Source of the DNA: Candidatus Moraniibacteriota bacterium
Lineage (GTDB): Bacteria > Patescibacteriota > Minisyncoccia > Moranbacterales > UBA1568
Length of the DNA: 64,000 bases
NCBI GenBank assembly: GCA_013336285.1
Contig: JAAXTX010000002.1
Coordinates: forward strand, 13,730 to 77,729
Direction: 5' to 3'
Positions 1 through 64,000 of this stretch are shown here, one piece after another. Made by a program: the position numbers and the translations under genes. The first letter of the stretch is position 1. Each line of letters starts with the position of its first letter. A model generated the notes under the pieces. The model was not told where the DNA came from and did no database searches. It was given only the letters and a program-made list of their open reading frames with translations.

Positions 1-253
1 CGTTCCAGAATCGTAGCACTCTCAATCCAAGCTGTTCAAAATATTTCGTCCGTTCCATATCATGCTCCGCTTGCTCATTATGTTGCCAACCGTCCAACTC
101 AACAACTAATCTCTTTTCAGAACAATAGAAATCGACGATATATGGCCCTATGGAATGTTGCCTTCGAAATTTACATCCTAACGCATTTCTTCGGAGCCGC
201 GACCAGAGTATGATTTCTTGCGGTGTCGCCGATTTCCGCAACATTTTTCTCAT
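1..253 (-). CDS. DUF559 (endonuclease-like) domain protein, 3'-partial at the window edge
   Basis: Minus-strand reading from the ATG at ~253 gives MRKMLRKSATPQEIILWSRLRRNALGCKFRRQHSIGPYIVDFYCSEKRLVVELDGWQHNEQAEHDMERTKYFEQLGLRVLRFWN..., which matches the DUF559 consensus (GPYIVDF...ELDG..H...VLRFWN). No stop before position 1, so it is absent from the ORF track. Confidence 0.6.
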   Translation of the reverse strand, partial: MRKMLRKSATPQEIILWSRLRRNALGCKFRRQHSIGPYIVDFYCSEKRLVVELDGWQHNEQAEHDMERTKYFEQLGLRVLRFWN

Positions 254-399
254 CGCCTCTCGTGATTTTGAATTGAATATGCGTTTCATACGACAATTAC
301 ACACCCCTCACCTTCGAAGACTCAGGAGCTCCCCTCCCCAAGGGGAGCAGGCCGATAGGCCGATCTCTCCATCTCCGTTCCCGTCTCACTTCTCACTCC

Positions 400-1758
400 T
401 CACTTCTGAATCCCAAGGTCGAGCAGCTTCTCAAGCTTCACCTTCTTTCGGGCATCATGCGGACCGACGATCGCGAGGTTCAACTTATCATTTCGGAAGA
501 GATCCTGTGCGACACGGAGCACATCGTCAGCCGTGACCCGCTCGATCGCGCGAACTTTGTCCTTGGGAAGGACGATCTCACCACGGAGAACTTCCTGCGA
601 AACAAGGTATTCCGCCACGTCGTCGGACCCTTCGAGTCCCATCGCGAGTCCGCCCTTGATGTATTCCTTAGCCTTGCGAAGCTCTTCCTTGCCGACCTTT
701 TCGGTCGCGATCTTCTTATACTCATCGAGGATGACTGCAATCGCCTTCTCAAGGTTCTCATGCTCGACGCCGCACTGCGTAGCGATATATCCGGCATCAT
801 GAAACGACTCCACCTCGGTACGGACCCTATAGGCCAGCCCACGCCGTTCGCGGACTTCGGTGAACAACCGGCTCGACATGCCACCGCCAAGAATGACCGA
901 CAGGATACCGAGCGCGAACCGGTCGGGATGATACATGTCGTACGCGCGCACTCCGAGAAGGAAATGCGTCTGATCGGTCTTCTTCTTATAGATGAAAACG
1001 GCAGGTGTCGACTGCCGGTCGGATGCCTTCTTGAATTCCGGACGTGCTCCCGCTTTTATGACCCCGAATCGCGATTGTACCCCGGCCATCACCTTCTTTT
1101 GATCGATATTCCCCGCGATACCCACGACCACGTTGCCGCCGACATAGCCGCGTTCCATATACTTCACGAAGTCGCGTCGATTGAGCGTACGGATATTCTC
1201 TTTCGGACCCGCGATGTCCCATCCGAGAGGCGTATCGCCATAAAGATGCTCCTCCCAGAGTTCCGCGACCTTGCGCATCGGCATATCCTCGTACATGTTG
1301 ATCTCCTGGATGATCGTCCCACGTTCGCGGTCGATCTCTTCCTGGTCGAGCTTCGCGTTGAGGAACATATCGGAAACCACGTCGAGCGCGGTCTCCCAGT
1401 GATGCGCCTCTACCTTGGCATAGTATCCGGTCCACTCCTTGCTCGTGAACGCGTTGTATTCCGCTCCGATCGAATCAAGCTCGCGTGAGATGTCGAACGC
1501 CGTCGGTCGCTTCTGCGTCCCCTTGAACATCATATGCTCAAGGAAGTGCGCGATACCGTTCTCCTTGCGTGACTCGAAGCGGGACCCGACTCCGGTCATG
1601 ACGAGCACGGTCGCCGTCCCCGTCTCCGTCATCGGGGCGAGTATCACGCGCAACCCGTTCTCCAGGGTGATTTTCTTGTATTTCATAACGTTACTGATGA
1701 ATGAGGAATTATGAATCAAGGTATCATACATCGGAATCACCGTCCCCGCCACCGTCAA
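400..1758 (-). CDS. M16 family zinc peptidase (pitrilysin/insulinase-like)
   Basis: 452-aa ORF with the inverted zinc motif HFLEHMMFKGT (HxxEH) near the N-terminus and a typical M16 two-domain length. Confidence 0.9.
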   Translation of the reverse strand: MTVAGTVIPMYDTLIHNSSFISNVMKYKKITLENGLRVILAPMTETGTATVLVMTGVGSRFESRKENGIAHFLEHMMFKGTQKRPTAFDISRELDSIGAEYNAFTSKEWTGYYAKVEAHHWETALDVVSDMFLNAKLDQEEIDRERGTIIQEINMYEDMPMRKVAELWEEHLYGDTPLGWDIAGPKENIRTLNRRDFVKYMERGYVGGNVVVGIAGNIDQKKVMAGVQSRFGVIKAGARPEFKKASDRQSTPAVFIYKKKTDQTHFLLGVRAYDMYHPDRFALGILSVILGGGMSSRLFTEVRERRGLAYRVRTEVESFHDAGYIATQCGVEHENLEKAIAVILDEYKKIATEKVGKEELRKAKEYIKGGLAMGLEGSDDVAEYLVSQEVLRGEIVLPKDKVRAIERVTADDVLRVAQDLFRNDKLNLAIVGPHDARKKVKLEKLLDLGIQK

Positions 1759-2285
1759 CCCTTCTCATACAACCACACCGCGCCTTCGTTCCGGACCGGC
1801 TGCCAATTCGGAAACCGGAATCCCACGGACACCACTGTCGCCCCGGCGGGCAGTTCCGAAAGGAGCTTTTTCTCCAGCCGTTCCATCATATATGAAATCC
1901 CGTAAACGCACACGGCATCATACTCCCCCAAGTCACAGTTCCAAAAGTTCCTCCGGAATATGCGCGTTTTTCCGGACAGGCCAGCTTTCCGCAATGTCGT
2001 CCGGCTTTTCCACACGAGAAAGGGGTTGATCTCGTACCCATGGACCGTTTCGTTCTCCGCAGCGAGATCCGCCACCACCCGCCCGTCCCCCGATCCGAGA
2101 TCGAGCACCCGCTTCTTCTCCCGGATCATCGTCCGGATCAGCTCACGGTTTTCCTCCTTGCACGGCACGTACGGCGCTCCCCACGGCATCACGAGAAGCG
2201 CGGAAAGTCGGATCATTAATACAAAGAGTAGTCCGACACCGACGAAGATCAAAATTATTGGGAGAATGTATATCACATTTGTCAT
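1755..2285 (-). CDS. Class I SAM-dependent methyltransferase with N-terminal transmembrane helix
   Basis: 176 aa with N-terminal hydrophobic segment and the glycine-rich motif VLDLGSGDGR. It overlaps the peptidase gene by 4 nt. Confidence 0.65.
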   Translation of the reverse strand: MTNVIYILPIILIFVGVGLLFVLMIRLSALLVMPWGAPYVPCKEENRELIRTMIREKKRVLDLGSGDGRVVADLAAENETVHGYEINPFLVWKSRTTLRKAGLSGKTRIFRRNFWNCDLGEYDAVCVYGISYMMERLEKKLLSELPAGATVVSVGFRFPNWQPVRNEGAVWLYEKG

Positions 2286-2305
2286 TCCGGGCTTGACCCG
2301 GAATC
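2283..2305. repeat. REP-like palindrome CATTCCGGG-CTTGA-CCCGGAATC (hairpin) at the GIY-YIG/methyltransferase junction
   Basis: Perfect 9-bp arms. Related copies are at 2688-2713, 2731-2754 and, in reverse complement, inside ileS at 14041-14066. Confidence 0.6.
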
Positions 2306-2354
2306 CATAGTTTCAAACCATCTGCGTCTGACTCAAACCAGTAGTGATAATTAT

Positions 2355-2663
2355 CTATGTTTCGGCATCCGACTCACCTACCATCCGCTCATACAGGTCA
2401 TCCCAGTTCGAATTCCCCCTTTCGATCAAATCGATCTTCCACTGTCGTTTCCAATTCTTCAATTGTTTCTCTCTCGAAAGAGCGCTCCGCACGTCTTCAG
2501 TCTGTTCGTAATAGACCAGACTACTGACGTCATATTTCTTTGTAAATCCGTCCACAGCCTTGTTTTTGTGCTGCCACACCCTTCCAAGCAAGTCCGATGT
2601 GATTCCGATATAGAGTGTCCCATTCTTTTTACTGGCCAGTATGTATACGAAATACTGTTTCAT
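2355..2663 (-). CDS. GIY-YIG nuclease family protein (UPF0213-like, stand-alone)
   Basis: 102 aa containing FVYILASKKNGTLYIGITSDLLGRVWQHK, the GIY...YIG motif with conserved R and downstream E. Confidence 0.8.
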   Translation of the reverse strand: MKQYFVYILASKKNGTLYIGITSDLLGRVWQHKNKAVDGFTKKYDVSSLVYYEQTEDVRSALSREKQLKNWKRQWKIDLIERGNSNWDDLYERMVGESDAET

Positions 2664-2687
2664 ATTTCATCGCTTTCCATTCCCTGT

Positions 2688-2754
2688 CATTCCGGCCTAC
2701 GAGCCGGAATCCGAAGAGTTAACTTTCTGGATCCCGGGTCAAGACCGGGATGAC
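2688..2754. repeat. Two adjacent REP-like palindromes (TCATTCCGGCC-N6-GCCGGAATCC and ATCCCGG-GTCAAGA-CCGGGAT) upstream of the GIY-YIG gene
   Basis: Variants of the 2283-2305 palindrome. They lie in a non-coding gap and probably act as hairpin terminators. Confidence 0.5.
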
Positions 2755-2762
2755 GCAGAGAA

Positions 2763-2830
2763 TTATTGCAAATTCTCCACCAGATACGCCCGCAATTCAG
2801 AAATCGGAATGCTGATTTTGTCCCGTAAAT
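2763..2830 (-). pseudogene. Orphan duplicate of the glyQS 3' terminus (encodes ...ISIPISELRAYLVENLQ*)
   Basis: About 55 bp similar to glyQS 3582-3650, with a 23-bp perfect core ATTCTCCACCAGATACGCCCGCA. It translates in frame to a variant of the GlyRS C-terminus (IRIPVSELRAYLVENLKK). Confidence 0.6.
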
Positions 2831-2859
2831 GCCATAACGTAGGCCAGGATGACAAAACC

Positions 2860-3567
2860 TCACTTTTCCAACTCCTTTAATATTTCCTCGACCTTCCCGA
2901 TCGCCTCGACCCGGATTCTTTCGGCTTCTTCTTTCGAAATGAGATCGTCCTCTTTCACATTTTCCAAAAAAGCCTCGACGGCCAGAGCGACGTTCGCATT
3001 ATCTTCACTTAGAACATGCAGGTCATTCGTCTTACTATTACATTCCTCTGCTTCCGCTTCCATTCCTATCATTCTATACAAGGCTGATGCGCCATGGACA
3101 AATTCTTCATTGTTATTGTACATCCCCTGACCCTCCTTTTGAGCTGCAAGAAACCAAATAAGAAGATCTCCGACTTTTTGCCATTTTTCACTCAGGTCGT
3201 CCTTTACCTTCTCATAGTCATTTAAATATGCGTAGGTCACATTATTCGCATGGCCTATCGAATCCACCCTTCCTGCTGTACCATCTTTCTTTTCCCCCTC
3301 AAGTATCATCCGGGCAGCTATAGAAAAACAGATTTGCTGATAATCACGCACGACATCTCTTAATACTAAGATATCTGCTTGTACAAGATAGAATAAAACA
3401 TTATATGGCTTATCATTTCGCAGCTCTACAAGTGCGCCTTCGAGATTTTCTTTTATTCGTTTCTTTTCGGGATCGATTTCGGTTTCTTTTAAATTCAAAG
3501 GTTCTCCCATTGGATTCTTGTTCGGCTTTTTCTCGTTTGAAGCAAGTCCATCAAATATTTCGGTCAT
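2860..3567 (-). CDS. Hypothetical acidic protein, cargo of the low-GC insert at the glyQS 3' end
   Basis: 235-aa ORF with visibly lower GC than its neighbours and no recognisable motif. It lies exactly between the two glyQS-terminus copies. Confidence 0.5.
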   Translation of the reverse strand: MTEIFDGLASNEKKPNKNPMGEPLNLKETEIDPEKKRIKENLEGALVELRNDKPYNVLFYLVQADILVLRDVVRDYQQICFSIAARMILEGEKKDGTAGRVDSIGHANNVTYAYLNDYEKVKDDLSEKWQKVGDLLIWFLAAQKEGQGMYNNNEEFVHGASALYRMIGMEAEAEECNSKTNDLHVLSEDNANVALAVEAFLENVKEDDLISKEEAERIRVEAIGKVEEILKELEK

Positions 3568-3581
3568 ATAATCGATGATGA

Positions 3582-4994
3582 TTATTTCTTCAGATTCTCC
3601 ACCAGATACGCCCGCAGTTCCGAGACTGGGATGCGGATCTGTTCCATCGTGTCACGATCACGGACGGTGACGGTGTCCTTGAGGGAAGCATCCTCGCCGA
3701 GGCCGACCGTGTCGAAGTCTATGGTGACACAGTACGGCGTGCCGATCTCGTCCTGCCGTCGATACCGCTTGCCGACGTTTCCGTTGTCGTCATACTCGGT
3801 CGCGAAGTCGCTCTTGAGAGAATCGAATATGCCACGTGCCGCAGCCACGAGTTCGGGCTTATTGCGCAGGAGCGGGAACACCGCGACCTTGACCGGGGCA
3901 AGCTTCTTCGGGAATTTGAGCACGACGCGCGTGTCGCCCTCCTTTACCTCTTCCTCGGCATACGCGTCAGTCAGCACCGCAAGGAACGTCCGATCGACAC
4001 CGACGGACGTCTCGACGATCCACGGGACGTACTTCTCCCCCGTCTGCGGATCTCGGTACGAGAGATCGACGCCGGAAAACTCTGAGTGCTGAGTCAGATC
4101 GTAATCGCTCCGATTATGGACGCCTTCGAGTTCCTTGAACCCGAACGGGAAGTTGTACTCGATGTCCCATGCCGCCTTCGCGTAAAACACGAGATTCTCG
4201 TGCTGGTGCCACTGCAGATTCTCCGGCTTGAGCCCGAGGTCGAGATAATACTGCCAGCGCTTTTCCCTCCACTGCTCATAATAATCGGTGGCCGTATCGG
4301 GATGGACGAAAAACTGCATCTCCATCTGTTCGAACTCACGCTTACGGAAGATGAACTGCCGAGCGGTGATTTCGTTTCGGAACGCCTTGCCGATCTGCGC
4401 GATACCGAACGGGACCTTCATCCGCGTCGAATCAAGCACGTTCTTGAAATTGACATAGATACCCTGACACGTCTCGCCGCGAAGGTATGTCGGTTCCTTG
4501 TCCCAGTCCCCGGTGAAGTTTCCGAGGTTGGATTTCACGAGCAGATTGAAGCTCTTCGCTTCGGTAAAATCATGCCCGCCGCACTTCGGACACACAACCT
4601 TGCCCTTGTGTTCGGAAAAGAGTGCGTTGATCTCCTCCTCGGTCATCTTCTCGTCGGCAAATATGCCGGCTTCCTCGAGAAGATGGTCCACGCGTACGCG
4701 CGAGTGGCACTTCCTGCATTCGGCCAAAGGGTCGCTGAACCCGCCGACATGACCGGACGCCTGCCAGACCTTCGGATGCATGAAAATCGCACTGTCGAGG
4801 CCGACGATGTTCTCGTGCTCGCGCACCATCGCCTGCCACCACGCCTCGCGGATATTGCGGGCGAGTTCGGCTCCGTACGGTCCGAAATCGTACACCGCCG
4901 CGAATCCACCGTAGATCTCCGAGCTCGGGAACACGAACCCACGCCGCTTCGAGAGCGAGATCAGCTTGTCCATCAGGTTTTCAACTTGTGCCAT
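3582..4994 (-). CDS. glyQS: Glycyl-tRNA synthetase, dimeric class II type
   Basis: 470 aa. The N-terminus FVFPSSEIYGGFAAVYDFGPYG and overall architecture are typical of alpha2 GlyRS, with class II motifs present. Confidence 0.9.
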   Translation of the reverse strand: MAQVENLMDKLISLSKRRGFVFPSSEIYGGFAAVYDFGPYGAELARNIREAWWQAMVREHENIVGLDSAIFMHPKVWQASGHVGGFSDPLAECRKCHSRVRVDHLLEEAGIFADEKMTEEEINALFSEHKGKVVCPKCGGHDFTEAKSFNLLVKSNLGNFTGDWDKEPTYLRGETCQGIYVNFKNVLDSTRMKVPFGIAQIGKAFRNEITARQFIFRKREFEQMEMQFFVHPDTATDYYEQWREKRWQYYLDLGLKPENLQWHQHENLVFYAKAAWDIEYNFPFGFKELEGVHNRSDYDLTQHSEFSGVDLSYRDPQTGEKYVPWIVETSVGVDRTFLAVLTDAYAEEEVKEGDTRVVLKFPKKLAPVKVAVFPLLRNKPELVAAARGIFDSLKSDFATEYDDNGNVGKRYRRQDEIGTPYCVTIDFDTVGLGEDASLKDTVTVRDRDTMEQIRIPVSELRAYLVENLKK

Positions 4995-5115
4995 AAAAGT
5001 GTCATTATTTCCCGAAAATCCGTGCGTTTCCCTTCAAATCTATCCCGTTTCAAGCCAAACGTCAAAGCCAGAATCATATCCTGGTCTTGATATCCGGTTT
5101 TCGGAAACGATTCCC

Positions 5116-7830
5116 TTACCGAAGTCGACGTTTCCGCGCCTCCTCAAAGAAGAAGACCAACGCGGTGAAGCACCATGCGACGACCCAGTCTATCCGTTCG
5201 ATCGGCGCCATACCGAGGGCACTCTGAAGAAACGGGATACGGGTGAAAGCGAACAACATTCCAATCGAGATCCCCATACCGACGAAGACCATCGGATTCG
5301 AAAAGAAGGGCATCCCGAAGAACGAACGGGATTCGCTTCTCGATTGCAAGAGGTTCGCCATCTGGGTCAAAGCGAGCGTTACGTACGTCGCGGTCGTCGC
5401 ATGCCGATACAGCGGACCGACAGGATCGAGCTCCTCTCCGTATGACCATCCTTCACGGATAAGCACCATGAGGAACGCGACGACTCCGCCGATCGCCATG
5501 ATCGCCCCGATGGAAAGTAATCGGATTACGCCGCGCATATCCATGATTTTCCTTCCCATGGCCGGCGAAGAATGACTCTTCGAATCCGGCTCTTCCGGCT
5601 CTACGCCGAGTGCGAACGATGGGAATACGTCCGTCGCAAGATCGATCGCAAGAATCTGTACCGCCGAGATCGGAGACGGTATGTGCAGGAGAAACCCGAG
5701 CAGGACCGTAAAGAGTTCGCTCGCATTCGAGGTGAAGACGTAGTGAGTGAACTTACGCAGGTTCTCGAAAATTCTTCGTCCTTCCCGGACCGCGCCGACG
5801 ATCGACGCAAAATGATCGTCCAAAAGAATCATGTCCGCCGCATCCTTGGACACGTCGGTGCCAGTAATGCCCATCGCTACCCCGATATCGGCCTTTTTAA
5901 GCGCCAATGCGTCATTCACTCCGTCTCCCGTCATCGCGACCACCTCCCCCCCGGACTGAAGGACCGTCGCTAGACGGAGCTTCTGTTCCGGTGCGATCCG
6001 TGCGAACACGGCGCCTTTTCTCGCAGCTGCCAGGACCGCCTCATCGGACAATGTTTCAAGGGTCGTCCCGTTCACCGCGATCGGATCCATGCGTTCGGAA
6101 AAAAATCCCGCCTTCTGCGCGATTGCCTTGGCCGTCGTCTCATAATCGCCCGTCACCATGACCACGGACACGCCGAGCTGTCGGCATTCCGCTATCGCCT
6201 CGCGAATACCCTCGCGCGGCGGATCGATCATCGCGGTCATTCCGACCCAAACGAGTTGTCGTTCGGCTTCCTCCGGATACGCGTTCTCCGTCACACCGTC
6301 CAGATCACGATATGCGAAGCCGAGCACGCGGAGCGCTTGCCCGGATAACTCATCATAGATGGCTTTCACACTTGCCTTATCCGCAGGAGTAAACGGTTTC
6401 CTGACGTCCCCGTCAAACCATTCCGTCGAAAGCTCGAGTAATACCTCGGGAGACCCCTTCACATACGATCGTGTTTCGGCATTGTCATAGATGACGCTCA
6501 TCCGACGACGTTCGGACTCGAACGGGTTCTCGGCGATCTTCCGATATCCGATCTCGAAGAAATCAGGGCGCGCGTTGAATTTTCTCGCGGCGACGATGAG
6601 AGCTCCCTCGGTGGGATCGCCGGTCACGATGAACCGTCCATCCGTTTTCGAAAGGGACGCGTCGTTACAGAGCGTGCAGATACGGAATAACATCTCGGCG
6701 CCGGGAATACCCGATGGATTCACGAGTTTGCCGTCGTGAGAGAAATCTCCTTTCGGTTCATAGCCGACCCCGGATATGTCATATCGATCCGTCCCTATGA
6801 CGACTTCGGTCACCGAAAGCTCGTTCTTGGTGATGGTGCCCGTCTTGTCGGTACAGACAAAAGACACGGAACCGAGCGTCTCTACCGCGGACAATTTCTT
6901 GGCAAGGACGTTTTTCTCGAGAAGCCGCTTCATACCGAGCGCGAACGAGACCGAGAGCGCCGCCGGGAGCCCCTCCGGAACGACCGACACCGAAAGGGCA
7001 AGCGCGAGCAGGAGCGACTGATACAGCGGCATATGCTGATAGTGGCCGATCATGATGACGATGCCGCCGATTGAAACGGAAAGAAGCGCCACGCCGTGGC
7101 CGAATCGTTCCATCTTCTTCTGCAAAGGAGTCTGGGCCTGTTTGATCCCGTGCGTAAGTTCCGCCATGTGGCCGAGTTCCGTCGCCGAGCCGGTCCCGAA
7201 TATCACGACACGGGCTTCACCCGACGAGACCGACTCCCCCATGAAGACGAGGTTCTCTATGTCGCTCCGCGCTACCGTTCCGGACATCGCTCCGGTAACG
7301 CGTTTCTCCGGCACGGATTCTCCCGTAAAAATAAAACTGTTCACCTTGAAGTTGTACGCTTCGAGCACATAAGCATCGGCAGGCACGCTCGAGCCGGCAT
7401 CAAGGAACACGATATCACCCGGAACGAGGTCGGTGACGGGAATCTCGTGTTTCTCTCCGTCACGAATGACCGTCGCGGTATCGGCGATGAATGTAGCAAG
7501 TTTCTCGATTATCCGCTCCGCCTTATATTCCTGAAAGAAACCGATCAGGGCGTTGGTGAGGATGATTATCGCGATAATATTCGCATCGCGCGTCTCGCCA
7601 AGCACGAGCGCCGCCACGCCGGCCACGGCGAGAATCCAGACGAATACGTCGTTGAACTGCTTCAGCAGAAGCTTGGATGCGACAAAACGGCGTTTTGTCT
7701 CGAGGGAATTCTTCCCATGCACCCTGAGCCGGGCTGCAGCTTCCGCGCCTGTGAGCCCGTTCGCGGATGTCCGCAATTTACCAAGCATTTCGACGGCGGA
7801 AAGCCGGTAGAAAGGTTTTTCTGCTTCCAT
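5116..7830 (-). CDS. Cation-transporting P-type ATPase (Ca2+/Mg2+-type, P2)
   Basis: 904 aa with the phosphorylation motif CTDKTGTIT, the hinge motif MTGDGVNDALALKKADIGVAMG and about 10 transmembrane segments. Confidence 0.9.
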   Translation of the reverse strand: MEAEKPFYRLSAVEMLGKLRTSANGLTGAEAAARLRVHGKNSLETKRRFVASKLLLKQFNDVFVWILAVAGVAALVLGETRDANIIAIIILTNALIGFFQEYKAERIIEKLATFIADTATVIRDGEKHEIPVTDLVPGDIVFLDAGSSVPADAYVLEAYNFKVNSFIFTGESVPEKRVTGAMSGTVARSDIENLVFMGESVSSGEARVVIFGTGSATELGHMAELTHGIKQAQTPLQKKMERFGHGVALLSVSIGGIVIMIGHYQHMPLYQSLLLALALSVSVVPEGLPAALSVSFALGMKRLLEKNVLAKKLSAVETLGSVSFVCTDKTGTITKNELSVTEVVIGTDRYDISGVGYEPKGDFSHDGKLVNPSGIPGAEMLFRICTLCNDASLSKTDGRFIVTGDPTEGALIVAARKFNARPDFFEIGYRKIAENPFESERRRMSVIYDNAETRSYVKGSPEVLLELSTEWFDGDVRKPFTPADKASVKAIYDELSGQALRVLGFAYRDLDGVTENAYPEEAERQLVWVGMTAMIDPPREGIREAIAECRQLGVSVVMVTGDYETTAKAIAQKAGFFSERMDPIAVNGTTLETLSDEAVLAAARKGAVFARIAPEQKLRLATVLQSGGEVVAMTGDGVNDALALKKADIGVAMGITGTDVSKDAADMILLDDHFASIVGAVREGRRIFENLRKFTHYVFTSNASELFTVLLGFLLHIPSPISAVQILAIDLATDVFPSFALGVEPEEPDSKSHSSPAMGRKIMDMRGVIRLLSIGAIMAIGGVVAFLMVLIREGWSYGEELDPVGPLYRHATTATYVTLALTQMANLLQSRSESRSFFGMPFFSNPMVFVGMGISIGMLFAFTRIPFLQSALGMAPIERIDWVVAWCFTALVFFFEEARKRRLR

Positions 7831-7895
7831 ATACCCAAGTCTATAAAGTCATTAAGTCCCTAAAGCCGAAAGTCGGAAACCTGAGGTGAAAAATG

Positions 7896-9029
7896 TCATG
7901 TTTTTTCTCCGCGAAGCGATTCCATGAGCCGGGCGTAGAAACGGAGATTGTGCGTCGACGCGAGCCGGCTGCCGAGCGGATCGTTCACACGGAACAGATG
8001 ATGGAGATAGGCCCGCGTATGGTCCATACAAAGCGGGCAGTCACAACCGGAATCGACCGCGGAAAAATCTTCCGCAAATCCCCCGTTATTGATATTGACC
8101 GTATTGTAAAAGTCCTCGACTTTCGACTTTCGATTTTCGATTTTCGGCTGCTCATTCCATACGAACAGTCTTCCATGCCGTCCCTCGCGCGTCGGTATGA
8201 CGCAGTCGAACATATCCCAACCGGCCGCATGGCAACGGACGATGTCTTCCGGTGTCCCGATACCGAGAGCGAACCGGATACTATCTTCGGGAATGACGGA
8301 TGCCGTATGCGATACGATGTCTTCGAGGAAATTCCCTTTCGAATCGACATGACGGCCACCGAACCCATATCCATCAAAACCGATAGCGATCAACCCTTCC
8401 GCACATCGCGTCCGCAGTTCCGGGAACATCCCTCCCTGCACGACACCGAACAGGAGCGGGCGCCGTTCGTCCGAAATCCCGCGATCGGCGATCTGCCTAT
8501 CGTATTCCTCGCGACACCGTTTCGCCCACCGGATCGTCCGCTCGACCGCATCCGATATCTCACTCTCCGGCACATCGTTCGGACGCGGGTCATCGAGAAC
8601 GACCATCATGTCGACACCGAGGTCGAATTGGATCGCGATCGCCCGTTCGGGCGTAAGCATTCGTTTCGATCCGTCGAGTACCGACTTGAATTCGGCACCC
8701 TCTTCCGTTATCTTTCCCATTTTCGCATCGCGGTGTATAAGCGAGTACACCTGATATCCGCCGGAATCGGAAAGAATCGGGCCGTTCCATCCCATAAACC
8801 GGTGAATACCACCGGACCGGGCGACGAGTCCTTCGCCGGGTTGAAGCATCAGATGATACGTGTTGACGACAAGTGCGCCGATGCCGACTTCCTTGATTTC
8901 CCTCGTCGTCGTCCCCCGTACCGCGGCACGCGTCGCATCCGGCATGAAGAACGGGGTGCGGATGTCCCCAGCCCCCGTCCGAACCGTCCCCGTCCTGCCT
9001 TGTCCTTCCCTTCCTTCGATCTGAAACAT
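7896..9029 (-). CDS. tgt: Queuine tRNA-ribosyltransferase (tRNA-guanine transglycosylase)
   Basis: 377 aa with LMLQPGEG...GGYQV core motifs and the zinc site CDCPLCMDHTRAYLHHL. Confidence 0.9.
   Translation of the reverse strand: MFQIEGREGQGRTGTVRTGAGDIRTPFFMPDATRAAVRGTTTREIKEVGIGALVVNTYHLMLQPGEGLVARSGGIHRFMGWNGPILSDSGGYQVYSLIHRDAKMGKITEEGAEFKSVLDGSKRMLTPERAIAIQFDLGVDMMVVLDDPRPNDVPESEISDAVERTIRWAKRCREEYDRQIADRGISDERRPLLFGVVQGGMFPELRTRCAEGLIAIGFDGYGFGGRHVDSKGNFLEDIVSHTASVIPEDSIRFALGIGTPEDIVRCHAAGWDMFDCVIPTREGRHGRLFVWNEQPKIENRKSKVEDFYNTVNINNGGFAEDFSAVDSGCDCPLCMDHTRAYLHHLFRVNDPLGSRLASTHNLRFYARLMESLRGEKT
8114..8146. repeat. Copy of the dispersed GACTTTCGACTTT minisatellite, in-frame inside tgt
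   Basis: CGACTTTCGACTTTCGATTTTCGATTTTCGG, which encodes ...KIENRKSKVED... within Tgt. Confidence 0.6.
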
Positions 9030-9040
9030 AACCTTTCTTT

Positions 9041-10957
9041 TCAGGGAACGACATTATATCCTTCGATCGGTATCCCCTTGTCCTCGATAAGCTGTGTCGT
9101 CTTTTCCGCTCGTTCGATTCGGACTCCCTTCCCGGTGAACGAGTCTTTTCCCTCGAGCATCGCGGAAAGAAGGATATTCGGAGATCTGTTCACCTGGTTC
9201 GGCGCCGGAACGATGGACACTTGCATCGAAAAATCGCGGGAACCCAACTCCGTAGCGGGCAGATTGCCGATATCCCATATCAGTTGACCGGTCCGGTCGT
9301 TGTAATTTACCGAGGCATTCTCCGGAAGGAACTTTCCGGTATACCGCACACCGGTCGGAAGGTTGATCGACACTTTGACGCCAGACAAGTCATTCAGATA
9401 ATTCTTCACGCTGAAACGAAGCATGTAGGTCGTCTCCTGACCGACCTTCGGTGGTATCGGGCCGGTATTGGGAATGGCGGTATCGGTATAAAACCCGAAC
9501 GTTTGGAAATTTACCACCGAAGAAACAAGGACATCAAGCGCGTTACTTGCGATGACCTTGTTCGCGCCGGTCGGAGTCGGCACATCGGGACTGTCGATCT
9601 TCGCGACTGTCCGGATCGAAAGCCGCTTCCCCGCGTTTGCGTCCGTCGCGATATCGCTCTTTATCGGAACGGAGAAGGTGAGAGTACCTCCTTCGTTCGG
9701 GCCGAGATGTGCCAGACCGGGAAAGTCGGCAGCAGTCCAAGTAATCATCCCACGCGCCATATCGAACGACCCCTGATATCCGAGCGCCAGTCTGGCCATA
9801 TCAATTTGAGTGGTATCCAGCTGAACTGTTATGATGACATCACGAAGAGAGAGAGTTCCACTATTCACATAATTCAGGTCATACTTAAGCAGATCACCCG
9901 GACTCGCCGTCAGGCCGGTCTGCCCGTTTACTGTCTGTGAAATCGAGAGCGGTGACGCAATCATCCGTGTCGAGCGTTCCTGTTGCTCGTAAGCGACAAA
10001 CGTGCCGTCCCCCTGAAGGACTCCGAGCGAGGCCCTGAGGACTTTTCCCTCATCCTTTCGGCCATTCAACGTCCCATGGATCCTTACCTCCCCGCTCGCT
10101 CCGGGAAGCAGGTTCCCTATCCGCCAAGTTCCCATCCCTTCGGTTGGGTTCGGTGTCGCCAAAACGAGATGAAAACCATCCGGATATTCGGCGACGAGTC
10201 TGATGTTCGAATATTCCAAATCGCTGTCGTTCTGATATCTGATGACGTAGTCGACGTCATTCCCGTCCGCAGCCTCGAGAGGAGCCGACGACTCCAAAAA
10301 GAGCGGCGAAGAGGCGATGGTGACCCCGACCTGATTTCCCGTTTCGAAAACGCTCGAAAGGCCGGCCGGTGCGAACCGGAGATTCGTTTTCAGATAGGAT
10401 AGCGAGCCTTTCGAACCGTAGAATTTCCCGGAGAATGTCATCTCACCGGATCCGTTCCTTCCGATATCCCCGACGGACGCCTTGGCGGAATTTCCCTGCA
10501 CCGAAAGACCGACTGCCTTTTCAAGCCGGAATGCCTCCGGAAAAATGACCTCCATTTCGGCATTTTTCGCGGCAAGTATGTTTCTGTTGTCCCAATGTAC
10601 GGTAAACGAGACTACCGCACCGCTTGCCACGTTGGCGGGACCGGTTATCGATACCGTCACCCGCTCATTCGCGAACAACATCGAGCGAAGTGCGGAAAAA
10701 TTTACAACGAATGCGCCGACTATCAGCACGACGATCCCGCCCACGTACCATTTCCAGTGTCTCCCGGAAAATTCCACGAAGCGACGCAGCATCGTCTTCC
10801 TGATCGGAATCTGCGATTCATCCCAATGCTCGGCATCGAATCCGACGCCTCCTTCCCCGTCCCGATGTGTCGCGCCCGGATCATAGACCGTCTTCATGTC
10901 ACGGTCACTCTTGAAATCGCGATGATGGATCCGCTCGTTGAGATCTTGCAGCCCCAT
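9041..10957 (-). CDS. Membrane-anchored protein with repeated DUF11-like beta-sandwich domains (cell-surface protein)
   Basis: 638 aa with an N-terminal transmembrane helix followed by repeated modules of the conserved-repeat-domain type (for example GDLLKYDLNYVNSGTLSLRDVIITVQLD and GVKVSINLPTGVRYTG). The true start is uncertain. Confidence 0.55.
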   Translation of the reverse strand: MGLQDLNERIHHRDFKSDRDMKTVYDPGATHRDGEGGVGFDAEHWDESQIPIRKTMLRRFVEFSGRHWKWYVGGIVVLIVGAFVVNFSALRSMLFANERVTVSITGPANVASGAVVSFTVHWDNRNILAAKNAEMEVIFPEAFRLEKAVGLSVQGNSAKASVGDIGRNGSGEMTFSGKFYGSKGSLSYLKTNLRFAPAGLSSVFETGNQVGVTIASSPLFLESSAPLEAADGNDVDYVIRYQNDSDLEYSNIRLVAEYPDGFHLVLATPNPTEGMGTWRIGNLLPGASGEVRIHGTLNGRKDEGKVLRASLGVLQGDGTFVAYEQQERSTRMIASPLSISQTVNGQTGLTASPGDLLKYDLNYVNSGTLSLRDVIITVQLDTTQIDMARLALGYQGSFDMARGMITWTAADFPGLAHLGPNEGGTLTFSVPIKSDIATDANAGKRLSIRTVAKIDSPDVPTPTGANKVIASNALDVLVSSVVNFQTFGFYTDTAIPNTGPIPPKVGQETTYMLRFSVKNYLNDLSGVKVSINLPTGVRYTGKFLPENASVNYNDRTGQLIWDIGNLPATELGSRDFSMQVSIVPAPNQVNRSPNILLSAMLEGKDSFTGKGVRIERAEKTTQLIEDKGIPIEGYNVVP

Positions 10958-11017
10958 ATGGTTTTACGTTGTGTTTTCCCTCACAGTATAGCAGAAAACC
11001 GATAGTGACAGAATGCG

Positions 11018-11734
11018 CTATCCGATGATGTGCGCGAGAAAGAGTTTCCGAATCCTGGTCAGTTCCGCGAGGTCCGATCCGCCGACGCGGACCTTGAGGA
11101 TCGACGGAAGCCGATTGCCGAGTATGAGACGGATAAGTTTCACGGCGTTCTCCCCGATCCGGACGGAATGTGAACCGGCATGTTCCTCGGTGACGATGCC
11201 GCCCATCTCGGGACTGAAGAAACAGCGATTCCCGGAACTGAGCGGTCCGCCGGACGCTGCGCACGCGTCGGCTTCGATCCGATATCCGAGTTCGTCGAAC
11301 AGCCGTATGAAGAACGCTTCGGTCAGCAGCGGCGTGAGAGGCATCTTCCCTTCGTGGACAAGACCGTCGAGCAACGAAAGGTATTCCGACAGCATGAAAA
11401 AAAGCCTTTCATCAGGCTGTTCCAATCCTACGAGACGATCGAACACCGAAGCCGTGTCAAGCCCCGTCGAAAGCGTCTCGTACTCACCCCGAAGCGCCAT
11501 GAACGACTCCTCGGCGATCGCGCCGGCCACCTTGCCGATCCCGCGGCCGCGCACGACCGTCACATCCGAAAGCGTGAGTGTCTCGAGCGCTGCGGCAAGT
11601 TTTGCGGCCGGCTTTCGTACGCCGATCGCCTTCGCCTGTACCTTGCCCATTTCTCGGGTAAAGAAAGTATACAGACGATCGGTCTCCCCGATCTCTTTTT
11701 TGCGCAGTACGATAGCGGTCAATCGAAGCTCCAT
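11018..11734 (-). CDS. recO: DNA repair protein RecO
   Basis: The N-terminal OB-fold region MELRLTAIVLRKKEIGETDRLYTFFTREMGKVQAKAIGVRK matches the RecO pattern. The longer listed ORF (to 11836) is probably an upstream artefact. Confidence 0.65.
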   Translation of the reverse strand: MELRLTAIVLRKKEIGETDRLYTFFTREMGKVQAKAIGVRKPAAKLAAALETLTLSDVTVVRGRGIGKVAGAIAEESFMALRGEYETLSTGLDTASVFDRLVGLEQPDERLFFMLSEYLSLLDGLVHEGKMPLTPLLTEAFFIRLFDELGYRIEADACAASGGPLSSGNRCFFSPEMGGIVTEEHAGSHSVRIGENAVKLIRLILGNRLPSILKVRVGGSDLAELTRIRKLFLAHIIG

Positions 11735-11808
11735 TTGGAGAGAAATGAAGAATTGGAAAGTATGAAGAAAAAATGTTGCGGTACCAATCGATACGATCTT
11801 ATGAATCC

Positions 11809-12321
11809 TTAATCTTCCAGAAAACTCAGGATGCACTCAACCGAATCTCCGATTGCCGTATCGGTATCGAGAAATAGCTTCGGATCCGACATGATGCGAT
11901 AATCGAAGTCATTTCTCATGAAACATCTCTCCGCATCGTGATGCGCCGGATGCCGCTCCCGCGACCGGAATCTCCGCTCCCGCTCCGGTTCATCGATCCG
12001 ACAAACGACGACGCGGACGACATGTCCACTCTCGGCGATATGGGCGATCCGATCCGCATTGCCAAGACGGTCAAACGTCGCATCACAAACGATATCATGT
12101 CCACTTTCCAAAGCCTCGTCGATAAACTGGAACAGACGAACGTTCACTTCTCTGCTGAAGCGGTCGCTCTCTTGAAGCGATGTGCCGCTTTTTTGACGAT
12201 ACAATTCAATCTTCACGTCATCCTCGCAGCATCGAACGATTCCCAAGCGTTCGGAGACAATTTCGGAAAGGGTCGTCTTTCCCGAACCAGGCAACCCGCA
12301 GAATATAATGGCCCTACTCAT
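11809..12321 (-). CDS. P-loop NTPase/kinase (AAA_33-like), paralog 1
   Basis: 170 aa with the Walker A motif GLPGSGKTT at residues 9-17. It is about 45% identical to the 12915-13424 product. Confidence 0.7.
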   Translation of the reverse strand: MSRAIIFCGLPGSGKTTLSEIVSERLGIVRCCEDDVKIELYRQKSGTSLQESDRFSREVNVRLFQFIDEALESGHDIVCDATFDRLGNADRIAHIAESGHVVRVVVCRIDEPERERRFRSRERHPAHHDAERCFMRNDFDYRIMSDPKLFLDTDTAIGDSVECILSFLED

Positions 12322-12329
12322 AGAAAATA

Positions 12330-12878
12330 CTACAGCAAGCCGAGATAATCGAGACCGAGATACCCGACATTGACGTCGGTCAACTGTCCTGAACGGAGAT
12401 GTGTGCGAAACTCCGACAATGTCATCAATACCGCCTCCACATTCTCCCCATTGTCTTCCAAGCGCGGCTCGGCAATTTTTTCACAATCCGTTACGACGAA
12501 CGCATGCCTCCGGGACGACGCGTATGCATCCACCAGCAATGTTGCGACATATTGAAGCGTACCTCGATATCCGGTCTCCTCCAATAGCTCACGCGCCACA
12601 GCGACCTCCGGAGTTTCCCCTTCCTTCGCGCTGCCGCCCGGAAGTTCACACACGACCTTGGCCGGACCGGGCCTGTATTGTCTCGCGAGAATGACTTTTC
12701 CGTCCTTCGTCATCGGCAGACAACAGATCGGGTCATGCCCTCCCTGCAGATAGAAATCCGTCTCTCTCCCATCAGGGAGTCGGAACATCACCTTCTCAAT
12801 CACCCGACTGTATTTCCGAAAGACCTCTTCCCGGGAAAGTTCTTTCCATGGTTGAACTTTATCCATATTGATATTCAC
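12330..12878 (-). CDS. NUDIX hydrolase (ADP-ribose pyrophosphatase-like)
   Basis: NUDIX box GGSAKEGETPEVAVARELLEETG. Confidence 0.85.
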   Translation of the reverse strand: MNINMDKVQPWKELSREEVFRKYSRVIEKVMFRLPDGRETDFYLQGGHDPICCLPMTKDGKVILARQYRPGPAKVVCELPGGSAKEGETPEVAVARELLEETGYRGTLQYVATLLVDAYASSRRHAFVVTDCEKIAEPRLEDNGENVEAVLMTLSEFRTHLRSGQLTDVNVGYLGLDYLGLL

Positions 12879-12914
12879 TACCGAATAAAATGATTCGGAA
12901 AGAAATTACTTTCC

Positions 12915-13424
12915 TCAATTGAGAAACTTTATAATTTTCTCAACTGACTCCCCTATCGGCTTTGCCGTATCTAACAAGAGTTTCTTTCCCGGCATCAATC
13001 CATAATCAAATATATCCTCGAAAAAAGTTCTCTCCGTGCCATGATATGCCTCATGCCGAGGACGGCTGACAAACCTCCGCTTTCGTTCTTCTTCGTCCAC
13101 CCGACACACAATCACTCTTACATCCCGCCCCTCAGTCACCCATTTTACGAATTGTTCTACATTGTCCGGATGATTGAACGTCGACTCGATGATAATATCG
13201 GTTCCGTTCTTCATTGCGTCATCCGCCAAAGCGATGAGGAGTCGTATCGAATGAAATCCGATCTTCCGACTATCATCAAGACTCATTCCGTTCAGATACC
13301 CATGCAAACGCTTCTTGACCGCATCCTTATGCAAGCAGAATATGTTCATCTGACACGAAACCTCGGTCGCGAGAGTCGTCTTCCCCGAACCGGGTAAACC
13401 ACAAAATACGATGACCCTGTTCAT
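12915..13424 (-). CDS. P-loop NTPase/kinase (AAA_33-like), paralog 2
   Basis: 169 aa with GLPGSGKTT and a conserved ...VCR(I/V)DE(P/E)ER(E/K)RRF.SR.RH.A.H..ER.F..DFDY..M block shared with paralog 1. It overlaps the ileS stop by 4 nt. Confidence 0.7.
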   Translation of the reverse strand: MNRVIVFCGLPGSGKTTLATEVSCQMNIFCLHKDAVKKRLHGYLNGMSLDDSRKIGFHSIRLLIALADDAMKNGTDIIIESTFNHPDNVEQFVKWVTEGRDVRVIVCRVDEEERKRRFVSRPRHEAYHGTERTFFEDIFDYGLMPGKKLLLDTAKPIGESVEKIIKFLN

Positions 13425-16400
13425 ACATTCCGTTTGAGTGCGAAGGAAAACATCCCCCCCTCTATCTTCGCGATCTCGCGATAGTCCGCATCCGCTATAT
13501 CGCCGCGAACGACTTCGGTCGCAAGTGTCTCGCGCGCGATCTCATCCCCGAATCCGTTCACCTCGACATCTCCGTCGAAGACCCGCTCCTTCCCCACGAT
13601 ACCGAGCGTGATCCTATCACTCACCTCGAATCCGGCTTTCTTGCGCCCTTCCTGGATCGCCCGAATGATTTCCCGTGCCTCGCCTTCGAGTGCGAGCTGT
13701 GGGGTGATTTCGGTATCCAATGCGATATCTTCGACCGTGGAACCGTCGAAACAGACTCCTTTAACATTGAGCTCCTCGAAAATGATCCGCTCCAAGAACA
13801 ATCTATCCTGAGAATCCGAGACGGCATCGAAAAGTTCCTGGTATTTCTCGCTTTTCAGCCGGATCTCGTTCAGAGGTTGCCGTACCTTGATTTTCGCCTC
13901 GGCACGTTTCTGAAGTCCTGAGCTGACAATCTCTCTCACCTGACTCATCATCACATTTAGCTTTTCATCAATTTTTCCTTCATCCGTTTCCGGCCACTCG
14001 GCAAGATGGACCGACCCGGGAACATCCTTAGATTCCGGGTCAAGCCCGGAATGACAATTCATAAGGTTCAGATAGATCTCCTCGGAAATGAACGGGGTGA
14101 ACGGTGCCATGAGCTTCGAGAGCGTGACGAGTACCTCGTAGAGCGTCGCATAGGCGGCGTCCTTGTCTCCGTCGTTCTCGTTCTTCCAGAAGCGCTTCCG
14201 ATTCCGGCGGATATACCAGTTCGACAGTTCATCGATGAACGATTCGATCTTGGCCGTCGGCGAATACAGGTCGTACGACGCGAGTGCCTCATCGACCTCG
14301 CGGACCAGCGCCTGCAGTTCGGACAAAATCCAGCGATCGAGGATATTCTCGGATTTCTTCGCATCCTTCCTTGGTTCCCACCCGTCGATCGACGCGTACG
14401 TCGTGAAGAACGAATACGAGTTCCAGAGCATCCGGAAGATGCGGTTCATCACGTCGCGCATCCCTTTCTCGTCGAACCGTTTCGGCAGTCCCGGCTGGTT
14501 GATGGAATACAGATACCACCGCAGCGCGTCCGCCCCGTATTTCTCGAACATCTCGAACGGATCCACGACGTTCCCCTTGGACTTGGACATCTTCTTTCCC
14601 TTCGCATCGAGGACGTGTCCCAGACAGACGACGTTCTGATACGCGTTTCCTTCGCGCACGACTCCCGCCTTGTGAAGCAAGGTCGCGATCGCGTGCAGCG
14701 TGTAGAACCACCCGCGGGTCTGATCGATCGCCTCACTGATATAATCAGCCGGGAAGTACTTCCCTTCGCCGATCCCGTTTTTCTCCTCGTCGGTCGCGCT
14801 TGCGGGAAATCCGAACTGCGCCAAGGGCATCGCTCCGGAATCGAACCACACGTCGAGCACCTCGGGTGTCCGTTTCATCGCCCCCTTCCCGCATTCGCAC
14901 GGCCACCATACTTCATCGATATACGGCTTGTGTAGGTCTTCCGGTTTCTTTCCGGACAGTTCCTTAAGTTTCGCTTTCGAATCGACAACCATCCTATGCC
15001 CACACCCGGTGCATTCCCATACCGGAATCGGCGTCCCCCAATATCGGTCGCGCGAGATCGCCCAATCCTTCGCCCCCTTGAGCCACTCCCCGAAACGGCC
15101 TTCCTTGATGTGCTCCGGCACCCAAGCTATCGACTCGGCATTCTGCGTAAGCTCCTCACGGACCGTGCTCATCGCGATAAACCACGACGGCTTCGCATAA
15201 TAAATCAAAGGCGTATCACACCGCCAGCAATGCGGATACTCATGCTCGTATACTTCTTCACGTAAGAGCAATCCGCGCTCACGGAGATCCGCGACGACGA
15301 GTTCGTCCACGGCAGACTTGTTCTTGTCATTCTTTTTCTTGACCGGCATACCGGCCCCGGGAAACCCTTTCAGCATCTTTCCCTCGAGGTCCACCGTGTG
15401 AAGTGTGGGAAGTCCGTTCGCCCGTGCAAGCTCCGCGTCATCCTCACCGAATGCCGGCGCGATATGCACGATGCCGGACCCGTCATCGGTCGTCACGAAG
15501 CCCGCCGCATATACTTTCCAGGCGTTCTCCAGGTTTTCATCCGCACCTTCAGCCGTTCCTTGGAACAATGGCTCATACGCGACTCCGACCAACTTCCCGC
15601 CAAGCACTGTCTCGTTCACTGTGAAAGCATCGGGTGATACGGCATCTTTCCGACCCGAGGCCATAATGAGATTTTCCGATACCGACTCGGCACCCTCGGC
15701 TGTGCCGGGCGCCGCGACCGTCCCCACCACGTATTCGATATCCCCGTTCACGGCAAGCGCGACATTCCCCGGAAGCGTCCACGGTGTCGTCGTCCACGCG
15801 ACGAGATACGTTCGGTCATCGGCAGTGAATGCGCCGATCTTCTGACCGGGCTTCACCCGGAATTTCACGAATGCGGAAGTATCCTTCACGGTCTGATATC
15901 CCTGAGCTACCTCGTGCGAGGAGAGCGCTGTCCCACACCGGTAGCAATACGGCACGACCTTATGCCCCCGATAGAGGAGATCGTTCCCGTTCGTATCCTT
16001 CTGTTCCGCGATCTTCGAGAACTGCCACCAGACCGATTCGATATAGCTATCCTCATAGGTGACATACGGATGTTCCATATCCACCCAGTACCCCATACGC
16101 TTCGTGAGCTTCTCCCACAGATCCCGATACTCCCAGACGGATTCTTTGCACTTACTATTGAACTCGATGACACTCGCGCGCGTATCGCCCGGCACGATGT
16201 TCTCGATATCCTGCTTATTCCTGAGTCCGAGCGCCTTTTCCACCTGGAGCTCGACCGGCAATCCGTGCGTGTCCCATCCGGCCTTGCGGCGAACACGATA
16301 ACCCTTCATCGTCTTGTAACGCGGCACGGCATCCTTGAACGATCGGGCAAGCACATGGTGCAAGCCCGGCTTCCCGTTGGCCGTCGGCGGTCCCTCATAA

Positions 16401-16528
16401 AAGACGAAGTCTCCTTTCGGCGCATCCTTCTCGACGGACTTCCTAAAGATATCGTTCGCGTCCCAATACGCGAGAATTTCTTCCTCCATCTTCGGGAAAT
16501 CGGATTTGGGGTCGATTTTTCTGATCAT
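13421..16528 (-). CDS. ileS: Isoleucyl-tRNA synthetase
   Basis: 1035 aa with the HIGH-type motif PPTANGKPGLHHV, KMSKS as KMSKSKGN, and editing and anticodon-binding regions. Confidence 0.95.
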   Translation of the reverse strand: MIRKIDPKSDFPKMEEEILAYWDANDIFRKSVEKDAPKGDFVFYEGPPTANGKPGLHHVLARSFKDAVPRYKTMKGYRVRRKAGWDTHGLPVELQVEKALGLRNKQDIENIVPGDTRASVIEFNSKCKESVWEYRDLWEKLTKRMGYWVDMEHPYVTYEDSYIESVWWQFSKIAEQKDTNGNDLLYRGHKVVPYCYRCGTALSSHEVAQGYQTVKDTSAFVKFRVKPGQKIGAFTADDRTYLVAWTTTPWTLPGNVALAVNGDIEYVVGTVAAPGTAEGAESVSENLIMASGRKDAVSPDAFTVNETVLGGKLVGVAYEPLFQGTAEGADENLENAWKVYAAGFVTTDDGSGIVHIAPAFGEDDAELARANGLPTLHTVDLEGKMLKGFPGAGMPVKKKNDKNKSAVDELVVADLRERGLLLREEVYEHEYPHCWRCDTPLIYYAKPSWFIAMSTVREELTQNAESIAWVPEHIKEGRFGEWLKGAKDWAISRDRYWGTPIPVWECTGCGHRMVVDSKAKLKELSGKKPEDLHKPYIDEVWWPCECGKGAMKRTPEVLDVWFDSGAMPLAQFGFPASATDEEKNGIGEGKYFPADYISEAIDQTRGWFYTLHAIATLLHKAGVVREGNAYQNVVCLGHVLDAKGKKMSKSKGNVVDPFEMFEKYGADALRWYLYSINQPGLPKRFDEKGMRDVMNRIFRMLWNSYSFFTTYASIDGWEPRKDAKKSENILDRWILSELQALVREVDEALASYDLYSPTAKIESFIDELSNWYIRRNRKRFWKNENDGDKDAAYATLYEVLVTLSKLMAPFTPFISEEIYLNLMNCHSGLDPESKDVPGSVHLAEWPETDEGKIDEKLNVMMSQVREIVSSGLQKRAEAKIKVRQPLNEIRLKSEKYQELFDAVSDSQDRLFLERIIFEELNVKGVCFDGSTVEDIALDTEITPQLALEGEAREIIRAIQEGRKKAGFEVSDRITLGIVGKERVFDGDVEVNGFGDEIARETLATEVVRGDIADADYREIAKIEGGMFSFALKRNV
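14041..14066. repeat. REP-like palindrome copy inside the ileS coding sequence (in-frame, encodes CHSGLDPE)
   Basis: GATTCCGGGTCAAGCCCGGAATGACA is the reverse complement of the 2283-2305 element. Confidence 0.55.
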
Positions 16529-16694
16529 ATGTTTGATATCAATAGAATTATATGACGATTGCTATGACACGAAAACCTCTCATTTCCCAAAGCTACGGAT
16601 GGCGCCACCCTTGATTATCACTCTCTTGCAAAATACCATCCCAACCACACATACAGCTTATTTCAAGAATAAGCATGCCCCTTCAAGCCTAACC

Positions 16695-16722
16695 TTGACT
16701 TTTCTTTATTTTCATGTATAAT
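16695..16722 (+). promoter_or_regulatory. Near-consensus sigma70-type promoter TTGACT-N16-TATAAT
   Basis: TTGACTtttctttattttcatgTATAAT, about 55 nt upstream of the small ORF at 16778. Confidence 0.5.
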
Positions 16723-16777
16723 AGAAGTAAGTTGAAAAACTGGCTTCTTAGCTTCTTAAAAATCATAAAAATCTACC

Positions 16778-16927
16778 ATGAAAAAATTTATCGTTTCCGC
16801 ACCCCTTGTGGGAATGCTCGCCTTCCTCGGCCTTGTAGTGGCGGCGGAAGGCAGCGAGGGTTTCTTGCGAGCGTTAAGCTCGCTTGGGACCGCTTTCTGC
16901 ACTGGTCCAATAATTTTTTTACACTAG
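16778..16927 (+). CDS. Small secreted or membrane peptide (49 aa) with N-terminal signal-like helix
   Basis: MKKFIVSAPLVGMLAFLGLVVAAEGSEGFLRALSSLGTAFCTGPIIFLH. It has its own promoter and a downstream hairpin plus T7, and lies in a low-GC insert. It is below the ORF-track size cutoff. Confidence 0.4.
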   Translation: MKKFIVSAPLVGMLAFLGLVVAAEGSEGFLRALSSLGTAFCTGPIIFLH

Positions 16928-17037
16928 GTTTGAAAACTTACGGCTGCTGGTCTATGATCGGCAGTTTTTTTATTCCAGTATCTTAAAAGGCAAGTCCTCT
17001 TTTGGAAATCCGTCTTCGGATCGATCTTTCTGATCAT
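16924..17037 (-). pseudogene. Orphan duplicate of the ileS 5' terminus (MIRKIDPKTDFQK... followed by out-of-context sequence)
   Basis: About 40 bp at 16998-17040 match the ileS start region 16488-16530 at about 82% identity, with shared TTTCTGATCATAT. The first 13 codons match IleRS MIRKIDPKSDFPK. Confidence 0.5.
16941..16971 (+). terminator. Intrinsic terminator (hairpin CGGCTGCTGG...CGGCAG followed by T7)
   Basis: Imperfect stem followed by TTTTTTT, immediately after the small ORF. Confidence 0.4.
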
Positions 17038-17048
17038 ATTCGATTCGA

Positions 17049-17468
17049 TTATTGATCTAATGAGGCTAGAAACGCCGCCTCATCCGGATACCGCTCCTCG
17101 AAAATGAGATAGAGCGTTTCCGGTTTTTCAGGTTCGCCGATCAGGATCAGATGTTTACCGAGCCCGTACGCGATCCCCGCCTCGATATGAGCGGCGTTCC
17201 CGCACGGCAGCAACATGATGACTTTCTCCGCATTCTTCAATCCGTCCAAGTCGCAACGGAACATATCGATGAAATGCGGGTTTGTATAAAAATTCTCGGT
17301 CGCTTCATGTATCGCCATCTGTTCCTCGGGACTTGCGTCCGGATTCTTCGGATCAGCCGGTATCTCGCAGAAATCATAGCAGGTCTTTCCCCGTTTACGC
17401 AGTTCGGCAACCAGCGCCTGCACCCGTTCCTTGTTTCGGAATTTCGAAATGATGGTGAAATCGGTCAT
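17049..17468 (-). CDS. Nucleoside 2-deoxyribosyltransferase-like (PF05014-like) protein
   Basis: The LPCGNAAHIEAGIAYGLGKHLILIG motif and a size of about 139 aa fit the NDT-like fold. The start is assigned to MTDFTIIS..., and the longer listed ORF would run over a terminator hairpin. Confidence 0.5.
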   Translation of the reverse strand: MTDFTIISKFRNKERVQALVAELRKRGKTCYDFCEIPADPKNPDASPEEQMAIHEATENFYTNPHFIDMFRCDLDGLKNAEKVIMLLPCGNAAHIEAGIAYGLGKHLILIGEPEKPETLYLIFEERYPDEAAFLASLDQ

Positions 17469-17717
17469 AGCGGTTGATACAAAAAATCCCTCCCCGAAAG
17501 ACAGGGAAGGACGGAAAGACCGTGGTACCACCTTCGTTCGCGACGACCGAACCGTCCGATCATCGCCTTCGTGTACGGCTGTCACGGGCCTACCCGTCGG
17601 ATTCTACCGCGCCAAGCCGAAGCGCTTCGCGAAGGCTGGCTGCCTTCTCACGTATGACTGACGTTTCTTTCCGAGGCGTACCCCGATACGGATCGGGGCT
17701 CCGGAGTGATGGCTCCG
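17469..17717 (-). promoter_or_regulatory. GC-rich structured leader with intrinsic terminator immediately upstream of the NDT-like gene (candidate riboswitch/attenuator)
   Basis: On the minus strand it has long-range complementary segments (GGACGG...CCGTCC). It ends with a CCTTCCCTG...GGGGAGGGA hairpin plus T6 about 10 nt before the ATG. No coding potential. Confidence 0.3.
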
Positions 17718-18209
17718 TTATCGCCGTTCCCTATTGTGAAGCCCGTCCCGGTTCCGGGAAAATATCTCCCATCCCTTGCGGATATCATCCCGTACTCCGG
17801 GAATGAAGTCAAATCCGGAAAGGTCTTCGATCGACTGCCAGCGACATTCGGAGTGTTCGTGTTCATCGCATACGGGCTCCGTCCGCCCTTCGCCATACCC
17901 CTCACAGAAACAGACGAACTTTATGCCCGGGATCTTTTTCTGCGACAGGTCCGGTACGGCGATCTCATACGTCGAGAACGGTATCGCTCCGCCGATACGG
18001 ATGTCGAATTCCTCGCGCATCTGCCGGACGACCGCTTCCTCGAAATTCTCACCGGCGTGTACCTGACCGCCACCGCATTCCCACTGCCCGGGATAGAGTG
18101 CCCGGGTCTCTTGCCGTTTCGCGATCAGCGCGACGATACCGGCCTCCGTCTCCCGGAGACAGATGCCTGCCACATGTACCTCGATGAGTTCACGATGATC
18201 TTCCCTCAT
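17718..18209 (-). CDS. NUDIX hydrolase (MutT-like)
   Basis: NUDIX box GGGQVHAGENFEEAVVRQMREEFDI. Confidence 0.8.
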   Translation of the reverse strand: MREDHRELIEVHVAGICLRETEAGIVALIAKRQETRALYPGQWECGGGQVHAGENFEEAVVRQMREEFDIRIGGAIPFSTYEIAVPDLSQKKIPGIKFVCFCEGYGEGRTEPVCDEHEHSECRWQSIEDLSGFDFIPGVRDDIRKGWEIFSRNRDGLHNRERR

Positions 18210-18226
18210 ATGTCGACAGTATAGCG

Positions 18227-18838
18227 CTATCGATTCTCGGACAACAGGTGTGCCCTGATCTCGGAGTCTATCTCGACTCGGGTCACCGACCCCGTCTCGG
18301 GATACCAGCTGTCTTTGCCCGCACTCTCACCGACAGTCTCTCCGAACAAGGCGCCGTGCAGCTGTTCAAGGGGATCGCCATGCGAAACGAGAGCAATCCG
18401 ACATCCGGCGAATTCACGAAGTACGTCCCGGACGGATTCGACCATCCGCTGCCGCATAGCCTGATACCCTTCGGTCCCCTCCTCGACATTGCCATCAATA
18501 TATGATGACAGGGCGGGGTGTCTTTCCCTGAACTCGTCGATGGGCCTCCCGTTCCATATGCCATTATCGGATTCCCGCAGTCGTTCGTCGAACCGTATCG
18601 ACAAGCCACCGCATGCCTCTGAAACGATTTCCGCCGTTTCGCGGGTACGCCTCATGGGCGACGAAAAAAGAGCATCGATTCCCTCTGCCGCAACCACTCC
18701 CGCAGACAGTGACACTTGCCGTCGTCCAATCTCTGTCAGGCCGAAAGCGGGATTTCCGGGGAACGAATCCAAAATGCCGCGGGTATTCGATTCCGCCTCT
18801 CCATGCCGTATAAGAAAAAAGACTGTCACACGTTCCAT
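18227..18838 (-). CDS. Histidine phosphatase family protein (phosphoglycerate mutase-like)
   Basis: The RHG motif FFLIRHGEAESN, a downstream RR and TAE; the start is probably MERVTVFF... Confidence 0.7.
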   Translation of the reverse strand: MERVTVFFLIRHGEAESNTRGILDSFPGNPAFGLTEIGRRQVSLSAGVVAAEGIDALFSSPMRRTRETAEIVSEACGGLSIRFDERLRESDNGIWNGRPIDEFRERHPALSSYIDGNVEEGTEGYQAMRQRMVESVRDVLREFAGCRIALVSHGDPLEQLHGALFGETVGESAGKDSWYPETGSVTRVEIDSEIRAHLLSENR

Positions 18839-18878
18839 ATCGTTAACAGTCCATAAATCGAAGGATGTAGAAGAAACT

Positions 18879-19049
18879 TCAATAGGACGCATGCGCCGTC
18901 TTCACCGCGGAAGCGAGCCCCTTGGCTCCCCCGTGCGCGGCTGACGATATGTCGATGCCTGCCGCTATTATAAGCGACAGCACGACCGGAACGACGATCT
19001 TCACCGCGAAGAACACCGTCTGCTCATCTTTTCCAAACTTCCGCGCCAT
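18879..19049 (-). CDS. Possible small membrane protein (56 aa)
   Basis: MARKFGKDEQTVFFAVKIVVPVVLSLIIAAGIDISS... has one predicted transmembrane helix, but there is no other support. Confidence 0.25.
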   Translation of the reverse strand: MARKFGKDEQTVFFAVKIVVPVVLSLIIAAGIDISSAAHGGAKGLASAVKTAHASY

Positions 19050-19154
19050 AGAAGTGAGATGAGAAAGGGTACAAAACAAACTGCACCGTCATCGTATCAT
19101 ACCGTCTTTTTTTTATCAAGCTGCACCGATAATCAGACAGCGAGACCTCACCTG

Positions 19155-20768
19155 TCACATCTTTTCCGGAGCGGAAACGCCGATAAGCCGGAGTGTTTCG
19201 GCAAGCACGACACGAACGGCCTCTACGAGCGCGAGTCTGGCCCCGGAAAGCTCCGGATTTCCCTCGTCGATCACGCGACAATCGGCATAAAAGGAGTGGA
19301 GTCGGTCAGCGAGCCGCATCGCGTACTGCGGGAGATGGTGAACGGCACCGGTTTCCGCCACCTCGACGCAAAGCTCCGGAAACATAAGCAGCTCACGAAA
19401 CAGGATCCGCTCTTTCGGATGAATAAGAAGCGATACATCGGCATCTTTCCCCGTCAATCCGGCCTCTTCGGCCTTTCGGAGGATACTTGAAAGCCGCGCA
19501 TGCGCGTACTGGACATAATAAACGGGGTTCTTCTCGGAACGTTCCTCGGCGAGACCGAGGTCAAAGTTCATGTGCGAATCAAGCGAAGACATGAGAAAAA
19601 AGAACCTCGCCACATCGTGACCCACCAGATCGACCAGTTCGTCGATGGTGACCACGTTTCCCGCGCGCTTGGACATACGGACCTCCTTGCCATCCTTCAC
19701 GAGCCGGACCAGCTGAACGATGAAAATATCGAATGGACCGGAAAATCCCAGTGCCTGAGCGGCCGCCTTGATACGGGTCACATATCCATGATGGTCGGCG
19801 CCCAAGGTCAGTACGAGCCGATCGGCACCGCGCTCCACCTTTGAGAGCAGATATCCGCAATCCGAAGCGAAGTACGTCCGATCCCCATCGGATTTCAGAA
19901 GCGCCCGATCCTTGTCATCGCCGAAATCGGTCGTCCGAAGCATCAAGGCCCCGTCCTGTTCATAGGTCAGTTCCCTTTCGCGGAGAATCGCGATAGCGCG
20001 ATCCACTAACCCTTTCTCGACGATATCCTTCAGCTCTGAAATGAACGAGTCATACCGGATATGCATCTTCTCATCAAGCGTCCTCCTGATATATTCCTTC
20101 ATGATGAAATCCGCCGCGGCGAGACCGACCGCCCGCACACGGACATCATCGACACCGGATTCATCTCCTATGTCAAGCGCCGTTCGGACCTCGTCGATAT
20201 ACTCCCCGCCGTACACGGCTTCCGAATCTCGCAAGACACTGTGTCCGAGCTTCATCACCTGTCCACCGCCGTCGTTCACATAATATTCGCTGGTCACATC
20301 GAAGCCGACCTTACGCAAGACGTTCGAAAAGGTGTCCCCAAAGAACCCCCCTCGCCCGTTCCCAAGATGCATCGGCCCCGTCGGATTCGCCGAAACGAAC
20401 TCATTGTTCACCGACACCCCTTCACCGATACCGCTGTCGCCATACTTTCCGCCACACTCGAGAATCTCGTTCACGACGGCGGCAAGCATCGACTGCGGAA
20501 GCGTGATGTTTATGTATCCCGGCGCGGCGACCTCGACCATCCCGTTCTCGACGGACGTCAGTTTCCCGACGATAAGCTCTGCCAGTTCCATCGGCGGTTT
20601 CTGCGCAAGTTTCGAAAGTGCGAGAGCAGCATTGGTCGCGAATTCCCCGTGACGTTCATCCCGGGTCCATTCGATGCGTATTTCGGGAACCTCAAAACGA
20701 GGAAGCAGATCTTCCGCCTGCAATTCCCCTATAGCCTCACGAATCTTGCCTTCCCATTGGGACTTCAT
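19155..20768 (-). CDS. argS: Arginyl-tRNA synthetase
   Basis: 537 aa with HIGH as PTGPMHLGNGRGG, an N-terminal Arg_tRNA_synt_N-like domain and a C-terminal DALR-type domain. Confidence 0.9.
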   Translation of the reverse strand: MKSQWEGKIREAIGELQAEDLLPRFEVPEIRIEWTRDERHGEFATNAALALSKLAQKPPMELAELIVGKLTSVENGMVEVAAPGYINITLPQSMLAAVVNEILECGGKYGDSGIGEGVSVNNEFVSANPTGPMHLGNGRGGFFGDTFSNVLRKVGFDVTSEYYVNDGGGQVMKLGHSVLRDSEAVYGGEYIDEVRTALDIGDESGVDDVRVRAVGLAAADFIMKEYIRRTLDEKMHIRYDSFISELKDIVEKGLVDRAIAILRERELTYEQDGALMLRTTDFGDDKDRALLKSDGDRTYFASDCGYLLSKVERGADRLVLTLGADHHGYVTRIKAAAQALGFSGPFDIFIVQLVRLVKDGKEVRMSKRAGNVVTIDELVDLVGHDVARFFFLMSSLDSHMNFDLGLAEERSEKNPVYYVQYAHARLSSILRKAEEAGLTGKDADVSLLIHPKERILFRELLMFPELCVEVAETGAVHHLPQYAMRLADRLHSFYADCRVIDEGNPELSGARLALVEAVRVVLAETLRLIGVSAPEKM

Positions 20769-20923
20769 GCCCTTATCCTACGGGAAAAATCCCCCGACGT
20801 GAAGACTTGCGCATTTTCATTCCTCATGTTATAAAATTCCGTGCGGACCCCCATTTTCATTAACATCATCAGGAATCAGTCACATCATCACAAGCGGCTG
20901 ATCCTGCTTCAACAGGAGCATCT

Positions 20924-21223
20924 ATGCCGAAGCGGAAACCGGGAGCCGGAAAGAAAGGATCGAAAAGAATCGTTCAGCCGGAAAAGAGTCATGGGAACAA
21001 GGGAAATTTACAGCATGAGATCGAAGACAGCCTTTCACGGCAGGTATCGGAAAAACGGAAAATCGTAAAAGCTGATAAATTTCAGGGTCTCATCGGAAAA
21101 TTACAGCGGGGAGAATCCATCCTCACCGATGAAGACTTCAAACGACTCGAGATCAACAGCGAAGCGAGCAAACGCAGTGACATCGAAGCGCAGGAACTGG
21201 CTCGGACCTACGTCGTCATGTGA
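20924..21223 (+). CDS. Hypothetical small basic protein
   Basis: 99 aa with a Lys/Arg-rich N-terminus. GGAG sits 6 nt upstream of the ATG, and a strong terminator follows. Confidence 0.5.
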   Translation: MPKRKPGAGKKGSKRIVQPEKSHGNKGNLQHEIEDSLSRQVSEKRKIVKADKFQGLIGKLQRGESILTDEDFKRLEINSEASKRSDIEAQELARTYVVM

Positions 21224-21242
21224 TTCAGCACCGATAAGCATC

Positions 21243-21278
21243 GCCGTCCGTCCCACGTGGGATCGGGCGGCTTTTTTT
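21243..21278 (+). terminator. Intrinsic terminator (TCCCACGTGGGA palindrome within a GC stem, followed by T7)
   Basis: GCCGTCCGTCCCACGTGGGATCGGGCGGCTTTTTTT. Confidence 0.6.
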
Positions 21279-21323
21279 CTTATCCGTCTTGTCGCGGACA
21301 TCGTATCGCGCTAGAGTGAAGCC

Positions 21324-21770
21324 ATGAAAACACTCTCCATAAACAGACGCGCCACGTTCGATTACGCCCTTACCGACCGGTATGAGGCGGGTTTGATGTT
21401 GACCGGTGCGGAGGTGAAATCAGCCAAGGCGGGTCATATGAGCCTCAAGGGAAGTTTCGTGGTCGCCCACGGGAACGAGCTCTTCCTGATGAACTCTCTC
21501 ATTTCGGCATACCCACTTGCACACAAGGACACCAGACACGAGGACCGACGTTCGCGGAAGCTTCTCCTCCGCCGTTCGGAAATTCGCTCGCTCATAGGAA
21601 AATCGCGCGTCGAAGGCTTGACTTTGGTCCCTGTTCGGGTGTACACTAAGAACCGACTCGTGAAGCTTGAGTTTGCCGTAGGTAAGGGGAAAAAACAGAT
21701 CGACAAACGGGAGACCATCAAGAAGCGCGAGGCCCGGAAAGACATCGGCCGTGCCATGCGGGAAAAGTGA
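21324..21770 (+). CDS. smpB: SsrA-binding protein SmpB
   Basis: 148 aa with FDYALTDRYEAGLMLTGAEVKS...VRVYTKNRLVKLEFAVGKGKK, the typical SmpB fold and a basic C-terminal tail. Confidence 0.9.
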   Translation: MKTLSINRRATFDYALTDRYEAGLMLTGAEVKSAKAGHMSLKGSFVVAHGNELFLMNSLISAYPLAHKDTRHEDRRSRKLLLRRSEIRSLIGKSRVEGLTLVPVRVYTKNRLVKLEFAVGKGKKQIDKRETIKKREARKDIGRAMREK

Positions 21771-21849
21771 AGTTCCCATACCCAAGCATCCGATCCCCGA
21801 TACGGGATCCGCGGCTTGGAACTTGGAATTTCCGTCAGGTGACGACAAT

Positions 21850-22246
21850 GGGGTTGTTTAGTTTCGACAGCGAGTTCATTCAGAACCTGCAAGCCGATGA
21901 TGGGGAGTCATCGTAAAAAATCCCCACACACGATATCTGCCAACATCGTATCAAAGGTGAAGATGGCGTTCGCTAACGCGTTCTCCCCGTCTTTCGCTTC
22001 AGCTCTCGCCTAAGGGCGTGAGCCATCGGACCCCCGATGTCTGATAGGGGTCATCCGGTGTCATATCATCAGACGGACCGACAGGAGTCTTTCCTCCATT
22101 CACTTCGTCGGCCCGGCATGAAAAGAGGCCCTGGGAAGGTTTCCGTCCGCCTTTCCGCTTTCCGGGGAACCAAAGGCTGACTATGCTTGTAGACGGTTTT
22201 GGAAAAACCCGTTTGGACATGGGTGCGATTCCCATCAACTCCACAC
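21850..22246 (+). ncRNA. ssrA: tmRNA (ssrA)
   Basis: The 5' end GGGGTTGTTTAGTTTCGACAGCG matches the tmRNA 5' consensus GGGGCUGAUUCUGGAUUCGACGGG. The 3' end has the T-arm GGGTGCGATTCCCAT and the acceptor strand CAACTCC+A pairing with GGGGUUG, including the G3:U pair. An internal in-frame tag reading frame ...AFANAFSPSFASALA* ends about 21960-22012. It sits immediately downstream of smpB. Confidence 0.7.
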
Positions 22247-22410
22247 AGAAGCTGTGAAAGCTTCAAAAGCTTCTCTAGCTGCAAAGCTTCTGAAGCCGAT
22301 GAGGCTTATCAGCACAGCAAAGGTAATAGCTCATGAAGCTTCCGAAGCTCATGAAGCTTGAAATTTAAAGCTTACGAAGCTATAGAAGCTTCCGGAGTTC
22401 ATGAAGCTAT
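22247..22410. repeat. Low-complexity tract dense in GAAGCTTC/AAGCTT (HindIII-site) palindromes between tmRNA and infC
   Basis: At least 8 AAGCTT hexamers and repeated CATGAAGCT/CGAAGCT units in about 160 bp. The first unit GAAGCTgtgaaAGCTTC forms a hairpin. Confidence 0.5.
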
Positions 22411-22416
22411 CACACT

Positions 22417-22965
22417 ATGAGACGCAGACGCAGCAGAAGGCCGAAACCGAAGCCGCAGATAAAGCAGAAGTTCCGGCATAACGAACAGATAACCGCTCCG
22501 GTCATTTTTCTGATCGGCGCGGACGGCGAATCGCTCGGCGAGATGCCGGTCAGCCAGGCGATAGAAATTGCGCGCGCCGACGACCTCGACCTGATCGAGG
22601 TGTCGCCTCAAGCGAATCCACCGGTGTGCAAGATTCTCGAATACGGCAAGTTCCAGTACCAGCAGACCAAGAAGGAACAGCAGGCGAAGAGCAATCAGAA
22701 GAAAGTCGATATCAAGGGCATCCGCATCGGACTCCGCGTCGACACGCACGATCTTCTCTTCAAGAAGGATCAGGCGGAGAAATTCCTTTCGAAAGGCCAC
22801 AAAGTGAAGATCGAACTCATCCTCCGCGGTCGGGAGAAGGCGATGCGAGACCGTGCCAAGGAAGCCATGAAGGAATTCCTTGCGATGCTCACCGTTCCCT
22901 ACAAGGTCGAGGAAGAGATCAAGGGGATGCGAAACGGGATCAGTATGGTCATCATTCCGGAATAA
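22417..22965 (+). CDS. infC: Translation initiation factor IF-3
   Basis: A basic N-terminal extension is followed by INEQITAPVIFLIGADGESLGEM and the IF3 N- and C-domains. It sits upstream of rpmI-rplT. Confidence 0.85.
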   Translation: MRRRRSRRPKPKPQIKQKFRHNEQITAPVIFLIGADGESLGEMPVSQAIEIARADDLDLIEVSPQANPPVCKILEYGKFQYQQTKKEQQAKSNQKKVDIKGIRIGLRVDTHDLLFKKDQAEKFLSKGHKVKIELILRGREKAMRDRAKEAMKEFLAMLTVPYKVEEEIKGMRNGISMVIIPE

Positions 22966-22992
22966 CAGCATATACAAGCATAAGACAACCGT

Positions 22993-23190
22993 ATGAAGCA
23001 GAAGACGAAGAAATCTGTCGCGAAGAAGATCATGGTAACCGGAAGCGGGAAACTCATGCGTCGCGCCACAGGACAGAACCACTACAATTCCCGCTACTCC
23101 GGGACCGAGATCAGCGCGAAGCGCCGCGATGTCGGATTCAAGCTCGCGAAGGAGGAACAGAACACGAAGCGGGCCCTTCCGTACGCGTAA
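22993..23190 (+). CDS. rpmI: 50S ribosomal protein L35
   Basis: 65 aa MKQKTKKSVAKKIMVTGSGKLMRR... Confidence 0.85.
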   Translation: MKQKTKKSVAKKIMVTGSGKLMRRATGQNHYNSRYSGTEISAKRRDVGFKLAKEEQNTKRALPYA

Positions 23191-23202
23191 GACACCGTCC
23201 GA

Positions 23203-23231
23203 TTGACTTTTCCCTCCGTCTCAATTAGAAT
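23203..23231 (+). promoter_or_regulatory. Internal promoter TTGACT-N17-TAGAAT upstream of rplT
   Basis: TTGACTtttccctccgtctcaatTAGAAT. Confidence 0.4.
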
Positions 23232-23268
23232 CCACAGACATTTCGTAATCAGGAATTCCTAGAATCTT

Positions 23269-23619
23269 ATGACCCGAGTGAAGCGCGGCGTAGCCGCCAA
23301 CAAACGACGCAAGAACGTCCTCGAGATGGCCAAGGGGTATCGCTGGGGTCGCAGTCGGCAGTATGCCGCGGCAAAACAGGCCGTCATGAAAGCCGGCGCC
23401 TATGCCTATCGCGATCGCCGCAACAAGAAGAGAACGTTCCGCTCGCTCTGGATCATCCGTCTCGGCAACGCACTCCGCGCCTTCGACACGAGTTACAGCG
23501 CGTTCATCGGAATCCTGAAGGCGAAGAGTATCGATCTCGATCGGAAGGCCCTCTCGGATCTCGCCGTACGCGACGCTGGAGCCTTCAAGGCCCTTTTCGA
23601 GAAGATCAAGAACACCTAG
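23269..23619 (+). CDS. rplT: 50S ribosomal protein L20
   Basis: 116 aa MTRVKRGVAANKRRKNVLEMAKGYRWGRSRQY... Confidence 0.9.
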   Translation: MTRVKRGVAANKRRKNVLEMAKGYRWGRSRQYAAAKQAVMKAGAYAYRDRRNKKRTFRSLWIIRLGNALRAFDTSYSAFIGILKAKSIDLDRKALSDLAVRDAGAFKALFEKIKNT

Positions 23620-23637
23620 TCCCAAATGGCCTCCCAC

Positions 23638-23671
23638 TGAAAATCCTCCGTTTGTACGGAGGATTTTTTTT
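23638..23671. terminator. Bidirectional intrinsic terminator (ATCCTCCG-TTTGTA-CGGAGGAT flanked by an A-run and T8)
   Basis: A perfect 8-bp stem with T8 on the plus strand and an A-tract on the other side. It ends both rplT and the convergent VanZ-like gene. Confidence 0.65.
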
Positions 23672-23691
23672 GATGAATGGATCACCGATCA

Positions 23692-24135
23692 TCACTTTTT
23701 CGGAAATACAGATGTAAAGAAATTCCCACCGGATTTTCGGACCGAAACGGCAACGATAAGAAGGATCCCGAGAAAGATACCGACCAGGTCGATACCGATA
23801 TCGGAGAGCTTCCCTTCGCGACCCGGAACGAAAAGTTGGTGTATCTCGTCCGAAAGGGCATAGAGAAGCGAGAGCGAGGCGATGAGAGCCATCTGCGCTC
23901 CGAGCCGTTCACGAATGAACGTCCGGCGAAGCACGTTGAAAACGAGCAGGGAGAGAACGAGATATTCGAAGACATGTGCGCCTTTCCTCTCCAGAAGGCT
24001 GTCGAAGGGTGCCAACGAAGCCGACGTCGTTCCGGACATCGAGGAAAAATAGAAAATGACACTCATCCAGAGAACGAGTGCCGTGACAGACCATCGGTTC
24101 ATATCAGTCTTGCGCATAGCGGAAAGCTTCGACAT
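23692..24135 (-). CDS. VanZ-like family membrane protein
   Basis: 147 aa with 4 transmembrane segments and the motifs AHVFEYLVLSLLV and SDEIHQLFVPGREGKLSDIGIDLVG. Confidence 0.55.
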   Translation of the reverse strand: MSKLSAMRKTDMNRWSVTALVLWMSVIFYFSSMSGTTSASLAPFDSLLERKGAHVFEYLVLSLLVFNVLRRTFIRERLGAQMALIASLSLLYALSDEIHQLFVPGREGKLSDIGIDLVGIFLGILLIVAVSVRKSGGNFFTSVFPKK

Positions 24136-24136
24136 T

Positions 24137-24280
24137 CACGCCCTCCCGGACATCTTCCGTATCTTATCCTTGGCGTTCCGGACAAGCGGGAACAGGATAT
24201 AGAACGGCAGCCAGAGCCAGAGCGTCGCATCCAAAAAATCCTCAAACCGCGTATTCAGGTCTTTCGTCACTTTTCCCATA
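24137..24280 (-). CDS. Possible small membrane protein (47 aa) translationally coupled to the VanZ-like gene
   Basis: MGKVTKDLNTRFEDFLDATLWLWLPFYILFPLVRNAKDKIRKMSGRA. Its TGA overlaps the VanZ ATG (TGAATG). Confidence 0.3.
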
Positions 24281-24326
24281 TATTTCTTCGAGTCTATTGA
24301 TTCTCCCCTTCATTTCGCACGGACCT

Positions 24327-25040
24327 TTATCGTCGACTGTCCGCGATCTCATATATGACGTCCTTCTTCTCGACGACGATCCGCCATCCCTCCTTTTCCG
24401 CGACCTTCTTCAGGTTCTGATTCGGATTGAACGCTATCGGATTCTCGACGATCTCCAGGATACTGATGTCAGACTCGGTATCGCCGATTCCGTACGATTC
24501 GTCGAGATCGAGTCCATGCTCACTCAGATAGGTCTTCAGGACCTCACCCTTCGCCTTGGACGGCTCGAATACCGTCTCACCCGTATAGAGGCCGTTATCA
24601 TCCTTCTCGTACACGCTTCCGAATACGAAATCAAACTTGAGATAATCCCGGTTGTATTCCTCTACGATCTCGATCGGAGATCCGGAAACCGCGATTATGT
24701 GATACCCCTCCGCACGGAACTTCCTGATAAGTTCCTCTGCGAAGATATACGTGCGCTTCATCTGGAACGGCACGACGATACGGCTCGCCTCGCGGGCCTT
24801 CTCCTCCGAGACGCCGCGGATATGCTCGGCGTAGAGCGCGACAAGCGCGCGACGGTAATCCTCGTAGGTCCCCTCATGTTCCAGCCAGTCCGTATAGATT
24901 TCCGTCAGCCGTTTACGGACCCCGGCCGGAAATGCGCCGATCCACGCGAGCTCGTTGATGAGTTCGAAATGTAGATTCTTTCTGAAAATGGTTCCGTCGA
25001 TGTCAAAAACCGCGATTTTCGTTCGGCCATTCTTATCCAT
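24327..25040 (-). CDS. HAD-superfamily hydrolase (subfamily IB, phosphoserine-phosphatase-like)
   Basis: Motif I is IAVFDIDGTI and motif IV is GDTESDISILE. Confidence 0.8.
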   Translation of the reverse strand: MDKNGRTKIAVFDIDGTIFRKNLHFELINELAWIGAFPAGVRKRLTEIYTDWLEHEGTYEDYRRALVALYAEHIRGVSEEKAREASRIVVPFQMKRTYIFAEELIRKFRAEGYHIIAVSGSPIEIVEEYNRDYLKFDFVFGSVYEKDDNGLYTGETVFEPSKAKGEVLKTYLSEHGLDLDESYGIGDTESDISILEIVENPIAFNPNQNLKKVAEKEGWRIVVEKKDVIYEIADSRR

Positions 25041-25056
25041 ATGGGTACATGCTGTA

Positions 25057-26391
25057 TTAGTTCATTCTTTTCAGGAAGAGACTGAAATGCGATCCGACAC
25101 CTTTTATGCTTTCTACCTCGAGGTCACCTTCCATCTTCCTCGCGATTTCCCGCGATATCCAAAGACCGAGCCCCGTCCCCGTGATTTGTTCAGTCTGTTC
25201 CGACTTCACCCGATAGAATTTCGAGAACAGATTCTTCAGATCCTCGGAAGATATACCCAGTCCGGTATCCGCAACCGTGACGATCACCCGGCCCGCACGT
25301 TCCTTGACCGTCACGGCGACCGTTCCTTTCGGGGTATATTTCACAGCATTGGATAAAAGGTTCACCAGTATCTGCTTCACGCGCTCGGGATCCGCATATA
25401 CGGCCGGAAAGGCCGCATCCTCGAAAAGAAACTTCAGCCCTTTCTCCTGGGCGATTATACCATAATCGACGATCAACGGCTTCAGAATTCCTCCGAGGTC
25501 CGTTTCCGTCATCCGCATCGGCAACCGACCCTGCTCAAGCCTGGACACGTCAAGAAGGTCGTCCACGAGAAGCGTCAACCTGTCCGCATTCATCGAAATT
25601 TTCCCGATATAGTCCTTCCTCTCCTCCGGACCGCACTCCGAACCGAGCAAATCGACGTATCCGCGAATTATTGTCATCGGGCTTTTCAATTCATGACTCG
25701 CCATGGAAATGAAATCGTCCTTCATCCGGTCCACCTCCTCCAGTTCAAGCGCCCGTATCGCGTATCGCGAAAATCGAAGATGATGCAGAAGCAACAGAAA
25801 CACCAGAAAAAGAGTGACGAAAGCGACACCGTAAACCCGGTCGATCGCGGACCGGACGAACGCATCGTTCTCAGCGAGAGAAAACCTGAAAAAGACAAGC
25901 CCTTTCCTTTCTCCGTCGGAATCGATGCGACGGAAGATATTCCAATATCTCACTCCCGAATCGTTGCTGATATATGCGGAACCCGCTTCCTCTTCCCACG
26001 CGAGAAAATACGGAAATTCCGACCGAATGTTTCCAACATCTTCCTGATCCGTAGATGCGATCGACCGGAAGCCTTCCCCGTTCTCAGATCGCACGTAGAC
26101 GATGATGGCGGCGATATCAGACTCCCCCAATTTCAACTCCTTCACTTTTTGCTGAAGGCGATCTGGATTTGAAAGCAGATCGGAAGAAAGCGTCCCAAAA
26201 ACCTCTTCGGCGAGTCTTGCCTTGCTCAAAAGCAACGCGTCGGTGCTCTCCTCGAATTTCTTCAGCGAATAGTAACTGTTCCAGAATATGACAGCCGTTA
26301 CCACAAGTATCAGGAAAATCGAATAGACGACAACTGATTGTTTTCGAATTAGGGGAAGCGGTTTCATGGGCGTAGATCGGTTATTTCTCAC
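25057..26391 (-). CDS. Sensor histidine kinase (two TM helices flanking a periplasmic sensor, HisKA plus HATPase_c)
   Basis: H-box SHELKSPMTIIRGYVDLL; N, G1 and G2 boxes (NLLSNAVKYT, DTGLGI, GTGLGL). No response regulator is adjacent. Confidence 0.85.
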   Translation of the reverse strand: MRNNRSTPMKPLPLIRKQSVVVYSIFLILVVTAVIFWNSYYSLKKFEESTDALLLSKARLAEEVFGTLSSDLLSNPDRLQQKVKELKLGESDIAAIIVYVRSENGEGFRSIASTDQEDVGNIRSEFPYFLAWEEEAGSAYISNDSGVRYWNIFRRIDSDGERKGLVFFRFSLAENDAFVRSAIDRVYGVAFVTLFLVFLLLLHHLRFSRYAIRALELEEVDRMKDDFISMASHELKSPMTIIRGYVDLLGSECGPEERKDYIGKISMNADRLTLLVDDLLDVSRLEQGRLPMRMTETDLGGILKPLIVDYGIIAQEKGLKFLFEDAAFPAVYADPERVKQILVNLLSNAVKYTPKGTVAVTVKERAGRVIVTVADTGLGISSEDLKNLFSKFYRVKSEQTEQITGTGLGLWISREIARKMEGDLEVESIKGVGSHFSLFLKRMN

Positions 26392-26392
26392 T

Positions 26393-27925
26393 TCAGCCCG
26401 TCGGCGGCATCCTCCTCCGGATAATCGTAAGGGAAAGAAGTACGAATAACACGGCGATTCCCGTACCGATAGCTACGTAGACGGGAAGTTCCCGTGACAG
26501 CGAAGACCGATTTCCCTCATCCGCGACTTGGACCGCGAACGTCTCCGGAGTCACGGTAACAGCCTCCGCCGTCTTGATGAACGGGAGTGACTTTGACTGA
26601 GCCGTAATACGTCCCATATTATCGGTCACGGCGACATATACTTCGTGATTTCCGTCTTCCAGGCTCCGATCAAGATCGTATTGCCAGTTGCCGCTACCAT
26701 CCGTCAGCACCGTGACGACGATCGGATCGCTGTAGATATAGAGCGTAAGATACGCGTTAGGAAGGCCCTTCCCTGAAATTACGGTCGTCCGCCTGTTCGT
26801 TTCCGGAGATATGCGATTCTCGACTTTGGTAACAGTATATCTGGTATCCTCCCTTTCCGTCTTCAATTCCGGAGCTGCGGCAATATCCTTCGCTGCCTGG
26901 AACTGAATCTTATCCCTCTTATCCCCGGGGGAATACTTCAGCGGATCGAATCCGCCCCGAACCTCCTCGCCATCCGAAAAACCGTCCCCGTCGGTGTCAC
27001 GTATGTTCAAATCGGTTCCCAAGCGCGCCTCTTCCGCATCGGACAATCCGTCCCCGTCGGCATCCATGAACACGGATTCCGGCACAGGGACGGTCCCGAC
27101 CGTCAATACGAAAGGCCTGTCCCTTGTCGCGTTCAGCTGTTCATTCTCCGTTGGAAGGAAAGCGGCCACTGATCCGCTCAGTCCTGAAACGTTTTTCTCA
27201 CTATCGATCGACTGAACGGCGTATTCATACCTCTTTCCCGGTTCCACGGCCGCGTCGTCAAAATACCTGTTTTCGGTATTTCCTATTGCCATACCGTTGC
27301 GAAAAATCCTATAACGCAAAGCCCCTATGCCGCCCGTCGATGACTGCCACTTCACTCGGACTATCGACTGACCTATAATTTCCGATCCGATATCCGTCGG
27401 AACGGTCGGCGACCGCAACGCCGTCTGCATCGATGTGCCCGTACTCAAGGTCATGCCGGTGCCTGTCGTACCCCCTCCTGAGGTCGTCTGCGAACTACCG
27501 ACGTTGGTCGCCGTGGAAGCCCCTCCGACCGAAGAGACATTGATCGCCGCAGACGTGCTCGTCGTCGAAGAAGATGCGCCGCCGGACACCGTCGTTGACG
27601 CGGAAGTCGCGGTAGGGACTGAGGTCTGATTGCTTGTCGACGTCGTACTTGTCACGTTCGACGTATTTCCAGTCGTTCTGTTGCTGACACTTCGTGTGCC
27701 GTTTGACGTGCCGGTGTTTGAAACCGATATATTCGTTCCAGAAGTAGTCGACGTACCCGTCGATATCTGCGTACTGCTACCGATAGTGCTTGTAATGGTC
27801 GAGGTGGACGATGATACGCTGTCGCCTAGCACCCTGTCGTCGTAATCATGGAATTGGATTCCGAAAAAAGCAATCCCGGCCGCAAGCAGTCCTATCGACA
27901 TGCAGGAGAAGATGATTTTTTTCAT
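26393..27925 (-). CDS. Cell-surface protein: signal peptide, Ser/Thr-rich linker, FN3-like domain, Ca-binding DxDGDG (TSP3-like) repeats, Ig-like domain and a C-terminal transmembrane anchor
   Basis: 510 aa with about 130 aa of S/T/G low complexity. It contains RVKWQ...YRIFRNG...YEYAVQSID (FN3-like), DADGDGLSDAEE/DTDGDGFSDGEE, and a C-terminal LPVYVAIGTGIAVLFVLLSLTIIRRR. Its stop is 1 nt from the HK start. Confidence 0.6.
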   Translation of the reverse strand: MKKIIFSCMSIGLLAAGIAFFGIQFHDYDDRVLGDSVSSSTSTITSTIGSSTQISTGTSTTSGTNISVSNTGTSNGTRSVSNRTTGNTSNVTSTTSTSNQTSVPTATSASTTVSGGASSSTTSTSAAINVSSVGGASTATNVGSSQTTSGGGTTGTGMTLSTGTSMQTALRSPTVPTDIGSEIIGQSIVRVKWQSSTGGIGALRYRIFRNGMAIGNTENRYFDDAAVEPGKRYEYAVQSIDSEKNVSGLSGSVAAFLPTENEQLNATRDRPFVLTVGTVPVPESVFMDADGDGLSDAEEARLGTDLNIRDTDGDGFSDGEEVRGGFDPLKYSPGDKRDKIQFQAAKDIAAAPELKTEREDTRYTVTKVENRISPETNRRTTVISGKGLPNAYLTLYIYSDPIVVTVLTDGSGNWQYDLDRSLEDGNHEVYVAVTDNMGRITAQSKSLPFIKTAEAVTVTPETFAVQVADEGNRSSLSRELPVYVAIGTGIAVLFVLLSLTIIRRRMPPTG

Positions 27926-27931
27926 ACCTCG

Positions 27932-28450
27932 TTATTCGGTTGTAACCACTGATTCCATTGTACTCGCGAGCGAGAAAAGGGCAATTCCCGTAGCTACGGA
28001 AACGTTGAGGGATTCCTTGGTACCGCGCATGGGAATTTCCAACAGGACGTCGCTTTCCCTAAGAATTTCCCCTGAAATCCCTTCCGTCTCATTACCGACG
28101 ACAAGCGCGACTCCCCGATCCGGAACGAAAGACCGATAGTCCGCACCGCCTTTTCCGCATTCAAGCGAAACGATCGCGAACCCTTCAGACCGGAGATGCT
28201 GCATAAGCGTATGAATATCATCCGCCCGTTCCCAGGGAACTGCATACTCCGCACCGAGAGCGGTCTTTGCGAGCGCCTTTTCCGCATTGGTTTTCCAGGA
28301 TCTCGCCGGATCAGCCGGAGTCTGCGTATAACCCGAAAGGAACACCTTCATGACACCGGCACCGTCCGCGGTGCGAAACATGGCGCCTACATTATGCGCG
28401 CTGCGGATGTCATGAAGAATGAGGATGATTTCCGGACCCATAGGACTCAT
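27932..28450 (-). CDS. TrmH/SpoU family RNA 2'-O-methyltransferase
   Basis: 172 aa containing HNVGAMFRTADGAGV and the SPOUT fold. Confidence 0.8.
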   Translation of the reverse strand: MSPMGPEIILILHDIRSAHNVGAMFRTADGAGVMKVFLSGYTQTPADPARSWKTNAEKALAKTALGAEYAVPWERADDIHTLMQHLRSEGFAIVSLECGKGGADYRSFVPDRGVALVVGNETEGISGEILRESDVLLEIPMRGTKESLNVSVATGIALFSLASTMESVVTTE

Positions 28451-29478
28451 TTGACCCCCGAGTCACGAAAAAGATCTTTGGCAACGTCCCAAACAGCCGG
28501 TTCCCCTTTCACTTCCTTCATCCAGTACCACCACTCCACGCCCCAGAGATACGCTTCAGGGAATCCGACCCGCTTCGCGTAATCGACGTATTCGCGAAGC
28601 AAATCGGGATTCATGGTCTTGTACTGTTCCTCGACAGATGCGTTCGCAACCCAACCGTTCGCCCACGGCTCGGCCTGTAATTCCGCGACCACGAACCGGT
28701 CCTTTCCCATTATTAGTCGGATAAGTGCCGCCTTAAGTCGATAATAATTGGGCCCGATCGGATACGTGACGTAGCCGCGGTCCGGGTTGTATACTTTCCG
28801 ATACATCGTCGACCCCAGGATATCGCCTCGGGCGGCGGCGGCGGTCCAGGTCGAAAATTCCCCACTGTCCGTTATCAGTATCGGTCGGGATGGATCAAGG
28901 GATTTTACGTACGCGATCTCGGAATCGAAAAAATCCCTGGAAAGCGTCGGACACTCACCGAAAAACGTCACGAACGGTTCGTTCTCGACCTGCCAGACTT
29001 TCAACTCGGGTCGATCGCGGTAACGGGTAACGACTTTCTCGATGAAATCCGTCAACCGCGCTTCCCGATAGGCGTCATTACCGTCGTCCTTAACCCAATT
29101 CGGAATATGACATTCCGGCCATCGCGGCGACCGTTGTCCCACGACCAGGATCACGTCCGCTCCCCGTTTTGCCGCCACGTCGAGCATCCAGTCCGTGTCG
29201 GAAAAATCATAGGTTCCCCGTTCATTCTCGACCAGATCCCAATAGATCGGAATGCGGATCTTCCGAACGCCGAGATCGTCGAGCACAGCGACATACGCCT
29301 CTTTCCAATCGACACCGAGATCCCGTGCGTACCGCGCGGAAAACGTGACCCCGAGCGAGACGTCGCTGCGCGGCGCGGGACCGGGCAAGTTGAGATACGC
29401 GAACAACCCTCCGGCCGACAAGAGCAGAACGAGTACGGCGATTCCGAAAACCTTGAGGATGAATATCCAGGATTTCAT
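28447..29478 (-). CDS. Membrane-anchored clan GH-A glycoside hydrolase (TIM barrel; family uncertain)
   Basis: An N-terminal transmembrane segment, then IPIYWDLVENERGTYDF... and the catalytic NEP in WQVENEP. It overlaps the TrmH stop by 4 nt. Confidence 0.55.
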   Translation of the reverse strand: MKSWIFILKVFGIAVLVLLLSAGGLFAYLNLPGPAPRSDVSLGVTFSARYARDLGVDWKEAYVAVLDDLGVRKIRIPIYWDLVENERGTYDFSDTDWMLDVAAKRGADVILVVGQRSPRWPECHIPNWVKDDGNDAYREARLTDFIEKVVTRYRDRPELKVWQVENEPFVTFFGECPTLSRDFFDSEIAYVKSLDPSRPILITDSGEFSTWTAAAARGDILGSTMYRKVYNPDRGYVTYPIGPNYYRLKAALIRLIMGKDRFVVAELQAEPWANGWVANASVEEQYKTMNPDLLREYVDYAKRVGFPEAYLWGVEWWYWMKEVKGEPAVWDVAKDLFRDSGVK

Positions 29479-29493
29479 AAACCTATCGATATA

Positions 29494-30435
29494 TCAGAGA
29501 AACCCGTCCGTACTTCCGCCGTACGCGATAAGCCATATCCCGAGTGACAACAGGATGATCGCGAAACATTTCCGAAGCATGCCGGATCGGCTGATGTGCT
29601 CACGAAATATGGAAGGGAAACGGATGGAAAGCGTCATAGCAAGCAGGAACACCAGACCGTACTGAGCACCGTTCATGCCCTGGATGAAAGTCGCCGGCCC
29701 GAGCGAGACCGCATAAGAGACAAGGATGGTCCCGGCACCTCCGAAACCCTGATTCAGAAGGAAAAATGCCGCGGTTCCGACCGTCCGTTTCGCAGAGCCT
29801 GAAAATCGTTCCTGACCGGAGAGGATAGACCTGCGCGATGAGGGCAGCAAGAGCAAGGCGATGCCACCGAGAAACATACCGAGTTTCGACCAGACAAAAC
29901 CAGTCGCGAAATCCGAAAGAAGATAGGATTCCTTGAGCATTATGTAAGAGGCGGCGAAGAGTGCGCCGGAAACGAGCACGTCCCGTGTGAAACCTGGACC
30001 ACGGATACCTTTTCCCCCGGTAGCGAGCAATACTCCGCCTGACACCAATAACGCAAGGGAGAGCACATCGACGGGAGCGACGGAACCGCCCGAGGAGAAA
30101 GAAGAAAAAGCGGAAAGAGCGAACAGGAACCCGGTCGTCGCTACGCCGACAAGCGGTGCCACACGAGAAACCTCACTTCGTTTTATGGCCCGATAAGACG
30201 AAAGCAGTCCGAACAGGAAAAGAAAACCTGAAAACGTGCCGAACGCGATAGCTGTCGGTATAAAAAAGACGAACCCGAACGGCACGAGTGCCAGAAACGG
30301 CAGGCTCGTCAAAGCCGTAAAGAACGCATACAGGGCGGGTGCTCCGATCCGTCGTTCCGAAAGAAGGAATTTGTCGGATATGGACGCGACCGCGAGGAGC
30401 GCATACCCCGTGAACGCAACGAGTAACCAGGACAT
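29494..30435 (-). CDS. Polytopic membrane protein, EamA/DMT-like transporter
   Basis: About 10 predicted transmembrane helices in two halves. The start is assigned to MSWLLVAF... Confidence 0.45.
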   Translation of the reverse strand: MSWLLVAFTGYALLAVASISDKFLLSERRIGAPALYAFFTALTSLPFLALVPFGFVFFIPTAIAFGTFSGFLFLFGLLSSYRAIKRSEVSRVAPLVGVATTGFLFALSAFSSFSSGGSVAPVDVLSLALLVSGGVLLATGGKGIRGPGFTRDVLVSGALFAASYIMLKESYLLSDFATGFVWSKLGMFLGGIALLLLPSSRRSILSGQERFSGSAKRTVGTAAFFLLNQGFGGAGTILVSYAVSLGPATFIQGMNGAQYGLVFLLAMTLSIRFPSIFREHISRSGMLRKCFAIILLSLGIWLIAYGGSTDGFL

Positions 30436-30519
30436 ATGTTCATTTTCTCCAGTATACCGTACGCAAGGAAAAAGAAAAAAGGGACCGGACATCTTCATGT
30501 TCCGGTCCCGTGTCTTCTT

Positions 30520-32061
30520 TCAGTGACTCTCGAGATAAAGCTTCTTTTTTTCCAAATCCTCCGCGATGAGTTCAAATCCCCGGAAACCGTCATCGGGACG
30601 GACCACGCCGGAGTACCGCGGAATCCCGTCCATCATGAAGAGATACGGATATCTCCTGTTCGGATCAAGCGTTCCCCAGTATGCCATCAGTTTTCCGTAA
30701 GCGTTATTCTTGACATTGCGGATCGATTGACCAACGGAACGACCACGACCGATCCGATACCGGACCGATGTCGCCCAAAACGGAGCCTGGTGAAACACAT
30801 CCTGCGCCTCTTTCGGACTCATCTTCTCGAACCAATCCCGACAGACATGCCGGAGATCATACTCGTTCGGATCAAACGTCAGCAGACTCCCGTCCTTTAC
30901 CGCATCCTCATAATCCCTTGACCCGGGAAGCGGCGTGACGCAGAACAGCGACGTCAAGTCCAGAATCCGATTAAAGCCCATGACCTGCTCCTTTATTTCT
31001 TGCCGGGTCTGAGTCGGAAAACCGAGCATGACACCGGAGTTGACAAGAACGCCGTACTGACGCCATTGACTGGCGATTTCCTGATACCGTTCCGGCTTAT
31101 TATGTGGTTTATTCACATCTTTCAGCGCCCCAGAATCAAGACTTTCCATGCCGGTAAACACATGGGTCACTCCCGCCAGTACCAAATCACGCATTTCGCG
31201 CTCGATTCCGGCAGCCGAATCGATCTGGATGAAAATATCCAACGGCCTACCGGTCGCTTTCAGAAGTTTCTGATTCAACCGGATGAGTCCCTCTTTCACG
31301 ATCTGATAATGATATGAGCGACGGAAATTATCATCCCCCAATATAATCCTGTGCCCGTTCCGATGTGTCCGCTCAATCCAATCGAGCACAACTTCCGGAT
31401 CGCGGGCACGACATGCGTCCACGTTGCCGCCACGAAGATTGATCACGCAGCAGTACGAGCATTTGAAGGGACAACCTTCGCTTGTGTTTATTCCCACCAT
31501 CGGGTTCAAACACCGCTCGTGCTCATGCGGCCCGGAAAGTGCAGGGAGCGGCGCGATACTGATATCGACATACTCCTTCTGCCAGTAGAACGGTTTCAGA
31601 CCGCCATTCAGAAAATCCTCGACGATCCGCCCGACCGTGATTTCGCCTTCGCCGACATTGAATACGATCCCATATCTGACCATGTAATCGTACGTTTTCC
31701 AATCGGCCAACGTCACGCCGGGACCGCCGATGACGACCGTATAGCCGTATCCTCTCATCCGTCTGGCGATATCGATAGCCCGTGCGAGCTCGTACGTCCG
31801 AGCCGTAATGAAGATCAACGAACTTCGCTTCGGCAGACGACGGATGTCCCCCACATAGCTCTCGCCGATTTCCAAACGTTCTTCCACAAGAATAACGTCA
31901 CACGCTACCCCGAGACCGGCGGCGGCGGCTTCCGCTATCGCCTGGAGCACTTTCGGTGCCGGAGATTTCATCAGGATATAGCGATATTGCAACAATCTTC
32001 CGCCATCATCGTAGGATGATGGGGAGATTATAACTACGTTTATCTTTTCCGCCATCATCAA
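30520..32061 (-). CDS. B12-binding-domain radical SAM protein (class B rSAM)
   Basis: 513 aa with an N-terminal Rossmann-like B12-binding region and the radical SAM motif CPFKCSYC (CxxxCxxC). Confidence 0.8.
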   Translation of the reverse strand: MMMAEKINVVIISPSSYDDGGRLLQYRYILMKSPAPKVLQAIAEAAAAGLGVACDVILVEERLEIGESYVGDIRRLPKRSSLIFITARTYELARAIDIARRMRGYGYTVVIGGPGVTLADWKTYDYMVRYGIVFNVGEGEITVGRIVEDFLNGGLKPFYWQKEYVDISIAPLPALSGPHEHERCLNPMVGINTSEGCPFKCSYCCVINLRGGNVDACRARDPEVVLDWIERTHRNGHRIILGDDNFRRSYHYQIVKEGLIRLNQKLLKATGRPLDIFIQIDSAAGIEREMRDLVLAGVTHVFTGMESLDSGALKDVNKPHNKPERYQEIASQWRQYGVLVNSGVMLGFPTQTRQEIKEQVMGFNRILDLTSLFCVTPLPGSRDYEDAVKDGSLLTFDPNEYDLRHVCRDWFEKMSPKEAQDVFHQAPFWATSVRYRIGRGRSVGQSIRNVKNNAYGKLMAYWGTLDPNRRYPYLFMMDGIPRYSGVVRPDDGFRGFELIAEDLEKKKLYLESH

Positions 32062-32214
32062 CCCTCCTTTTTTGGATCAAATTATTAACGGTACGCGTAT
32101 AGCGCCCTTTGCAGTGATGTCACTCAATCACAGATTGCGAAAACAGTCAAAGCTCGCGACCCCTCAGCGACATTTCATGTTCGAAAAACGACTATGTCGG
32201 TCATTTCGATCCCA

Positions 32215-32991
32215 TCAGCTTCGGGCTATCTTGTCGTAGTACATGCGAACACCGGAAATCCAACTTTGGACGCTCTCGGGACTGTGTCCCGCACACGTGT
32301 TTCCGCATTTCCACACGATCAGTTTCTCCGGACTGCTTGCCTGTCGTTTGGCGACAAGTTCCGCGATTCGATCCCCGACGGCATGCGCCGCCTCATCCGC
32401 TGAACCGAAGCACGCGTATCCCATAGCCATACCAAGACTTCCCGAACCTTTGAGTCCCCAATAGTTCCTGCAGTCTCTTCCGGCCAGTGTCGGGGCATGC
32501 TTCCCCCAATCCGATTCCTTCTTCGCGATACCGACTATGAGAGCAGCTATCTCGCGGTCGTACTCCGCTATGACTGGCGCCATTTCCTCGATAGGATATC
32601 CGAAAACAACGGCACGGACCTCATCTTCCAAACCGCTCGGATCACCTTCCTCGGGAATCCCGCCCGTAGCGAGCAACTCCTTGCAGTGGTCACGCTCAGT
32701 CGAGAAATTCTCAATCGTTTCCGCTTCGGCCCCGAACACATACCGGAATTCCTTTCCGGCAAGGACATTGCAGATACCGTTCCCATCGACCGAAACCGTT
32801 GCGGCAGGACTCATGTCGACCGTATCCTGTCTCGGTGAAATGGCAAGTACGGACATTCCTAGCACGAAAAAAATGGCAGAAAGAAAAACGGCCCGTTTAA
32901 GGCGTCGTACAAATACCTTTCTGTTTATTGCTTTTCCCCGACGTTTATTTTCCTCCGTCCCCTCCGAAACCACCGTTTCGGTTTTCGGCAT
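32215..32991 (-). CDS. Membrane-anchored protein with GH73-like (glucosaminidase-type) domain, paralog A
   Basis: An N-terminal transmembrane segment is followed by the candidate catalytic motif IAKKESDWGKH (compare GH73 A..ESGWG) and a C-terminal W.CG..CAGHS...WIS.V..YYDK block. Confidence 0.45.
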   Translation of the reverse strand: MPKTETVVSEGTEENKRRGKAINRKVFVRRLKRAVFLSAIFFVLGMSVLAISPRQDTVDMSPAATVSVDGNGICNVLAGKEFRYVFGAEAETIENFSTERDHCKELLATGGIPEEGDPSGLEDEVRAVVFGYPIEEMAPVIAEYDREIAALIVGIAKKESDWGKHAPTLAGRDCRNYWGLKGSGSLGMAMGYACFGSADEAAHAVGDRIAELVAKRQASSPEKLIVWKCGNTCAGHSPESVQSWISGVRMYYDKIARS

Positions 32992-33175
32992 AGTTATCCG
33001 TTAAGGATCGTTCTGCCCTCCATGCATTTTCCCTCCAGGAACGCCATCACAATATATCATGAAATAGTCTCTCGAAAAAGTATCAGCGATGACCTGTCAA
33101 GGCGCGGTTATACAGGTCGCTACCGGATATTCCTTCAAACAAGCCGGAGAATTGATATGAATAGGTCGCGGTCAT

Positions 33176-33202
33176 ACGATAAAACGGCCCGGAAAGCCGT
33201 TT
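33176..33202 (-). terminator. Intrinsic terminator after paralog B (AACGGC-CCGGAAA-GCCGTT followed by a T-run on the minus strand)
   Basis: Hairpin with an adjacent A/T run. Confidence 0.5.
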
Positions 33203-33228
33203 CATTCGAATCTCGACATGGCCAAGAT

Positions 33229-34368
33229 TTACTCCTCCGTCGGAGCGGAATCATTCAGCTTGTCATAATACAACTCCACGTCGGAAATCCATTTCTGAAC
33301 GCTGTAAGAGCTATGTGCCGCACATGAACTTCCGCATTTCCAAATGATAAGCTCTTGCGGCGTATCGATATGATTATTGACGATAAGCGTCTCAAGGCGC
33401 TTCCCTACGGTCGAGACGGCATCTTCACGACTATTGAAACAGGTATGCCCCCCCGTACCCATCAGTTTCCTAATTCCGCGATACCCCCAATAGTTGTAAC
33501 AATCCTGGCCGTCGAGTACCGGAACGCGCACTCCCCAGTTCGACTCCTTCTTCGCGATTGCGACGAGGAACATAGCGACGGTCCGATCCTGCTTGACGAT
33601 CTCAGGTACCATATCCTCAATCGGATACCCGGCGACCATTTTCCGGACGCGAGTCTCGAATTCCTTCGTATCCGGATCCTCCGCGGCAAGTTCCGCAAGC
33701 AGTTGTTCCGTATCGAATACCGAGGTACCCGAATCTACCAAGGGTTGTTGCGCCGGCTGTTGTACGTATACGATATTTGCCTCTTCAGCCTGTGCGCCGT
33801 TTCCAAAGGAATGTTGCAGAAGCAGAGCCGAAACCATGCCAAGTGCCATCGCTCCGACCAGCGGCACGTATGCCGCCTGTCCGGATGAAATGCCCAATCT
33901 GAAGCCGGACATTCCCGTAGCCAGATTGTCCCCGAAATCTCGTGACCGGTTCTCAAGCAATCGCCAAGCCGCTTCGACTCCCGAAAAATCAGGCAGTTCC
34001 GGAATGTTCGGGAGGGTAATGACAAACGGACGGCGATATTCCGTGACGCCGGAAAAACCGGGTTTCCGAAGCGCGTCAACAGTTCGGATGGGAGCGAAAA
34101 ACATGGGCTTCTCGCCGAGAACATCGATGGCGTGTGCGGGATACAGAATAGAATCACCCGAAAAGGAAGCGACCCGAAATCTCCTTCCGCGCGATATCAC
34201 CTCGGATCGGTATTCCCGAAGGGATGTCCGGCCCACGAAAGAAGACGCGACTAATGGTCGCTTGGAAGAAACACTGTCGATCGATGTCTGTTTTTGTTCT
34301 TTCAGAGGAAAGACGTTCGGGTGCATAGAAGGCTTTTGTTTTCTGCCGTCCATTCTCGGACGGGACAT
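33229..34368 (-). CDS. Membrane-anchored protein with GH73-like domain, paralog B (long cytoplasmic N-terminal region)
   Basis: 379 aa. The C-terminal 200 aa align with paralog A (MVAGYPIEDMVPEIV...AKKESNWG...IIWKCGSSCAAHS...WISDVELYYDK). A transmembrane helix lies near residue 185. Confidence 0.45.
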   Translation of the reverse strand: MSRPRMDGRKQKPSMHPNVFPLKEQKQTSIDSVSSKRPLVASSFVGRTSLREYRSEVISRGRRFRVASFSGDSILYPAHAIDVLGEKPMFFAPIRTVDALRKPGFSGVTEYRRPFVITLPNIPELPDFSGVEAAWRLLENRSRDFGDNLATGMSGFRLGISSGQAAYVPLVGAMALGMVSALLLQHSFGNGAQAEEANIVYVQQPAQQPLVDSGTSVFDTEQLLAELAAEDPDTKEFETRVRKMVAGYPIEDMVPEIVKQDRTVAMFLVAIAKKESNWGVRVPVLDGQDCYNYWGYRGIRKLMGTGGHTCFNSREDAVSTVGKRLETLIVNNHIDTPQELIIWKCGSSCAAHSSYSVQKWISDVELYYDKLNDSAPTEE

Positions 34369-34382
34369 CCCTGATCCGTTAT

Positions 34383-34787
34383 TTATTTCGTCGCTGCCGA
34401 CAGTCCCAGCTTATCGATGAAATATGCCTCCACATCCGGCGTACCGACATAGCATTTCCCTTCCGCATAGAGAAAAGGCACTCCGATTTCCTTTTCCTGC
34501 AAACCGCACGACTTCGCCTTCGCGGCCATCTCTGCCGAGTTAGCCTGGTCATGCCAGACTTCCTTCTTCGAAAAGCTCATTTTTTCCGATGCCTTGTTGT
34601 CATCGAGGAATTTCTCGACATCCTTGCAATGCGGACATTCGACGCCGTAGTAGAAAACGATTCCCGTAGAGGCGTCTGAGCTTGCGGAATCCGAAGTGAT
34701 ATTTTGAGACCGGTTCTGAAGCATGAAGCCCCCGACAAACACGGCCACTGCTAACAATGCGATCACCGCGATAGCCTTCTTATCCAT
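34383..34787 (-). CDS. Membrane-anchored thioredoxin-fold protein (CPHC active site)
   Basis: An N-terminal transmembrane segment, GVECPHCKD, and a second Cys pair later in the sequence. Confidence 0.6.
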   Translation of the reverse strand: MDKKAIAVIALLAVAVFVGGFMLQNRSQNITSDSASSDASTGIVFYYGVECPHCKDVEKFLDDNKASEKMSFSKKEVWHDQANSAEMAAKAKSCGLQEKEIGVPFLYAEGKCYVGTPDVEAYFIDKLGLSAATK

Positions 34788-34900
34788 ATAGAAACCTTTT
34801 ATTCCTGAAGACTCACTGCCGTATCATGATAGCACTTTTTTCGCATAAAAAAAAGCGCGGACTTTATTTCCGCCCCGGAAAAGCATTATCGTCAGCAGTT

Positions 34901-35752
34901 TCAGACTCCTGTCCGGCTTTCGGAACGGTTTCGCCACACGAAGATGACAACTAACGAGACAGCCACTGATAACATACCGAGTGACAAAGCCTGCCCCATG
35001 GTCATCCAACCGAAGAAAAGACCCGTCCCCGGATCCGGCTCACGGAAGAACTCCGCTATGAATCGAGCAACGGAATATCCGATAAGGAAAACAGCCGAAA
35101 CCGAACCGTCGGGAAGCTTTCGTTTCCTTAAGAAAGCCAGGAAAAGGAACAATACGACTCCCTCCAGCAGTGCTTCGTACAATACCGACGGATGACGCAA
35201 CTCCCAGGTTCCGCCAGTGGACGGGTCGGGCAGATATATGCCCCACGGCACGTCGGTTTTCCTACCGACAAGTTCCAGGTTCAAAAAATTTCCGATCCTA
35301 CCGAGAAACAGCGCCAACGGTACGCCGGATACGACGAAATCGGCGAATGCGAGCATTCCTAGCTTTCTGATCCGGACGAAGACAAGGAATACGATCCCCG
35401 AACCAATAAGCGCACCGAAGAAGCTCATCCCGTGGATGCCAGAATATGACCCGGTGCCGGAATCGATCGGCAAGAATAACGACATCGGCGTTGAAAGTAG
35501 CGACGGATCATACAGTAACGCGTATCCGAGTCGGCCGCCGAGAAGCGTTCCGAAAAATATTGAGAATGCGGCATCCCATACGGTCTCCGTGTCAAAACGG
35601 GAATCCGCCTTTCTTGCGCGACGGAGCAGGAAAGCCGTCGCCACAAGGAATCCGAGGATGAAGCAGATCGCATACCATCTGACAGTAAACGGCCCGGCCG
35701 TGAGAGCGACCGGGTCGATACATTCCGCAAAGTACCGCCATGACTCTGACAT
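34901..35752 (-). CDS. lgt: Prolipoprotein diacylglyceryl transferase
   Basis: The Lgt signature GRIGNFLNLELVGR and a 7-TM architecture. Confidence 0.85.
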   Translation of the reverse strand: MSESWRYFAECIDPVALTAGPFTVRWYAICFILGFLVATAFLLRRARKADSRFDTETVWDAAFSIFFGTLLGGRLGYALLYDPSLLSTPMSLFLPIDSGTGSYSGIHGMSFFGALIGSGIVFLVFVRIRKLGMLAFADFVVSGVPLALFLGRIGNFLNLELVGRKTDVPWGIYLPDPSTGGTWELRHPSVLYEALLEGVVLFLFLAFLRKRKLPDGSVSAVFLIGYSVARFIAEFFREPDPGTGLFFGWMTMGQALSLGMLSVAVSLVVIFVWRNRSESRTGV

Positions 35753-35764
35753 AGGAATTTCGCG

Positions 35765-36826
35765 TCAGGACGAGGAAGTCAAGGAGGCATTTCCATTATC
35801 AACTTTCGCTCCGTATCCCAAAGCGTAGATATCGGCAAGTGCGAAGAAGAGTGATACGACGACGGGTCCGATAAGCAACCCCGGAAAGCCAAAAAAGGTA
35901 ATCCCACCGAGCGTGGCGAAGAAAACGAGCAACGGATGCATCTCAGTATCCCGACCGACAAGTCTCGGTCGTAGGATGTTGTCGATTACGGATATCACCC
36001 CGAGTCCGAATGACAAGACGAATACTCCCTGCCAGACATCTCCTCCCACGAACAGGATGAGACCGGTCGGAATCCATACGAGCGCGGTACCTACACCGGG
36101 GATAAGTGAGGCAAGTGCGACGATTATACCGAGCACTGCAGGAGACGGGACACCGGCGATTGCGAACGCGAATCCGGCAAGCAATCCCTGTACCGCCCCG
36201 ACGACGAGCGTCCCCTTGATCATGGCGCGGCTGATGGAGGTAAACTTCTTGAACAGCAAGACGTCCTGTGCATCGTCCAGCGGAGAGAACCGCTTCAGCT
36301 GACGCAGGATTGACTCCCCGTCGAGCATAAAATAGAAGAGGGTGAAAAAAAAGACAAACAGCCAGAGGATAAACTGAACAACGCCCTGATAGGCTGCGCC
36401 GAGGGCCGTCACCGTGCTGGTCGAGACTGAGCGCAATGAATTCGAAAGTCGGTCGGCTAAATCTCCGCCCGGAAAGACGGAGCGAAGGAGAGGTGATTGA
36501 TCTACAAACTCCGCGGCCTTTCCGACAACTTCGGCACTCTGGCCGGAATGATAGAAGACGTTCGCCTCGTTCACAGCGAAAGCGACGACGATGGAAATCG
36601 GCGCGACAATGAGCAGGGCTACAATGAGACACAAGATCGCGGCGGCGGCAGGACGGTTTCCGAAAAGCACCTTCCGAAATCTCCGATTCATACCTCGCAG
36701 AAGAACCGCGAAAACTGCCGCCACGACGATTGCCGTCAGGAACGGCTGAAAGATAAAAAACACCGCCGCGCCGGCGACGAGCAGGAGAAGCAGGAATAGA
36801 TACATGTTGAAATCGTGCTTTTTCAT
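35765..36826 (-). CDS. AI-2E family transporter (PerM/UPF0118)
   Basis: 353 aa with 8 transmembrane helices in the typical AI-2E layout. Confidence 0.75.
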   Translation of the reverse strand: MKKHDFNMYLFLLLLLVAGAAVFFIFQPFLTAIVVAAVFAVLLRGMNRRFRKVLFGNRPAAAAILCLIVALLIVAPISIVVAFAVNEANVFYHSGQSAEVVGKAAEFVDQSPLLRSVFPGGDLADRLSNSLRSVSTSTVTALGAAYQGVVQFILWLFVFFFTLFYFMLDGESILRQLKRFSPLDDAQDVLLFKKFTSISRAMIKGTLVVGAVQGLLAGFAFAIAGVPSPAVLGIIVALASLIPGVGTALVWIPTGLILFVGGDVWQGVFVLSFGLGVISVIDNILRPRLVGRDTEMHPLLVFFATLGGITFFGFPGLLIGPVVVSLFFALADIYALGYGAKVDNGNASLTSSS

Positions 36827-36904
36827 CCCTTTTTAGAGCCATTTTCCCTATCATTATACAGGAAAAACGATTTGAAGGCAAGAAAAATTTCCTAGAAACG
36901 GGAT

Positions 36905-37966
36905 TCAACTCCGAGAAGACGGGCGTTCGGGGTATACGTCGCGGGATTTCTTGTCGAACGCGGCAAAGGTCGGCTCACCGAGAAGGACCTGCGCGTTGAC
37001 GAACAAAATCGGTTTCCCACCGATGATCGACTTCGCATACGGAGGACGGACGGCGAGTTCGAGACCGTACCGCTCATGAAACCAGTCCTTGATTCCGGCG
37101 CGGGAATTGTGCGATGCGGGAACGAGAAACGGTTCGTACGACTTTCTTTTCGCGGAGTAGTATGTCGTATGCTTCTCGTGCAGGAAGAGCATGACCTGCG
37201 CGTCCTTCCATCGTCCCCGTTCCAATTTTGAATTTTGTCCGCCATTTGACAGTACGACTTTAGACTTTTGACTTTCGACTTTTGACGTGAGAGCGGTCAG
37301 TTCACTTTTCCCCTTCTCTCGAAAATAACGACACCCGTCTCGGACAGGACATGCACCGCACTTCGGCCGGGCGACACAGATCGCGCTTCCGAAGTCCATA
37401 AGGGACGCGTTCAGCTCCTTCGCAGGCAGCGAAAACGCCGCTTCGAATTCCGGAAACGGGATATCCGCTTTTTTCGACCCGAAGAAAAACCGTCCGACGA
37501 CACGGCGGAGATTCGTATCCCACGCGACCGTATTCCTGCCATAGGCGAAGCTCGCGATCGCGGCAGCGGTATAGGGTCCCACACCGGGGAGCCCCTTAAG
37601 CGCTTCGACGACCTTTGGAAATTTCCCGCCGTGTTCCGAGACGACCACTCGCGCCGTCTTCAACATATTTCGCCCGCGCGCATAGTACCCGAGCCCCTGA
37701 TAATACGGCAGAAATTCCTCCCATGTCGCGATTGCAAGCGATTCGACCGTCGGAAATCGCCCAAGAAAACGCTCATAGTATCCGATCACGCGCGACACCT
37801 GCGTCTGTTGGAGCATGATCTCTGAGACCCAGACCTCGTAGGCGCCGATACGCGCCTTGCGCCACGGCAGGTGCTCCCGCCCAGCATGACGGAAGAAGTC
37901 GTCGAGCTTCCCTTCGAAGAATCTCAGTTTTTCGAGCTGACGTTTTTGCATAGAATCATGAATCAA
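36905..37966 (-). CDS. mutY: A/G-specific adenine DNA glycosylase MutY (HhH-GPD plus 4Fe-4S plus NUDIX-like C-domain)
   Basis: The HhH-GPD region LPGVGPYTAAAIASFAYG, the FeS loop CVARPKCGACPVRDGC, and a C-terminal MutT-like domain. Confidence 0.8.
   Translation of the reverse strand: MIHDSMQKRQLEKLRFFEGKLDDFFRHAGREHLPWRKARIGAYEVWVSEIMLQQTQVSRVIGYYERFLGRFPTVESLAIATWEEFLPYYQGLGYYARGRNMLKTARVVVSEHGGKFPKVVEALKGLPGVGPYTAAAIASFAYGRNTVAWDTNLRRVVGRFFFGSKKADIPFPEFEAAFSLPAKELNASLMDFGSAICVARPKCGACPVRDGCRYFREKGKSELTALTSKVESQKSKVVLSNGGQNSKLERGRWKDAQVMLFLHEKHTTYYSAKRKSYEPFLVPASHNSRAGIKDWFHERYGLELAVRPPYAKSIIGGKPILFVNAQVLLGEPTFAAFDKKSRDVYPERPSSRS
37254..37287. repeat. Copy of the dispersed GACTTTCGACTTT minisatellite, in-frame in the MutY interdomain linker
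   Basis: ACGACTTTAGACTTTTGACTTTCGACTTTTGACG, which encodes TSKVESQKSKVV. Confidence 0.6.
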
Positions 37967-38032
37967 GAAGAAAGAATCGTGCCGTGACCGCTCGCCTCCC
38001 CGTTTAAAACTCTTTTCTTGATTCCTTATTCT

Positions 38033-39097
38033 TTATTCTTCCTCGGAAATGATTCCACTTCCCAGGCACTCATCCCCGCGATAGAACGCGGCGATCTGCC
38101 CGGGAGCGACTCCGGTATCGCCTTCCGCAAGCATCACGCGCCCACGACCCCTATCCTGAATCACAAGATTGCACTCGGCCTCTTTCACCCCATGTCGAAG
38201 TTTCACTGTAAGCGTATCGTCGGACGAAGGCGCTTCCGCGATCCACGAAAGCCCCTCGACCGAAAATTCCGTCCGCGCCGTCTCCGCACTCCTATATGCG
38301 TTCGATATATAGACGATATTCTTGGTGGTATCCTTGCCCGTCACGTACCAGGGTCCCCCGGAAAGCCCTATTCCCTTGCGCTGGCCGATCGTATAGAACC
38401 AGAAGCCCTGGTGCTTCCCGAGCCTTGCTCCGGTCTTCTGGTCGACGATATCCCCTTCGCGGGTCCCAAGCTTCTCCTCGAGGAACTTGTCGAACGGAAC
38501 TTTCCCGAGGAAGCAGATCCCCTGACTATCCTTACGCGTGGCATTCGGAAGCGCGTACGTCACTGCGAGCTTCCGCACTTCCTCCTTGCGGTATCCGCCG
38601 ATCGGGAACATCGCCTTTTCTGCCTGCTCCGGCGTGAGCCTCGAGAGGAAATAGGTCTGGTCCTTCACCGGGTCGGATGAACGCAGCAGACGAGCCTTGC
38701 CGTCTCGAATTTCGGTGTGCGCATAGTGCCCCGTCGCCGCCCGATCGAATTCCGATCCGTACGCCTCGACGAACGCCCCGAACTTGATAAGCGTATTGCA
38801 GAACACGTCCGGATTCGGCGTCCGTCCCGCCGTCGCCTCGGCGATCACGTACGACACGATACGCTCGTGGTATTCCTTCTGGAACGGAACGATCTCGAGT
38901 GGTACCCCAGCCCCCTCGCATACCGAGCGGACATATTTCAGATCTTCCTCCCACGGGCATTCACCCAGGAACGACAACTCGTCCTCAAGCCATATCTTGA
39001 GGTAGAACGCGGACACCTCGTGCCCCGCGTCCTTCAAAAGACGCAGAGCGACCGAACTGTCCACCCCGCCGGAAATAAGCATCGCTATCTTCATGAT
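38033..39097 (-). CDS. mnmA: tRNA-specific 2-thiouridylase MnmA
   Basis: The PP-loop motif SGGVDSS and C-terminal Cys residues. The start is assigned to MKIAMLISGGVDSS. Confidence 0.85.
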   Translation of the reverse strand: MMKIAMLISGGVDSSVALRLLKDAGHEVSAFYLKIWLEDELSFLGECPWEEDLKYVRSVCEGAGVPLEIVPFQKEYHERIVSYVIAEATAGRTPNPDVFCNTLIKFGAFVEAYGSEFDRAATGHYAHTEIRDGKARLLRSSDPVKDQTYFLSRLTPEQAEKAMFPIGGYRKEEVRKLAVTYALPNATRKDSQGICFLGKVPFDKFLEEKLGTREGDIVDQKTGARLGKHQGFWFYTIGQRKGIGLSGGPWYVTGKDTTKNIVYISNAYRSAETARTEFSVEGLSWIAEAPSSDDTLTVKLRHGVKEAECNLVIQDRGRGRVMLAEGDTGVAPGQIAAFYRGDECLGSGIISEEE

Positions 39098-39460
39098 TCC
39101 TCTATAATCGGAAAGAAACGATAGCATGCGCAGAGAAAATTGTCATATACGACACTGTTTCAAAGAAATCGTCTTATCCGGTGTTTCGCCGTCGGTGAAG
39201 TTTTCCAAAAGCAGTCAACTCCCGTCTTCATTTTATAAATCATATGCGATCGTGAACACGATAGAGTGCGTCCCGAGAAATATAATAGGCGTTTAGTCAT
39301 TGTAAGAATTTTCGAAAAAAGTTCGCAGTTCGTTCACGAAATTATTCGCCATGGAATTGTGATGGTGGCGACCACTTCGTAGAAATGATTCTCCGTAAGC
39401 CTTTTATGTCATTGTCTTTTGTTTCTCCCAAGTGCGCGTTGTTTCTCATAGCTAATACAA

Positions 39461-42400
39461 TTAATCCCAGCGAAGATCGTAGAGATCAGACTCTACATCG
39501 TGTCCCTTCGCTTCGTGTTCGTAAGACTCCGCTATCGAGCGTAAAAGCGCAGCCGTGCGTGGCCATCTCACCTTCACTGCGTCGCTCAGCTTTTTATATT
39601 TCTCGACCAGTACTCGCTCCTGCTTGCCTCCGTCATTCAAGCCACGTGATGTCACGCCACGGCTGTTGTAAATCTCGTTCTGGATATGGTCGTCGATAGT
39701 TTGATTGTTGAGCTGTTCGATGACGTTGCGAACAGTGGTATGCGGCCATGTGCCGTCCGGGTCTGCTGGCGCATGCGCGAGGATAAAGCCAATTTGCAGA
39801 TCACAGCCGATGACGTGCTTCGTCTCCTCGCATCGCTTACGGGCCGCGGTGATCCAATCCATGAGGGCTTTTTCGTCCACACCCCCATCATCCTTGAGGC
39901 CCGGCAAGAGATACCAAGAATCCAACACCTCGCTTGTAACTCGCCACCTGCGCTCGCGTATCTCTTCGTCCACACCTTCCTCGCTCGGGTTTTCTGCGCG
40001 GTCGTCGCGCTTGTAAATAAAGCTGATCAGTTGGGCAAAGAAAGTAGGGTCGGTCTGCAACGCTCGGTGAAGTGCCATTGGCGCGGCAGTATACCGCTTG
40101 AGTTCGTCGAACAGAGCAGCAAAAGGCCATTCGAGCTTTGCCATTTCGTCTATTGAAAGTTCGTTTTTTTCGTACAACTGTCGGAATACATGCCCAAGAT
40201 GGAATTCGTCCATCACGTCGCCAAGCGTCTTTTTGTCCTGCGCGTTCAGAATCTCTTGGAGCAGACGCTGTAGCAGTCTGTTTGGAACATCAACGTCCGG
40301 GCTACCAGCAACATGAAGCGCAGCGAACGGCCGCTTGGCATCAAGGAGCTTCTCGACTGCGATCGGCACGTCGGTGTTTTTATCCGCGCGAGAATAACCG
40401 CTTGCTTGTTTCCAATACGCAACCTCTTCTTCCTTGCCTCGTGCCGCGACCGCACTCCACGTCTCAGCACCTTCTGGCAAACCGAAATAGAGAAGCGCAC
40501 ACGCTTCCGGCGAGTAATTGCCTTGTGTTTTCAAACGCTCAATGGACTTGTCTATCCACTCAGCACCTACGACCTCGACGCGACCCATTGCGTAGCCGCG
40601 CGTGAGCAACGGCATATCTTTGACGCGCGTGATGAGCAAATCTAAAACAGTGTTGTCCTCCTGCTCGTCGCGCACAGCCATCGCAAGAGCATGGCCGAGT
40701 ACGCCCTGATACTGAATCGTGCTCGAAAACTCCAAAACCTTTTCAAACGGAGTATTGTCCAAGACTTCCCGAGCTGCAGCCTTTTGAGCCTCTTTTACCG
40801 AAGTGTCCTTTGCGTCATATTCTTTCGACTCTCCCTGGGGCAAGCGCGGCCATGGCGTACTCAAAAGCCAACCGACGCGCTCAATAACATCCGTGGGAGC
40901 GAATTTCTGCAGTATTTGATTCAAATCTGGCACATGGACGCGCCTATCCGCTTCGCCGTAGCTGTTAATCCAATTGAGAGCCTCGCGTGTTTTCTGAAGC
41001 AGTAAGTCCCTCTCTTCTTTTGAAAAAGCATCAGGCTCCATTGCGAGTATTGTAGTTAGCAACCGCTCCCGCGTATCTGCAGGGATACGCGTAAACTCAT
41101 CCAGTGAAGCAACGGCGTTCTCTCGGGCACAGGCAAGGTCCTGCAGCATAGGTAACAACCCCCTTAAATACTCGTTGTATTCAGCGTTCGTCTCTTGCTC
41201 AAGACCACGGCGATAACCGCCCGTCTCGCGCCAGCGAAAGCGATGCGACTCGCTGATACTGCCACCGCCATAGTATCTTTCGGCGAATTTCCAGACCAAC
41301 TTAGGATACATAGTGATCAGCTTTTTCAATACTTCCAAACGCTCCTTCGGTTGTGCGTGCGTCTGCGGAAGCCCGGGCAAAAACACTTCGCCTAAACTAT
41401 TCGCTGGGCGATTGCTCCGGCCTCCTCCGAGATCAATATTCGCCAATTCAATAAGCACATATACTGCACGCGCGAAATATTCCGTGCTCCACGCGATGCC
41501 TTCGAGAGACCACAGCAGCCCAGAGTGGCGGCATTCTCCCACCACGCCTCGCACGTCATCTTTCATAAGGTCTTGGAAAATGCTCGGCTGCTTTGCGATC
41601 CATCCCTCAAGAGATTCCATGAACGCGTCCGGTGAAGCCTCAGAAAGCAAGGGAGATGCCTCCTTGAGCGATGACCATGCCTCCCATGTGCTCGCGTTCG
41701 TAAAGACAGTGCGGACGATGCGATCGGCAAACGCTTGCGCCGACGCGACGCTTGGAGACTGGCTGCCATGTACCGCGATCAATACGAGCGATTCGACAAG
41801 GCCGGTCTGCAGCCACTCGGAATATGGATTACCTTTGCCATAGATGGAAGCTGCCCACCGCTTCTCCGGTTCAAGTTCGTACTTTGGGTCGGTTTTAGTG
41901 AGCACTGATAGAAGCGCGGTCTCGAATAGTTTCAGCTGACCTTGCGTGAGATGCGGAGCGAGGAGATACCAAGCATCGAGCGGCGACTTGATCATCCATA
42001 CGCTGCCGACCTTCCGAACAGGCGCGTCATCAATCGATAAAAAAGGAGTAAGCTCTTTGATGAATGCGTCGTAGCCCATGCCGGTAAGAGCCTCGACAAT
42101 CTGACGGTCGCCATCCTTATGCTCATCCCATGCGTTTGCAATCAGCACTGGCAGGAGGATCTTCGCCGATTCAGCTTTAGCCCAGGCAGGCGCGCTGACG
42201 GCGTTCGATTGAAATAAATGGCGACGCAATACCGGAATGCTACGTCCCGAGTCCCGAGCGATTCTCAAAGCATCAGCTTCGGAGAGACCACCATCGTGTA
42301 AGAGCTTCTCGACCACACTGCGCTGCGGTCGCGCGAGCCGAAGCACACTGCGAATGCCGACAACGGTCGCGTCCATGCTTATGAAAACGTGATGGCCTTT

Positions 42401-43258
42401 GGCGATGGCAGCATGAGCGCCGTCCAAGCATTCCCCGGGGCCTGCAATGACGAGCGGATAGTTTGGAAACGCCTGAACGAGCTGACGCATCTCCGCCTTG
42501 TTCTCCACGACCACGCACCGCGCGAATGCCTGTGCCTTTTCCGTCTCAGGAAGCGTCGCGATTGCAGCGTACAGGAATGCATACGCTTCGTCGGGGTGAT
42601 CGCCCTGCACTTCAAGAATAGCCGGACGCTCGGCAATCCATTTCTTCACGGCCTCCGCGTCTCTCGTGCGCCCTCCGATGACAAGCTGCGGTGTCATCAC
42701 CGGCTTCGTTCCCACAGACCATTCCTCCCACACCGCCTCCAAATCACGTATACCATTCGAGACGACCTTGCCGATCTGACGCGCAAGCCATAGACCGACC
42801 GCCGGAGTGATGGCAATCCATTGCTCAAGCGTATCGGCAGCGATCACTTTGACGTCCTTCCATGCGCCGAGCGCCTTCTTCGCTGCTTGCCATGCGTTGC
42901 GCTTGGGGAATGAGCGCGGAGTCACAAAGACGAACGTCGTATCGGACGCGGTCATCCCAAGCGGATCGGCGGCACGCTTGGCATAGTCGGCTTCGGCTTT
43001 CGTCTGCGCCGACTTCTCGGTCCCTACCTCCCAGCCTGATGCGCCGGTCGGAAGGAATGGAGAGGTTACCGGCGTCTTGAGCCGTCCGTCCCATCCGCCA
43101 GTCGCTACGCTATTACCACTAGGAAAATCGAACTCCTCAACGGCATTGGCCGTGTGAGCTAGAATGAGGCGTCCCACAAGCTCCGGCAGGGTGTCCTGGC
43201 AGTGCCGCTGTTGCGTGTTGGCCCAGTTTGCGATGTCGGTTGCGGTAATCCACTTCAT
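39461..43258 (-). CDS. Large orphan hypothetical protein (1265 aa), no recognisable catalytic motifs
   Basis: A single long uninterrupted ORF with its own AT-rich 5' and 3' flanks and somewhat lower GC than its neighbours. It is Trp-rich and mostly alpha-helical by composition. The N-terminal ~110 aa have a D...GGWDG...GWEVGTEK pattern. Confidence 0.65.
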   Translation of the reverse strand: MKWITATDIANWANTQQRHCQDTLPELVGRLILAHTANAVEEFDFPSGNSVATGGWDGRLKTPVTSPFLPTGASGWEVGTEKSAQTKAEADYAKRAADPLGMTASDTTFVFVTPRSFPKRNAWQAAKKALGAWKDVKVIAADTLEQWIAITPAVGLWLARQIGKVVSNGIRDLEAVWEEWSVGTKPVMTPQLVIGGRTRDAEAVKKWIAERPAILEVQGDHPDEAYAFLYAAIATLPETEKAQAFARCVVVENKAEMRQLVQAFPNYPLVIAGPGECLDGAHAAIAKGHHVFISMDATVVGIRSVLRLARPQRSVVEKLLHDGGLSEADALRIARDSGRSIPVLRRHLFQSNAVSAPAWAKAESAKILLPVLIANAWDEHKDGDRQIVEALTGMGYDAFIKELTPFLSIDDAPVRKVGSVWMIKSPLDAWYLLAPHLTQGQLKLFETALLSVLTKTDPKYELEPEKRWAASIYGKGNPYSEWLQTGLVESLVLIAVHGSQSPSVASAQAFADRIVRTVFTNASTWEAWSSLKEASPLLSEASPDAFMESLEGWIAKQPSIFQDLMKDDVRGVVGECRHSGLLWSLEGIAWSTEYFARAVYVLIELANIDLGGGRSNRPANSLGEVFLPGLPQTHAQPKERLEVLKKLITMYPKLVWKFAERYYGGGSISESHRFRWRETGGYRRGLEQETNAEYNEYLRGLLPMLQDLACARENAVASLDEFTRIPADTRERLLTTILAMEPDAFSKEERDLLLQKTREALNWINSYGEADRRVHVPDLNQILQKFAPTDVIERVGWLLSTPWPRLPQGESKEYDAKDTSVKEAQKAAAREVLDNTPFEKVLEFSSTIQYQGVLGHALAMAVRDEQEDNTVLDLLITRVKDMPLLTRGYAMGRVEVVGAEWIDKSIERLKTQGNYSPEACALLYFGLPEGAETWSAVAARGKEEEVAYWKQASGYSRADKNTDVPIAVEKLLDAKRPFAALHVAGSPDVDVPNRLLQRLLQEILNAQDKKTLGDVMDEFHLGHVFRQLYEKNELSIDEMAKLEWPFAALFDELKRYTAAPMALHRALQTDPTFFAQLISFIYKRDDRAENPSEEGVDEEIRERRWRVTSEVLDSWYLLPGLKDDGGVDEKALMDWITAARKRCEETKHVIGCDLQIGFILAHAPADPDGTWPHTTVRNVIEQLNNQTIDDHIQNEIYNSRGVTSRGLNDGGKQERVLVEKYKKLSDAVKVRWPRTAALLRSIAESYEHEAKGHDVESDLYDLRWD

Positions 43259-43542
43259 AAAAACGGTGTCGTGTGAACGCGCTGTATAAGGCTCACATGG
43301 GCCAGAAAAGGGCTCAGGTTCCTTTTTTCAGAAATGAAAAAGTAACGTCTTTATCGTATCTAATACGACGGGAATATACAATAATTCCCTTTTCAAAGCC
43401 AATTTTCATGTTCCCTCAATCTTCCATCCCTAGCGCATCAGACCAACAATCAGCTTCAATAAATACAAGACCGAGGCTCGAATAAGCCTCTGTCAGTTCC
43501 GTGGATTGAAACCACTCAAACGATATCCAATATGTCATCGGC

Positions 43543-44531
43543 CTAAGGTTTCAGGCACGCTCCGTCCGCCGCGAGGTACTCCCTGACGATCCGCCTCACC
43601 TCGGCGACATCTCGTGCTTCCATGAGGGAGATACGGAGATCCTTCGCGTGGTCGAAACCGCTCACATAGGCCTTGGAGAACTTTCGCATGACCTCGAATT
43701 TCCTCCCCTCTCCGTAGAAACGCTCGAAGAGTTCCGCATGTTCGACGAGCGCGTGAAGCTTGTCCCCGATGGCGACATTCTTCTTTCGCGCATTGAACAC
43801 CCATGGATTTCCAAGACTCGCCCGGCCGATCATGATCCCATCGGCTCCGGTTTCCTTCGCTTTCGCTCGACCATCGGCAAGATCGGTCACATCACCGTTG
43901 CCGATGATAAGCACTCCGCTCCCCTTCGCTATCTCGACCGCGCGCGTCACGCGATCCCATTTCGCTGGCACTTTCGACATTTCCTTCCTCGTACGCGCAT
44001 GTATCGTGATCGCCGCGGGGTTCGTTTCAAGCAACACCGGAAGCCAGGTATCGAGTTCGTCCTTGTTCCATCCGATGCGCGTCTTCACCGATACGGGAAT
44101 CGGGTGATGATGTGATGAGACACCCTCTTTTGCGGCTATGACAAGTTCCGCCGAAAGCGATGGATCCTTGATGAGCGCCGCCCCCGCCCCCTGGTCATTG
44201 ATCGCCTTGTCCGGACATCCCATGTTGATATCCACCCCGTCGAACCCGAGGTCCGCGATAAGATACGCCGCCTGCCGTATCTTCTCCGGCGAAGCGGAAA
44301 AGATCTGTGCCACGATCGGTCGCTCGATCTCGCCGTCGTATTCAAGCTTCGGCAAAAGTGCCTGCCTCCCCACCGGATGCAGCAGTCCGTCCGCGGACAC
44401 GAACTCGGTCCACATCACATCGGGTTTGCCATGTCGCGCGAGCATCGTGCGGAACGGAAAATCCGTCACGTCGTCCATCGGCGCCAGCGCGAAAAAAGGT
44501 TTTTTCAGTTGTTCCCAGAAGTTTGATTCCA
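43543..44531 (-). CDS. tRNA-dihydrouridine synthase (Dus family)
   Basis: FALAPMDDVTDFPFR, the FMN-binding TIM-barrel motifs and GVDINMGCP. The start is assigned to MESNFWEQ..., and the longer listed N-terminus is unlikely. Confidence 0.8.
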
Positions 44532-44599
44532 TGAATGAATGGTACCGGGCAGATAGAAAAGAGGCAAGGAAGCTGCGAATCGGTCGGCGAATCCGTCGG

Positions 44600-44650
44600 T
44601 TGACAATATGCGATGTATCCATTATAAATAATGGTCGACAAGGTGTCGAC
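44600..44650 (+). promoter_or_regulatory. Consensus promoter TTGACA-N17-TATAAA followed by a GTCGAC-N5-GTCGAC operator-like repeat
   Basis: TTGACAatatgcgatgtatccatTATAAAtaatgGTCGACaaggtGTCGAC. Confidence 0.45.
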
Positions 44651-44695
44651 GCCTGGCGCAAGGGACTTGCGTAACGCTCCTTACAAGAATCCGAT

Positions 44696-44989
44696 ATGTT
44701 ATCACGCACCTTTTTCCCGCGAGACAAGAATACCGACGAGTTTTCCCTCTCGGATCTCGATGTCCTTGTTCCGGGATTGGGAACAGAGATTCTCAAGCAG
44801 ATCGACTCGGTCCAAGACCGCCATTCAATGAACGCGGCCAAGGAAACCATCTCCACCCTGCTCGAGCGACACGGTACACGCATGGAAGACATCTTCATCG
44901 ACCAAGGTGATTGTTCCGGACACAACCTGGAGATCGCCTTCGAGAGTACGGCTTATAACCACAAGCTTCAAGATAGGCTCCGTGGTTGA
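44696..44989 (+). CDS. Hypothetical small protein (97 aa)
   Basis: An ORF downstream of the consensus promoter with no recognisable motif. Confidence 0.3.
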   Translation: MLSRTFFPRDKNTDEFSLSDLDVLVPGLGTEILKQIDSVQDRHSMNAAKETISTLLERHGTRMEDIFIDQGDCSGHNLEIAFESTAYNHKLQDRLRG

Positions 44990-45267
44990 TACTAAAACTG
45001 ACGACTGTACCATATATCTCTCATTATATCTCTCATTTTTTTACAAAGATGGGAGTTTTTTATATACCGGTCCTGCACTCGTTTCCAAATACATTTCAGG
45101 AATTGCCGTTGCATGTCGGCGATCGCATGATCGGTGATGATGACCGCGACGAGATTCTCGAACGACACGAGAAACAGGCGATCTCCGGTCACCAGCAGGA
45201 CTGGTCGGCTTCGCCGACTTTACATATTTTCTTCCCTATGCTTAAATAGGACTAAATTAGTCTTACT

Positions 45268-45708
45268 TTGATGAAGATATCAAAAAAGGCATATTATGGC
45301 CTCAGGGCGACGGTCAGTCTCGCGGAGGCTGGCGGGCCTGTTTCGGCACGAGAGCTCGCGGAGCGTGAACGGATCCCCGAGGATTTCCTCGAGAAGATTC
45401 TTCAGAAACTCCGTAAAGCCGGAATCGTCGAATCGACCAAAGGCGTCGAGGGTGGCTATGCGCTGACGCGGAAAACGGTCTCCGCCTGGGACATACTCAA
45501 GGCGCTCGACGGGCCGGTCAGGACATTCTCCTCCCCCGGCGGCAAAGGCACCCTCCCCTGCGACTTCCCCTCCCACTGCCAGACGAACGACGTATTGCGA
45601 AGACTAGAGGATGCGATTGAAAAGACCTTATCAGGAATGACGATTGAAAAATTATCAAATCAGAATAAAGAATCAGGAATTAAGAATATTGTTTCGTCCG
45701 TTTCCTGA
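45268..45708 (+). CDS. Rrf2 family transcriptional regulator (IscR/SufR-like)
   Basis: An N-terminal wHTH (YGLRATVSLAEAGGPVSARELAERERIPEDFLEKILQKLRKAGIV) and Cys residues in LPCDFPSHC. It sits directly upstream of the suf genes. Confidence 0.8.
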   Translation: MMKISKKAYYGLRATVSLAEAGGPVSARELAERERIPEDFLEKILQKLRKAGIVESTKGVEGGYALTRKTVSAWDILKALDGPVRTFSSPGGKGTLPCDFPSHCQTNDVLRRLEDAIEKTLSGMTIEKLSNQNKESGIKNIVSSVS

Positions 45709-45731
45709 CTTTCGACTTTTACTTTCGACTC
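45707..45731. repeat. GACTTTCGACTTT minisatellite copy immediately upstream of sufC
   Basis: GACTTTCGACTTTTACTTTCGACTC, ending 6 nt before the sufC ATG. Confidence 0.6.
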
Positions 45732-45737
45732 AACCCT

Positions 45738-46454
45738 ATGCTTTCCATAAAAAATCTTTCGGCCGCGATCAGTGACAAGGAAATACTTCTCGGAATCACG
45801 CTCGATTTCGAACCGGGAAAGACGTACGTCGTCCTCGGACCGAACGGATCGGGCAAGTCGACATTGGCCGCAACGATCATGGGACGGCCGGATATCGCCG
45901 TTACCGACGCATCCGAACTCGCATGGAACGGAGAGAACCTGAAGGCCTTGTCGGCGGACAAGCGCGCGAGGCTCGGCATTTTCCTTTCCTTCCAGTCCCC
46001 GCTTCCGATTCCCGGCGTCTCGGTCGAGGAACTTCTCCGCTGCGCACTCGACGGAGAGAAGGATCTCGTCGCCCTTCACAAGGAACTCCGCGGGTTCGCG
46101 AAAGAAATCGGCCTCGACGAGGAATTCCTCTCCCGATCCATCCATGACGGTTTTTCCGGGGGCGAACGCAAGAAAGTCGAGGCGATCCAAGCCGCAGCAC
46201 TCGCGCCGTCGCTTGCGATTTTCGATGAGATCGACACCGGCACCGATACGGACGCCGTGAAGCGGATCGCGGAATTCCTTTCGGCTCATCTCCCACAGGA
46301 GGCGACAAAAATATTTATCACGCATTCCCCGAAGCTCATAGAGCTCCTGCGCCCCGATTCGGTCGTCATCCTGAAGGAAGGCCGTGTGGTGGCCGAGGGC
46401 GGGCGTGATCTTGCCGTGAAGACGATCAAGGAGGGATTCGAAGGGATCAAGTAA
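45738..46454 (+). CDS. sufC: FeS assembly ATPase SufC
   Basis: Walker A GPNGSGKST, the ABC signature FSGGERKK and a length of 238 aa. Confidence 0.9.
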   Translation: MLSIKNLSAAISDKEILLGITLDFEPGKTYVVLGPNGSGKSTLAATIMGRPDIAVTDASELAWNGENLKALSADKRARLGIFLSFQSPLPIPGVSVEELLRCALDGEKDLVALHKELRGFAKEIGLDEEFLSRSIHDGFSGGERKKVEAIQAAALAPSLAIFDEIDTGTDTDAVKRIAEFLSAHLPQEATKIFITHSPKLIELLRPDSVVILKEGRVVAEGGRDLAVKTIKEGFEGIK

Positions 46455-46544
46455 CAGATACCATGGAGCAGATAACGGCCGACGTGGACGACAAGACCCA
46501 TTTCAAAATTATGATTTTCGGTCTCGTCCCCTTTCGAAATATTA

Positions 46545-46650
46545 AATTCGAAATTCGAAATTTTTTCGGACTTGATGAACTTTATAGACTTTCGACTTTA
46601 CGGACTTTATAGACTTTCTAGCCTTTATGGACATTACGGACTCTGACGAC
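46545..46650. repeat. Tandem degenerate array of the GACTTTCGACTTT / TTATAGACTTT / TTACGGAC minisatellite spanning the sufC-sufB gap and the sufB start
   Basis: AAATTCGAAATTCGAAA...TTTATAGACTTTCGACTTTACGGACTTTATAGACTTTCTAGCCTTTATGGACATTACGGACTC. This is the largest copy in the window. Confidence 0.65.
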
Positions 46651-48018
46651 TACAAATACGGATTCTCCATGCCCGAGCGAACGATCCATGGGACCGGTCG
46701 CGGACTTTCTGCGTCAGTCGTCCGTCAGATTTCCGAGATCAAGGACGAGCCCGAATGGATGCTCGATTTTCGGCTGAAGTCATACGAACTCTTTACGAAA
46801 GCGTCGAGACCGAAGTGGGGACCCGATCTCTCTGCGCTCGATTACGATTCCATCACCTATTTCAGGAAATCCACCGAGTCCGCCGTGAAGAGCTGGGACG
46901 ACCTCCCGCCGGAAATCCGCGAGACGTACGACCGCATCGGCGTTCCCGAGGCGGAAAAGGATTTTCTTGCGGGAGTATCCGCACAGTACGAAAGCGAGGT
47001 CGTCTACGAAAGCGTCCAGAAGGAACTGACCAAACAGGGCGTCATCTTCTGCGATATGGATACCGCGGTCCGGAAACATCCCGATATCGTGCGAGAATAT
47101 TTCGGTACGCTCGTGCCGCCCGGAGACAATTTCTCCGCCGCGCTCAACTCCGCGACCTGGTCCGGCGGCTCGTTCGTGTACGTCCCGAAGGGCGTCCATG
47201 TCACGCTCCCGCTACAGGCGTATTTCCGCATCAATTCCGAATCGTTCGGACAGTTCGAACGGACGCTCATTGTCGCCGACCAGGGCAGTTTCGTCCACTA
47301 CCTCGAAGGCTGCACCGCCCCGATCTACCGCACCGATTCGCTCCACTCCGCTGTGGTCGAGATCTTCGTAAAAAAAGGCGCTCGTGTCCGCTACACTACC
47401 GTCCAGAACTGGAGCGGTAACATCTATAACCTGGTTACCAAACGTGCGAAGGCCGAGGAAGACGCGATAATGGAATGGGTCGACTGCAATCTCGGCTCCA
47501 AGGTCACCATGAAATACCCGGCGGTCATCCTTGCGGGTCGCGGCGCGCGCGGCGAGATGCTTTCGCTCGCCCTCGCAGGCAAAGGCCAGCATCAAGATAC
47601 CGGCGCGCGCATGATCCACCTCGCCCCCGACACGCACTCGCGTATCGTCTCGAAATCGATATCCAAAGATGGTGGCCGTTCATCCTTTCGCGGCGACATC
47701 CGTGTCGCCAAGAACGCCTCGGGCTGTTCTTCCTCGAGCGTCTGCGACGCACTCATACTCGACAAGGACTCCCGATCGGATACGTACCCATCGCTTCGGA
47801 CCGATGTCTCGGATGCCCGGCTCGCGCACGAGGCAACCGTCGAGAAAATCGGAGAGGAAAAACTCTTCTACCTCGCTTCCCGCGGCATCGGCACGGACGC
47901 TGCGGAAGGTCTTCTCGTCAACGGATTCATCGAACCGGTGGTGAAGGATCTTCCCATGGAATATTCACTTGAGCTCAACCGGCTGATCAATCTCGAGATG
48001 GAAGGAAGCGTGGGATAA
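46627..48018 (+). CDS. sufB: FeS cluster assembly protein SufB
   Basis: 463 aa with the conserved SufB beta-helix and C-terminal region. The annotated ATG lies inside the minisatellite, so the true start may be downstream. Confidence 0.9.
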   Translation: MDITDSDDYKYGFSMPERTIHGTGRGLSASVVRQISEIKDEPEWMLDFRLKSYELFTKASRPKWGPDLSALDYDSITYFRKSTESAVKSWDDLPPEIRETYDRIGVPEAEKDFLAGVSAQYESEVVYESVQKELTKQGVIFCDMDTAVRKHPDIVREYFGTLVPPGDNFSAALNSATWSGGSFVYVPKGVHVTLPLQAYFRINSESFGQFERTLIVADQGSFVHYLEGCTAPIYRTDSLHSAVVEIFVKKGARVRYTTVQNWSGNIYNLVTKRAKAEEDAIMEWVDCNLGSKVTMKYPAVILAGRGARGEMLSLALAGKGQHQDTGARMIHLAPDTHSRIVSKSISKDGGRSSFRGDIRVAKNASGCSSSSVCDALILDKDSRSDTYPSLRTDVSDARLAHEATVEKIGEEKLFYLASRGIGTDAAEGLLVNGFIEPVVKDLPMEYSLELNRLINLEMEGSVG

Positions 48019-48068
48019 AAAAAGAACCATCGATATGCATCGTATCGATGGCCCATCACGTTCCGAAA

Positions 48069-48416
48069 TCACCTCAAAACCATGACAGAGAAAAGAACAT
48101 GCGGTTTCGAATCCGCTCCGATAAGACCGGCTTGCAGCCTCCCCTTCTCACACGGGACGACCTGGACATGCCGTGTCACCTGAAATCCGCCGAAGGAAAA
48201 GATAGCCAGAAGTGCTACCGCGGTAGCAAAACGAAAAGCGGGATACGGCTGAACCGGAACAAAGGATATCCGTTTCCGCACGGCCTTCCAAGCCCATGAA
48301 AAAAATTCGACCATCGGATACCACAACAGGATAGAAAGACCGGCTACGACCGGTATCCCGATGACGGTCAACAACAAGGCAAGACAGTGGCTTAACTGAA
48401 GCATAGATGCCTCCAT
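48069..48416 (-). CDS. Possible antisense-encoded membrane protein (about 115 aa, 3 TM) inside the suf cluster
   Basis: It has a TTGACA-N17-TAGTAT promoter on the minus strand, a 9-bp-stem hairpin plus T-run just after its stop (48015-48052), and a hydrophobic product MEASMLQLSHCLALLLTVIGIPVVAG... Confidence 0.35.
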   Translation of the reverse strand: MEASMLQLSHCLALLLTVIGIPVVAGLSILLWYPMVEFFSWAWKAVRKRISFVPVQPYPAFRFATAVALLAIFSFGGFQVTRHVQVVPCEKGRLQAGLIGADSKPHVLFSVMVLR

Positions 48417-48484
48417 GGTTTGATTATTGGAAATGAACGTCTGATACACTGGAATCGGAAATATACTACTATATTATAAGTATA

Positions 48485-49054
48485 ATGTCAATACTAGAGT
48501 CTATGAGATTAATCGATATATCAAGAGACAACGAAACGACCTACCGACTCAGGGAAAACGAGCGGGCTATTTTCATGATGAACAATCGTGACGGAAAGAT
48601 AACGTTCGAACTCGCCGGGCACGGTGCCACGGCCCATGTCTTCGCGTTCTATGAGGGAACGGATGCCGAACGGTTCGCGCCCCGTATCATACAAAGGCAC
48701 CTCGCGTCGGGAACGGTTTCCTCATCGACCGTGCGGGCGCGACTCGACGGTTCATCCTTACTTCGTTTCCGAGGTCTCGTGGATATCGCGAAGGACGCGA
48801 CCGGATCGGACGCGCGGCAGAACTGCCGGATACTTCTTCTCTCCCCAGACGCCACAGCCCATGCCGGACCGGAACTCGAAATCTCGACGGATGATGTGAC
48901 ATGCTCCCACGCCGCCTCGATCGCGCCGCCCGATCCGGACCAACTGTATTTCCTCGCCACACGCGGACTGGAAACCGACAAGGCGACAGCGCTGCTTGCC
49001 GACGGATTCTTCCGAGACGCCCGCGACGAGATGGAAAGACTCTCCCAATCATAA
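48485..49054 (+). CDS. sufD: Short SufD-like protein (C-terminal SufBD core only)
   Basis: 189 aa matching the SufB/D C-terminal region (...LLLSPDATAHAGPELEISTDDVTCSHAASIAPPDPDQLYFLATRGL...). The N-terminal beta-helix half present in canonical SufD is missing. Confidence 0.6.
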   Translation: MSILESMRLIDISRDNETTYRLRENERAIFMMNNRDGKITFELAGHGATAHVFAFYEGTDAERFAPRIIQRHLASGTVSSSTVRARLDGSSLLRFRGLVDIAKDATGSDARQNCRILLLSPDATAHAGPELEISTDDVTCSHAASIAPPDPDQLYFLATRGLETDKATALLADGFFRDARDEMERLSQS

Positions 49055-49064
49055 TTCCGCTTCT

Positions 49065-50282
49065 ATGATTCCAGAAAACATCCGAAAAGAATTTCCCATT
49101 TTTGATAACCGACCGGAAATGACCTACCTCGATTCCGCGGCGACCGCACTGACACCGGCGCCTGTCATAGAGGCCGTTTCGACATACTATCGCGAGCTCT
49201 CGGCGAATGTCGGGCGAGGACTCTACCCGACCGCGGAGGAAACCACTGCCCGATTCGAATCGGTACGGGAACGAATATCCCGATTTCTCAATACCTCATC
49301 CGATGAGATCGTCTTCACCCGAAACTCGACCGAAGGCCTTAATCTACTCGCAGCCACCCTCGCGGACCGGATCGAGGAAGGCGACAATATCGTCATAACC
49401 GCGCTCGAACACCATTCGAATTTCCTTCCCTGGAAACGGCTCACGAAGCGATGTGGGGCCGAACTCCGCATCGTTCCCTTCGAGAAGGACGGCTCCATAC
49501 ATCCGGACACGGCGAGGTCCTTCGTCGACTCAAGAACAAAAATCTTCGCTTTCTCCGCCATTTCAAACGTATTCGGAACACCGAACGATGTCTCGACTAT
49601 CGTACGAACTGCAAAAGCCCTCAATCCCGATATCCTGACCGTCATTGATGCCGCGCAAGCTATCGGCCACATGCAAGTCGATATTCAAGAGTGGAATTGT
49701 GATTTTCTCGCGTTCTCCGGACATAAATGTTTCGGCCCGACGGGGGTCGGTATCCTTTTCGGAAAACACGACATACTCTCATCGCTTCCACCTTATCAGG
49801 TCGGCGGAGGTATGGTACTTGATTCGACTGCGGACGAACCGACCTATATGGATGTTCCGCACCGATTCGAAGCGGGTACACCCGATATCGCTTCCGTCTT
49901 CGGCCTCGATGCCGCGCTCGACTTCATCGATTCGATCGGTGTCGATGCCATACATGCATACGAATCCGAACTCGCGACACAGGCAGTGTCGAAACTCAAA
50001 AAAGCATTCGGTGATTCGATTCATATTCTCGGTTTTAATGATCGACGCGAAAGCGGCATCGTTTCCTTCACACTCGAAGGCATCCATCCACACGACATCG
50101 CGCAGATTCTCGGTGAACGCGATATCTGTATCCGTGCCGGCGAACACTGTGCTACGCCGCTTCACCACGTTCTCTCCCTCCCCGCCACTGCCCGCGTCAG
50201 TTTCTCGGTATATAATACGGAAGAAGATATCGACCGCCTCATCGAAGGATTGAAGGAAGTGAGAAGTCTTTTTGAGAATTAA
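49065..50282 (+). CDS. sufS: Cysteine desulfurase SufS (class V aminotransferase)
   Basis: The PLP lysine region FSGHKCFGPTGVGILFG and the catalytic Cys loop RAGEHCATP. The start is taken at MIPENIRKEF. Confidence 0.85.
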   Translation: MIPENIRKEFPIFDNRPEMTYLDSAATALTPAPVIEAVSTYYRELSANVGRGLYPTAEETTARFESVRERISRFLNTSSDEIVFTRNSTEGLNLLAATLADRIEEGDNIVITALEHHSNFLPWKRLTKRCGAELRIVPFEKDGSIHPDTARSFVDSRTKIFAFSAISNVFGTPNDVSTIVRTAKALNPDILTVIDAAQAIGHMQVDIQEWNCDFLAFSGHKCFGPTGVGILFGKHDILSSLPPYQVGGGMVLDSTADEPTYMDVPHRFEAGTPDIASVFGLDAALDFIDSIGVDAIHAYESELATQAVSKLKKAFGDSIHILGFNDRRESGIVSFTLEGIHPHDIAQILGERDICIRAGEHCATPLHHVLSLPATARVSFSVYNTEEDIDRLIEGLKEVRSLFEN

Positions 50283-50421
50283 CTATTCTCCCACCCCTCA
50301 CCCGGCATACGCGGGTCAAGAGTCTCGAAGACTTGACAGCTCCCCTCTGGCAGGGGAGCAGGAAACTCACTCAACTCCCCGTTTTTTTGTTTACTGTTAA
50401 TCGCTATCTGTTCACTGTCGT

Positions 50422-50790
50422 ATGTCCTCCCTCTACCAGGCGATCATCCTCGATCATTCGAAACATCCACGCAACTGCGGTGAACTTGAACATGCCAATC
50501 ATCACGGGGAAGCGAAGAATCCGACCTGCGGAGACTCGCTCTCGATGGATATCCTCACCGAAAACGGCATCATCGAGGACATCCGCTTCGACGGGGCCGG
50601 ATGCGCCATATCCCAGGCAAGTGCTTCGCTTCTCACCGAAGCGGTCAAAGAAAAGACTATCGAGGAAGCGCTCGCGCTCGAGCGGGACGACATCCTCGCA
50701 CTCCTCGGCGTGACCCTCACCCCGAACCGCCTCAAATGCGCTCTTCTCGCGCTCGAGACCCTAAAGAAAGCGCTCAGGCCCAAACATTGA
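50422..50790 (+). CDS. sufU: SufU/IscU-like sulfur acceptor or scaffold
   Basis: Three conserved Cys residues (NPTCGD, GAGCAIS, KCALL) and a length of 122 aa. Confidence 0.8.
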   Translation: MSSLYQAIILDHSKHPRNCGELEHANHHGEAKNPTCGDSLSMDILTENGIIEDIRFDGAGCAISQASASLLTEAVKEKTIEEALALERDDILALLGVTLTPNRLKCALLALETLKKALRPKH

Positions 50791-50862
50791 CGGCCGCGAC
50801 ATTTTCGGGTACTCTCCAGATGCGAATAGAATCCTTTTAAAACATAATATTTGGGAGCATGC

Positions 50863-51351
50863 ATGGACAAAACAAAAAGAACAGCCATCCTACTCAAAAT
50901 AGCTGCATCGATTATCGGTATTCACGGCATTGTTTTGCTTATTTCATTTTTCCGAGACGGAGCATACCTGAATAGTCTGAGTTCCAATGCCTTTCTCATT
51001 TTCAGTTATCTCGTTTTTAACGAGAGTCGTCGAGTTATTCCTGAGAGACTGAGACTACTCGGAGACACGTTTGGATTGGCTATCATCTCATTTCTCGGTA
51101 TAAAGGTAATATTGGAACTGCTGGCACTGGGAACTATCATCCCGCACGAGACGGCTGACGCGTACCTGACATGGAATCAGAAGACGGACGGTTCAATGAT
51201 AGATTTCACCTTACAGCTTGTCGGAAATATTATCGTTTTTCTCTCGTTAATACTTTTTGTGTTACTGCCCCTTGCCGGGTGGTGCGCGGGAAAATTAAAC
51301 GATTTCATAAGGGAAACACCTGTCTCCAAAGCGAGGCTTCCAAAAAACTGA
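50863..51351 (+). CDS. Hypothetical 4-TM membrane protein on a low-GC islet
   Basis: Markedly AT-richer than the flanking suf genes. GGGAG sits 6 nt before the ATG, and a hairpin plus T-run terminator lies at about 51385-51420. Confidence 0.5.
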   Translation: MDKTKRTAILLKIAASIIGIHGIVLLISFFRDGAYLNSLSSNAFLIFSYLVFNESRRVIPERLRLLGDTFGLAIISFLGIKVILELLALGTIIPHETADAYLTWNQKTDGSMIDFTLQLVGNIIVFLSLILFVLLPLAGWCAGKLNDFIRETPVSKARLPKN

Positions 51352-51541
51352 ATATCGAACGAACACATCCGTTACAGCGGATTGCGATAGAATACAACGC
51401 GATCCGCTTTTTATTATCAAATTCCAGTAGAAGGAGAGAGCGAAGACCATATGATGCCACCTTGGATACGGATCATAACGCCTGGAAAAATATTCCAAAA
51501 TCAGCTATCATGGGAAGGAAATAACTTCTAAGGAAAATCCT

Positions 51542-51781
51542 ATGGATTTCAAGGATGCCTCCAAGCCGAGCGGACCGGTCACGCTCGCAAGCGGACAGAC
51601 GGTAGCGGTGAATCGTGACGCGTGTATCGGTTGCGGCGGCTGCACGGCCATCGCCCCGAATACTTTCGGGATCGACGAAGAAGGTAAGTCGACTATTCTC
51701 GCCTCCGCGGACGCGGACTCGAAAGAGACGATCACGAGCGCGAAGGACGGTTGCCCCGTTGCCGCGATCAGTGTCGACTAA
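51542..51781 (+). CDS. 4Fe-4S ferredoxin (single cluster)
   Basis: CIGCGGC...CP cysteine pattern, 79 aa. Confidence 0.8.
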   Translation: MDFKDASKPSGPVTLASGQTVAVNRDACIGCGGCTAIAPNTFGIDEEGKSTILASADADSKETITSAKDGCPVAAISVD

Positions 51782-51889
51782 GCTACGGCTTTTTTTAAGA
51801 CGGACATCAACGATACGATGTCCGTTTTCGTTTTCCTTTGCCAAAAGGGGGAAATTTTTATACTATGAAGGTCCTAAGCGATACATGAT

Positions 51890-52207
51890 ATGACTGACGC
51901 CGCAACCACGGCTAAAGAATCGGCGATGGAGAAACTCAGTGCCGTACTCGACCCCGAGCTCGGCGTGTCCATCGTGGACCTCGGCCTCGTCTACGGAGTG
52001 GAAATCTCCCCCGCTGGCGTCGCGACGGTTTCCATGACCCTTACGACCATCGGCTGCCCGCTCTTCTCCGTCATTCAAAAGGATATCGAGGACCGGCTCC
52101 TCGAGCTTCCGGAAATCGAGGACGTGAAGATCGATCTCACCTTCGACCCGCCCTGGTCCCCCGACCGCATGACCAAGGAAACGAAAATCAGGCTCGGATT
52201 CGCATAA
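51890..52207 (+). CDS. sufT: FeS assembly protein SufT / DUF59 (MIP18 family)
   Basis: LDPELGVSIVDLGLVYGVEI...TLTTIGCPL is the DUF59 signature; 105 aa. Confidence 0.8.
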   Translation: MTDAATTAKESAMEKLSAVLDPELGVSIVDLGLVYGVEISPAGVATVSMTLTTIGCPLFSVIQKDIEDRLLELPEIEDVKIDLTFDPPWSPDRMTKETKIRLGFA

Positions 52208-52457
52208 ATATAAAAACCTCCCCGATTTTTTCGAGGAGGTTTATGTCACACCGACACGATGCGACGCAGAAATCGCAGTCACTGGCATAGTCTTCATCCC
52301 ATTCCGCAAATTCGGGACAACAGCAAAGTTCTTTTCTGATTTGTCCTTCTTCGCTCACAATCCTTCTGAGCTCTTCCTCGGCGGCATGGGTTTCTCTCTT
52401 GCTGTCACTTCCAAGTTGCCGGAACAATTCCCGTATTTGCTCTTCCGAGGTCTTCAC
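52188..52457 (-). CDS. Possible Cys-rich small protein (89 aa)
   Basis: CCCPEFAEWDEDYASDCDFCVASCRC with GGAG 6 nt upstream of the ATG. Its 3' end overlaps the sufT terminator hairpin. Confidence 0.3.
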   Translation of the reverse strand: MKTSEEQIRELFRQLGSDSKRETHAAEEELRRIVSEEGQIRKELCCCPEFAEWDEDYASDCDFCVASCRCDINLLEKIGEVFIFMRIRA

Positions 52458-52633
52458 GGTCTTCTCCGTTTTATTTAAGTATTTTCATTACATCCGTATA
52501 TATCATCTGAACGTTATTCCGAAAGAAGCCGCATCGGTAAGAACGCGGATTATCGCCGTTATTTTCCGAGCCCTCGAAAAAATCACCGACAAACGGTTCG
52601 CTCGAACCAAACGACTCGATTCCGTCTCCTCAT

Positions 52634-52669
52634 CCAAAAAAACAAGGGAAACGATTTCGTCTCCCTTGT
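52634..52669 (-). terminator. Intrinsic terminator for the methyltransferase gene (CAAGGGA...TCCCTTG followed by T7 on the minus strand)
   Basis: A 7-bp stem with an adjacent U-tract. Confidence 0.55.
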
Positions 52670-52679
52670 CATGAACCGC

Positions 52680-53459
52680 CTATCCCCTGCTCGCGACGAA
52701 GCCGATATATGGGCAGTCTTCTTCGTACCCTGCCCAGTAGTCGGTTCCATATTTTTCGATACCCGCCGGATCAATCTTCAGTGCCTCCCAGCGTACGTTC
52801 GCGAATCCGGCCTTCCGTGCCGCACGCTCCACATCGGTCATTGAAAAATACGTGTCGATGATGGACATATATTTTTTTCCGCCGTCGTCGAGAAAGTCGA
52901 TACCGATCCGTCCATCAGCCCTTCTGCTGAAAATCCTCCCGTTCACAACTTCCCCGAATCGGCTGAAATCCGGATTCAGCGTTACGGCGACAAGTTTACC
53001 CTCCATTTTTAGAAACTTGCTGGAACGGGTGAAAATCTCTTCCAGCTGTCTTGAAGTCACCGCCGGAAAGACCATGATTACGGTCACCAGATCGAACCTT
53101 TTTCCGGTCGGTATTTGCGAATAGTCAGATACGTATCGTATACCCAAGGGCCTTTCCGCTTCTTCGTTTCTCGCGTCGGTCAGTTCATTTTCAGACGGAT
53201 CGAAACCGATAATTTCACCCGCACCGGCACACCGCATCATCCGCGTGAAAGTTCCGTTCGCGCAGCCGATATCGAGAATGACTGCTCCGCCCGGATCCCC
53301 TATCATTCGAAGCGATTCTGGATACTGCACGTACCGCTTGTTCGGGTCGATGCGTGTAGCCAAAGCATACTGAGAACTGATTATATCGAACTGACGTAGC
53401 AGCCTCTGTTCTTCGGCTTCATCGTTATATACCTTTTTTCTCGAATCCTTATCATTCAT
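52680..53459 (-). CDS. Class I SAM-dependent methyltransferase
   Basis: VILDIGCANGTFT (motif I) and a 259-aa Rossmann-fold layout. Confidence 0.8.
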   Translation of the reverse strand: MNDKDSRKKVYNDEAEEQRLLRQFDIISSQYALATRIDPNKRYVQYPESLRMIGDPGGAVILDIGCANGTFTRMMRCAGAGEIIGFDPSENELTDARNEEAERPLGIRYVSDYSQIPTGKRFDLVTVIMVFPAVTSRQLEEIFTRSSKFLKMEGKLVAVTLNPDFSRFGEVVNGRIFSRRADGRIGIDFLDDGGKKYMSIIDTYFSMTDVERAARKAGFANVRWEALKIDPAGIEKYGTDYWAGYEEDCPYIGFVASRG

Positions 53460-53530
53460 TTTTCACCTCATTTTTATATTATTGGAACGGGAAAGAAATA
53501 TTCTCTCCCGCTCCATCGTTTCAAACGGCC

Positions 53531-54199
53531 TTACAGCATAAGCTTGAATCCCACGCTGCCATAGACCACGTCGTCTTTCTTTTGGATGAGCCCGTGCTGG
53601 ACGTTTCCCTGCACGCTAAGCGAGATATTCTTGCGTACCGGATACTCTGCCCGCACTCTTCCCGTCACATGTGCCCACCCGTTGGTCGCGTAAAAACCGT
53701 CGAGATACGCGATCGCTATCGATGGTGTCACAGTCAACCCTTCGAAGACAGCCTGCTTGCCAAGTTCGACATACAGTCGGTTCTTTTCGGAAGCTATACC
53801 GGTCGTGACCTGCTTGGTCCATATCACGGAACCGCATACGGGACCATTTTGTTTCAGGACCAGTTCGAGCATATTCTCGGATGATCCCGCTACGCACCAG
53901 CGTTGGATGCTTAGGTCGGCGGAGAATCTTCCATACGAATGGTCGACGGTTACCCGTTTTCCGATAACATAGTCAATTTCGCTGACGACCCGTTTCTCGA
54001 GATCGACATTGTTCCAGACGCTTGCATACCAGCCGTCCGATTCGATGCCGATCATCGTCTGACCGACAGGGACTCCGCCATGACTCCCCGACTTGTTGAC
54101 GCAATCGGACAAGACAGCCTGACTGACGATGATATCGGCCGCCCGACATTCAATCGCCAATCCCATAAACAACGCCATCGCCATAAGTATGTGTTTCAT
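53531..54199 (-). CDS. Secreted hypothetical protein (signal peptide; beta-rich)
   Basis: MKHILMAMALFMGLAIECRAAD signal-like N-terminus, 221 aa, no motif recognised. Confidence 0.45.
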   Translation of the reverse strand: MKHILMAMALFMGLAIECRAADIIVSQAVLSDCVNKSGSHGGVPVGQTMIGIESDGWYASVWNNVDLEKRVVSEIDYVIGKRVTVDHSYGRFSADLSIQRWCVAGSSENMLELVLKQNGPVCGSVIWTKQVTTGIASEKNRLYVELGKQAVFEGLTVTPSIAIAYLDGFYATNGWAHVTGRVRAEYPVRKNISLSVQGNVQHGLIQKKDDVVYGSVGFKLML

Positions 54200-54448
54200 G
54201 ATTTCCCCTTTGTTTTGGTTTGGTTGGTATTGTATTTGTGAAGAAGCACTTGTATTGCGTTTCGACTTGTCAACGCATCATAACGGAATAGTATAGCGCC
54301 AAATCAACTCTTTGTCATCTATGGTGTCAATGTATTAGAGTTTAACTTTCGTCGTATTCATAATTTTGCTTTAATTTTGCCATTATATTGAATATATGCT
54401 ATACTTATATTGTCGCCATTTCTGATGACAAACGAATGCTTTTGATTT

Positions 54449-55180
54449 ATGCTCCACAAACGACTCCAAAATGCCGGATTGAACGAAACCGAAGCGAAGA
54501 TCTACCTCGCCGTGCTTGAACTCGGCCAGACATCCGTCAGTCGTATCGCACTGAAAGCAGGCATCAAGCGAACGACGGTCTATCTTTCCCTTGAAAACCT
54601 GATGAAAAAAGGTCTTATCAGCGCCATTAAAAAGGGCAGCAAAGCATATTACTACGCCGAAGACCCGAGAAATCTGGAGCGCATGATGGAAGTTCGAAAA
54701 AATGAAGTATCGGACATCATCCCCCGGTTGCTTGCCTTCACGAATCTCATCGACAACAAGCCGGAAATACGCTATTTCGAGGGAGAAGAAGGAATCAAGG
54801 AAGTCCTCATGAAATCACTCGAGCAACCGGGCAAGGAAATACTGATGATGTTTTCCGAGTCGTACTTTTCGGACTTCGGCGACGAGTTTTTCGAAAAAAC
54901 GTATCGACCGGAAAGGATCAGACGAAAAATCCTTTCACGGACGCTGATGCCGGATAACGAACAGATGCGTGCCTTTTCGGGAAAAAGCGTTCAACACTTG
55001 CGTCAGGCGAAATTCCTTCCGCCAGACCTGTTCAAGATCGATATCGAGGTATTGATGTATGAAAGAAATCAGATAGCCATAATTTCCTTCAAGGAGGGGT
55101 TCGCTTTCATTATTAACAGCCCCGCGATTCACTCCAGTTTCAAAAGCATCTTCGAGACCCTCTGGGCCGTGGCGAAATAG
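54449..55180 (+). CDS. TrmB family transcriptional regulator (archaeal-type sugar regulator-like)
   Basis: An N-terminal HTH (ETEAKIYLAVLELGQTSVSRIALKAGIKRTTVYLSLENLMKKGLI) plus a C-terminal effector domain. It lies on a low-GC islet. Confidence 0.7.
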   Translation: MLHKRLQNAGLNETEAKIYLAVLELGQTSVSRIALKAGIKRTTVYLSLENLMKKGLISAIKKGSKAYYYAEDPRNLERMMEVRKNEVSDIIPRLLAFTNLIDNKPEIRYFEGEEGIKEVLMKSLEQPGKEILMMFSESYFSDFGDEFFEKTYRPERIRRKILSRTLMPDNEQMRAFSGKSVQHLRQAKFLPPDLFKIDIEVLMYERNQIAIISFKEGFAFIINSPAIHSSFKSIFETLWAVAK

Positions 55181-55190
55181 AACATTTTAT

Positions 55191-55227
55191 AAAAAAGAAA
55201 GTTCCCACTCGTACGGGAACTTTTTTA
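55191..55227. terminator. Bidirectional terminator (GTTCCC-ACTCGTAC-GGGAAC flanked by A6 and T6)
   Basis: It separates the convergent TrmB-like and 55238-55651 genes. Confidence 0.6.
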
Positions 55228-55237
55228 ATCGATAACA

Positions 55238-55651
55238 TCAGGATTCGTTTGGGTACCGACCGGTCAGTCTCTTGAACTCTTCACGGTCATACGTGGTGAA
55301 TTGCATCGACTCGGGCTTAATAACCACTTGACCGATAAATCTTTGATCCTGAACGGGAGCATATCTGACCGTACGCCTGTCGTTAATATCGTTCGAATTA
55401 TCTTGCACGATTCCCTCATCATGACGCTCCACGATTACCGCTTCGTCCGTATAGGTTACCGTGGCAATATGCCTGTCCGACATACCCTCAGCCGTTCTTT
55501 CGCGGCCGAGTGTGAGCGGCAGTTTTGCCGCCCTGCAAAAGGAAAGCCAGTCCATGTATTTCCGATGTGGATCGGCGTCATAATCATAGATGCACATGCC
55601 CCATCTCCGTTTTCTGGATTGATAAGAAACCACTCCACATAAAAGTACCAT
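55238..55651 (-). CDS. Hypothetical protein
   Basis: 137-aa ORF ending at the bidirectional terminator, with no motif recognised. Confidence 0.4.
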   Translation of the reverse strand: MVLLCGVVSYQSRKRRWGMCIYDYDADPHRKYMDWLSFCRAAKLPLTLGRERTAEGMSDRHIATVTYTDEAVIVERHDEGIVQDNSNDINDRRTVRYAPVQDQRFIGQVVIKPESMQFTTYDREEFKRLTGRYPNES

Positions 55652-55729
55652 CCATTCGGACCCATGGTCAATTCAGCTCACGAAAAAGAGGCCTCTTCAA
55701 GCCCCTTTATTACGATATTACGAAATCGT

Positions 55730-56578
55730 TTATCTATACCCCGCCAGGACTTCCTGGAACGCCTCTTCGGAAAATTCCCGTTTATAGGGCGGAACCTCGC
55801 CGATACCAAGGCGATCCTCGTACAGCTCGCGCGAATCGTTGCGATAGATGACACCGAGCGGAAGCTTGTCGGTCTCGAGCGCAAGCTGAAACGCCGCCAC
55901 GCGATCGGTCGGATCGTAGTTCTCCGATACCGGATGCGTGTGTTCCTTGAACCACTGATAGGTATTCGTCTTGTTGAACACGACGCACGGCACGAAAAGA
56001 TCAACCATCGAGAATCCCTTGAAAGAAATCGCCTGTTTGATGATATCCTTTGCCTGGGCGACATCACTCACGTTCGCGCGTGCGACGAACGGCACGTCGA
56101 CCGAAATGGCGACCGCCATGGGATTGAACGGTTCGACGATCACCCCGTCCGGCTGGATCGGGTTCTTCATCCCTTCCTCCGATGTCGGTGATGCCTGCCC
56201 CTTCGTGAGACCGTACACCATGTTGTTGTGCACGAGGACGGTAATATCGGGATTGCGACGCGCGACATGTAACAGATGATTGCCGCCCTCCCCGTAAATA
56301 TCGCCATCACCCGATTCCGCGATGACGGTCAGGCTCCGGTTCGCAAGCTTGATTCCCATCGCCGTTGGAATGGAACGTCCATGCAGTCCGTTGAACATGT
56401 GCGCATCGACATACTGCGGCATCTTGGCCGCCTGGCCGATGCCGGACGCGATGACGACTTCCTTCGGGTCCTTACCGAGGTCACGAAGCGCCATCTTGAG
56501 GATATTGAGAAGCGGAAAATTTCCGCATCCCGGACACCAGGCGATGTCAGTATCCTGAGGCATATCGAAGGGAAGCAT
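55730..56578 (-). CDS. korB: 2-oxoacid:ferredoxin oxidoreductase beta subunit (TPP-binding)
   Basis: DIAWCPGCGNF and the TPP motif GDGD....GGNH. The start is assigned to MLPFDMPQ..., and the longer listed ORF reads through the minisatellite. Confidence 0.85.
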   Translation of the reverse strand: MLPFDMPQDTDIAWCPGCGNFPLLNILKMALRDLGKDPKEVVIASGIGQAAKMPQYVDAHMFNGLHGRSIPTAMGIKLANRSLTVIAESGDGDIYGEGGNHLLHVARRNPDITVLVHNNMVYGLTKGQASPTSEEGMKNPIQPDGVIVEPFNPMAVAISVDVPFVARANVSDVAQAKDIIKQAISFKGFSMVDLFVPCVVFNKTNTYQWFKEHTHPVSENYDPTDRVAAFQLALETDKLPLGVIYRNDSRELYEDRLGIGEVPPYKREFSEEAFQEVLAGYR

Positions 56579-56590
56579 AGGGTTATGAGT

Positions 56591-56622
56591 CAAAAGTGAA
56601 AAGTCGAAAGTCCATCGAGTCC
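56591..56622. repeat. GACTTTCGACTTT minisatellite copy in the korA-korB junction
   Basis: CAAAAGTGAAAAGTCGAAAGTCCATCGAGTCC. Confidence 0.6.
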
Positions 56623-56636
56623 GTATCATCAAACGT

Positions 56637-58349
56637 CTACGCTTCGGGTTCGAGCTCGTCCATAAGTTCCTCGACACAGAACGGTTCCCCGGTCGACTTG
56701 AGAATGCGCCGCGAGACCTTCACGCCCAATTCACGGACCAGCAGATCGGCGAACTGTCCCGAATGATTGTTCTCGACGACTATGATCCGTTTTCCCGAGA
56801 GTAACGTTTCCACGGCCGGATTGATCGGAAAGACCTGTGAGAAATGCAGTCCGCCGAGCTTGCGGCTTCCAAGTCTGGTGAGCGATTCCTCCACCACGCC
56901 ACGATTGGAACCCCAGGATACGACAGCCGTCTCGGCCCCTTCTAAATTATCAAATGCGTGCGGAATCACCGCCTCATCGCGAAGCGCGTCGAGCCTCCGG
57001 GACCGCTTGTCCATCATCGCGCGACGCACCTCGAAACTCTCTGTGATATGTCCGCTCTCGTCGTGCTCGTCCGAATCCACACAGACCAGCCCATCCCCGT
57101 ATCCGGGTACACCGCGTGGTGAAAGCCCGTCCGTAGTCAGCGCGTAGCGGAGATATTCCGCCTGAGTCTTCACGATGTTGCGGCGTATCGGCAAACGGAC
57201 GATTTCTTTCGAATCGATCGTTGAAACCGCATCGAGGAAATACTGGTCCGACAAGATGAAAACCGGAATCTGATACGCGTCCGCCGTATCGAACGCCCGC
57301 TCCATGGACCCGATCGCCTCAGCCGGATTTCCCGGCGCGAATATCGCGCGGGAAAATTCCCCGTGCCCCGAGTAGAGCGCGAGATTGAGATCCCCCTGTT
57401 CCGTCCGTGTCGGAAGTCCGGTCGCGGGTCCCGGCCGCTGTCCGATATGGATCACGATAGGCGTCTCTATCATGCCGGCCAGACTCACTCCTTCCTGCAT
57501 GAGATCGAATCCGCCACCGGATGTCGTCACCATGGCCCGTGCACCCGCATACGAAGCACCGAGCCCCGCGTTAATGGCGGAAATTTCGTCCTCCGCCTGA
57601 TCAACCACTATGCCGCAACGTTTCGCGTTCTGCGCAAGAAATGCCAACACGCCCGTAGCGGGCGACATTGGATATGAGGAAATGAAATCACACCCGCCCG
57701 CAATCGCCCCGATGCCGAGTGCCGTCGTTCCATCCACCAGGAGATCGTCTTTCTTGCCGTCATCCGGAACGAGCGGTACTTCTATATTCTCCGCGTACGC
57801 CGCGTGTTTCCCGAACGCGTGCCCTTTCCGGAGTGCCTCGATATTTTTTTCGACAATGTCGTCACCTTTTCTCGAAAAGACTTTCGTAAGATACGTTTCC
57901 GCCTCCTCGGACGGTATTCCTATCACTCCGAGTATCACTCCGAGCGCCGCCGAATTCGCGTAGATGGGATTTCCACCCGCTTCCATCGCGAACCGAAGCA
58001 TGGGCGTATCGATGAATCTGCATATCCCGCCCATATCAGCGCTCGCTTTCTCGGCAAAAACGGTAGTTCCCTCGCCGATACGCCACCGCAGGTGTTCGAG
58101 CGCCGGCGCGTCCAGTGCGAGCAGAAAATCGATTCGGCGGATATAGGCCCTGCGCGGGACCCTGGCAGAGGAGAGTCGGATTTGCACGGAATTACTGCCT
58201 CCACGGACCCGGGACATATACTCCTTGCACGCGGACACGCCATATCCGGCGTCTTTCAGGATACGGACCAATGCAGCCTCGACGGTCTGAACCCCCTGCC
58301 CGGCAGCTCCCCCGACAACTATTGAAATATCTTTGGAAAACTTCGGCAT
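56637..58349 (-). CDS. korA: 2-oxoacid:ferredoxin oxidoreductase alpha subunit with fused N-terminal gamma domain
   Basis: 570 aa with the N-terminal GGAAGQGV gamma-type motif followed by alpha-subunit domains. Confidence 0.85.
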   Translation of the reverse strand: MPKFSKDISIVVGGAAGQGVQTVEAALVRILKDAGYGVSACKEYMSRVRGGSNSVQIRLSSARVPRRAYIRRIDFLLALDAPALEHLRWRIGEGTTVFAEKASADMGGICRFIDTPMLRFAMEAGGNPIYANSAALGVILGVIGIPSEEAETYLTKVFSRKGDDIVEKNIEALRKGHAFGKHAAYAENIEVPLVPDDGKKDDLLVDGTTALGIGAIAGGCDFISSYPMSPATGVLAFLAQNAKRCGIVVDQAEDEISAINAGLGASYAGARAMVTTSGGGFDLMQEGVSLAGMIETPIVIHIGQRPGPATGLPTRTEQGDLNLALYSGHGEFSRAIFAPGNPAEAIGSMERAFDTADAYQIPVFILSDQYFLDAVSTIDSKEIVRLPIRRNIVKTQAEYLRYALTTDGLSPRGVPGYGDGLVCVDSDEHDESGHITESFEVRRAMMDKRSRRLDALRDEAVIPHAFDNLEGAETAVVSWGSNRGVVEESLTRLGSRKLGGLHFSQVFPINPAVETLLSGKRIIVVENNHSGQFADLLVRELGVKVSRRILKSTGEPFCVEELMDELEPEA

Positions 58350-58530
58350 ACTTTATATTCATTCGGTATTTTATACAGTATACCACGGGAAGGAATCATC
58401 CGGACGACAAAAGATACGAACAAGCGGTCGATAGTCATGCCAGGATGAAATTGCGAAAAAACGACAAGCGATCAACCCCGTCAACGGCATCCCTTACGCC
58501 TTCGATGACTTGCGAAACCACAGACGCTCA

Positions 58531-58607
58531 AAAAATGTTGTCCTCGCTTTCCAGTTTTTTCTTCACGATCTCGAACTCATTCTCGGCTTCCTTGAGTTTC
58601 TCAAAAT
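58531..58607 (-). pseudogene. Orphan duplicate of the xseB 3' terminus (encodes ...EKLKEAENEFEIVKKKLESEDNIF*)
   Basis: About 57 bp match 60024-60085 with 4 mismatches, with perfect cores ATCTCGAACTCATTCTCGGC and TCCTTGAGTTTCTC. It is in frame with a diverged XseB C-terminus. Confidence 0.6.
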
Positions 58608-58625
58608 GAAATGGCAACTACTCTT

Positions 58626-59732
58626 CTACTTCGATATGGCCATACCGCCTTCTTCAACTTCCGAAGAAATTACCTCATACGTTTCCGGATTGTAGTAGAT
58701 CCGATCATATATCTCAAACGGACGGCCGATAAATCCTCCGTTCTTTTCTGTCGCGATATTCAGATCCCACTTATCATAATACGATATGTAATGCCCTTTC
58801 TTATCTTCTCCGAGAGTGATCGTGAAACGCCCCATTACCCTAGAGAAATCGTCGACGAACAACTCATTTCCACCACCCTCTTTCAGTTCTGATACCAAGT
58901 CGCTTACCGTTTGTTTTTCAAACAGTTTTGGAAAAAAATCAACGATTTTGTAATAATATTTATCCACGTCAGATCGAGCCGGTTTGTGATCCGAGATCCC
59001 GAAAGTTCCATGTTTCTGAGAAAGACCAAGGTAGAGCCTCCACGCATCATAGCGTTCCGGTCCCTGCTTTTCATAGAATGTCGACGCGCCCATTACCAAA
59101 TTATCGAGAAACAACATAGAATGAGCTTCGCTAAAATAGGTTACCGGGCGAATACTTCTCTCAACCAGTTCACTGAGACCGAACTTGTATACCGACCGCT
59201 GTTCCTCTGTTATCCCTTCTTCAAACATTTCCGATCTCGCACGATCGCGCTCAGCGAACTTTCCATCCGCTTTCTGCATAACGTTCACACCAGTGAAATA
59301 TGCCCCGTAGAGAGGAAAAAGACTCACGAATCCGACCATGACCCGATTCATGATTCGATCAACCTTCTCTCGGTGTTTCTTGATTTCTTTTCCATAGAGC
59401 CTCGCTCGCGCTTCAATTAACTCCCGCTCTTCCTGAACTTCAGGATGCCTCTCGAGTTCGGAAATCTGAAATTCGACAACATCGGAAAGTCGGCTGGCGG
59501 GATGCCTCTCAAGCCATGAGACAAGATTAGCTCTGAGTGTCGCGACCTGGTTCGAATCATCCGAAGATGGCACACAATCATCGAGCTCTCGCCAGTCCCC
59601 GATTACCTTCGCCGCTTCCAGCATCCTTTCACTGATTTTCTTATCAAAATTCTCTTGCCGTTCCGGAAAATCCTCCTGCGGAACACTGGGTTTTTCCGGT
59701 ACAGCAAGAGACGGCATAAACGATTCCTTCAT
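58626..59732 (-). CDS. Hypothetical protein, cargo of the low-GC insert at the xseB 3' end
   Basis: 368 aa, lower GC than neighbours, no motif recognised. Confidence 0.5.
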   Translation of the reverse strand: MKESFMPSLAVPEKPSVPQEDFPERQENFDKKISERMLEAAKVIGDWRELDDCVPSSDDSNQVATLRANLVSWLERHPASRLSDVVEFQISELERHPEVQEERELIEARARLYGKEIKKHREKVDRIMNRVMVGFVSLFPLYGAYFTGVNVMQKADGKFAERDRARSEMFEEGITEEQRSVYKFGLSELVERSIRPVTYFSEAHSMLFLDNLVMGASTFYEKQGPERYDAWRLYLGLSQKHGTFGISDHKPARSDVDKYYYKIVDFFPKLFEKQTVSDLVSELKEGGGNELFVDDFSRVMGRFTITLGEDKKGHYISYYDKWDLNIATEKNGGFIGRPFEIYDRIYYNPETYEVISSEVEEGGMAISK

Positions 59733-59734
59733 AC

Positions 59735-59890
59735 TTATTCCTTATCATTCGTTTCCTCAGTGCTATCACGACACGCCTCCCTAAAATCGGTCTCAACCTC
59801 TGCGATAGATTCTTCAAATTCGGAAAAAAGGTCTCGTATTTTTTGCTCTGCCTCTTTCCGTTCTTTGTCCGTGAGTTCCGATTTGTTCAT
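59735..59890 (-). CDS. Possible small acidic protein (51 aa) coupled to the 368-aa cargo gene
   Basis: MNKSELTDKERKEAEQKIRDLFSEFEESIAEVETDFREACRDSTEETNDKE. Its stop is 2 nt before the next ATG. Confidence 0.3.
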   Translation of the reverse strand: MNKSELTDKERKEAEQKIRDLFSEFEESIAEVETDFREACRDSTEETNDKE

Positions 59891-60008
59891 AAAACACGTA
59901 GTATCTTCTTCGCAAAACTTATTTCCACACTCACTTATTCTGATCCTTCCTTTGGCAAGAAAGAAAAACTAATCTTTGCACTACCCTCTCCTTTCTACCT
60001 CCTACTCC

Positions 60009-60221
60009 CTATTCCTCCCCTTCCAGTTCCTTCTTCACTATCTCGAACTCATTCTCGGCCTCCTTGAGTTTCTCGCGGCTTTCCTTCACGAGTACCGCAC
60101 CTGCTTTCACCTTCGCGAGCCCCTCCTCGACATCTACCTCCTCTTGACTCTCGAACCAGGCGACGATTTCCTCCAATTTCTTCAGCGACTCCCCAAGCGA
60201 CTGCTTCTTTTCCTGTGGCAT
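60009..60221 (-). CDS. xseB: Exodeoxyribonuclease VII small subunit
   Basis: 70 aa with LEEIVAWFESQEEVDVEEGLAKVKAGAVLVKESREKLKEAE, the XseB coiled-coil pattern. Confidence 0.8.
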   Translation of the reverse strand: MPQEKKQSLGESLKKLEEIVAWFESQEEVDVEEGLAKVKAGAVLVKESREKLKEAENEFEIVKKELEGEE

Positions 60222-60291
60222 ATATTTTTTATTACATGGTTATATTGATGAATTGTTTCATTGTCTCCTGTTCCAGGATAACTGTTAACTG

Positions 60292-61836
60292 CTATCTGTT
60301 CACTGACTTCACTTCCGCTGAAAGCGATCCGTCCGACAACCTGATATTCAGTTCTTCCCCGACGGAGACATCGCCGACCTTCGAGAGCACCTTTCCTCCG
60401 GCCCGAACAATGGCGTAGCCGAGGGAAAGCACTCGGTTAGGGTCATACTGACGAAGCGCTCCTTCTGCCCTAGAAAGCCGTTCCCGAACATCTTTGGCAG
60501 CACTCTTCCAGCCATCGCCGATCCGTCGTGTCGAGTCCTCAAGAAGAGACGAGGACTCTCGCAGCCGGTACTCGATGACCGATAATTTCGAATAAAGCGC
60601 GTTCGTTACCCGCTCGAACCGGTCGGAAACGCCCTCAAGAAAGGCAAGAAAAGTCGAGACACTTTTTTCGAGCCGATCGGAGGATTCGGAAAGCGCGCGT
60701 TCGAAAGAAGAAACAATGGCTCGCTCGCTTTGGACGAGCGTCTGACGTGCCGAATCCCACGGCTCCCGGATAGTACGTGCGACCGCGGTCGGAGTCGAGA
60801 CCATTCGGTCCGCCACGAGTGCGGCCAGGGTCACGTCCTTCTCATGACCTATGCCGGCGATTACCGGCATCTCGCATTCGGAAATTTCACGGACAAGCGA
60901 CTCCGTATTGAACGCCTGCAGACTTTCGATACTTCCGCCGCCGCGAATGATGACCAGGATATCGTATGAATCCGCCTTCGACCGGAAATATCGGATTGCT
61001 TTCAACACGTCGAACACGGCTCTTTTCCCCTCGACACTCGACGGATAAAGGTCGATCCGGATACCCAGCCTTCCGAGATTCGTCAGGAAATCGCCGATTG
61101 CGGCACCCTGTTCCGAAGTGATAAGAGCGATACACTCTGGAAATTCCGGGAGCTTCCGCTTCCGTTCCGGCGCGAAGATACCTTCCGATTCGAGCTTTCG
61201 ATACAGCGCGTCGTAAGCCTTCTTAAGCGCGCCCTCTCCCGCGATCTCAATGACACCGACCTTGAGTGACAGCCTGCCCATCGGCTTCCATATTTCCGGA
61301 ACGCCCTCGACGATCACGTCATCCCCTTCCTTGAGACGCACTCCGGAGACGTCGTATTGCCATCGGAACATGAGGCAGTTGATCATGCTCTGATCTTCCG
61401 GATCCTTAAGGGAAAAGTATACGACCCGTTCGCGCTCATCCACTGAAGATACTTCCCCGCGGATTCGGGCGGCCATACCGGAAAGCTCCGTATTGAGTCC
61501 GTCGAGGAATCGGCTCACGGACAATATGTCGTCTTCAGTCGGTGAAACCGTTTCCGACATATTCGAAAAATCAGATCGCATCCCGACGGGCTCCGACACA
61601 GGCATCATTCCGGTTCCAGATCCGGCACGCGCGACGATTTCCAGAATCGCCTTCCCATACTGGCGACACTTCGCATCCTTGATTCCCTTCACCTCCATGA
61701 GCTCACCCGATGTCGACGGCTTCCTTGCGGCTATGCCGTCGAGCGCGGCATTCGTAAGCACGCGAAACGGCTCAACGCCTTCTTTCGAAGCCTGTTTCGC
61801 CCGCCACATCCGTAACAAAGAGGAAAGATCCGCCAT
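60292..61836 (-). CDS. xseA: Exodeoxyribonuclease VII large subunit with an N-terminal HRDC-like extension
   Basis: The OB-fold and catalytic core (...IALITSEQGAAIGDF...IIRGGGSIESL...AGIGHEKD...) are preceded by about 70 aa resembling an HRDC domain (EPFRVLTNAALDGIAARKPSTSGELMEVKGIKDAKCRQYGKAILEIV). Confidence 0.8.
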   Translation of the reverse strand: MADLSSLLRMWRAKQASKEGVEPFRVLTNAALDGIAARKPSTSGELMEVKGIKDAKCRQYGKAILEIVARAGSGTGMMPVSEPVGMRSDFSNMSETVSPTEDDILSVSRFLDGLNTELSGMAARIRGEVSSVDERERVVYFSLKDPEDQSMINCLMFRWQYDVSGVRLKEGDDVIVEGVPEIWKPMGRLSLKVGVIEIAGEGALKKAYDALYRKLESEGIFAPERKRKLPEFPECIALITSEQGAAIGDFLTNLGRLGIRIDLYPSSVEGKRAVFDVLKAIRYFRSKADSYDILVIIRGGGSIESLQAFNTESLVREISECEMPVIAGIGHEKDVTLAALVADRMVSTPTAVARTIREPWDSARQTLVQSERAIVSSFERALSESSDRLEKSVSTFLAFLEGVSDRFERVTNALYSKLSVIEYRLRESSSLLEDSTRRIGDGWKSAAKDVRERLSRAEGALRQYDPNRVLSLGYAIVRAGGKVLSKVGDVSVGEELNIRLSDGSLSAEVKSVNR

Positions 61837-61867
61837 AGAAAAGAGAAATTTAAATTGACAATCACGG

Positions 61868-61930
61868 ATTACGGACACGCTACATTGCCGAACGACTTAA
61901 TATACTTTCGACTTTCGGACTTGGGGACTC
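61868..61930. repeat. GACTTTCGACTTT / TTACGGAC minisatellite copy upstream of xseA
   Basis: ATTACGGACACGC...ATACTTTCGACTTTCGGACTTGGGGACTC. Confidence 0.6.
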
Positions 61931-63155
61931 AAAATAACAACGTGTCCGGTTTGAAAATGAGCAGCAATCCGAGCATAACCATAAGTGCTCCACCGAACAG
62001 ATTGCACCATTTCACATAGCCTTCGGTCATTTGCAACCTCCCCGCACCCCACAACGCGAGTGCGAACACGACGAGATCGTCGACCATGTAAAAGAGCATG
62101 TAGATGAGCATGTATCCCTGGGTCCGGAAGAACCCGAGACGGTTCATCTCGATAATCTTCGTGAATGTCTGCGGGATGCCTATCGAACAGGCGAATTCGA
62201 TAACGTTAACGGAAAGGGCGAGGGTCACCACGCCGGTCGCCGTGATCCAGGTGAATGGCTGCGCGACGAGTTTCTTGATCTGTCCCGATATGCCGGCCCG
62301 CTTCTTCACGTCCGTCACGAGACACGTCCCGTCGCCGCGATACCATTCATAGATAAAAAAGATTCCTCCACCAATCGCGATCAACCCGACGATCGGAGTC
62401 ACGATACGGTCAAGTCCGATAAAATCCCACGCCTTGAACCAGACGTTCAGGATGAGATAGTACATGATCGTCTCTGCCAGAAGGAACAGTCCTGCCACGA
62501 GAATAATCTTCTTCCGATCGCCGAACTGGATGAGCACCAGAAGGAATGTGACGAGAACCCACATCGCGCAAGGATTGAACCCGTCCACGAAGCCGAGAAT
62601 GGCGGACAATGCCGGCAGCGAATATCTCGATACGTCAACCGTACCCGCCACCGGCACCGAAACGTAGGCGGGATCGTTTCCGAAAGTCCTACACACGTTT
62701 CCATCCTCGCAGGTTCCCCCGGACGACTTTTCCACGTTTCCGCCTTTACCGGAGGAAAGGATCGAATCGAACCCAGTCGCATCAGAAGTCGGATTGTCGA
62801 GGAGCTCCTCGATCCGTCTTCCCGTCGTATCGGAAGATTCGAAACCCTGAATGACGATCCCCCCGACCGCCGTGATCGGAGTCGATTTCGAAAGTTCCTC
62901 GAACACCGTCACGCGGTCGAAAAGCGCCTTTCCTTCCGTTGTTCCCAAATCGTACGTCACGACATCCACATCGTTTCTCCGCGCCGAAAGGTCACGAAGA
63001 AACGCTTCTTCTTCCTGACAATGGGCGCAATCGGTCCGCCCGATGATTTCCACGGTCTTCTTCTCCTTTGCAAAGACCGATACCGGAGCAAAAAAAGACA
63101 GTATCGATAGAAAAAGGAGAAAAATGATCGACATTTTTTTCATAAGGTTTACCAA
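61929..63155 (-). CDS. Membrane protein with N-terminal thioredoxin-like CxxC domain and polytopic C-terminal domain (DsbD/CcdA-like?)
   Basis: A signal/TM segment, then CAHCQ, then about 6 transmembrane helices with a Cys pair (NPCAMW...CSIG). Confidence 0.45.
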   Translation of the reverse strand: MVNLMKKMSIIFLLFLSILSFFAPVSVFAKEKKTVEIIGRTDCAHCQEEEAFLRDLSARRNDVDVVTYDLGTTEGKALFDRVTVFEELSKSTPITAVGGIVIQGFESSDTTGRRIEELLDNPTSDATGFDSILSSGKGGNVEKSSGGTCEDGNVCRTFGNDPAYVSVPVAGTVDVSRYSLPALSAILGFVDGFNPCAMWVLVTFLLVLIQFGDRKKIILVAGLFLLAETIMYYLILNVWFKAWDFIGLDRIVTPIVGLIAIGGGIFFIYEWYRGDGTCLVTDVKKRAGISGQIKKLVAQPFTWITATGVVTLALSVNVIEFACSIGIPQTFTKIIEMNRLGFFRTQGYMLIYMLFYMVDDLVVFALALWGAGRLQMTEGYVKWCNLFGGALMVMLGLLLIFKPDTLLF

Positions 63156-63239
63156 ATATGGTACCCCTCATTGTACCCTGGAAGCGAAAATATCCCAAAA
63201 ATATGGTACTATGGTGGAAAAGAAACAATATCCGTTTCC

Positions 63240-64000
63240 ATGGAACCGCTCATATCCATCGATAAACTCCGGGTCATCTACAACCAGGGGAAATCAAACG
63301 AATCCCGTGCGCTCGAGGAGACGACCCTCGAGATTTTTCCGAAGGAGTATGTCATCATCTACGGCCCATCCGGGTGCGGGAAATCGACGCTCCTGTATTC
63401 GATTGCCGGGCTCCAGAAGCCGACCTACGGAGATATCACGATAAACGGAAGGTCCTTCTCAAAGATGTCAAAGAAAGAGCAGCTGGAGCTACATCAGACC
63501 GGGATCGGGCTCGTTTTCCAGGCCTTCTACCTTATTCCCTCCCTTACCATTCTCGACAACGTCTGTCTGCCGCGCGTTTTCCGCGGCGAACGGCATTCGG
63601 ACCGCGAAAGAGACGGTATCCAGGCTCTCCGCCGCTTCGGTATCGTAGAACAGGCAGACAAATACCCGAGTCAGCTCTCCGGAGGCCAGAAACAACGTGT
63701 CGCCATAGCCCGAGCCCTTATAAACCAACCGAAAATCATCCTTGCCGACGAACCGGTCGGAAACCTGGACAGCGAATCGGCGCGCAACGTACTTCAGATA
63801 CTAAAAGAGCTGAACGAGGTCGATCAACAGACCATCATCATGGTTACGCACAATCCGGAACACCTCGCCTATGCGGACCGAGTCATCCATATGCGTGACG
63901 GCCGAGTCATAAAAGAAGACGTAAACAAGGACAAGCGCCCTGTCGAAGCCAAGAAAGATGTGGTCATGGTCAAGGAAGAATCGCCGGAAACCCAGGAACT
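63240..64000 (+). CDS. ABC transporter ATP-binding protein (FtsE/LolD/MacB-like), 3'-partial
   Basis: Translation from the ATG at ~63240 gives [11 protein letters not shown] (Walker A), the signature [15 protein letters not shown], and Walker B ILADEP. The ORF runs off the window, so it is absent from the ORF track. Confidence 0.8.

What the first reader, a model, noticed from the sequence alone, without database searches (positions are those of the whole stretch)
58531..60085. Low-GC two-gene cargo inserted at the 3' end of xseB, flanked by a duplicated XseB C-terminal coding segment
The last ~57 bp of xseB (60024-60085 plus the stop at 60009) recur at 58531-58607 with only 4 mismatches, with perfect cores ATCTCGAACTCATTCTCGGC and TCCTTGAGTTTCTC. 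The orphan translates as ...EKLKEAENEFEIVKKKLESEDNIF* versus the intact ...EKLKEAENEFEIVKKELEGEE*. The ~1.4-kb insert has lower GC and encodes a 51-aa acidic peptide and a 368-aa protein of unknown function, apparently translationally coupled.

Together with the glyQS and ileS cases, this points to a family of small integrative cargo elements that target gene termini and regenerate the target gene end.
Basis: seen in the sequence. Interest (0 to 1): 0.8.

Follow-up and report, generated by a model that had tools for sequence, protein, structure and literature searches.

The report
Gene cassette with displaced xseB end
A foreign-looking two-gene cassette of unknown function sits just after the DNA-repair gene xseB in an uncultivated Moranbacteria genome and is followed by a leftover copy of the last 62 bases of xseB; related genomes show this is a recurrent way in which these bacteria add genes next to conserved genes without breaking them and without any visible integrase.

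Summary
Window 58541-58602 repeats 60013-60074, the last 20 codons of xseB, at 56/62 identity and 1472 nt spacing. It is the strongest self-match in the 64 kb (E=5e-17).

The 1.4-kb segment between the copies has 45% GC against 55-58% in the flanks. It carries a tightly coupled 51-aa acidic ORF and a 368-aa ORF.

In about 17 related Moranbacteria loci the xseB-korA gap is a cassette hot spot:
- Four genomes have it empty.
- Others hold at least five unrelated cargoes.
- Five species-level loci carry an xseB-tail orphan after the cargo.
- One genome (L002) has two stacked cassettes, each followed by its own orphan, with the newest next to xseB.

In L002, L012 and L015 the orphan runs on into native xseB 3' UTR. 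It is therefore the displaced original gene end.

Orphan boundaries differ between cassettes. No cassette encodes a recombinase. The 2-gene cassette tree conflicts with the host tree.

korB (related genomes), glyS and ileS (this window) show the same gene-end duplication.

Best reading: recombination-driven terminal displacement, either homology-facilitated illegitimate recombination or a Campbell-type crossover on the conserved gene end. This is not an integrase-borne element. The cargo belongs to a large uncharacterised Patescibacteria family, probably envelope-associated.

I rate it a new variant of a known kind, of moderate interest.

The parts
60292..61878 (-). xseA (exonuclease VII large subunit, 528 aa), upstream conserved gene
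   Evidence: Pfam Exonuc_VII_L 1e-67, HRDC, OB fold. Syntenic in 10 or more related loci.
60009..60221 (-). xseB (exonuclease VII small subunit, 70 aa), intact target gene
   Evidence: Pfam Exonuc_VII_S 4e-08. 82-99% identical to XseB of related Moranbacteria.
60013..60074 (-). Intact copy of the repeat: the last 20 sense codons of xseB and the first two bases of the next codon upstream (stop at 60009-60011)
   Evidence: the repeat finder D1; alignment A1.
59891..60008 (-). 118-nt purine-rich leader between the xseB stop and the 51-aa ORF
   Evidence: 95-98% identical to L001, although xseB is only 73% identical at nucleotide level. The jump in identity falls at the stop codon. It resembles the native xseB 3' UTR of relatives in its first ~25 nt. 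No significant fold.
59735..59890 (-). 51-aa acidic helical ORF, first gene of the cargo
   Evidence: pI 4.4, 18 D+E. No family hit. A small ORF of 49-56 aa precedes every homologue of the 368-aa gene examined.
58626..59732 (-). 368-aa ORF, second gene of the cargo. N-terminal helices, hydrophobic helix 131-149, conserved alpha/beta C-terminal domain (~159-350)
   Evidence: 83 homologues, all Patescibacteria hypotheticals. 1708 representatives in the 1.84-billion-protein library. AF2 model pLDDT 78. No Pfam, NCBIfam, PDB or BFVD match. Rare fusions to CarboxypepD_reg and Peptidase_M64.
58541..58602 (-). Orphan copy of the xseB tail. The ORF-like remnant runs on to about 58531.
   Evidence: 56/62 identical to 60013-60074. 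No start codon context and an in-frame stop just upstream. Orphans with the same left boundary occur in L001 and L002.
58462..58483 (-). Terminator-like hairpin followed by a T run, downstream of the orphan
   Evidence: Consensus scan only.
58376..58385 (-). TGGTATACTG, an extended -10-like motif upstream of korA
   Evidence: T(G/C)(G/C)TATACT(G/A): TATACT and the flanking T invariant at this position in all 7 aligned loci, the three other positions each varying in one or two loci (alignment A4). A promoter role is inferred.
56637..58349 (-). korA-like 2-oxoacid:ferredoxin oxidoreductase alpha subunit, downstream conserved gene
   Evidence: Pfam POR_N 3e-52 and POR 5e-29. Syntenic partner of xseB in relatives.

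Best explanation
The xseB-korA junction of this Moranbacteria clade is a hot spot where accessory gene cassettes are added by the host's own recombination. The very conserved 3' end of xseB serves as the homology.

Incoming DNA carrying 'xseB end + cargo' recombines homologously in xseB. Its other end is joined inside the resident xseB tail, about 66 nt before the stop for this cassette. This could happen by homology-facilitated illegitimate recombination, or equivalently by a Campbell-type single crossover of a circular [tail + cargo] molecule.

The gene keeps a complete end. The resident end is pushed downstream as a non-coding orphan.

Repeating the process stacks cassettes, with the newest next to xseB. 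The direct repeats also allow later loss or exchange of cassettes.

The cargo here is a two-gene operon: a 51-aa acidic helical protein plus a 368-aa, probably membrane-anchored, protein with a conserved and probably extracytoplasmic domain. It belongs to a large, uncharacterised, Patescibacteria-wide family and plays no evident part in its own insertion.

Shown: the duplication, the hot spot, the empty sites, the stacking, continuity of the orphan with native 3' UTR, cassette-host tree conflict, and absence of recombinase domains in the cassettes.

Inferred: the recombination pathway (HFIR or Campbell), DNA entry by transformation, and the cellular role of the cargo.
For: 1. Repeat of 62 nt at 90% identity, E=5e-17.

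2. Hot spot. The synteny up408-xseA-xseB-[variable]-korA-korB holds across relatives. The gap is empty in L013, L016, L018 and L092. It holds the 51+368 aa pair (window, L001, L002), a methyltransferase (L015, L082-85, L002), a 335-aa ORF (L012), 443/429-aa ORFs (L009, L086-88), 206+226 aa (L089) and 198+193 aa (L011).

3. Orphans follow the cargo in the window, L001, L002 (two), L012 and L015/L082-85. Scores are 49-132 against a background of 39 or less.

4. Stacking in L002: xseB | MTase | orphan | 53+371 aa | orphan | 168-aa gene.

5. The orphan is the displaced native end:
- L002 orphan 2 plus its downstream sequence is collinear with the intact tail, UTR and hairpin CCCGCCCGGTCTTCGGACCAGGGCGGG of L011.
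- The L012 and L015 orphans keep the native purine-rich UTR.
- The L015 and L002 intact tails have different ends that adjoin the MTase.

6. Boundaries vary between cassettes, and the L012 duplication crosses the stop codon. This is expected for homologous or illegitimate joints and not for a fixed att core.

7. No recombinase, transposase or nuclease domain in any cassette protein.

8. Horizontal movement. xseA nucleotide identity is 70% for window-L001 and 77% for window-L002. The 368-aa gene is 89% and 76.5% respectively. Identity to L001 jumps from ~80% to 95-98% at the xseB stop.

9. The same signature occurs at other conserved gene ends: korB tail in L011 and L013, glyS tail and ileS head in the window. 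All three window inserts have 41-45% GC.

10. Published precedents for the mechanism:
- HFIR displacement producing orphan arrays (PMC5361080, read).
- Rhs C-terminal displacement, cited in that paper.
- An integrase-less island moving through short direct repeats (PMC5426353).
Against: - No junction read, circular form or experimental datum shows the pathway.
- For the window itself the spacer between orphan and korA does not align with empty-site relatives. That the orphan is the native end is shown for L002, L012 and L015 and extended to the window by analogy.
- The left boundary of the orphan (-66) is the same for the 2-gene cassette in three lineages. This could mean one ancient event or a cassette-borne tail copy (an att-like sequence), not repeated illegitimate joints.
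- The orphans stay ~90% identical to the functional tail although they are non-coding. That requires either recent insertion or gene conversion, and neither is demonstrated.
- L009, L011 and L086-89 carry cassettes without a coding-tail orphan.
- A trans-acting recombinase elsewhere in these genomes was not searched for.
Confidence: 0.55

Rival explanations
1. A site-specific integrative cassette system. Each cassette carries an att-like copy of the xseB tail, and a recombinase encoded elsewhere in the genome (tyrosine, serine or Xer-like) inserts it into the xseB tail. This would resemble integron cassettes, or IMEX and pdif modules that use host Xer.
For: - Order of the array, with the newest cassette proximal and one repeat per cassette.
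- The same orphan left boundary for the 2-gene cassette in the window, L001 and L002, with a homologous spacer before it.
- The cassettes have no recombinase of their own, as in integrons and IMEX.
- The 36-nt core CTCAAGGAAGCCGAGAAYGAGTTCGAGATCGTGAAG is nearly invariant in the clade.
Against: - Boundaries differ between cassettes (-66, about -57, -95, and +30 past the stop in L012).
- Other duplicated targets (korB, glyS, ileS head, the L011 hairpin, the L019 115-nt repeat) share no sequence with the xseB tail.
- No attC-like or dif-like structure was seen.
- 62 more distant xseB loci scanned downstream have no orphan.
Confidence: 0.2
2. An unknown insertion process that makes long, variable target-site duplications of 40-135 nt. 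For example, foreign DNA could be captured at two staggered nicks or at a resected break, followed by fill-in. Both repeat copies would then derive from the recipient.
For: - In L002 the two orphans are 41/42 identical to each other, so the repeat was near-perfect when made.
- The orphan's 3' 20 nt is closest to its own genome's tail (16/20 and 14/20, against 7/20 between the window and L001 orphans).
- The L012 duplication includes UTR on both copies.
- Many kb-spaced direct repeats flank accessory genes in CPR loci. None of that kind was found in 100 kb of E. coli.
Against: - In L015 and L002 the intact tail's last ~24 nt differ clearly from the orphan's and are linked to the MTase. This fits a donor-supplied end better than a duplicated recipient end.
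- No known bacterial machinery makes such duplications.
- The sample is small.
Confidence: 0.12
3. Remnant of an old tandem duplication of xseB. The second copy decayed to a 3' stub, with unrelated genes later inserted between the copies.
For: Tandem duplicates decay to fragments. The orphan is in the same orientation and downstream.
Against: - Only the last 40-100 nt ever survive.
- The orphan always starts within ~25 nt of the cargo's stop codon.
- Each stacked cassette has its own stub (L002).
- The same pattern occurs at korB, glyS and the 5' end of ileS.
- Orphans are ~90% identical to the tail, with no trace of the rest of xseB.
Confidence: 0.04
4. A diversity-generating retroelement pair (template repeat and variable repeat at a gene's 3' end), or an assembly or collapse artefact.
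For: A near-identical repeat of a gene's 3' end within 1.5 kb resembles a DGR VR/TR pair.
Against: - No reverse transcriptase is present.
- Mismatches are not adenine-specific: three of seven have C in the orphan.
- There are three copies in L002.
- The structure was reproduced in independent assemblies from JGI, Logan, ENA and NCBI.
Confidence: 0.02

Closest known systems
C-terminal (sequential) displacement at Rhs, CDI and T6SS effector loci, proposed to occur by homology-facilitated illegitimate recombination (Kirchberger et al. 2017, PMC5361080; Jackson et al. 2009, cited there)
   Same: - A conserved upstream coding region acts as the homology anchor.
- The new module is inserted next to it.
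- The old 3' part is pushed downstream and kept as an orphan.
- Repeated events build an array with the newest module proximal.
- No integrase is involved.
- The resulting arrays are afterwards exchanged by ordinary homologous recombination.
   Different: - Here the anchor is a housekeeping gene (xseB, korB, glyS, ileS). The displaced piece is only the last ~20 codons and is functionally equivalent to the new one, so nothing is diversified in the anchor protein.
- The cargo is not a recognisable toxin-immunity pair.
- The host is a Patescibacteria lineage.
Integrase-borne elements that integrate into a gene end and supply a replacement end. From my own knowledge, not tested here: phage 21 and e14 in icd, many tRNA-targeting islands, ICEs in the 3' end of fda or the 5' end of prfC.
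   Same: The target gene stays intact because the insert brings a near-identical end. The displaced end remains as a pseudo-fragment at the far side. The result is a direct repeat of tens of nucleotides.
   Different: - Those elements are 10-100 kb and encode their own tyrosine or serine recombinase with a fixed crossover core.
- These inserts are 0.6-1.5 kb, hold one or two ORFs, have no recombinase, and have variable boundaries.
Integron gene cassettes and Xer-dependent modules (IMEX, pdif modules). From my own knowledge, plus the comparison drawn in PMC5361080.
   Same: Small promoter-less or self-contained cassettes of one or two genes. One repeat per cassette. Insertion at the proximal end of an array. 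The enzyme is not encoded in the cassette.
   Different: No IntI/attI/attC or dif-like site. The repeat is a piece of the neighbouring housekeeping gene and its length varies.
Integrase-less island that excises through short direct repeats (microcin H47 island of E. coli; Azpiroz and Lavina 2017, PMC5426353)
   Same: A small accessory segment flanked by short direct repeats, without a site-specific recombinase. Mobility is attributed to host functions.
   Different: That island is larger. Its repeats are not a duplicated gene end. No cassette stacking has been described for it.
Tn7-type targeting of the glmS 3' end (from my own knowledge)
   Same: It uses the conserved C-terminal coding sequence of an essential gene as a safe-harbour signal and inserts just downstream.
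   Different: It needs TnsABCD and makes a 5-bp duplication. There is no gene-tail copy, and no Tns genes are present here.

Membership tests
Integrase-mediated integrative element (prophage, genomic island or ICE that regenerates the target gene end) | Element-encoded tyrosine or serine recombinase | tested here: not met
   No recombinase domain in the 51-aa or 368-aa proteins or in six other cassette proteins (Pfam, NCBIfam, PHROGs, PADLOC).
Integrase-mediated integrative element (prophage, genomic island or ICE that regenerates the target gene end) | Fixed att core: repeats of the same extent at both ends for all insertions at the site | tested here: not met
   Orphan left boundaries are at about -66, -57 and -95. 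The L012 repeat runs ~30 nt past the stop.
Integrase-mediated integrative element (prophage, genomic island or ICE that regenerates the target gene end) | Target gene stays intact, with a displaced end left at the far junction | tested here: met
   xseB is intact (Pfam hit, full length versus relatives). The orphan lies at 58541-58602.
Terminal displacement by homology-facilitated illegitimate recombination (Rhs, CDI and T6SS type orphan arrays) | Conserved upstream coding region followed by orphaned 3' fragments, each starting inside the conserved region | tested here: met
   Orphans in the window, L001, L002 (two), L012 and L015.
Terminal displacement by homology-facilitated illegitimate recombination (Rhs, CDI and T6SS type orphan arrays) | The orphan is the former native end, contiguous with native downstream DNA | tested here: met
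   Met for L002 orphan 2 (collinear with the L011 tail, UTR and hairpin), L012 and L015. Inconclusive for the window itself, because the spacer does not align.
Terminal displacement by homology-facilitated illegitimate recombination (Rhs, CDI and T6SS type orphan arrays) | Variable 3' toxin domain plus cognate immunity gene as cargo | tested here: not met
   The displaced and new xseB ends are equivalent. The cargo has no toxin, immunity or defence match. The PADLOC AbiC hit (E=0.003) occurs in 1 of 46 family members.
Terminal displacement by homology-facilitated illegitimate recombination (Rhs, CDI and T6SS type orphan arrays) | One homologous and one illegitimate (microhomology) joint | not testable with these tools
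   This needs donor-recipient pairs from one population or an experiment. Only end products are visible here.
Integron cassette array | IntI integrase with attI, and attC (imperfect inverted repeats) after each cassette | tested here: not met
   The repeat after each cassette is a direct copy of the xseB coding tail. No integrase lies among the genes flanking the array. The whole genome was not searched.
Diversity-generating retroelement | Reverse transcriptase, and TR/VR differing only at TR adenines | tested here: not met
   No RT. The mismatches include C-to-A and C-to-G positions.
Toxin-antitoxin or abortive-infection module (for the cargo) | Recognisable toxin, antitoxin or Abi domain | tested here: not met

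The most novel reading that the evidence does not exclude
This Moranbacteria clade, and perhaps Patescibacteria more widely, may routinely capture accessory genes by an integrase-independent process. In it the end of a conserved gene acts as the attachment site and is copied at every insertion. That would give ordered cassette arrays, in effect an integron without an integrase. Each cassette's orphan gene end would then serve as a portable homology arm, letting the cassette enter any relative that has the gene, whatever lies downstream.
Probability: 0.25. Interest if true: 0.75.

Novelty: new variant of a known kind. Interest (0 to 1): 0.55.

Why it matters
Patescibacteria have tiny genomes, few classical mobile elements, and are thought to take up DNA readily. 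How they gain accessory genes is poorly described.

This locus and its relatives give a clean comparative series: empty site, single cassette, stacked cassettes. The series shows that genes are added at the ends of housekeeping genes without disrupting them and without an element-encoded recombinase.

If the process is systematic, three things follow:
- It would be a simple, general route of gene gain in reduced genomes.
- It would explain many short 'pseudogene' fragments of gene ends in CPR assemblies.
- It would provide a marker (gene-end orphans) for finding recently acquired cargo, including the large uncharacterised two-gene family found here.

It also suggests safe insertion sites for the genetic tools now being developed for these organisms.

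Tried and rejected
- **DGR:** rejected. No RT, and the mismatches are not A-specific.
- **Assembly artefact or low-complexity repeat:** rejected.
- **AbiC / abortive infection for the 368-aa protein:** the PADLOC hit (E=0.0027) is not reproduced in 45 other family members.
- **Sequence searches:** profile against PDB sequences, NCBIfam, PHROGs and Pfam on 46 members gave nothing. No phage homologue was found.
- **RNA explanations:** Rfam finds only a tmRNA elsewhere. The leader and the orphan-korA spacer fold no better than shuffles.
- **Flanking repeats around distant homologues of the cargo after ftsZ (L005, L007):** none found. The cargo is therefore not always repeat-flanked.
- **Exact look-up of the window's XseB for same-species variants:** not on record.
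- **Spacer alignment to reconstruct the exact pre-insertion site in the window:** the spacers are too diverged. Only the korA -10-like motif aligns.
- **Synonymous-site conservation of the xseB tail against the body** (identical-codon fraction 0.77 versus 0.60): judged inconclusive because the tail is rich in two-fold-degenerate K and E codons.
- **Chimeric-orphan test** (5' part cassette-like, 3' part resident-like): the 5' 42 nt are too conserved everywhere to discriminate. Only the 3' 20 nt are informative, and weakly so.
- **L001 as an independent downstream context:** rejected. Its downstream genes are an inverted up408 plus the HRDC part of xseA, so the different context comes from an inversion.
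Full report
**Source and gene order.** The window comes from a Candidatus Moranbacteria (Patescibacteria/CPR) metagenome-assembled genome. The 368-aa protein is 100% identical to NCBI 'MAG: hypothetical protein HGA31_00755'.

All genes around the finding lie on the minus strand:
- xseA, 60292-61878
- xseB, 60009-60221
- a 51-aa ORF, 59735-59890
- a 368-aa ORF, 58626-59732
- a 2-oxoacid:ferredoxin oxidoreductase pair, korA 56637-58349 and korB 55730-56677

Sources.

**The observation.**
- The repeat is 58541-58602 versus 60013-60074: 62 nt, 56/62 identical, spacing 1472 nt.
- The intact copy is the last 20 codons of xseB.
- The second copy begins 23 nt after the stop of the 368-aa ORF. It reads EKLKEAENEFEIVKKKLESEDNIF*, with an in-frame stop just before it.
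- It is the strongest self-match of the whole window (E=5e-17).
- In 62 more distant xseB loci scanned downstream, the best tail-versus-downstream score was 31 and the highest control score was 39. True orphans scored 49-132.
- The insert has 45% GC and GC3 of 0.42-0.49. The flanking genes have 55-58% GC and GC3 of 0.62-0.72.
- The two ORFs are separated by 2 nt here and overlap by 4 nt in relatives.

One correction: there are six mismatches in 62 nt, not four.

**Relatives with the same cassette.**
- L001 (JGI; 368-aa protein 88% identical) has xseB, a 51-aa ORF, a 370-aa ORF and an orphan tail at the same 1472-nt spacing.
- L002 (Logan; 71% identical) has xseB, a SAM methyltransferase, a ~40-nt orphan tail, 53-aa and 371-aa ORFs, a 70-nt orphan tail, and then a 168-aa gene.

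In L002 each cassette is followed by its own copy of the xseB tail, and the extra cassette lies next to xseB.

**The hot spot.** I fetched further loci through XseA, XseB and exact-protein look-ups. They show a conserved order, up408-xseA-xseB-[variable]-korA-korB.

| State of the xseB-korA gap | Loci |
|---|---|
| Empty (100-240 nt) | L013, L016, L018, L092 |
| Methyltransferase plus orphan | L015 and four further assemblies, L082-85 |
| 335-aa ORF plus a 103-nt orphan that crosses the stop codon | L012 |
| 443/429-aa ORF | L009, L086-88 |
| 206+226 aa | L089 |
| 198+193 aa, each followed by the same 27-nt hairpin | L011 |

Sources for the table.

None of these proteins has a recombinase, transposase or nuclease domain. 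The methyltransferase ORF actually ends inside the orphan, read in another frame (...MSSRS*).

**Which copy is the original?**
- In L002, orphan 2 and what follows it are collinear with the intact tail, purine-rich 3' UTR and hairpin of L011.
- In L012 and L015 the orphan likewise runs into native-type UTR.
- The intact tails of L015 and L002 have different last codons that adjoin the methyltransferase.

So the orphan is the former gene end, and the present end arrived with, or was made at, the insertion. For the window itself the spacer between orphan and korA is too diverged to show this. Only a TGGTATACT -10-like motif aligns.

**Junctions.**
- The orphan starts at about -66 from the stop for the 2-gene cassette, with the same boundary and a homologous 23-30-nt spacer in three lineages.
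- It starts at about -57 for the methyltransferase and at -95 for the L012 cassette.
- The L012 duplication extends ~30 nt beyond the stop.

A fixed att core is therefore not supported.

**Horizontal movement.** By host genes L001 is the outgroup, but its cassette is the closest to the window's:

| Comparison | xseA nucleotide identity | 368-aa gene nucleotide identity |
|---|---|---|
| Window vs L001 | 70% | 89% |
| Window vs L002 | 77% | 76.5% |
| Window vs L015 | 83% | not applicable (L015 lacks this cassette) |

Along the window-L001 alignment, identity rises from ~80% in the xseB tail to 95-98% exactly at the xseB stop. It stays near 90% through the cassette and falls in the last 90 nt of the 368-aa gene.

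The orphans did not travel with this exchange. Their last 20 nt are lineage-specific: 16/20 to the own tail, 7/20 between the two orphans. The recent exchange is best read as allelic replacement between cassette-bearing lineages. L001's different downstream context is an inversion, not an independent insertion.

**Generality.** In the window:
- The glyS tail (3584-3645) recurs at 2762-2823, after a 235-aa ORF.
- The ileS head (16489-16530) recurs at 16998-17039, upstream of a 467-nt insert.
- Both inserts have 41% GC.

In relatives:
- The korB tail is duplicated ~1-1.4 kb downstream in L011 and L013. The L013 orphan has an in-frame stop.
- L019 has a MNT/HEPN pair between 115-nt direct repeats just after xseB.

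A 100-kb E. coli control run with the same settings gave only intragenic domain repeats, REP, rRNA and tRNA matches.

**The cargo.**
- The 368-aa protein belongs to a family with 1708 representatives at E<=0.001 in a 1.84-billion-protein library. Every named source is Patescibacteria, and there is no Pfam domain.
- Homologues at other sites (after ftsZ in L005 and L007, after an HD gene in L003) are always preceded by a 49-56-aa helical ORF.
- The AF2 model (pLDDT 78) has N-terminal helices, a long helix containing a hydrophobic stretch (131-149, Kyte-Doolittle 1.56), and a confident alpha/beta C-terminal domain rich in invariant Tyr, Trp and Asp.
- Nothing in PDB or BFVD resembles it.
- Rare fusions to CarboxypepD_reg-like and Peptidase_M64 domains suggest an extracytoplasmic location.
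- I commit, at low confidence, to a membrane-anchored envelope protein with a small cytoplasmic partner. A defence or toxin-antitoxin role is neither supported nor excluded.

**Mechanism.** The anatomy matches what has been proposed for Rhs, CDI and T6SS orphan arrays. A conserved stretch of incoming DNA anchors by homology. The heterologous end is joined illegitimately. The old 3' part is kept downstream (PMC5361080).

A Campbell-type single crossover of a circular [tail + cargo] molecule gives the same product. It would explain the constant boundary of the 2-gene cassette. Integrase-less islands that move through short direct repeats are documented (PMC5426353).

I cannot separate these variants, nor exclude a trans-acting recombinase or a process that makes long target duplications. 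The confidences in the Rival explanations section reflect this.

**Verdict.** The 'integrative element family' is better described as recombination-driven terminal displacement at cassette hot spots next to conserved genes. That makes it a new variant of a known kind, in a phylum where gene gain is little understood. The cargo is a large protein family of unknown function.

Noticed in passing
window 2762-2823 vs 3584-3645; ORF 2860-3567 (-): The last ~60 nt of glyS (…IPVSELRAYLVENLKK*) recur downstream of a 235-aa ORF that has no family match. The orphan reads DKISIPISELRAYLVENLQ*. The insert has 41% GC. The architecture is the same as at xseB.
   Followed up: partly
window 16489-16530 vs 16998-17039: The 5' head of ileS (MIRKIDPKSDFPK) is duplicated 509 nt upstream (MIRKIDPKTDFQK). 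The 467-nt insert (41.5% GC) holds a ~50-aa signal-peptide-like ORF on the opposite strand (MKKFIVSAPLVGMLAFLGLVVAAEG...). Here the duplication is of a gene start, not a gene end.
   Followed up: partly
window 14031-14057 and 2279-2305 (inverted); related copies near 2700-2900: A 27-nt perfect hairpin element, TTGTCATTCCGGGCTTGACCCGGAATC, lies in frame inside the ileS coding sequence (…NCHSGLDPESK…). It also lies between a 176-aa ORF and a GIY-YIG gene (2355-2663). Similar 'CHPGL/PGLDPGS' copies flank the glyS orphan.
   Followed up: partly
L011 12292-12366 vs 13279-13352; L013 10983-11061 vs 12341-12419: The korB 3' tail (…AFQE(L/V)(L/I)AGYR*) is duplicated 1-1.4 kb downstream in two related genomes. 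The L013 orphan carries an in-frame stop, and the cargo there is a 374-aa AAA-ATPase-like ORF. No korB orphan was found in the window.
   Followed up: partly
L019 5267-5380 vs 6296-6410: A MNT/HEPN-type pair (94 aa and 132 aa, judged from motifs) lies just after xseB between 115-nt direct repeats that are 96% identical. The repeats contain a GAGACGCCCCGGCGGGGCGTCTC palindrome.
   Followed up: no
L015 6260-6307 vs 6701-6748 (also L082-84): xseA carries an in-frame ~147-aa insertion between the HRDC and OB domains. It has a Pfam DUF559 (Vsr-like endonuclease) hit and is flanked by 48-nt direct repeats. In L001 the same linker is an inversion breakpoint that splits off the HRDC domain.
   Followed up: no
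L011 8291-8317, 8900-8926, 9616-9642; L002 7259-7285; L012 6606-6631: A GC-rich hairpin, CCCGCCCGGTCTTCGGACCAGGGCGGG, follows xseB and then each of the two cassettes in L011, in identical copies. In L011 the repeated unit is the terminator-like 3' UTR and not the coding tail.
   Followed up: partly
L003 3907-3929, 5923-5945, 6824-6846; 2115-2173 vs 3262-3320: In a Paceibacterota contig that carries a distant homologue of the two-gene cargo, 23-59-nt intergenic direct repeats flank several small gene groups. One group is HD + 53 aa + 306 aa; another is acetyltransferase + YunG.
   Followed up: no
L011 7562-7993, L012 4751-5164, L086 4052-4465, L092 4274-5014: The xseA-xseB junction is also variable. 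Some relatives have a 137-143-aa ORF or a 246-aa ORF of unknown function there. The window has none. No flanking repeat was detected.
   Followed up: no
window 21850-22246 (+): tmRNA gene (Rfam 122 bits; ARAGORN tag peptide ANIVSKVKMAFANAFSPSFASALA*).
   Followed up: no
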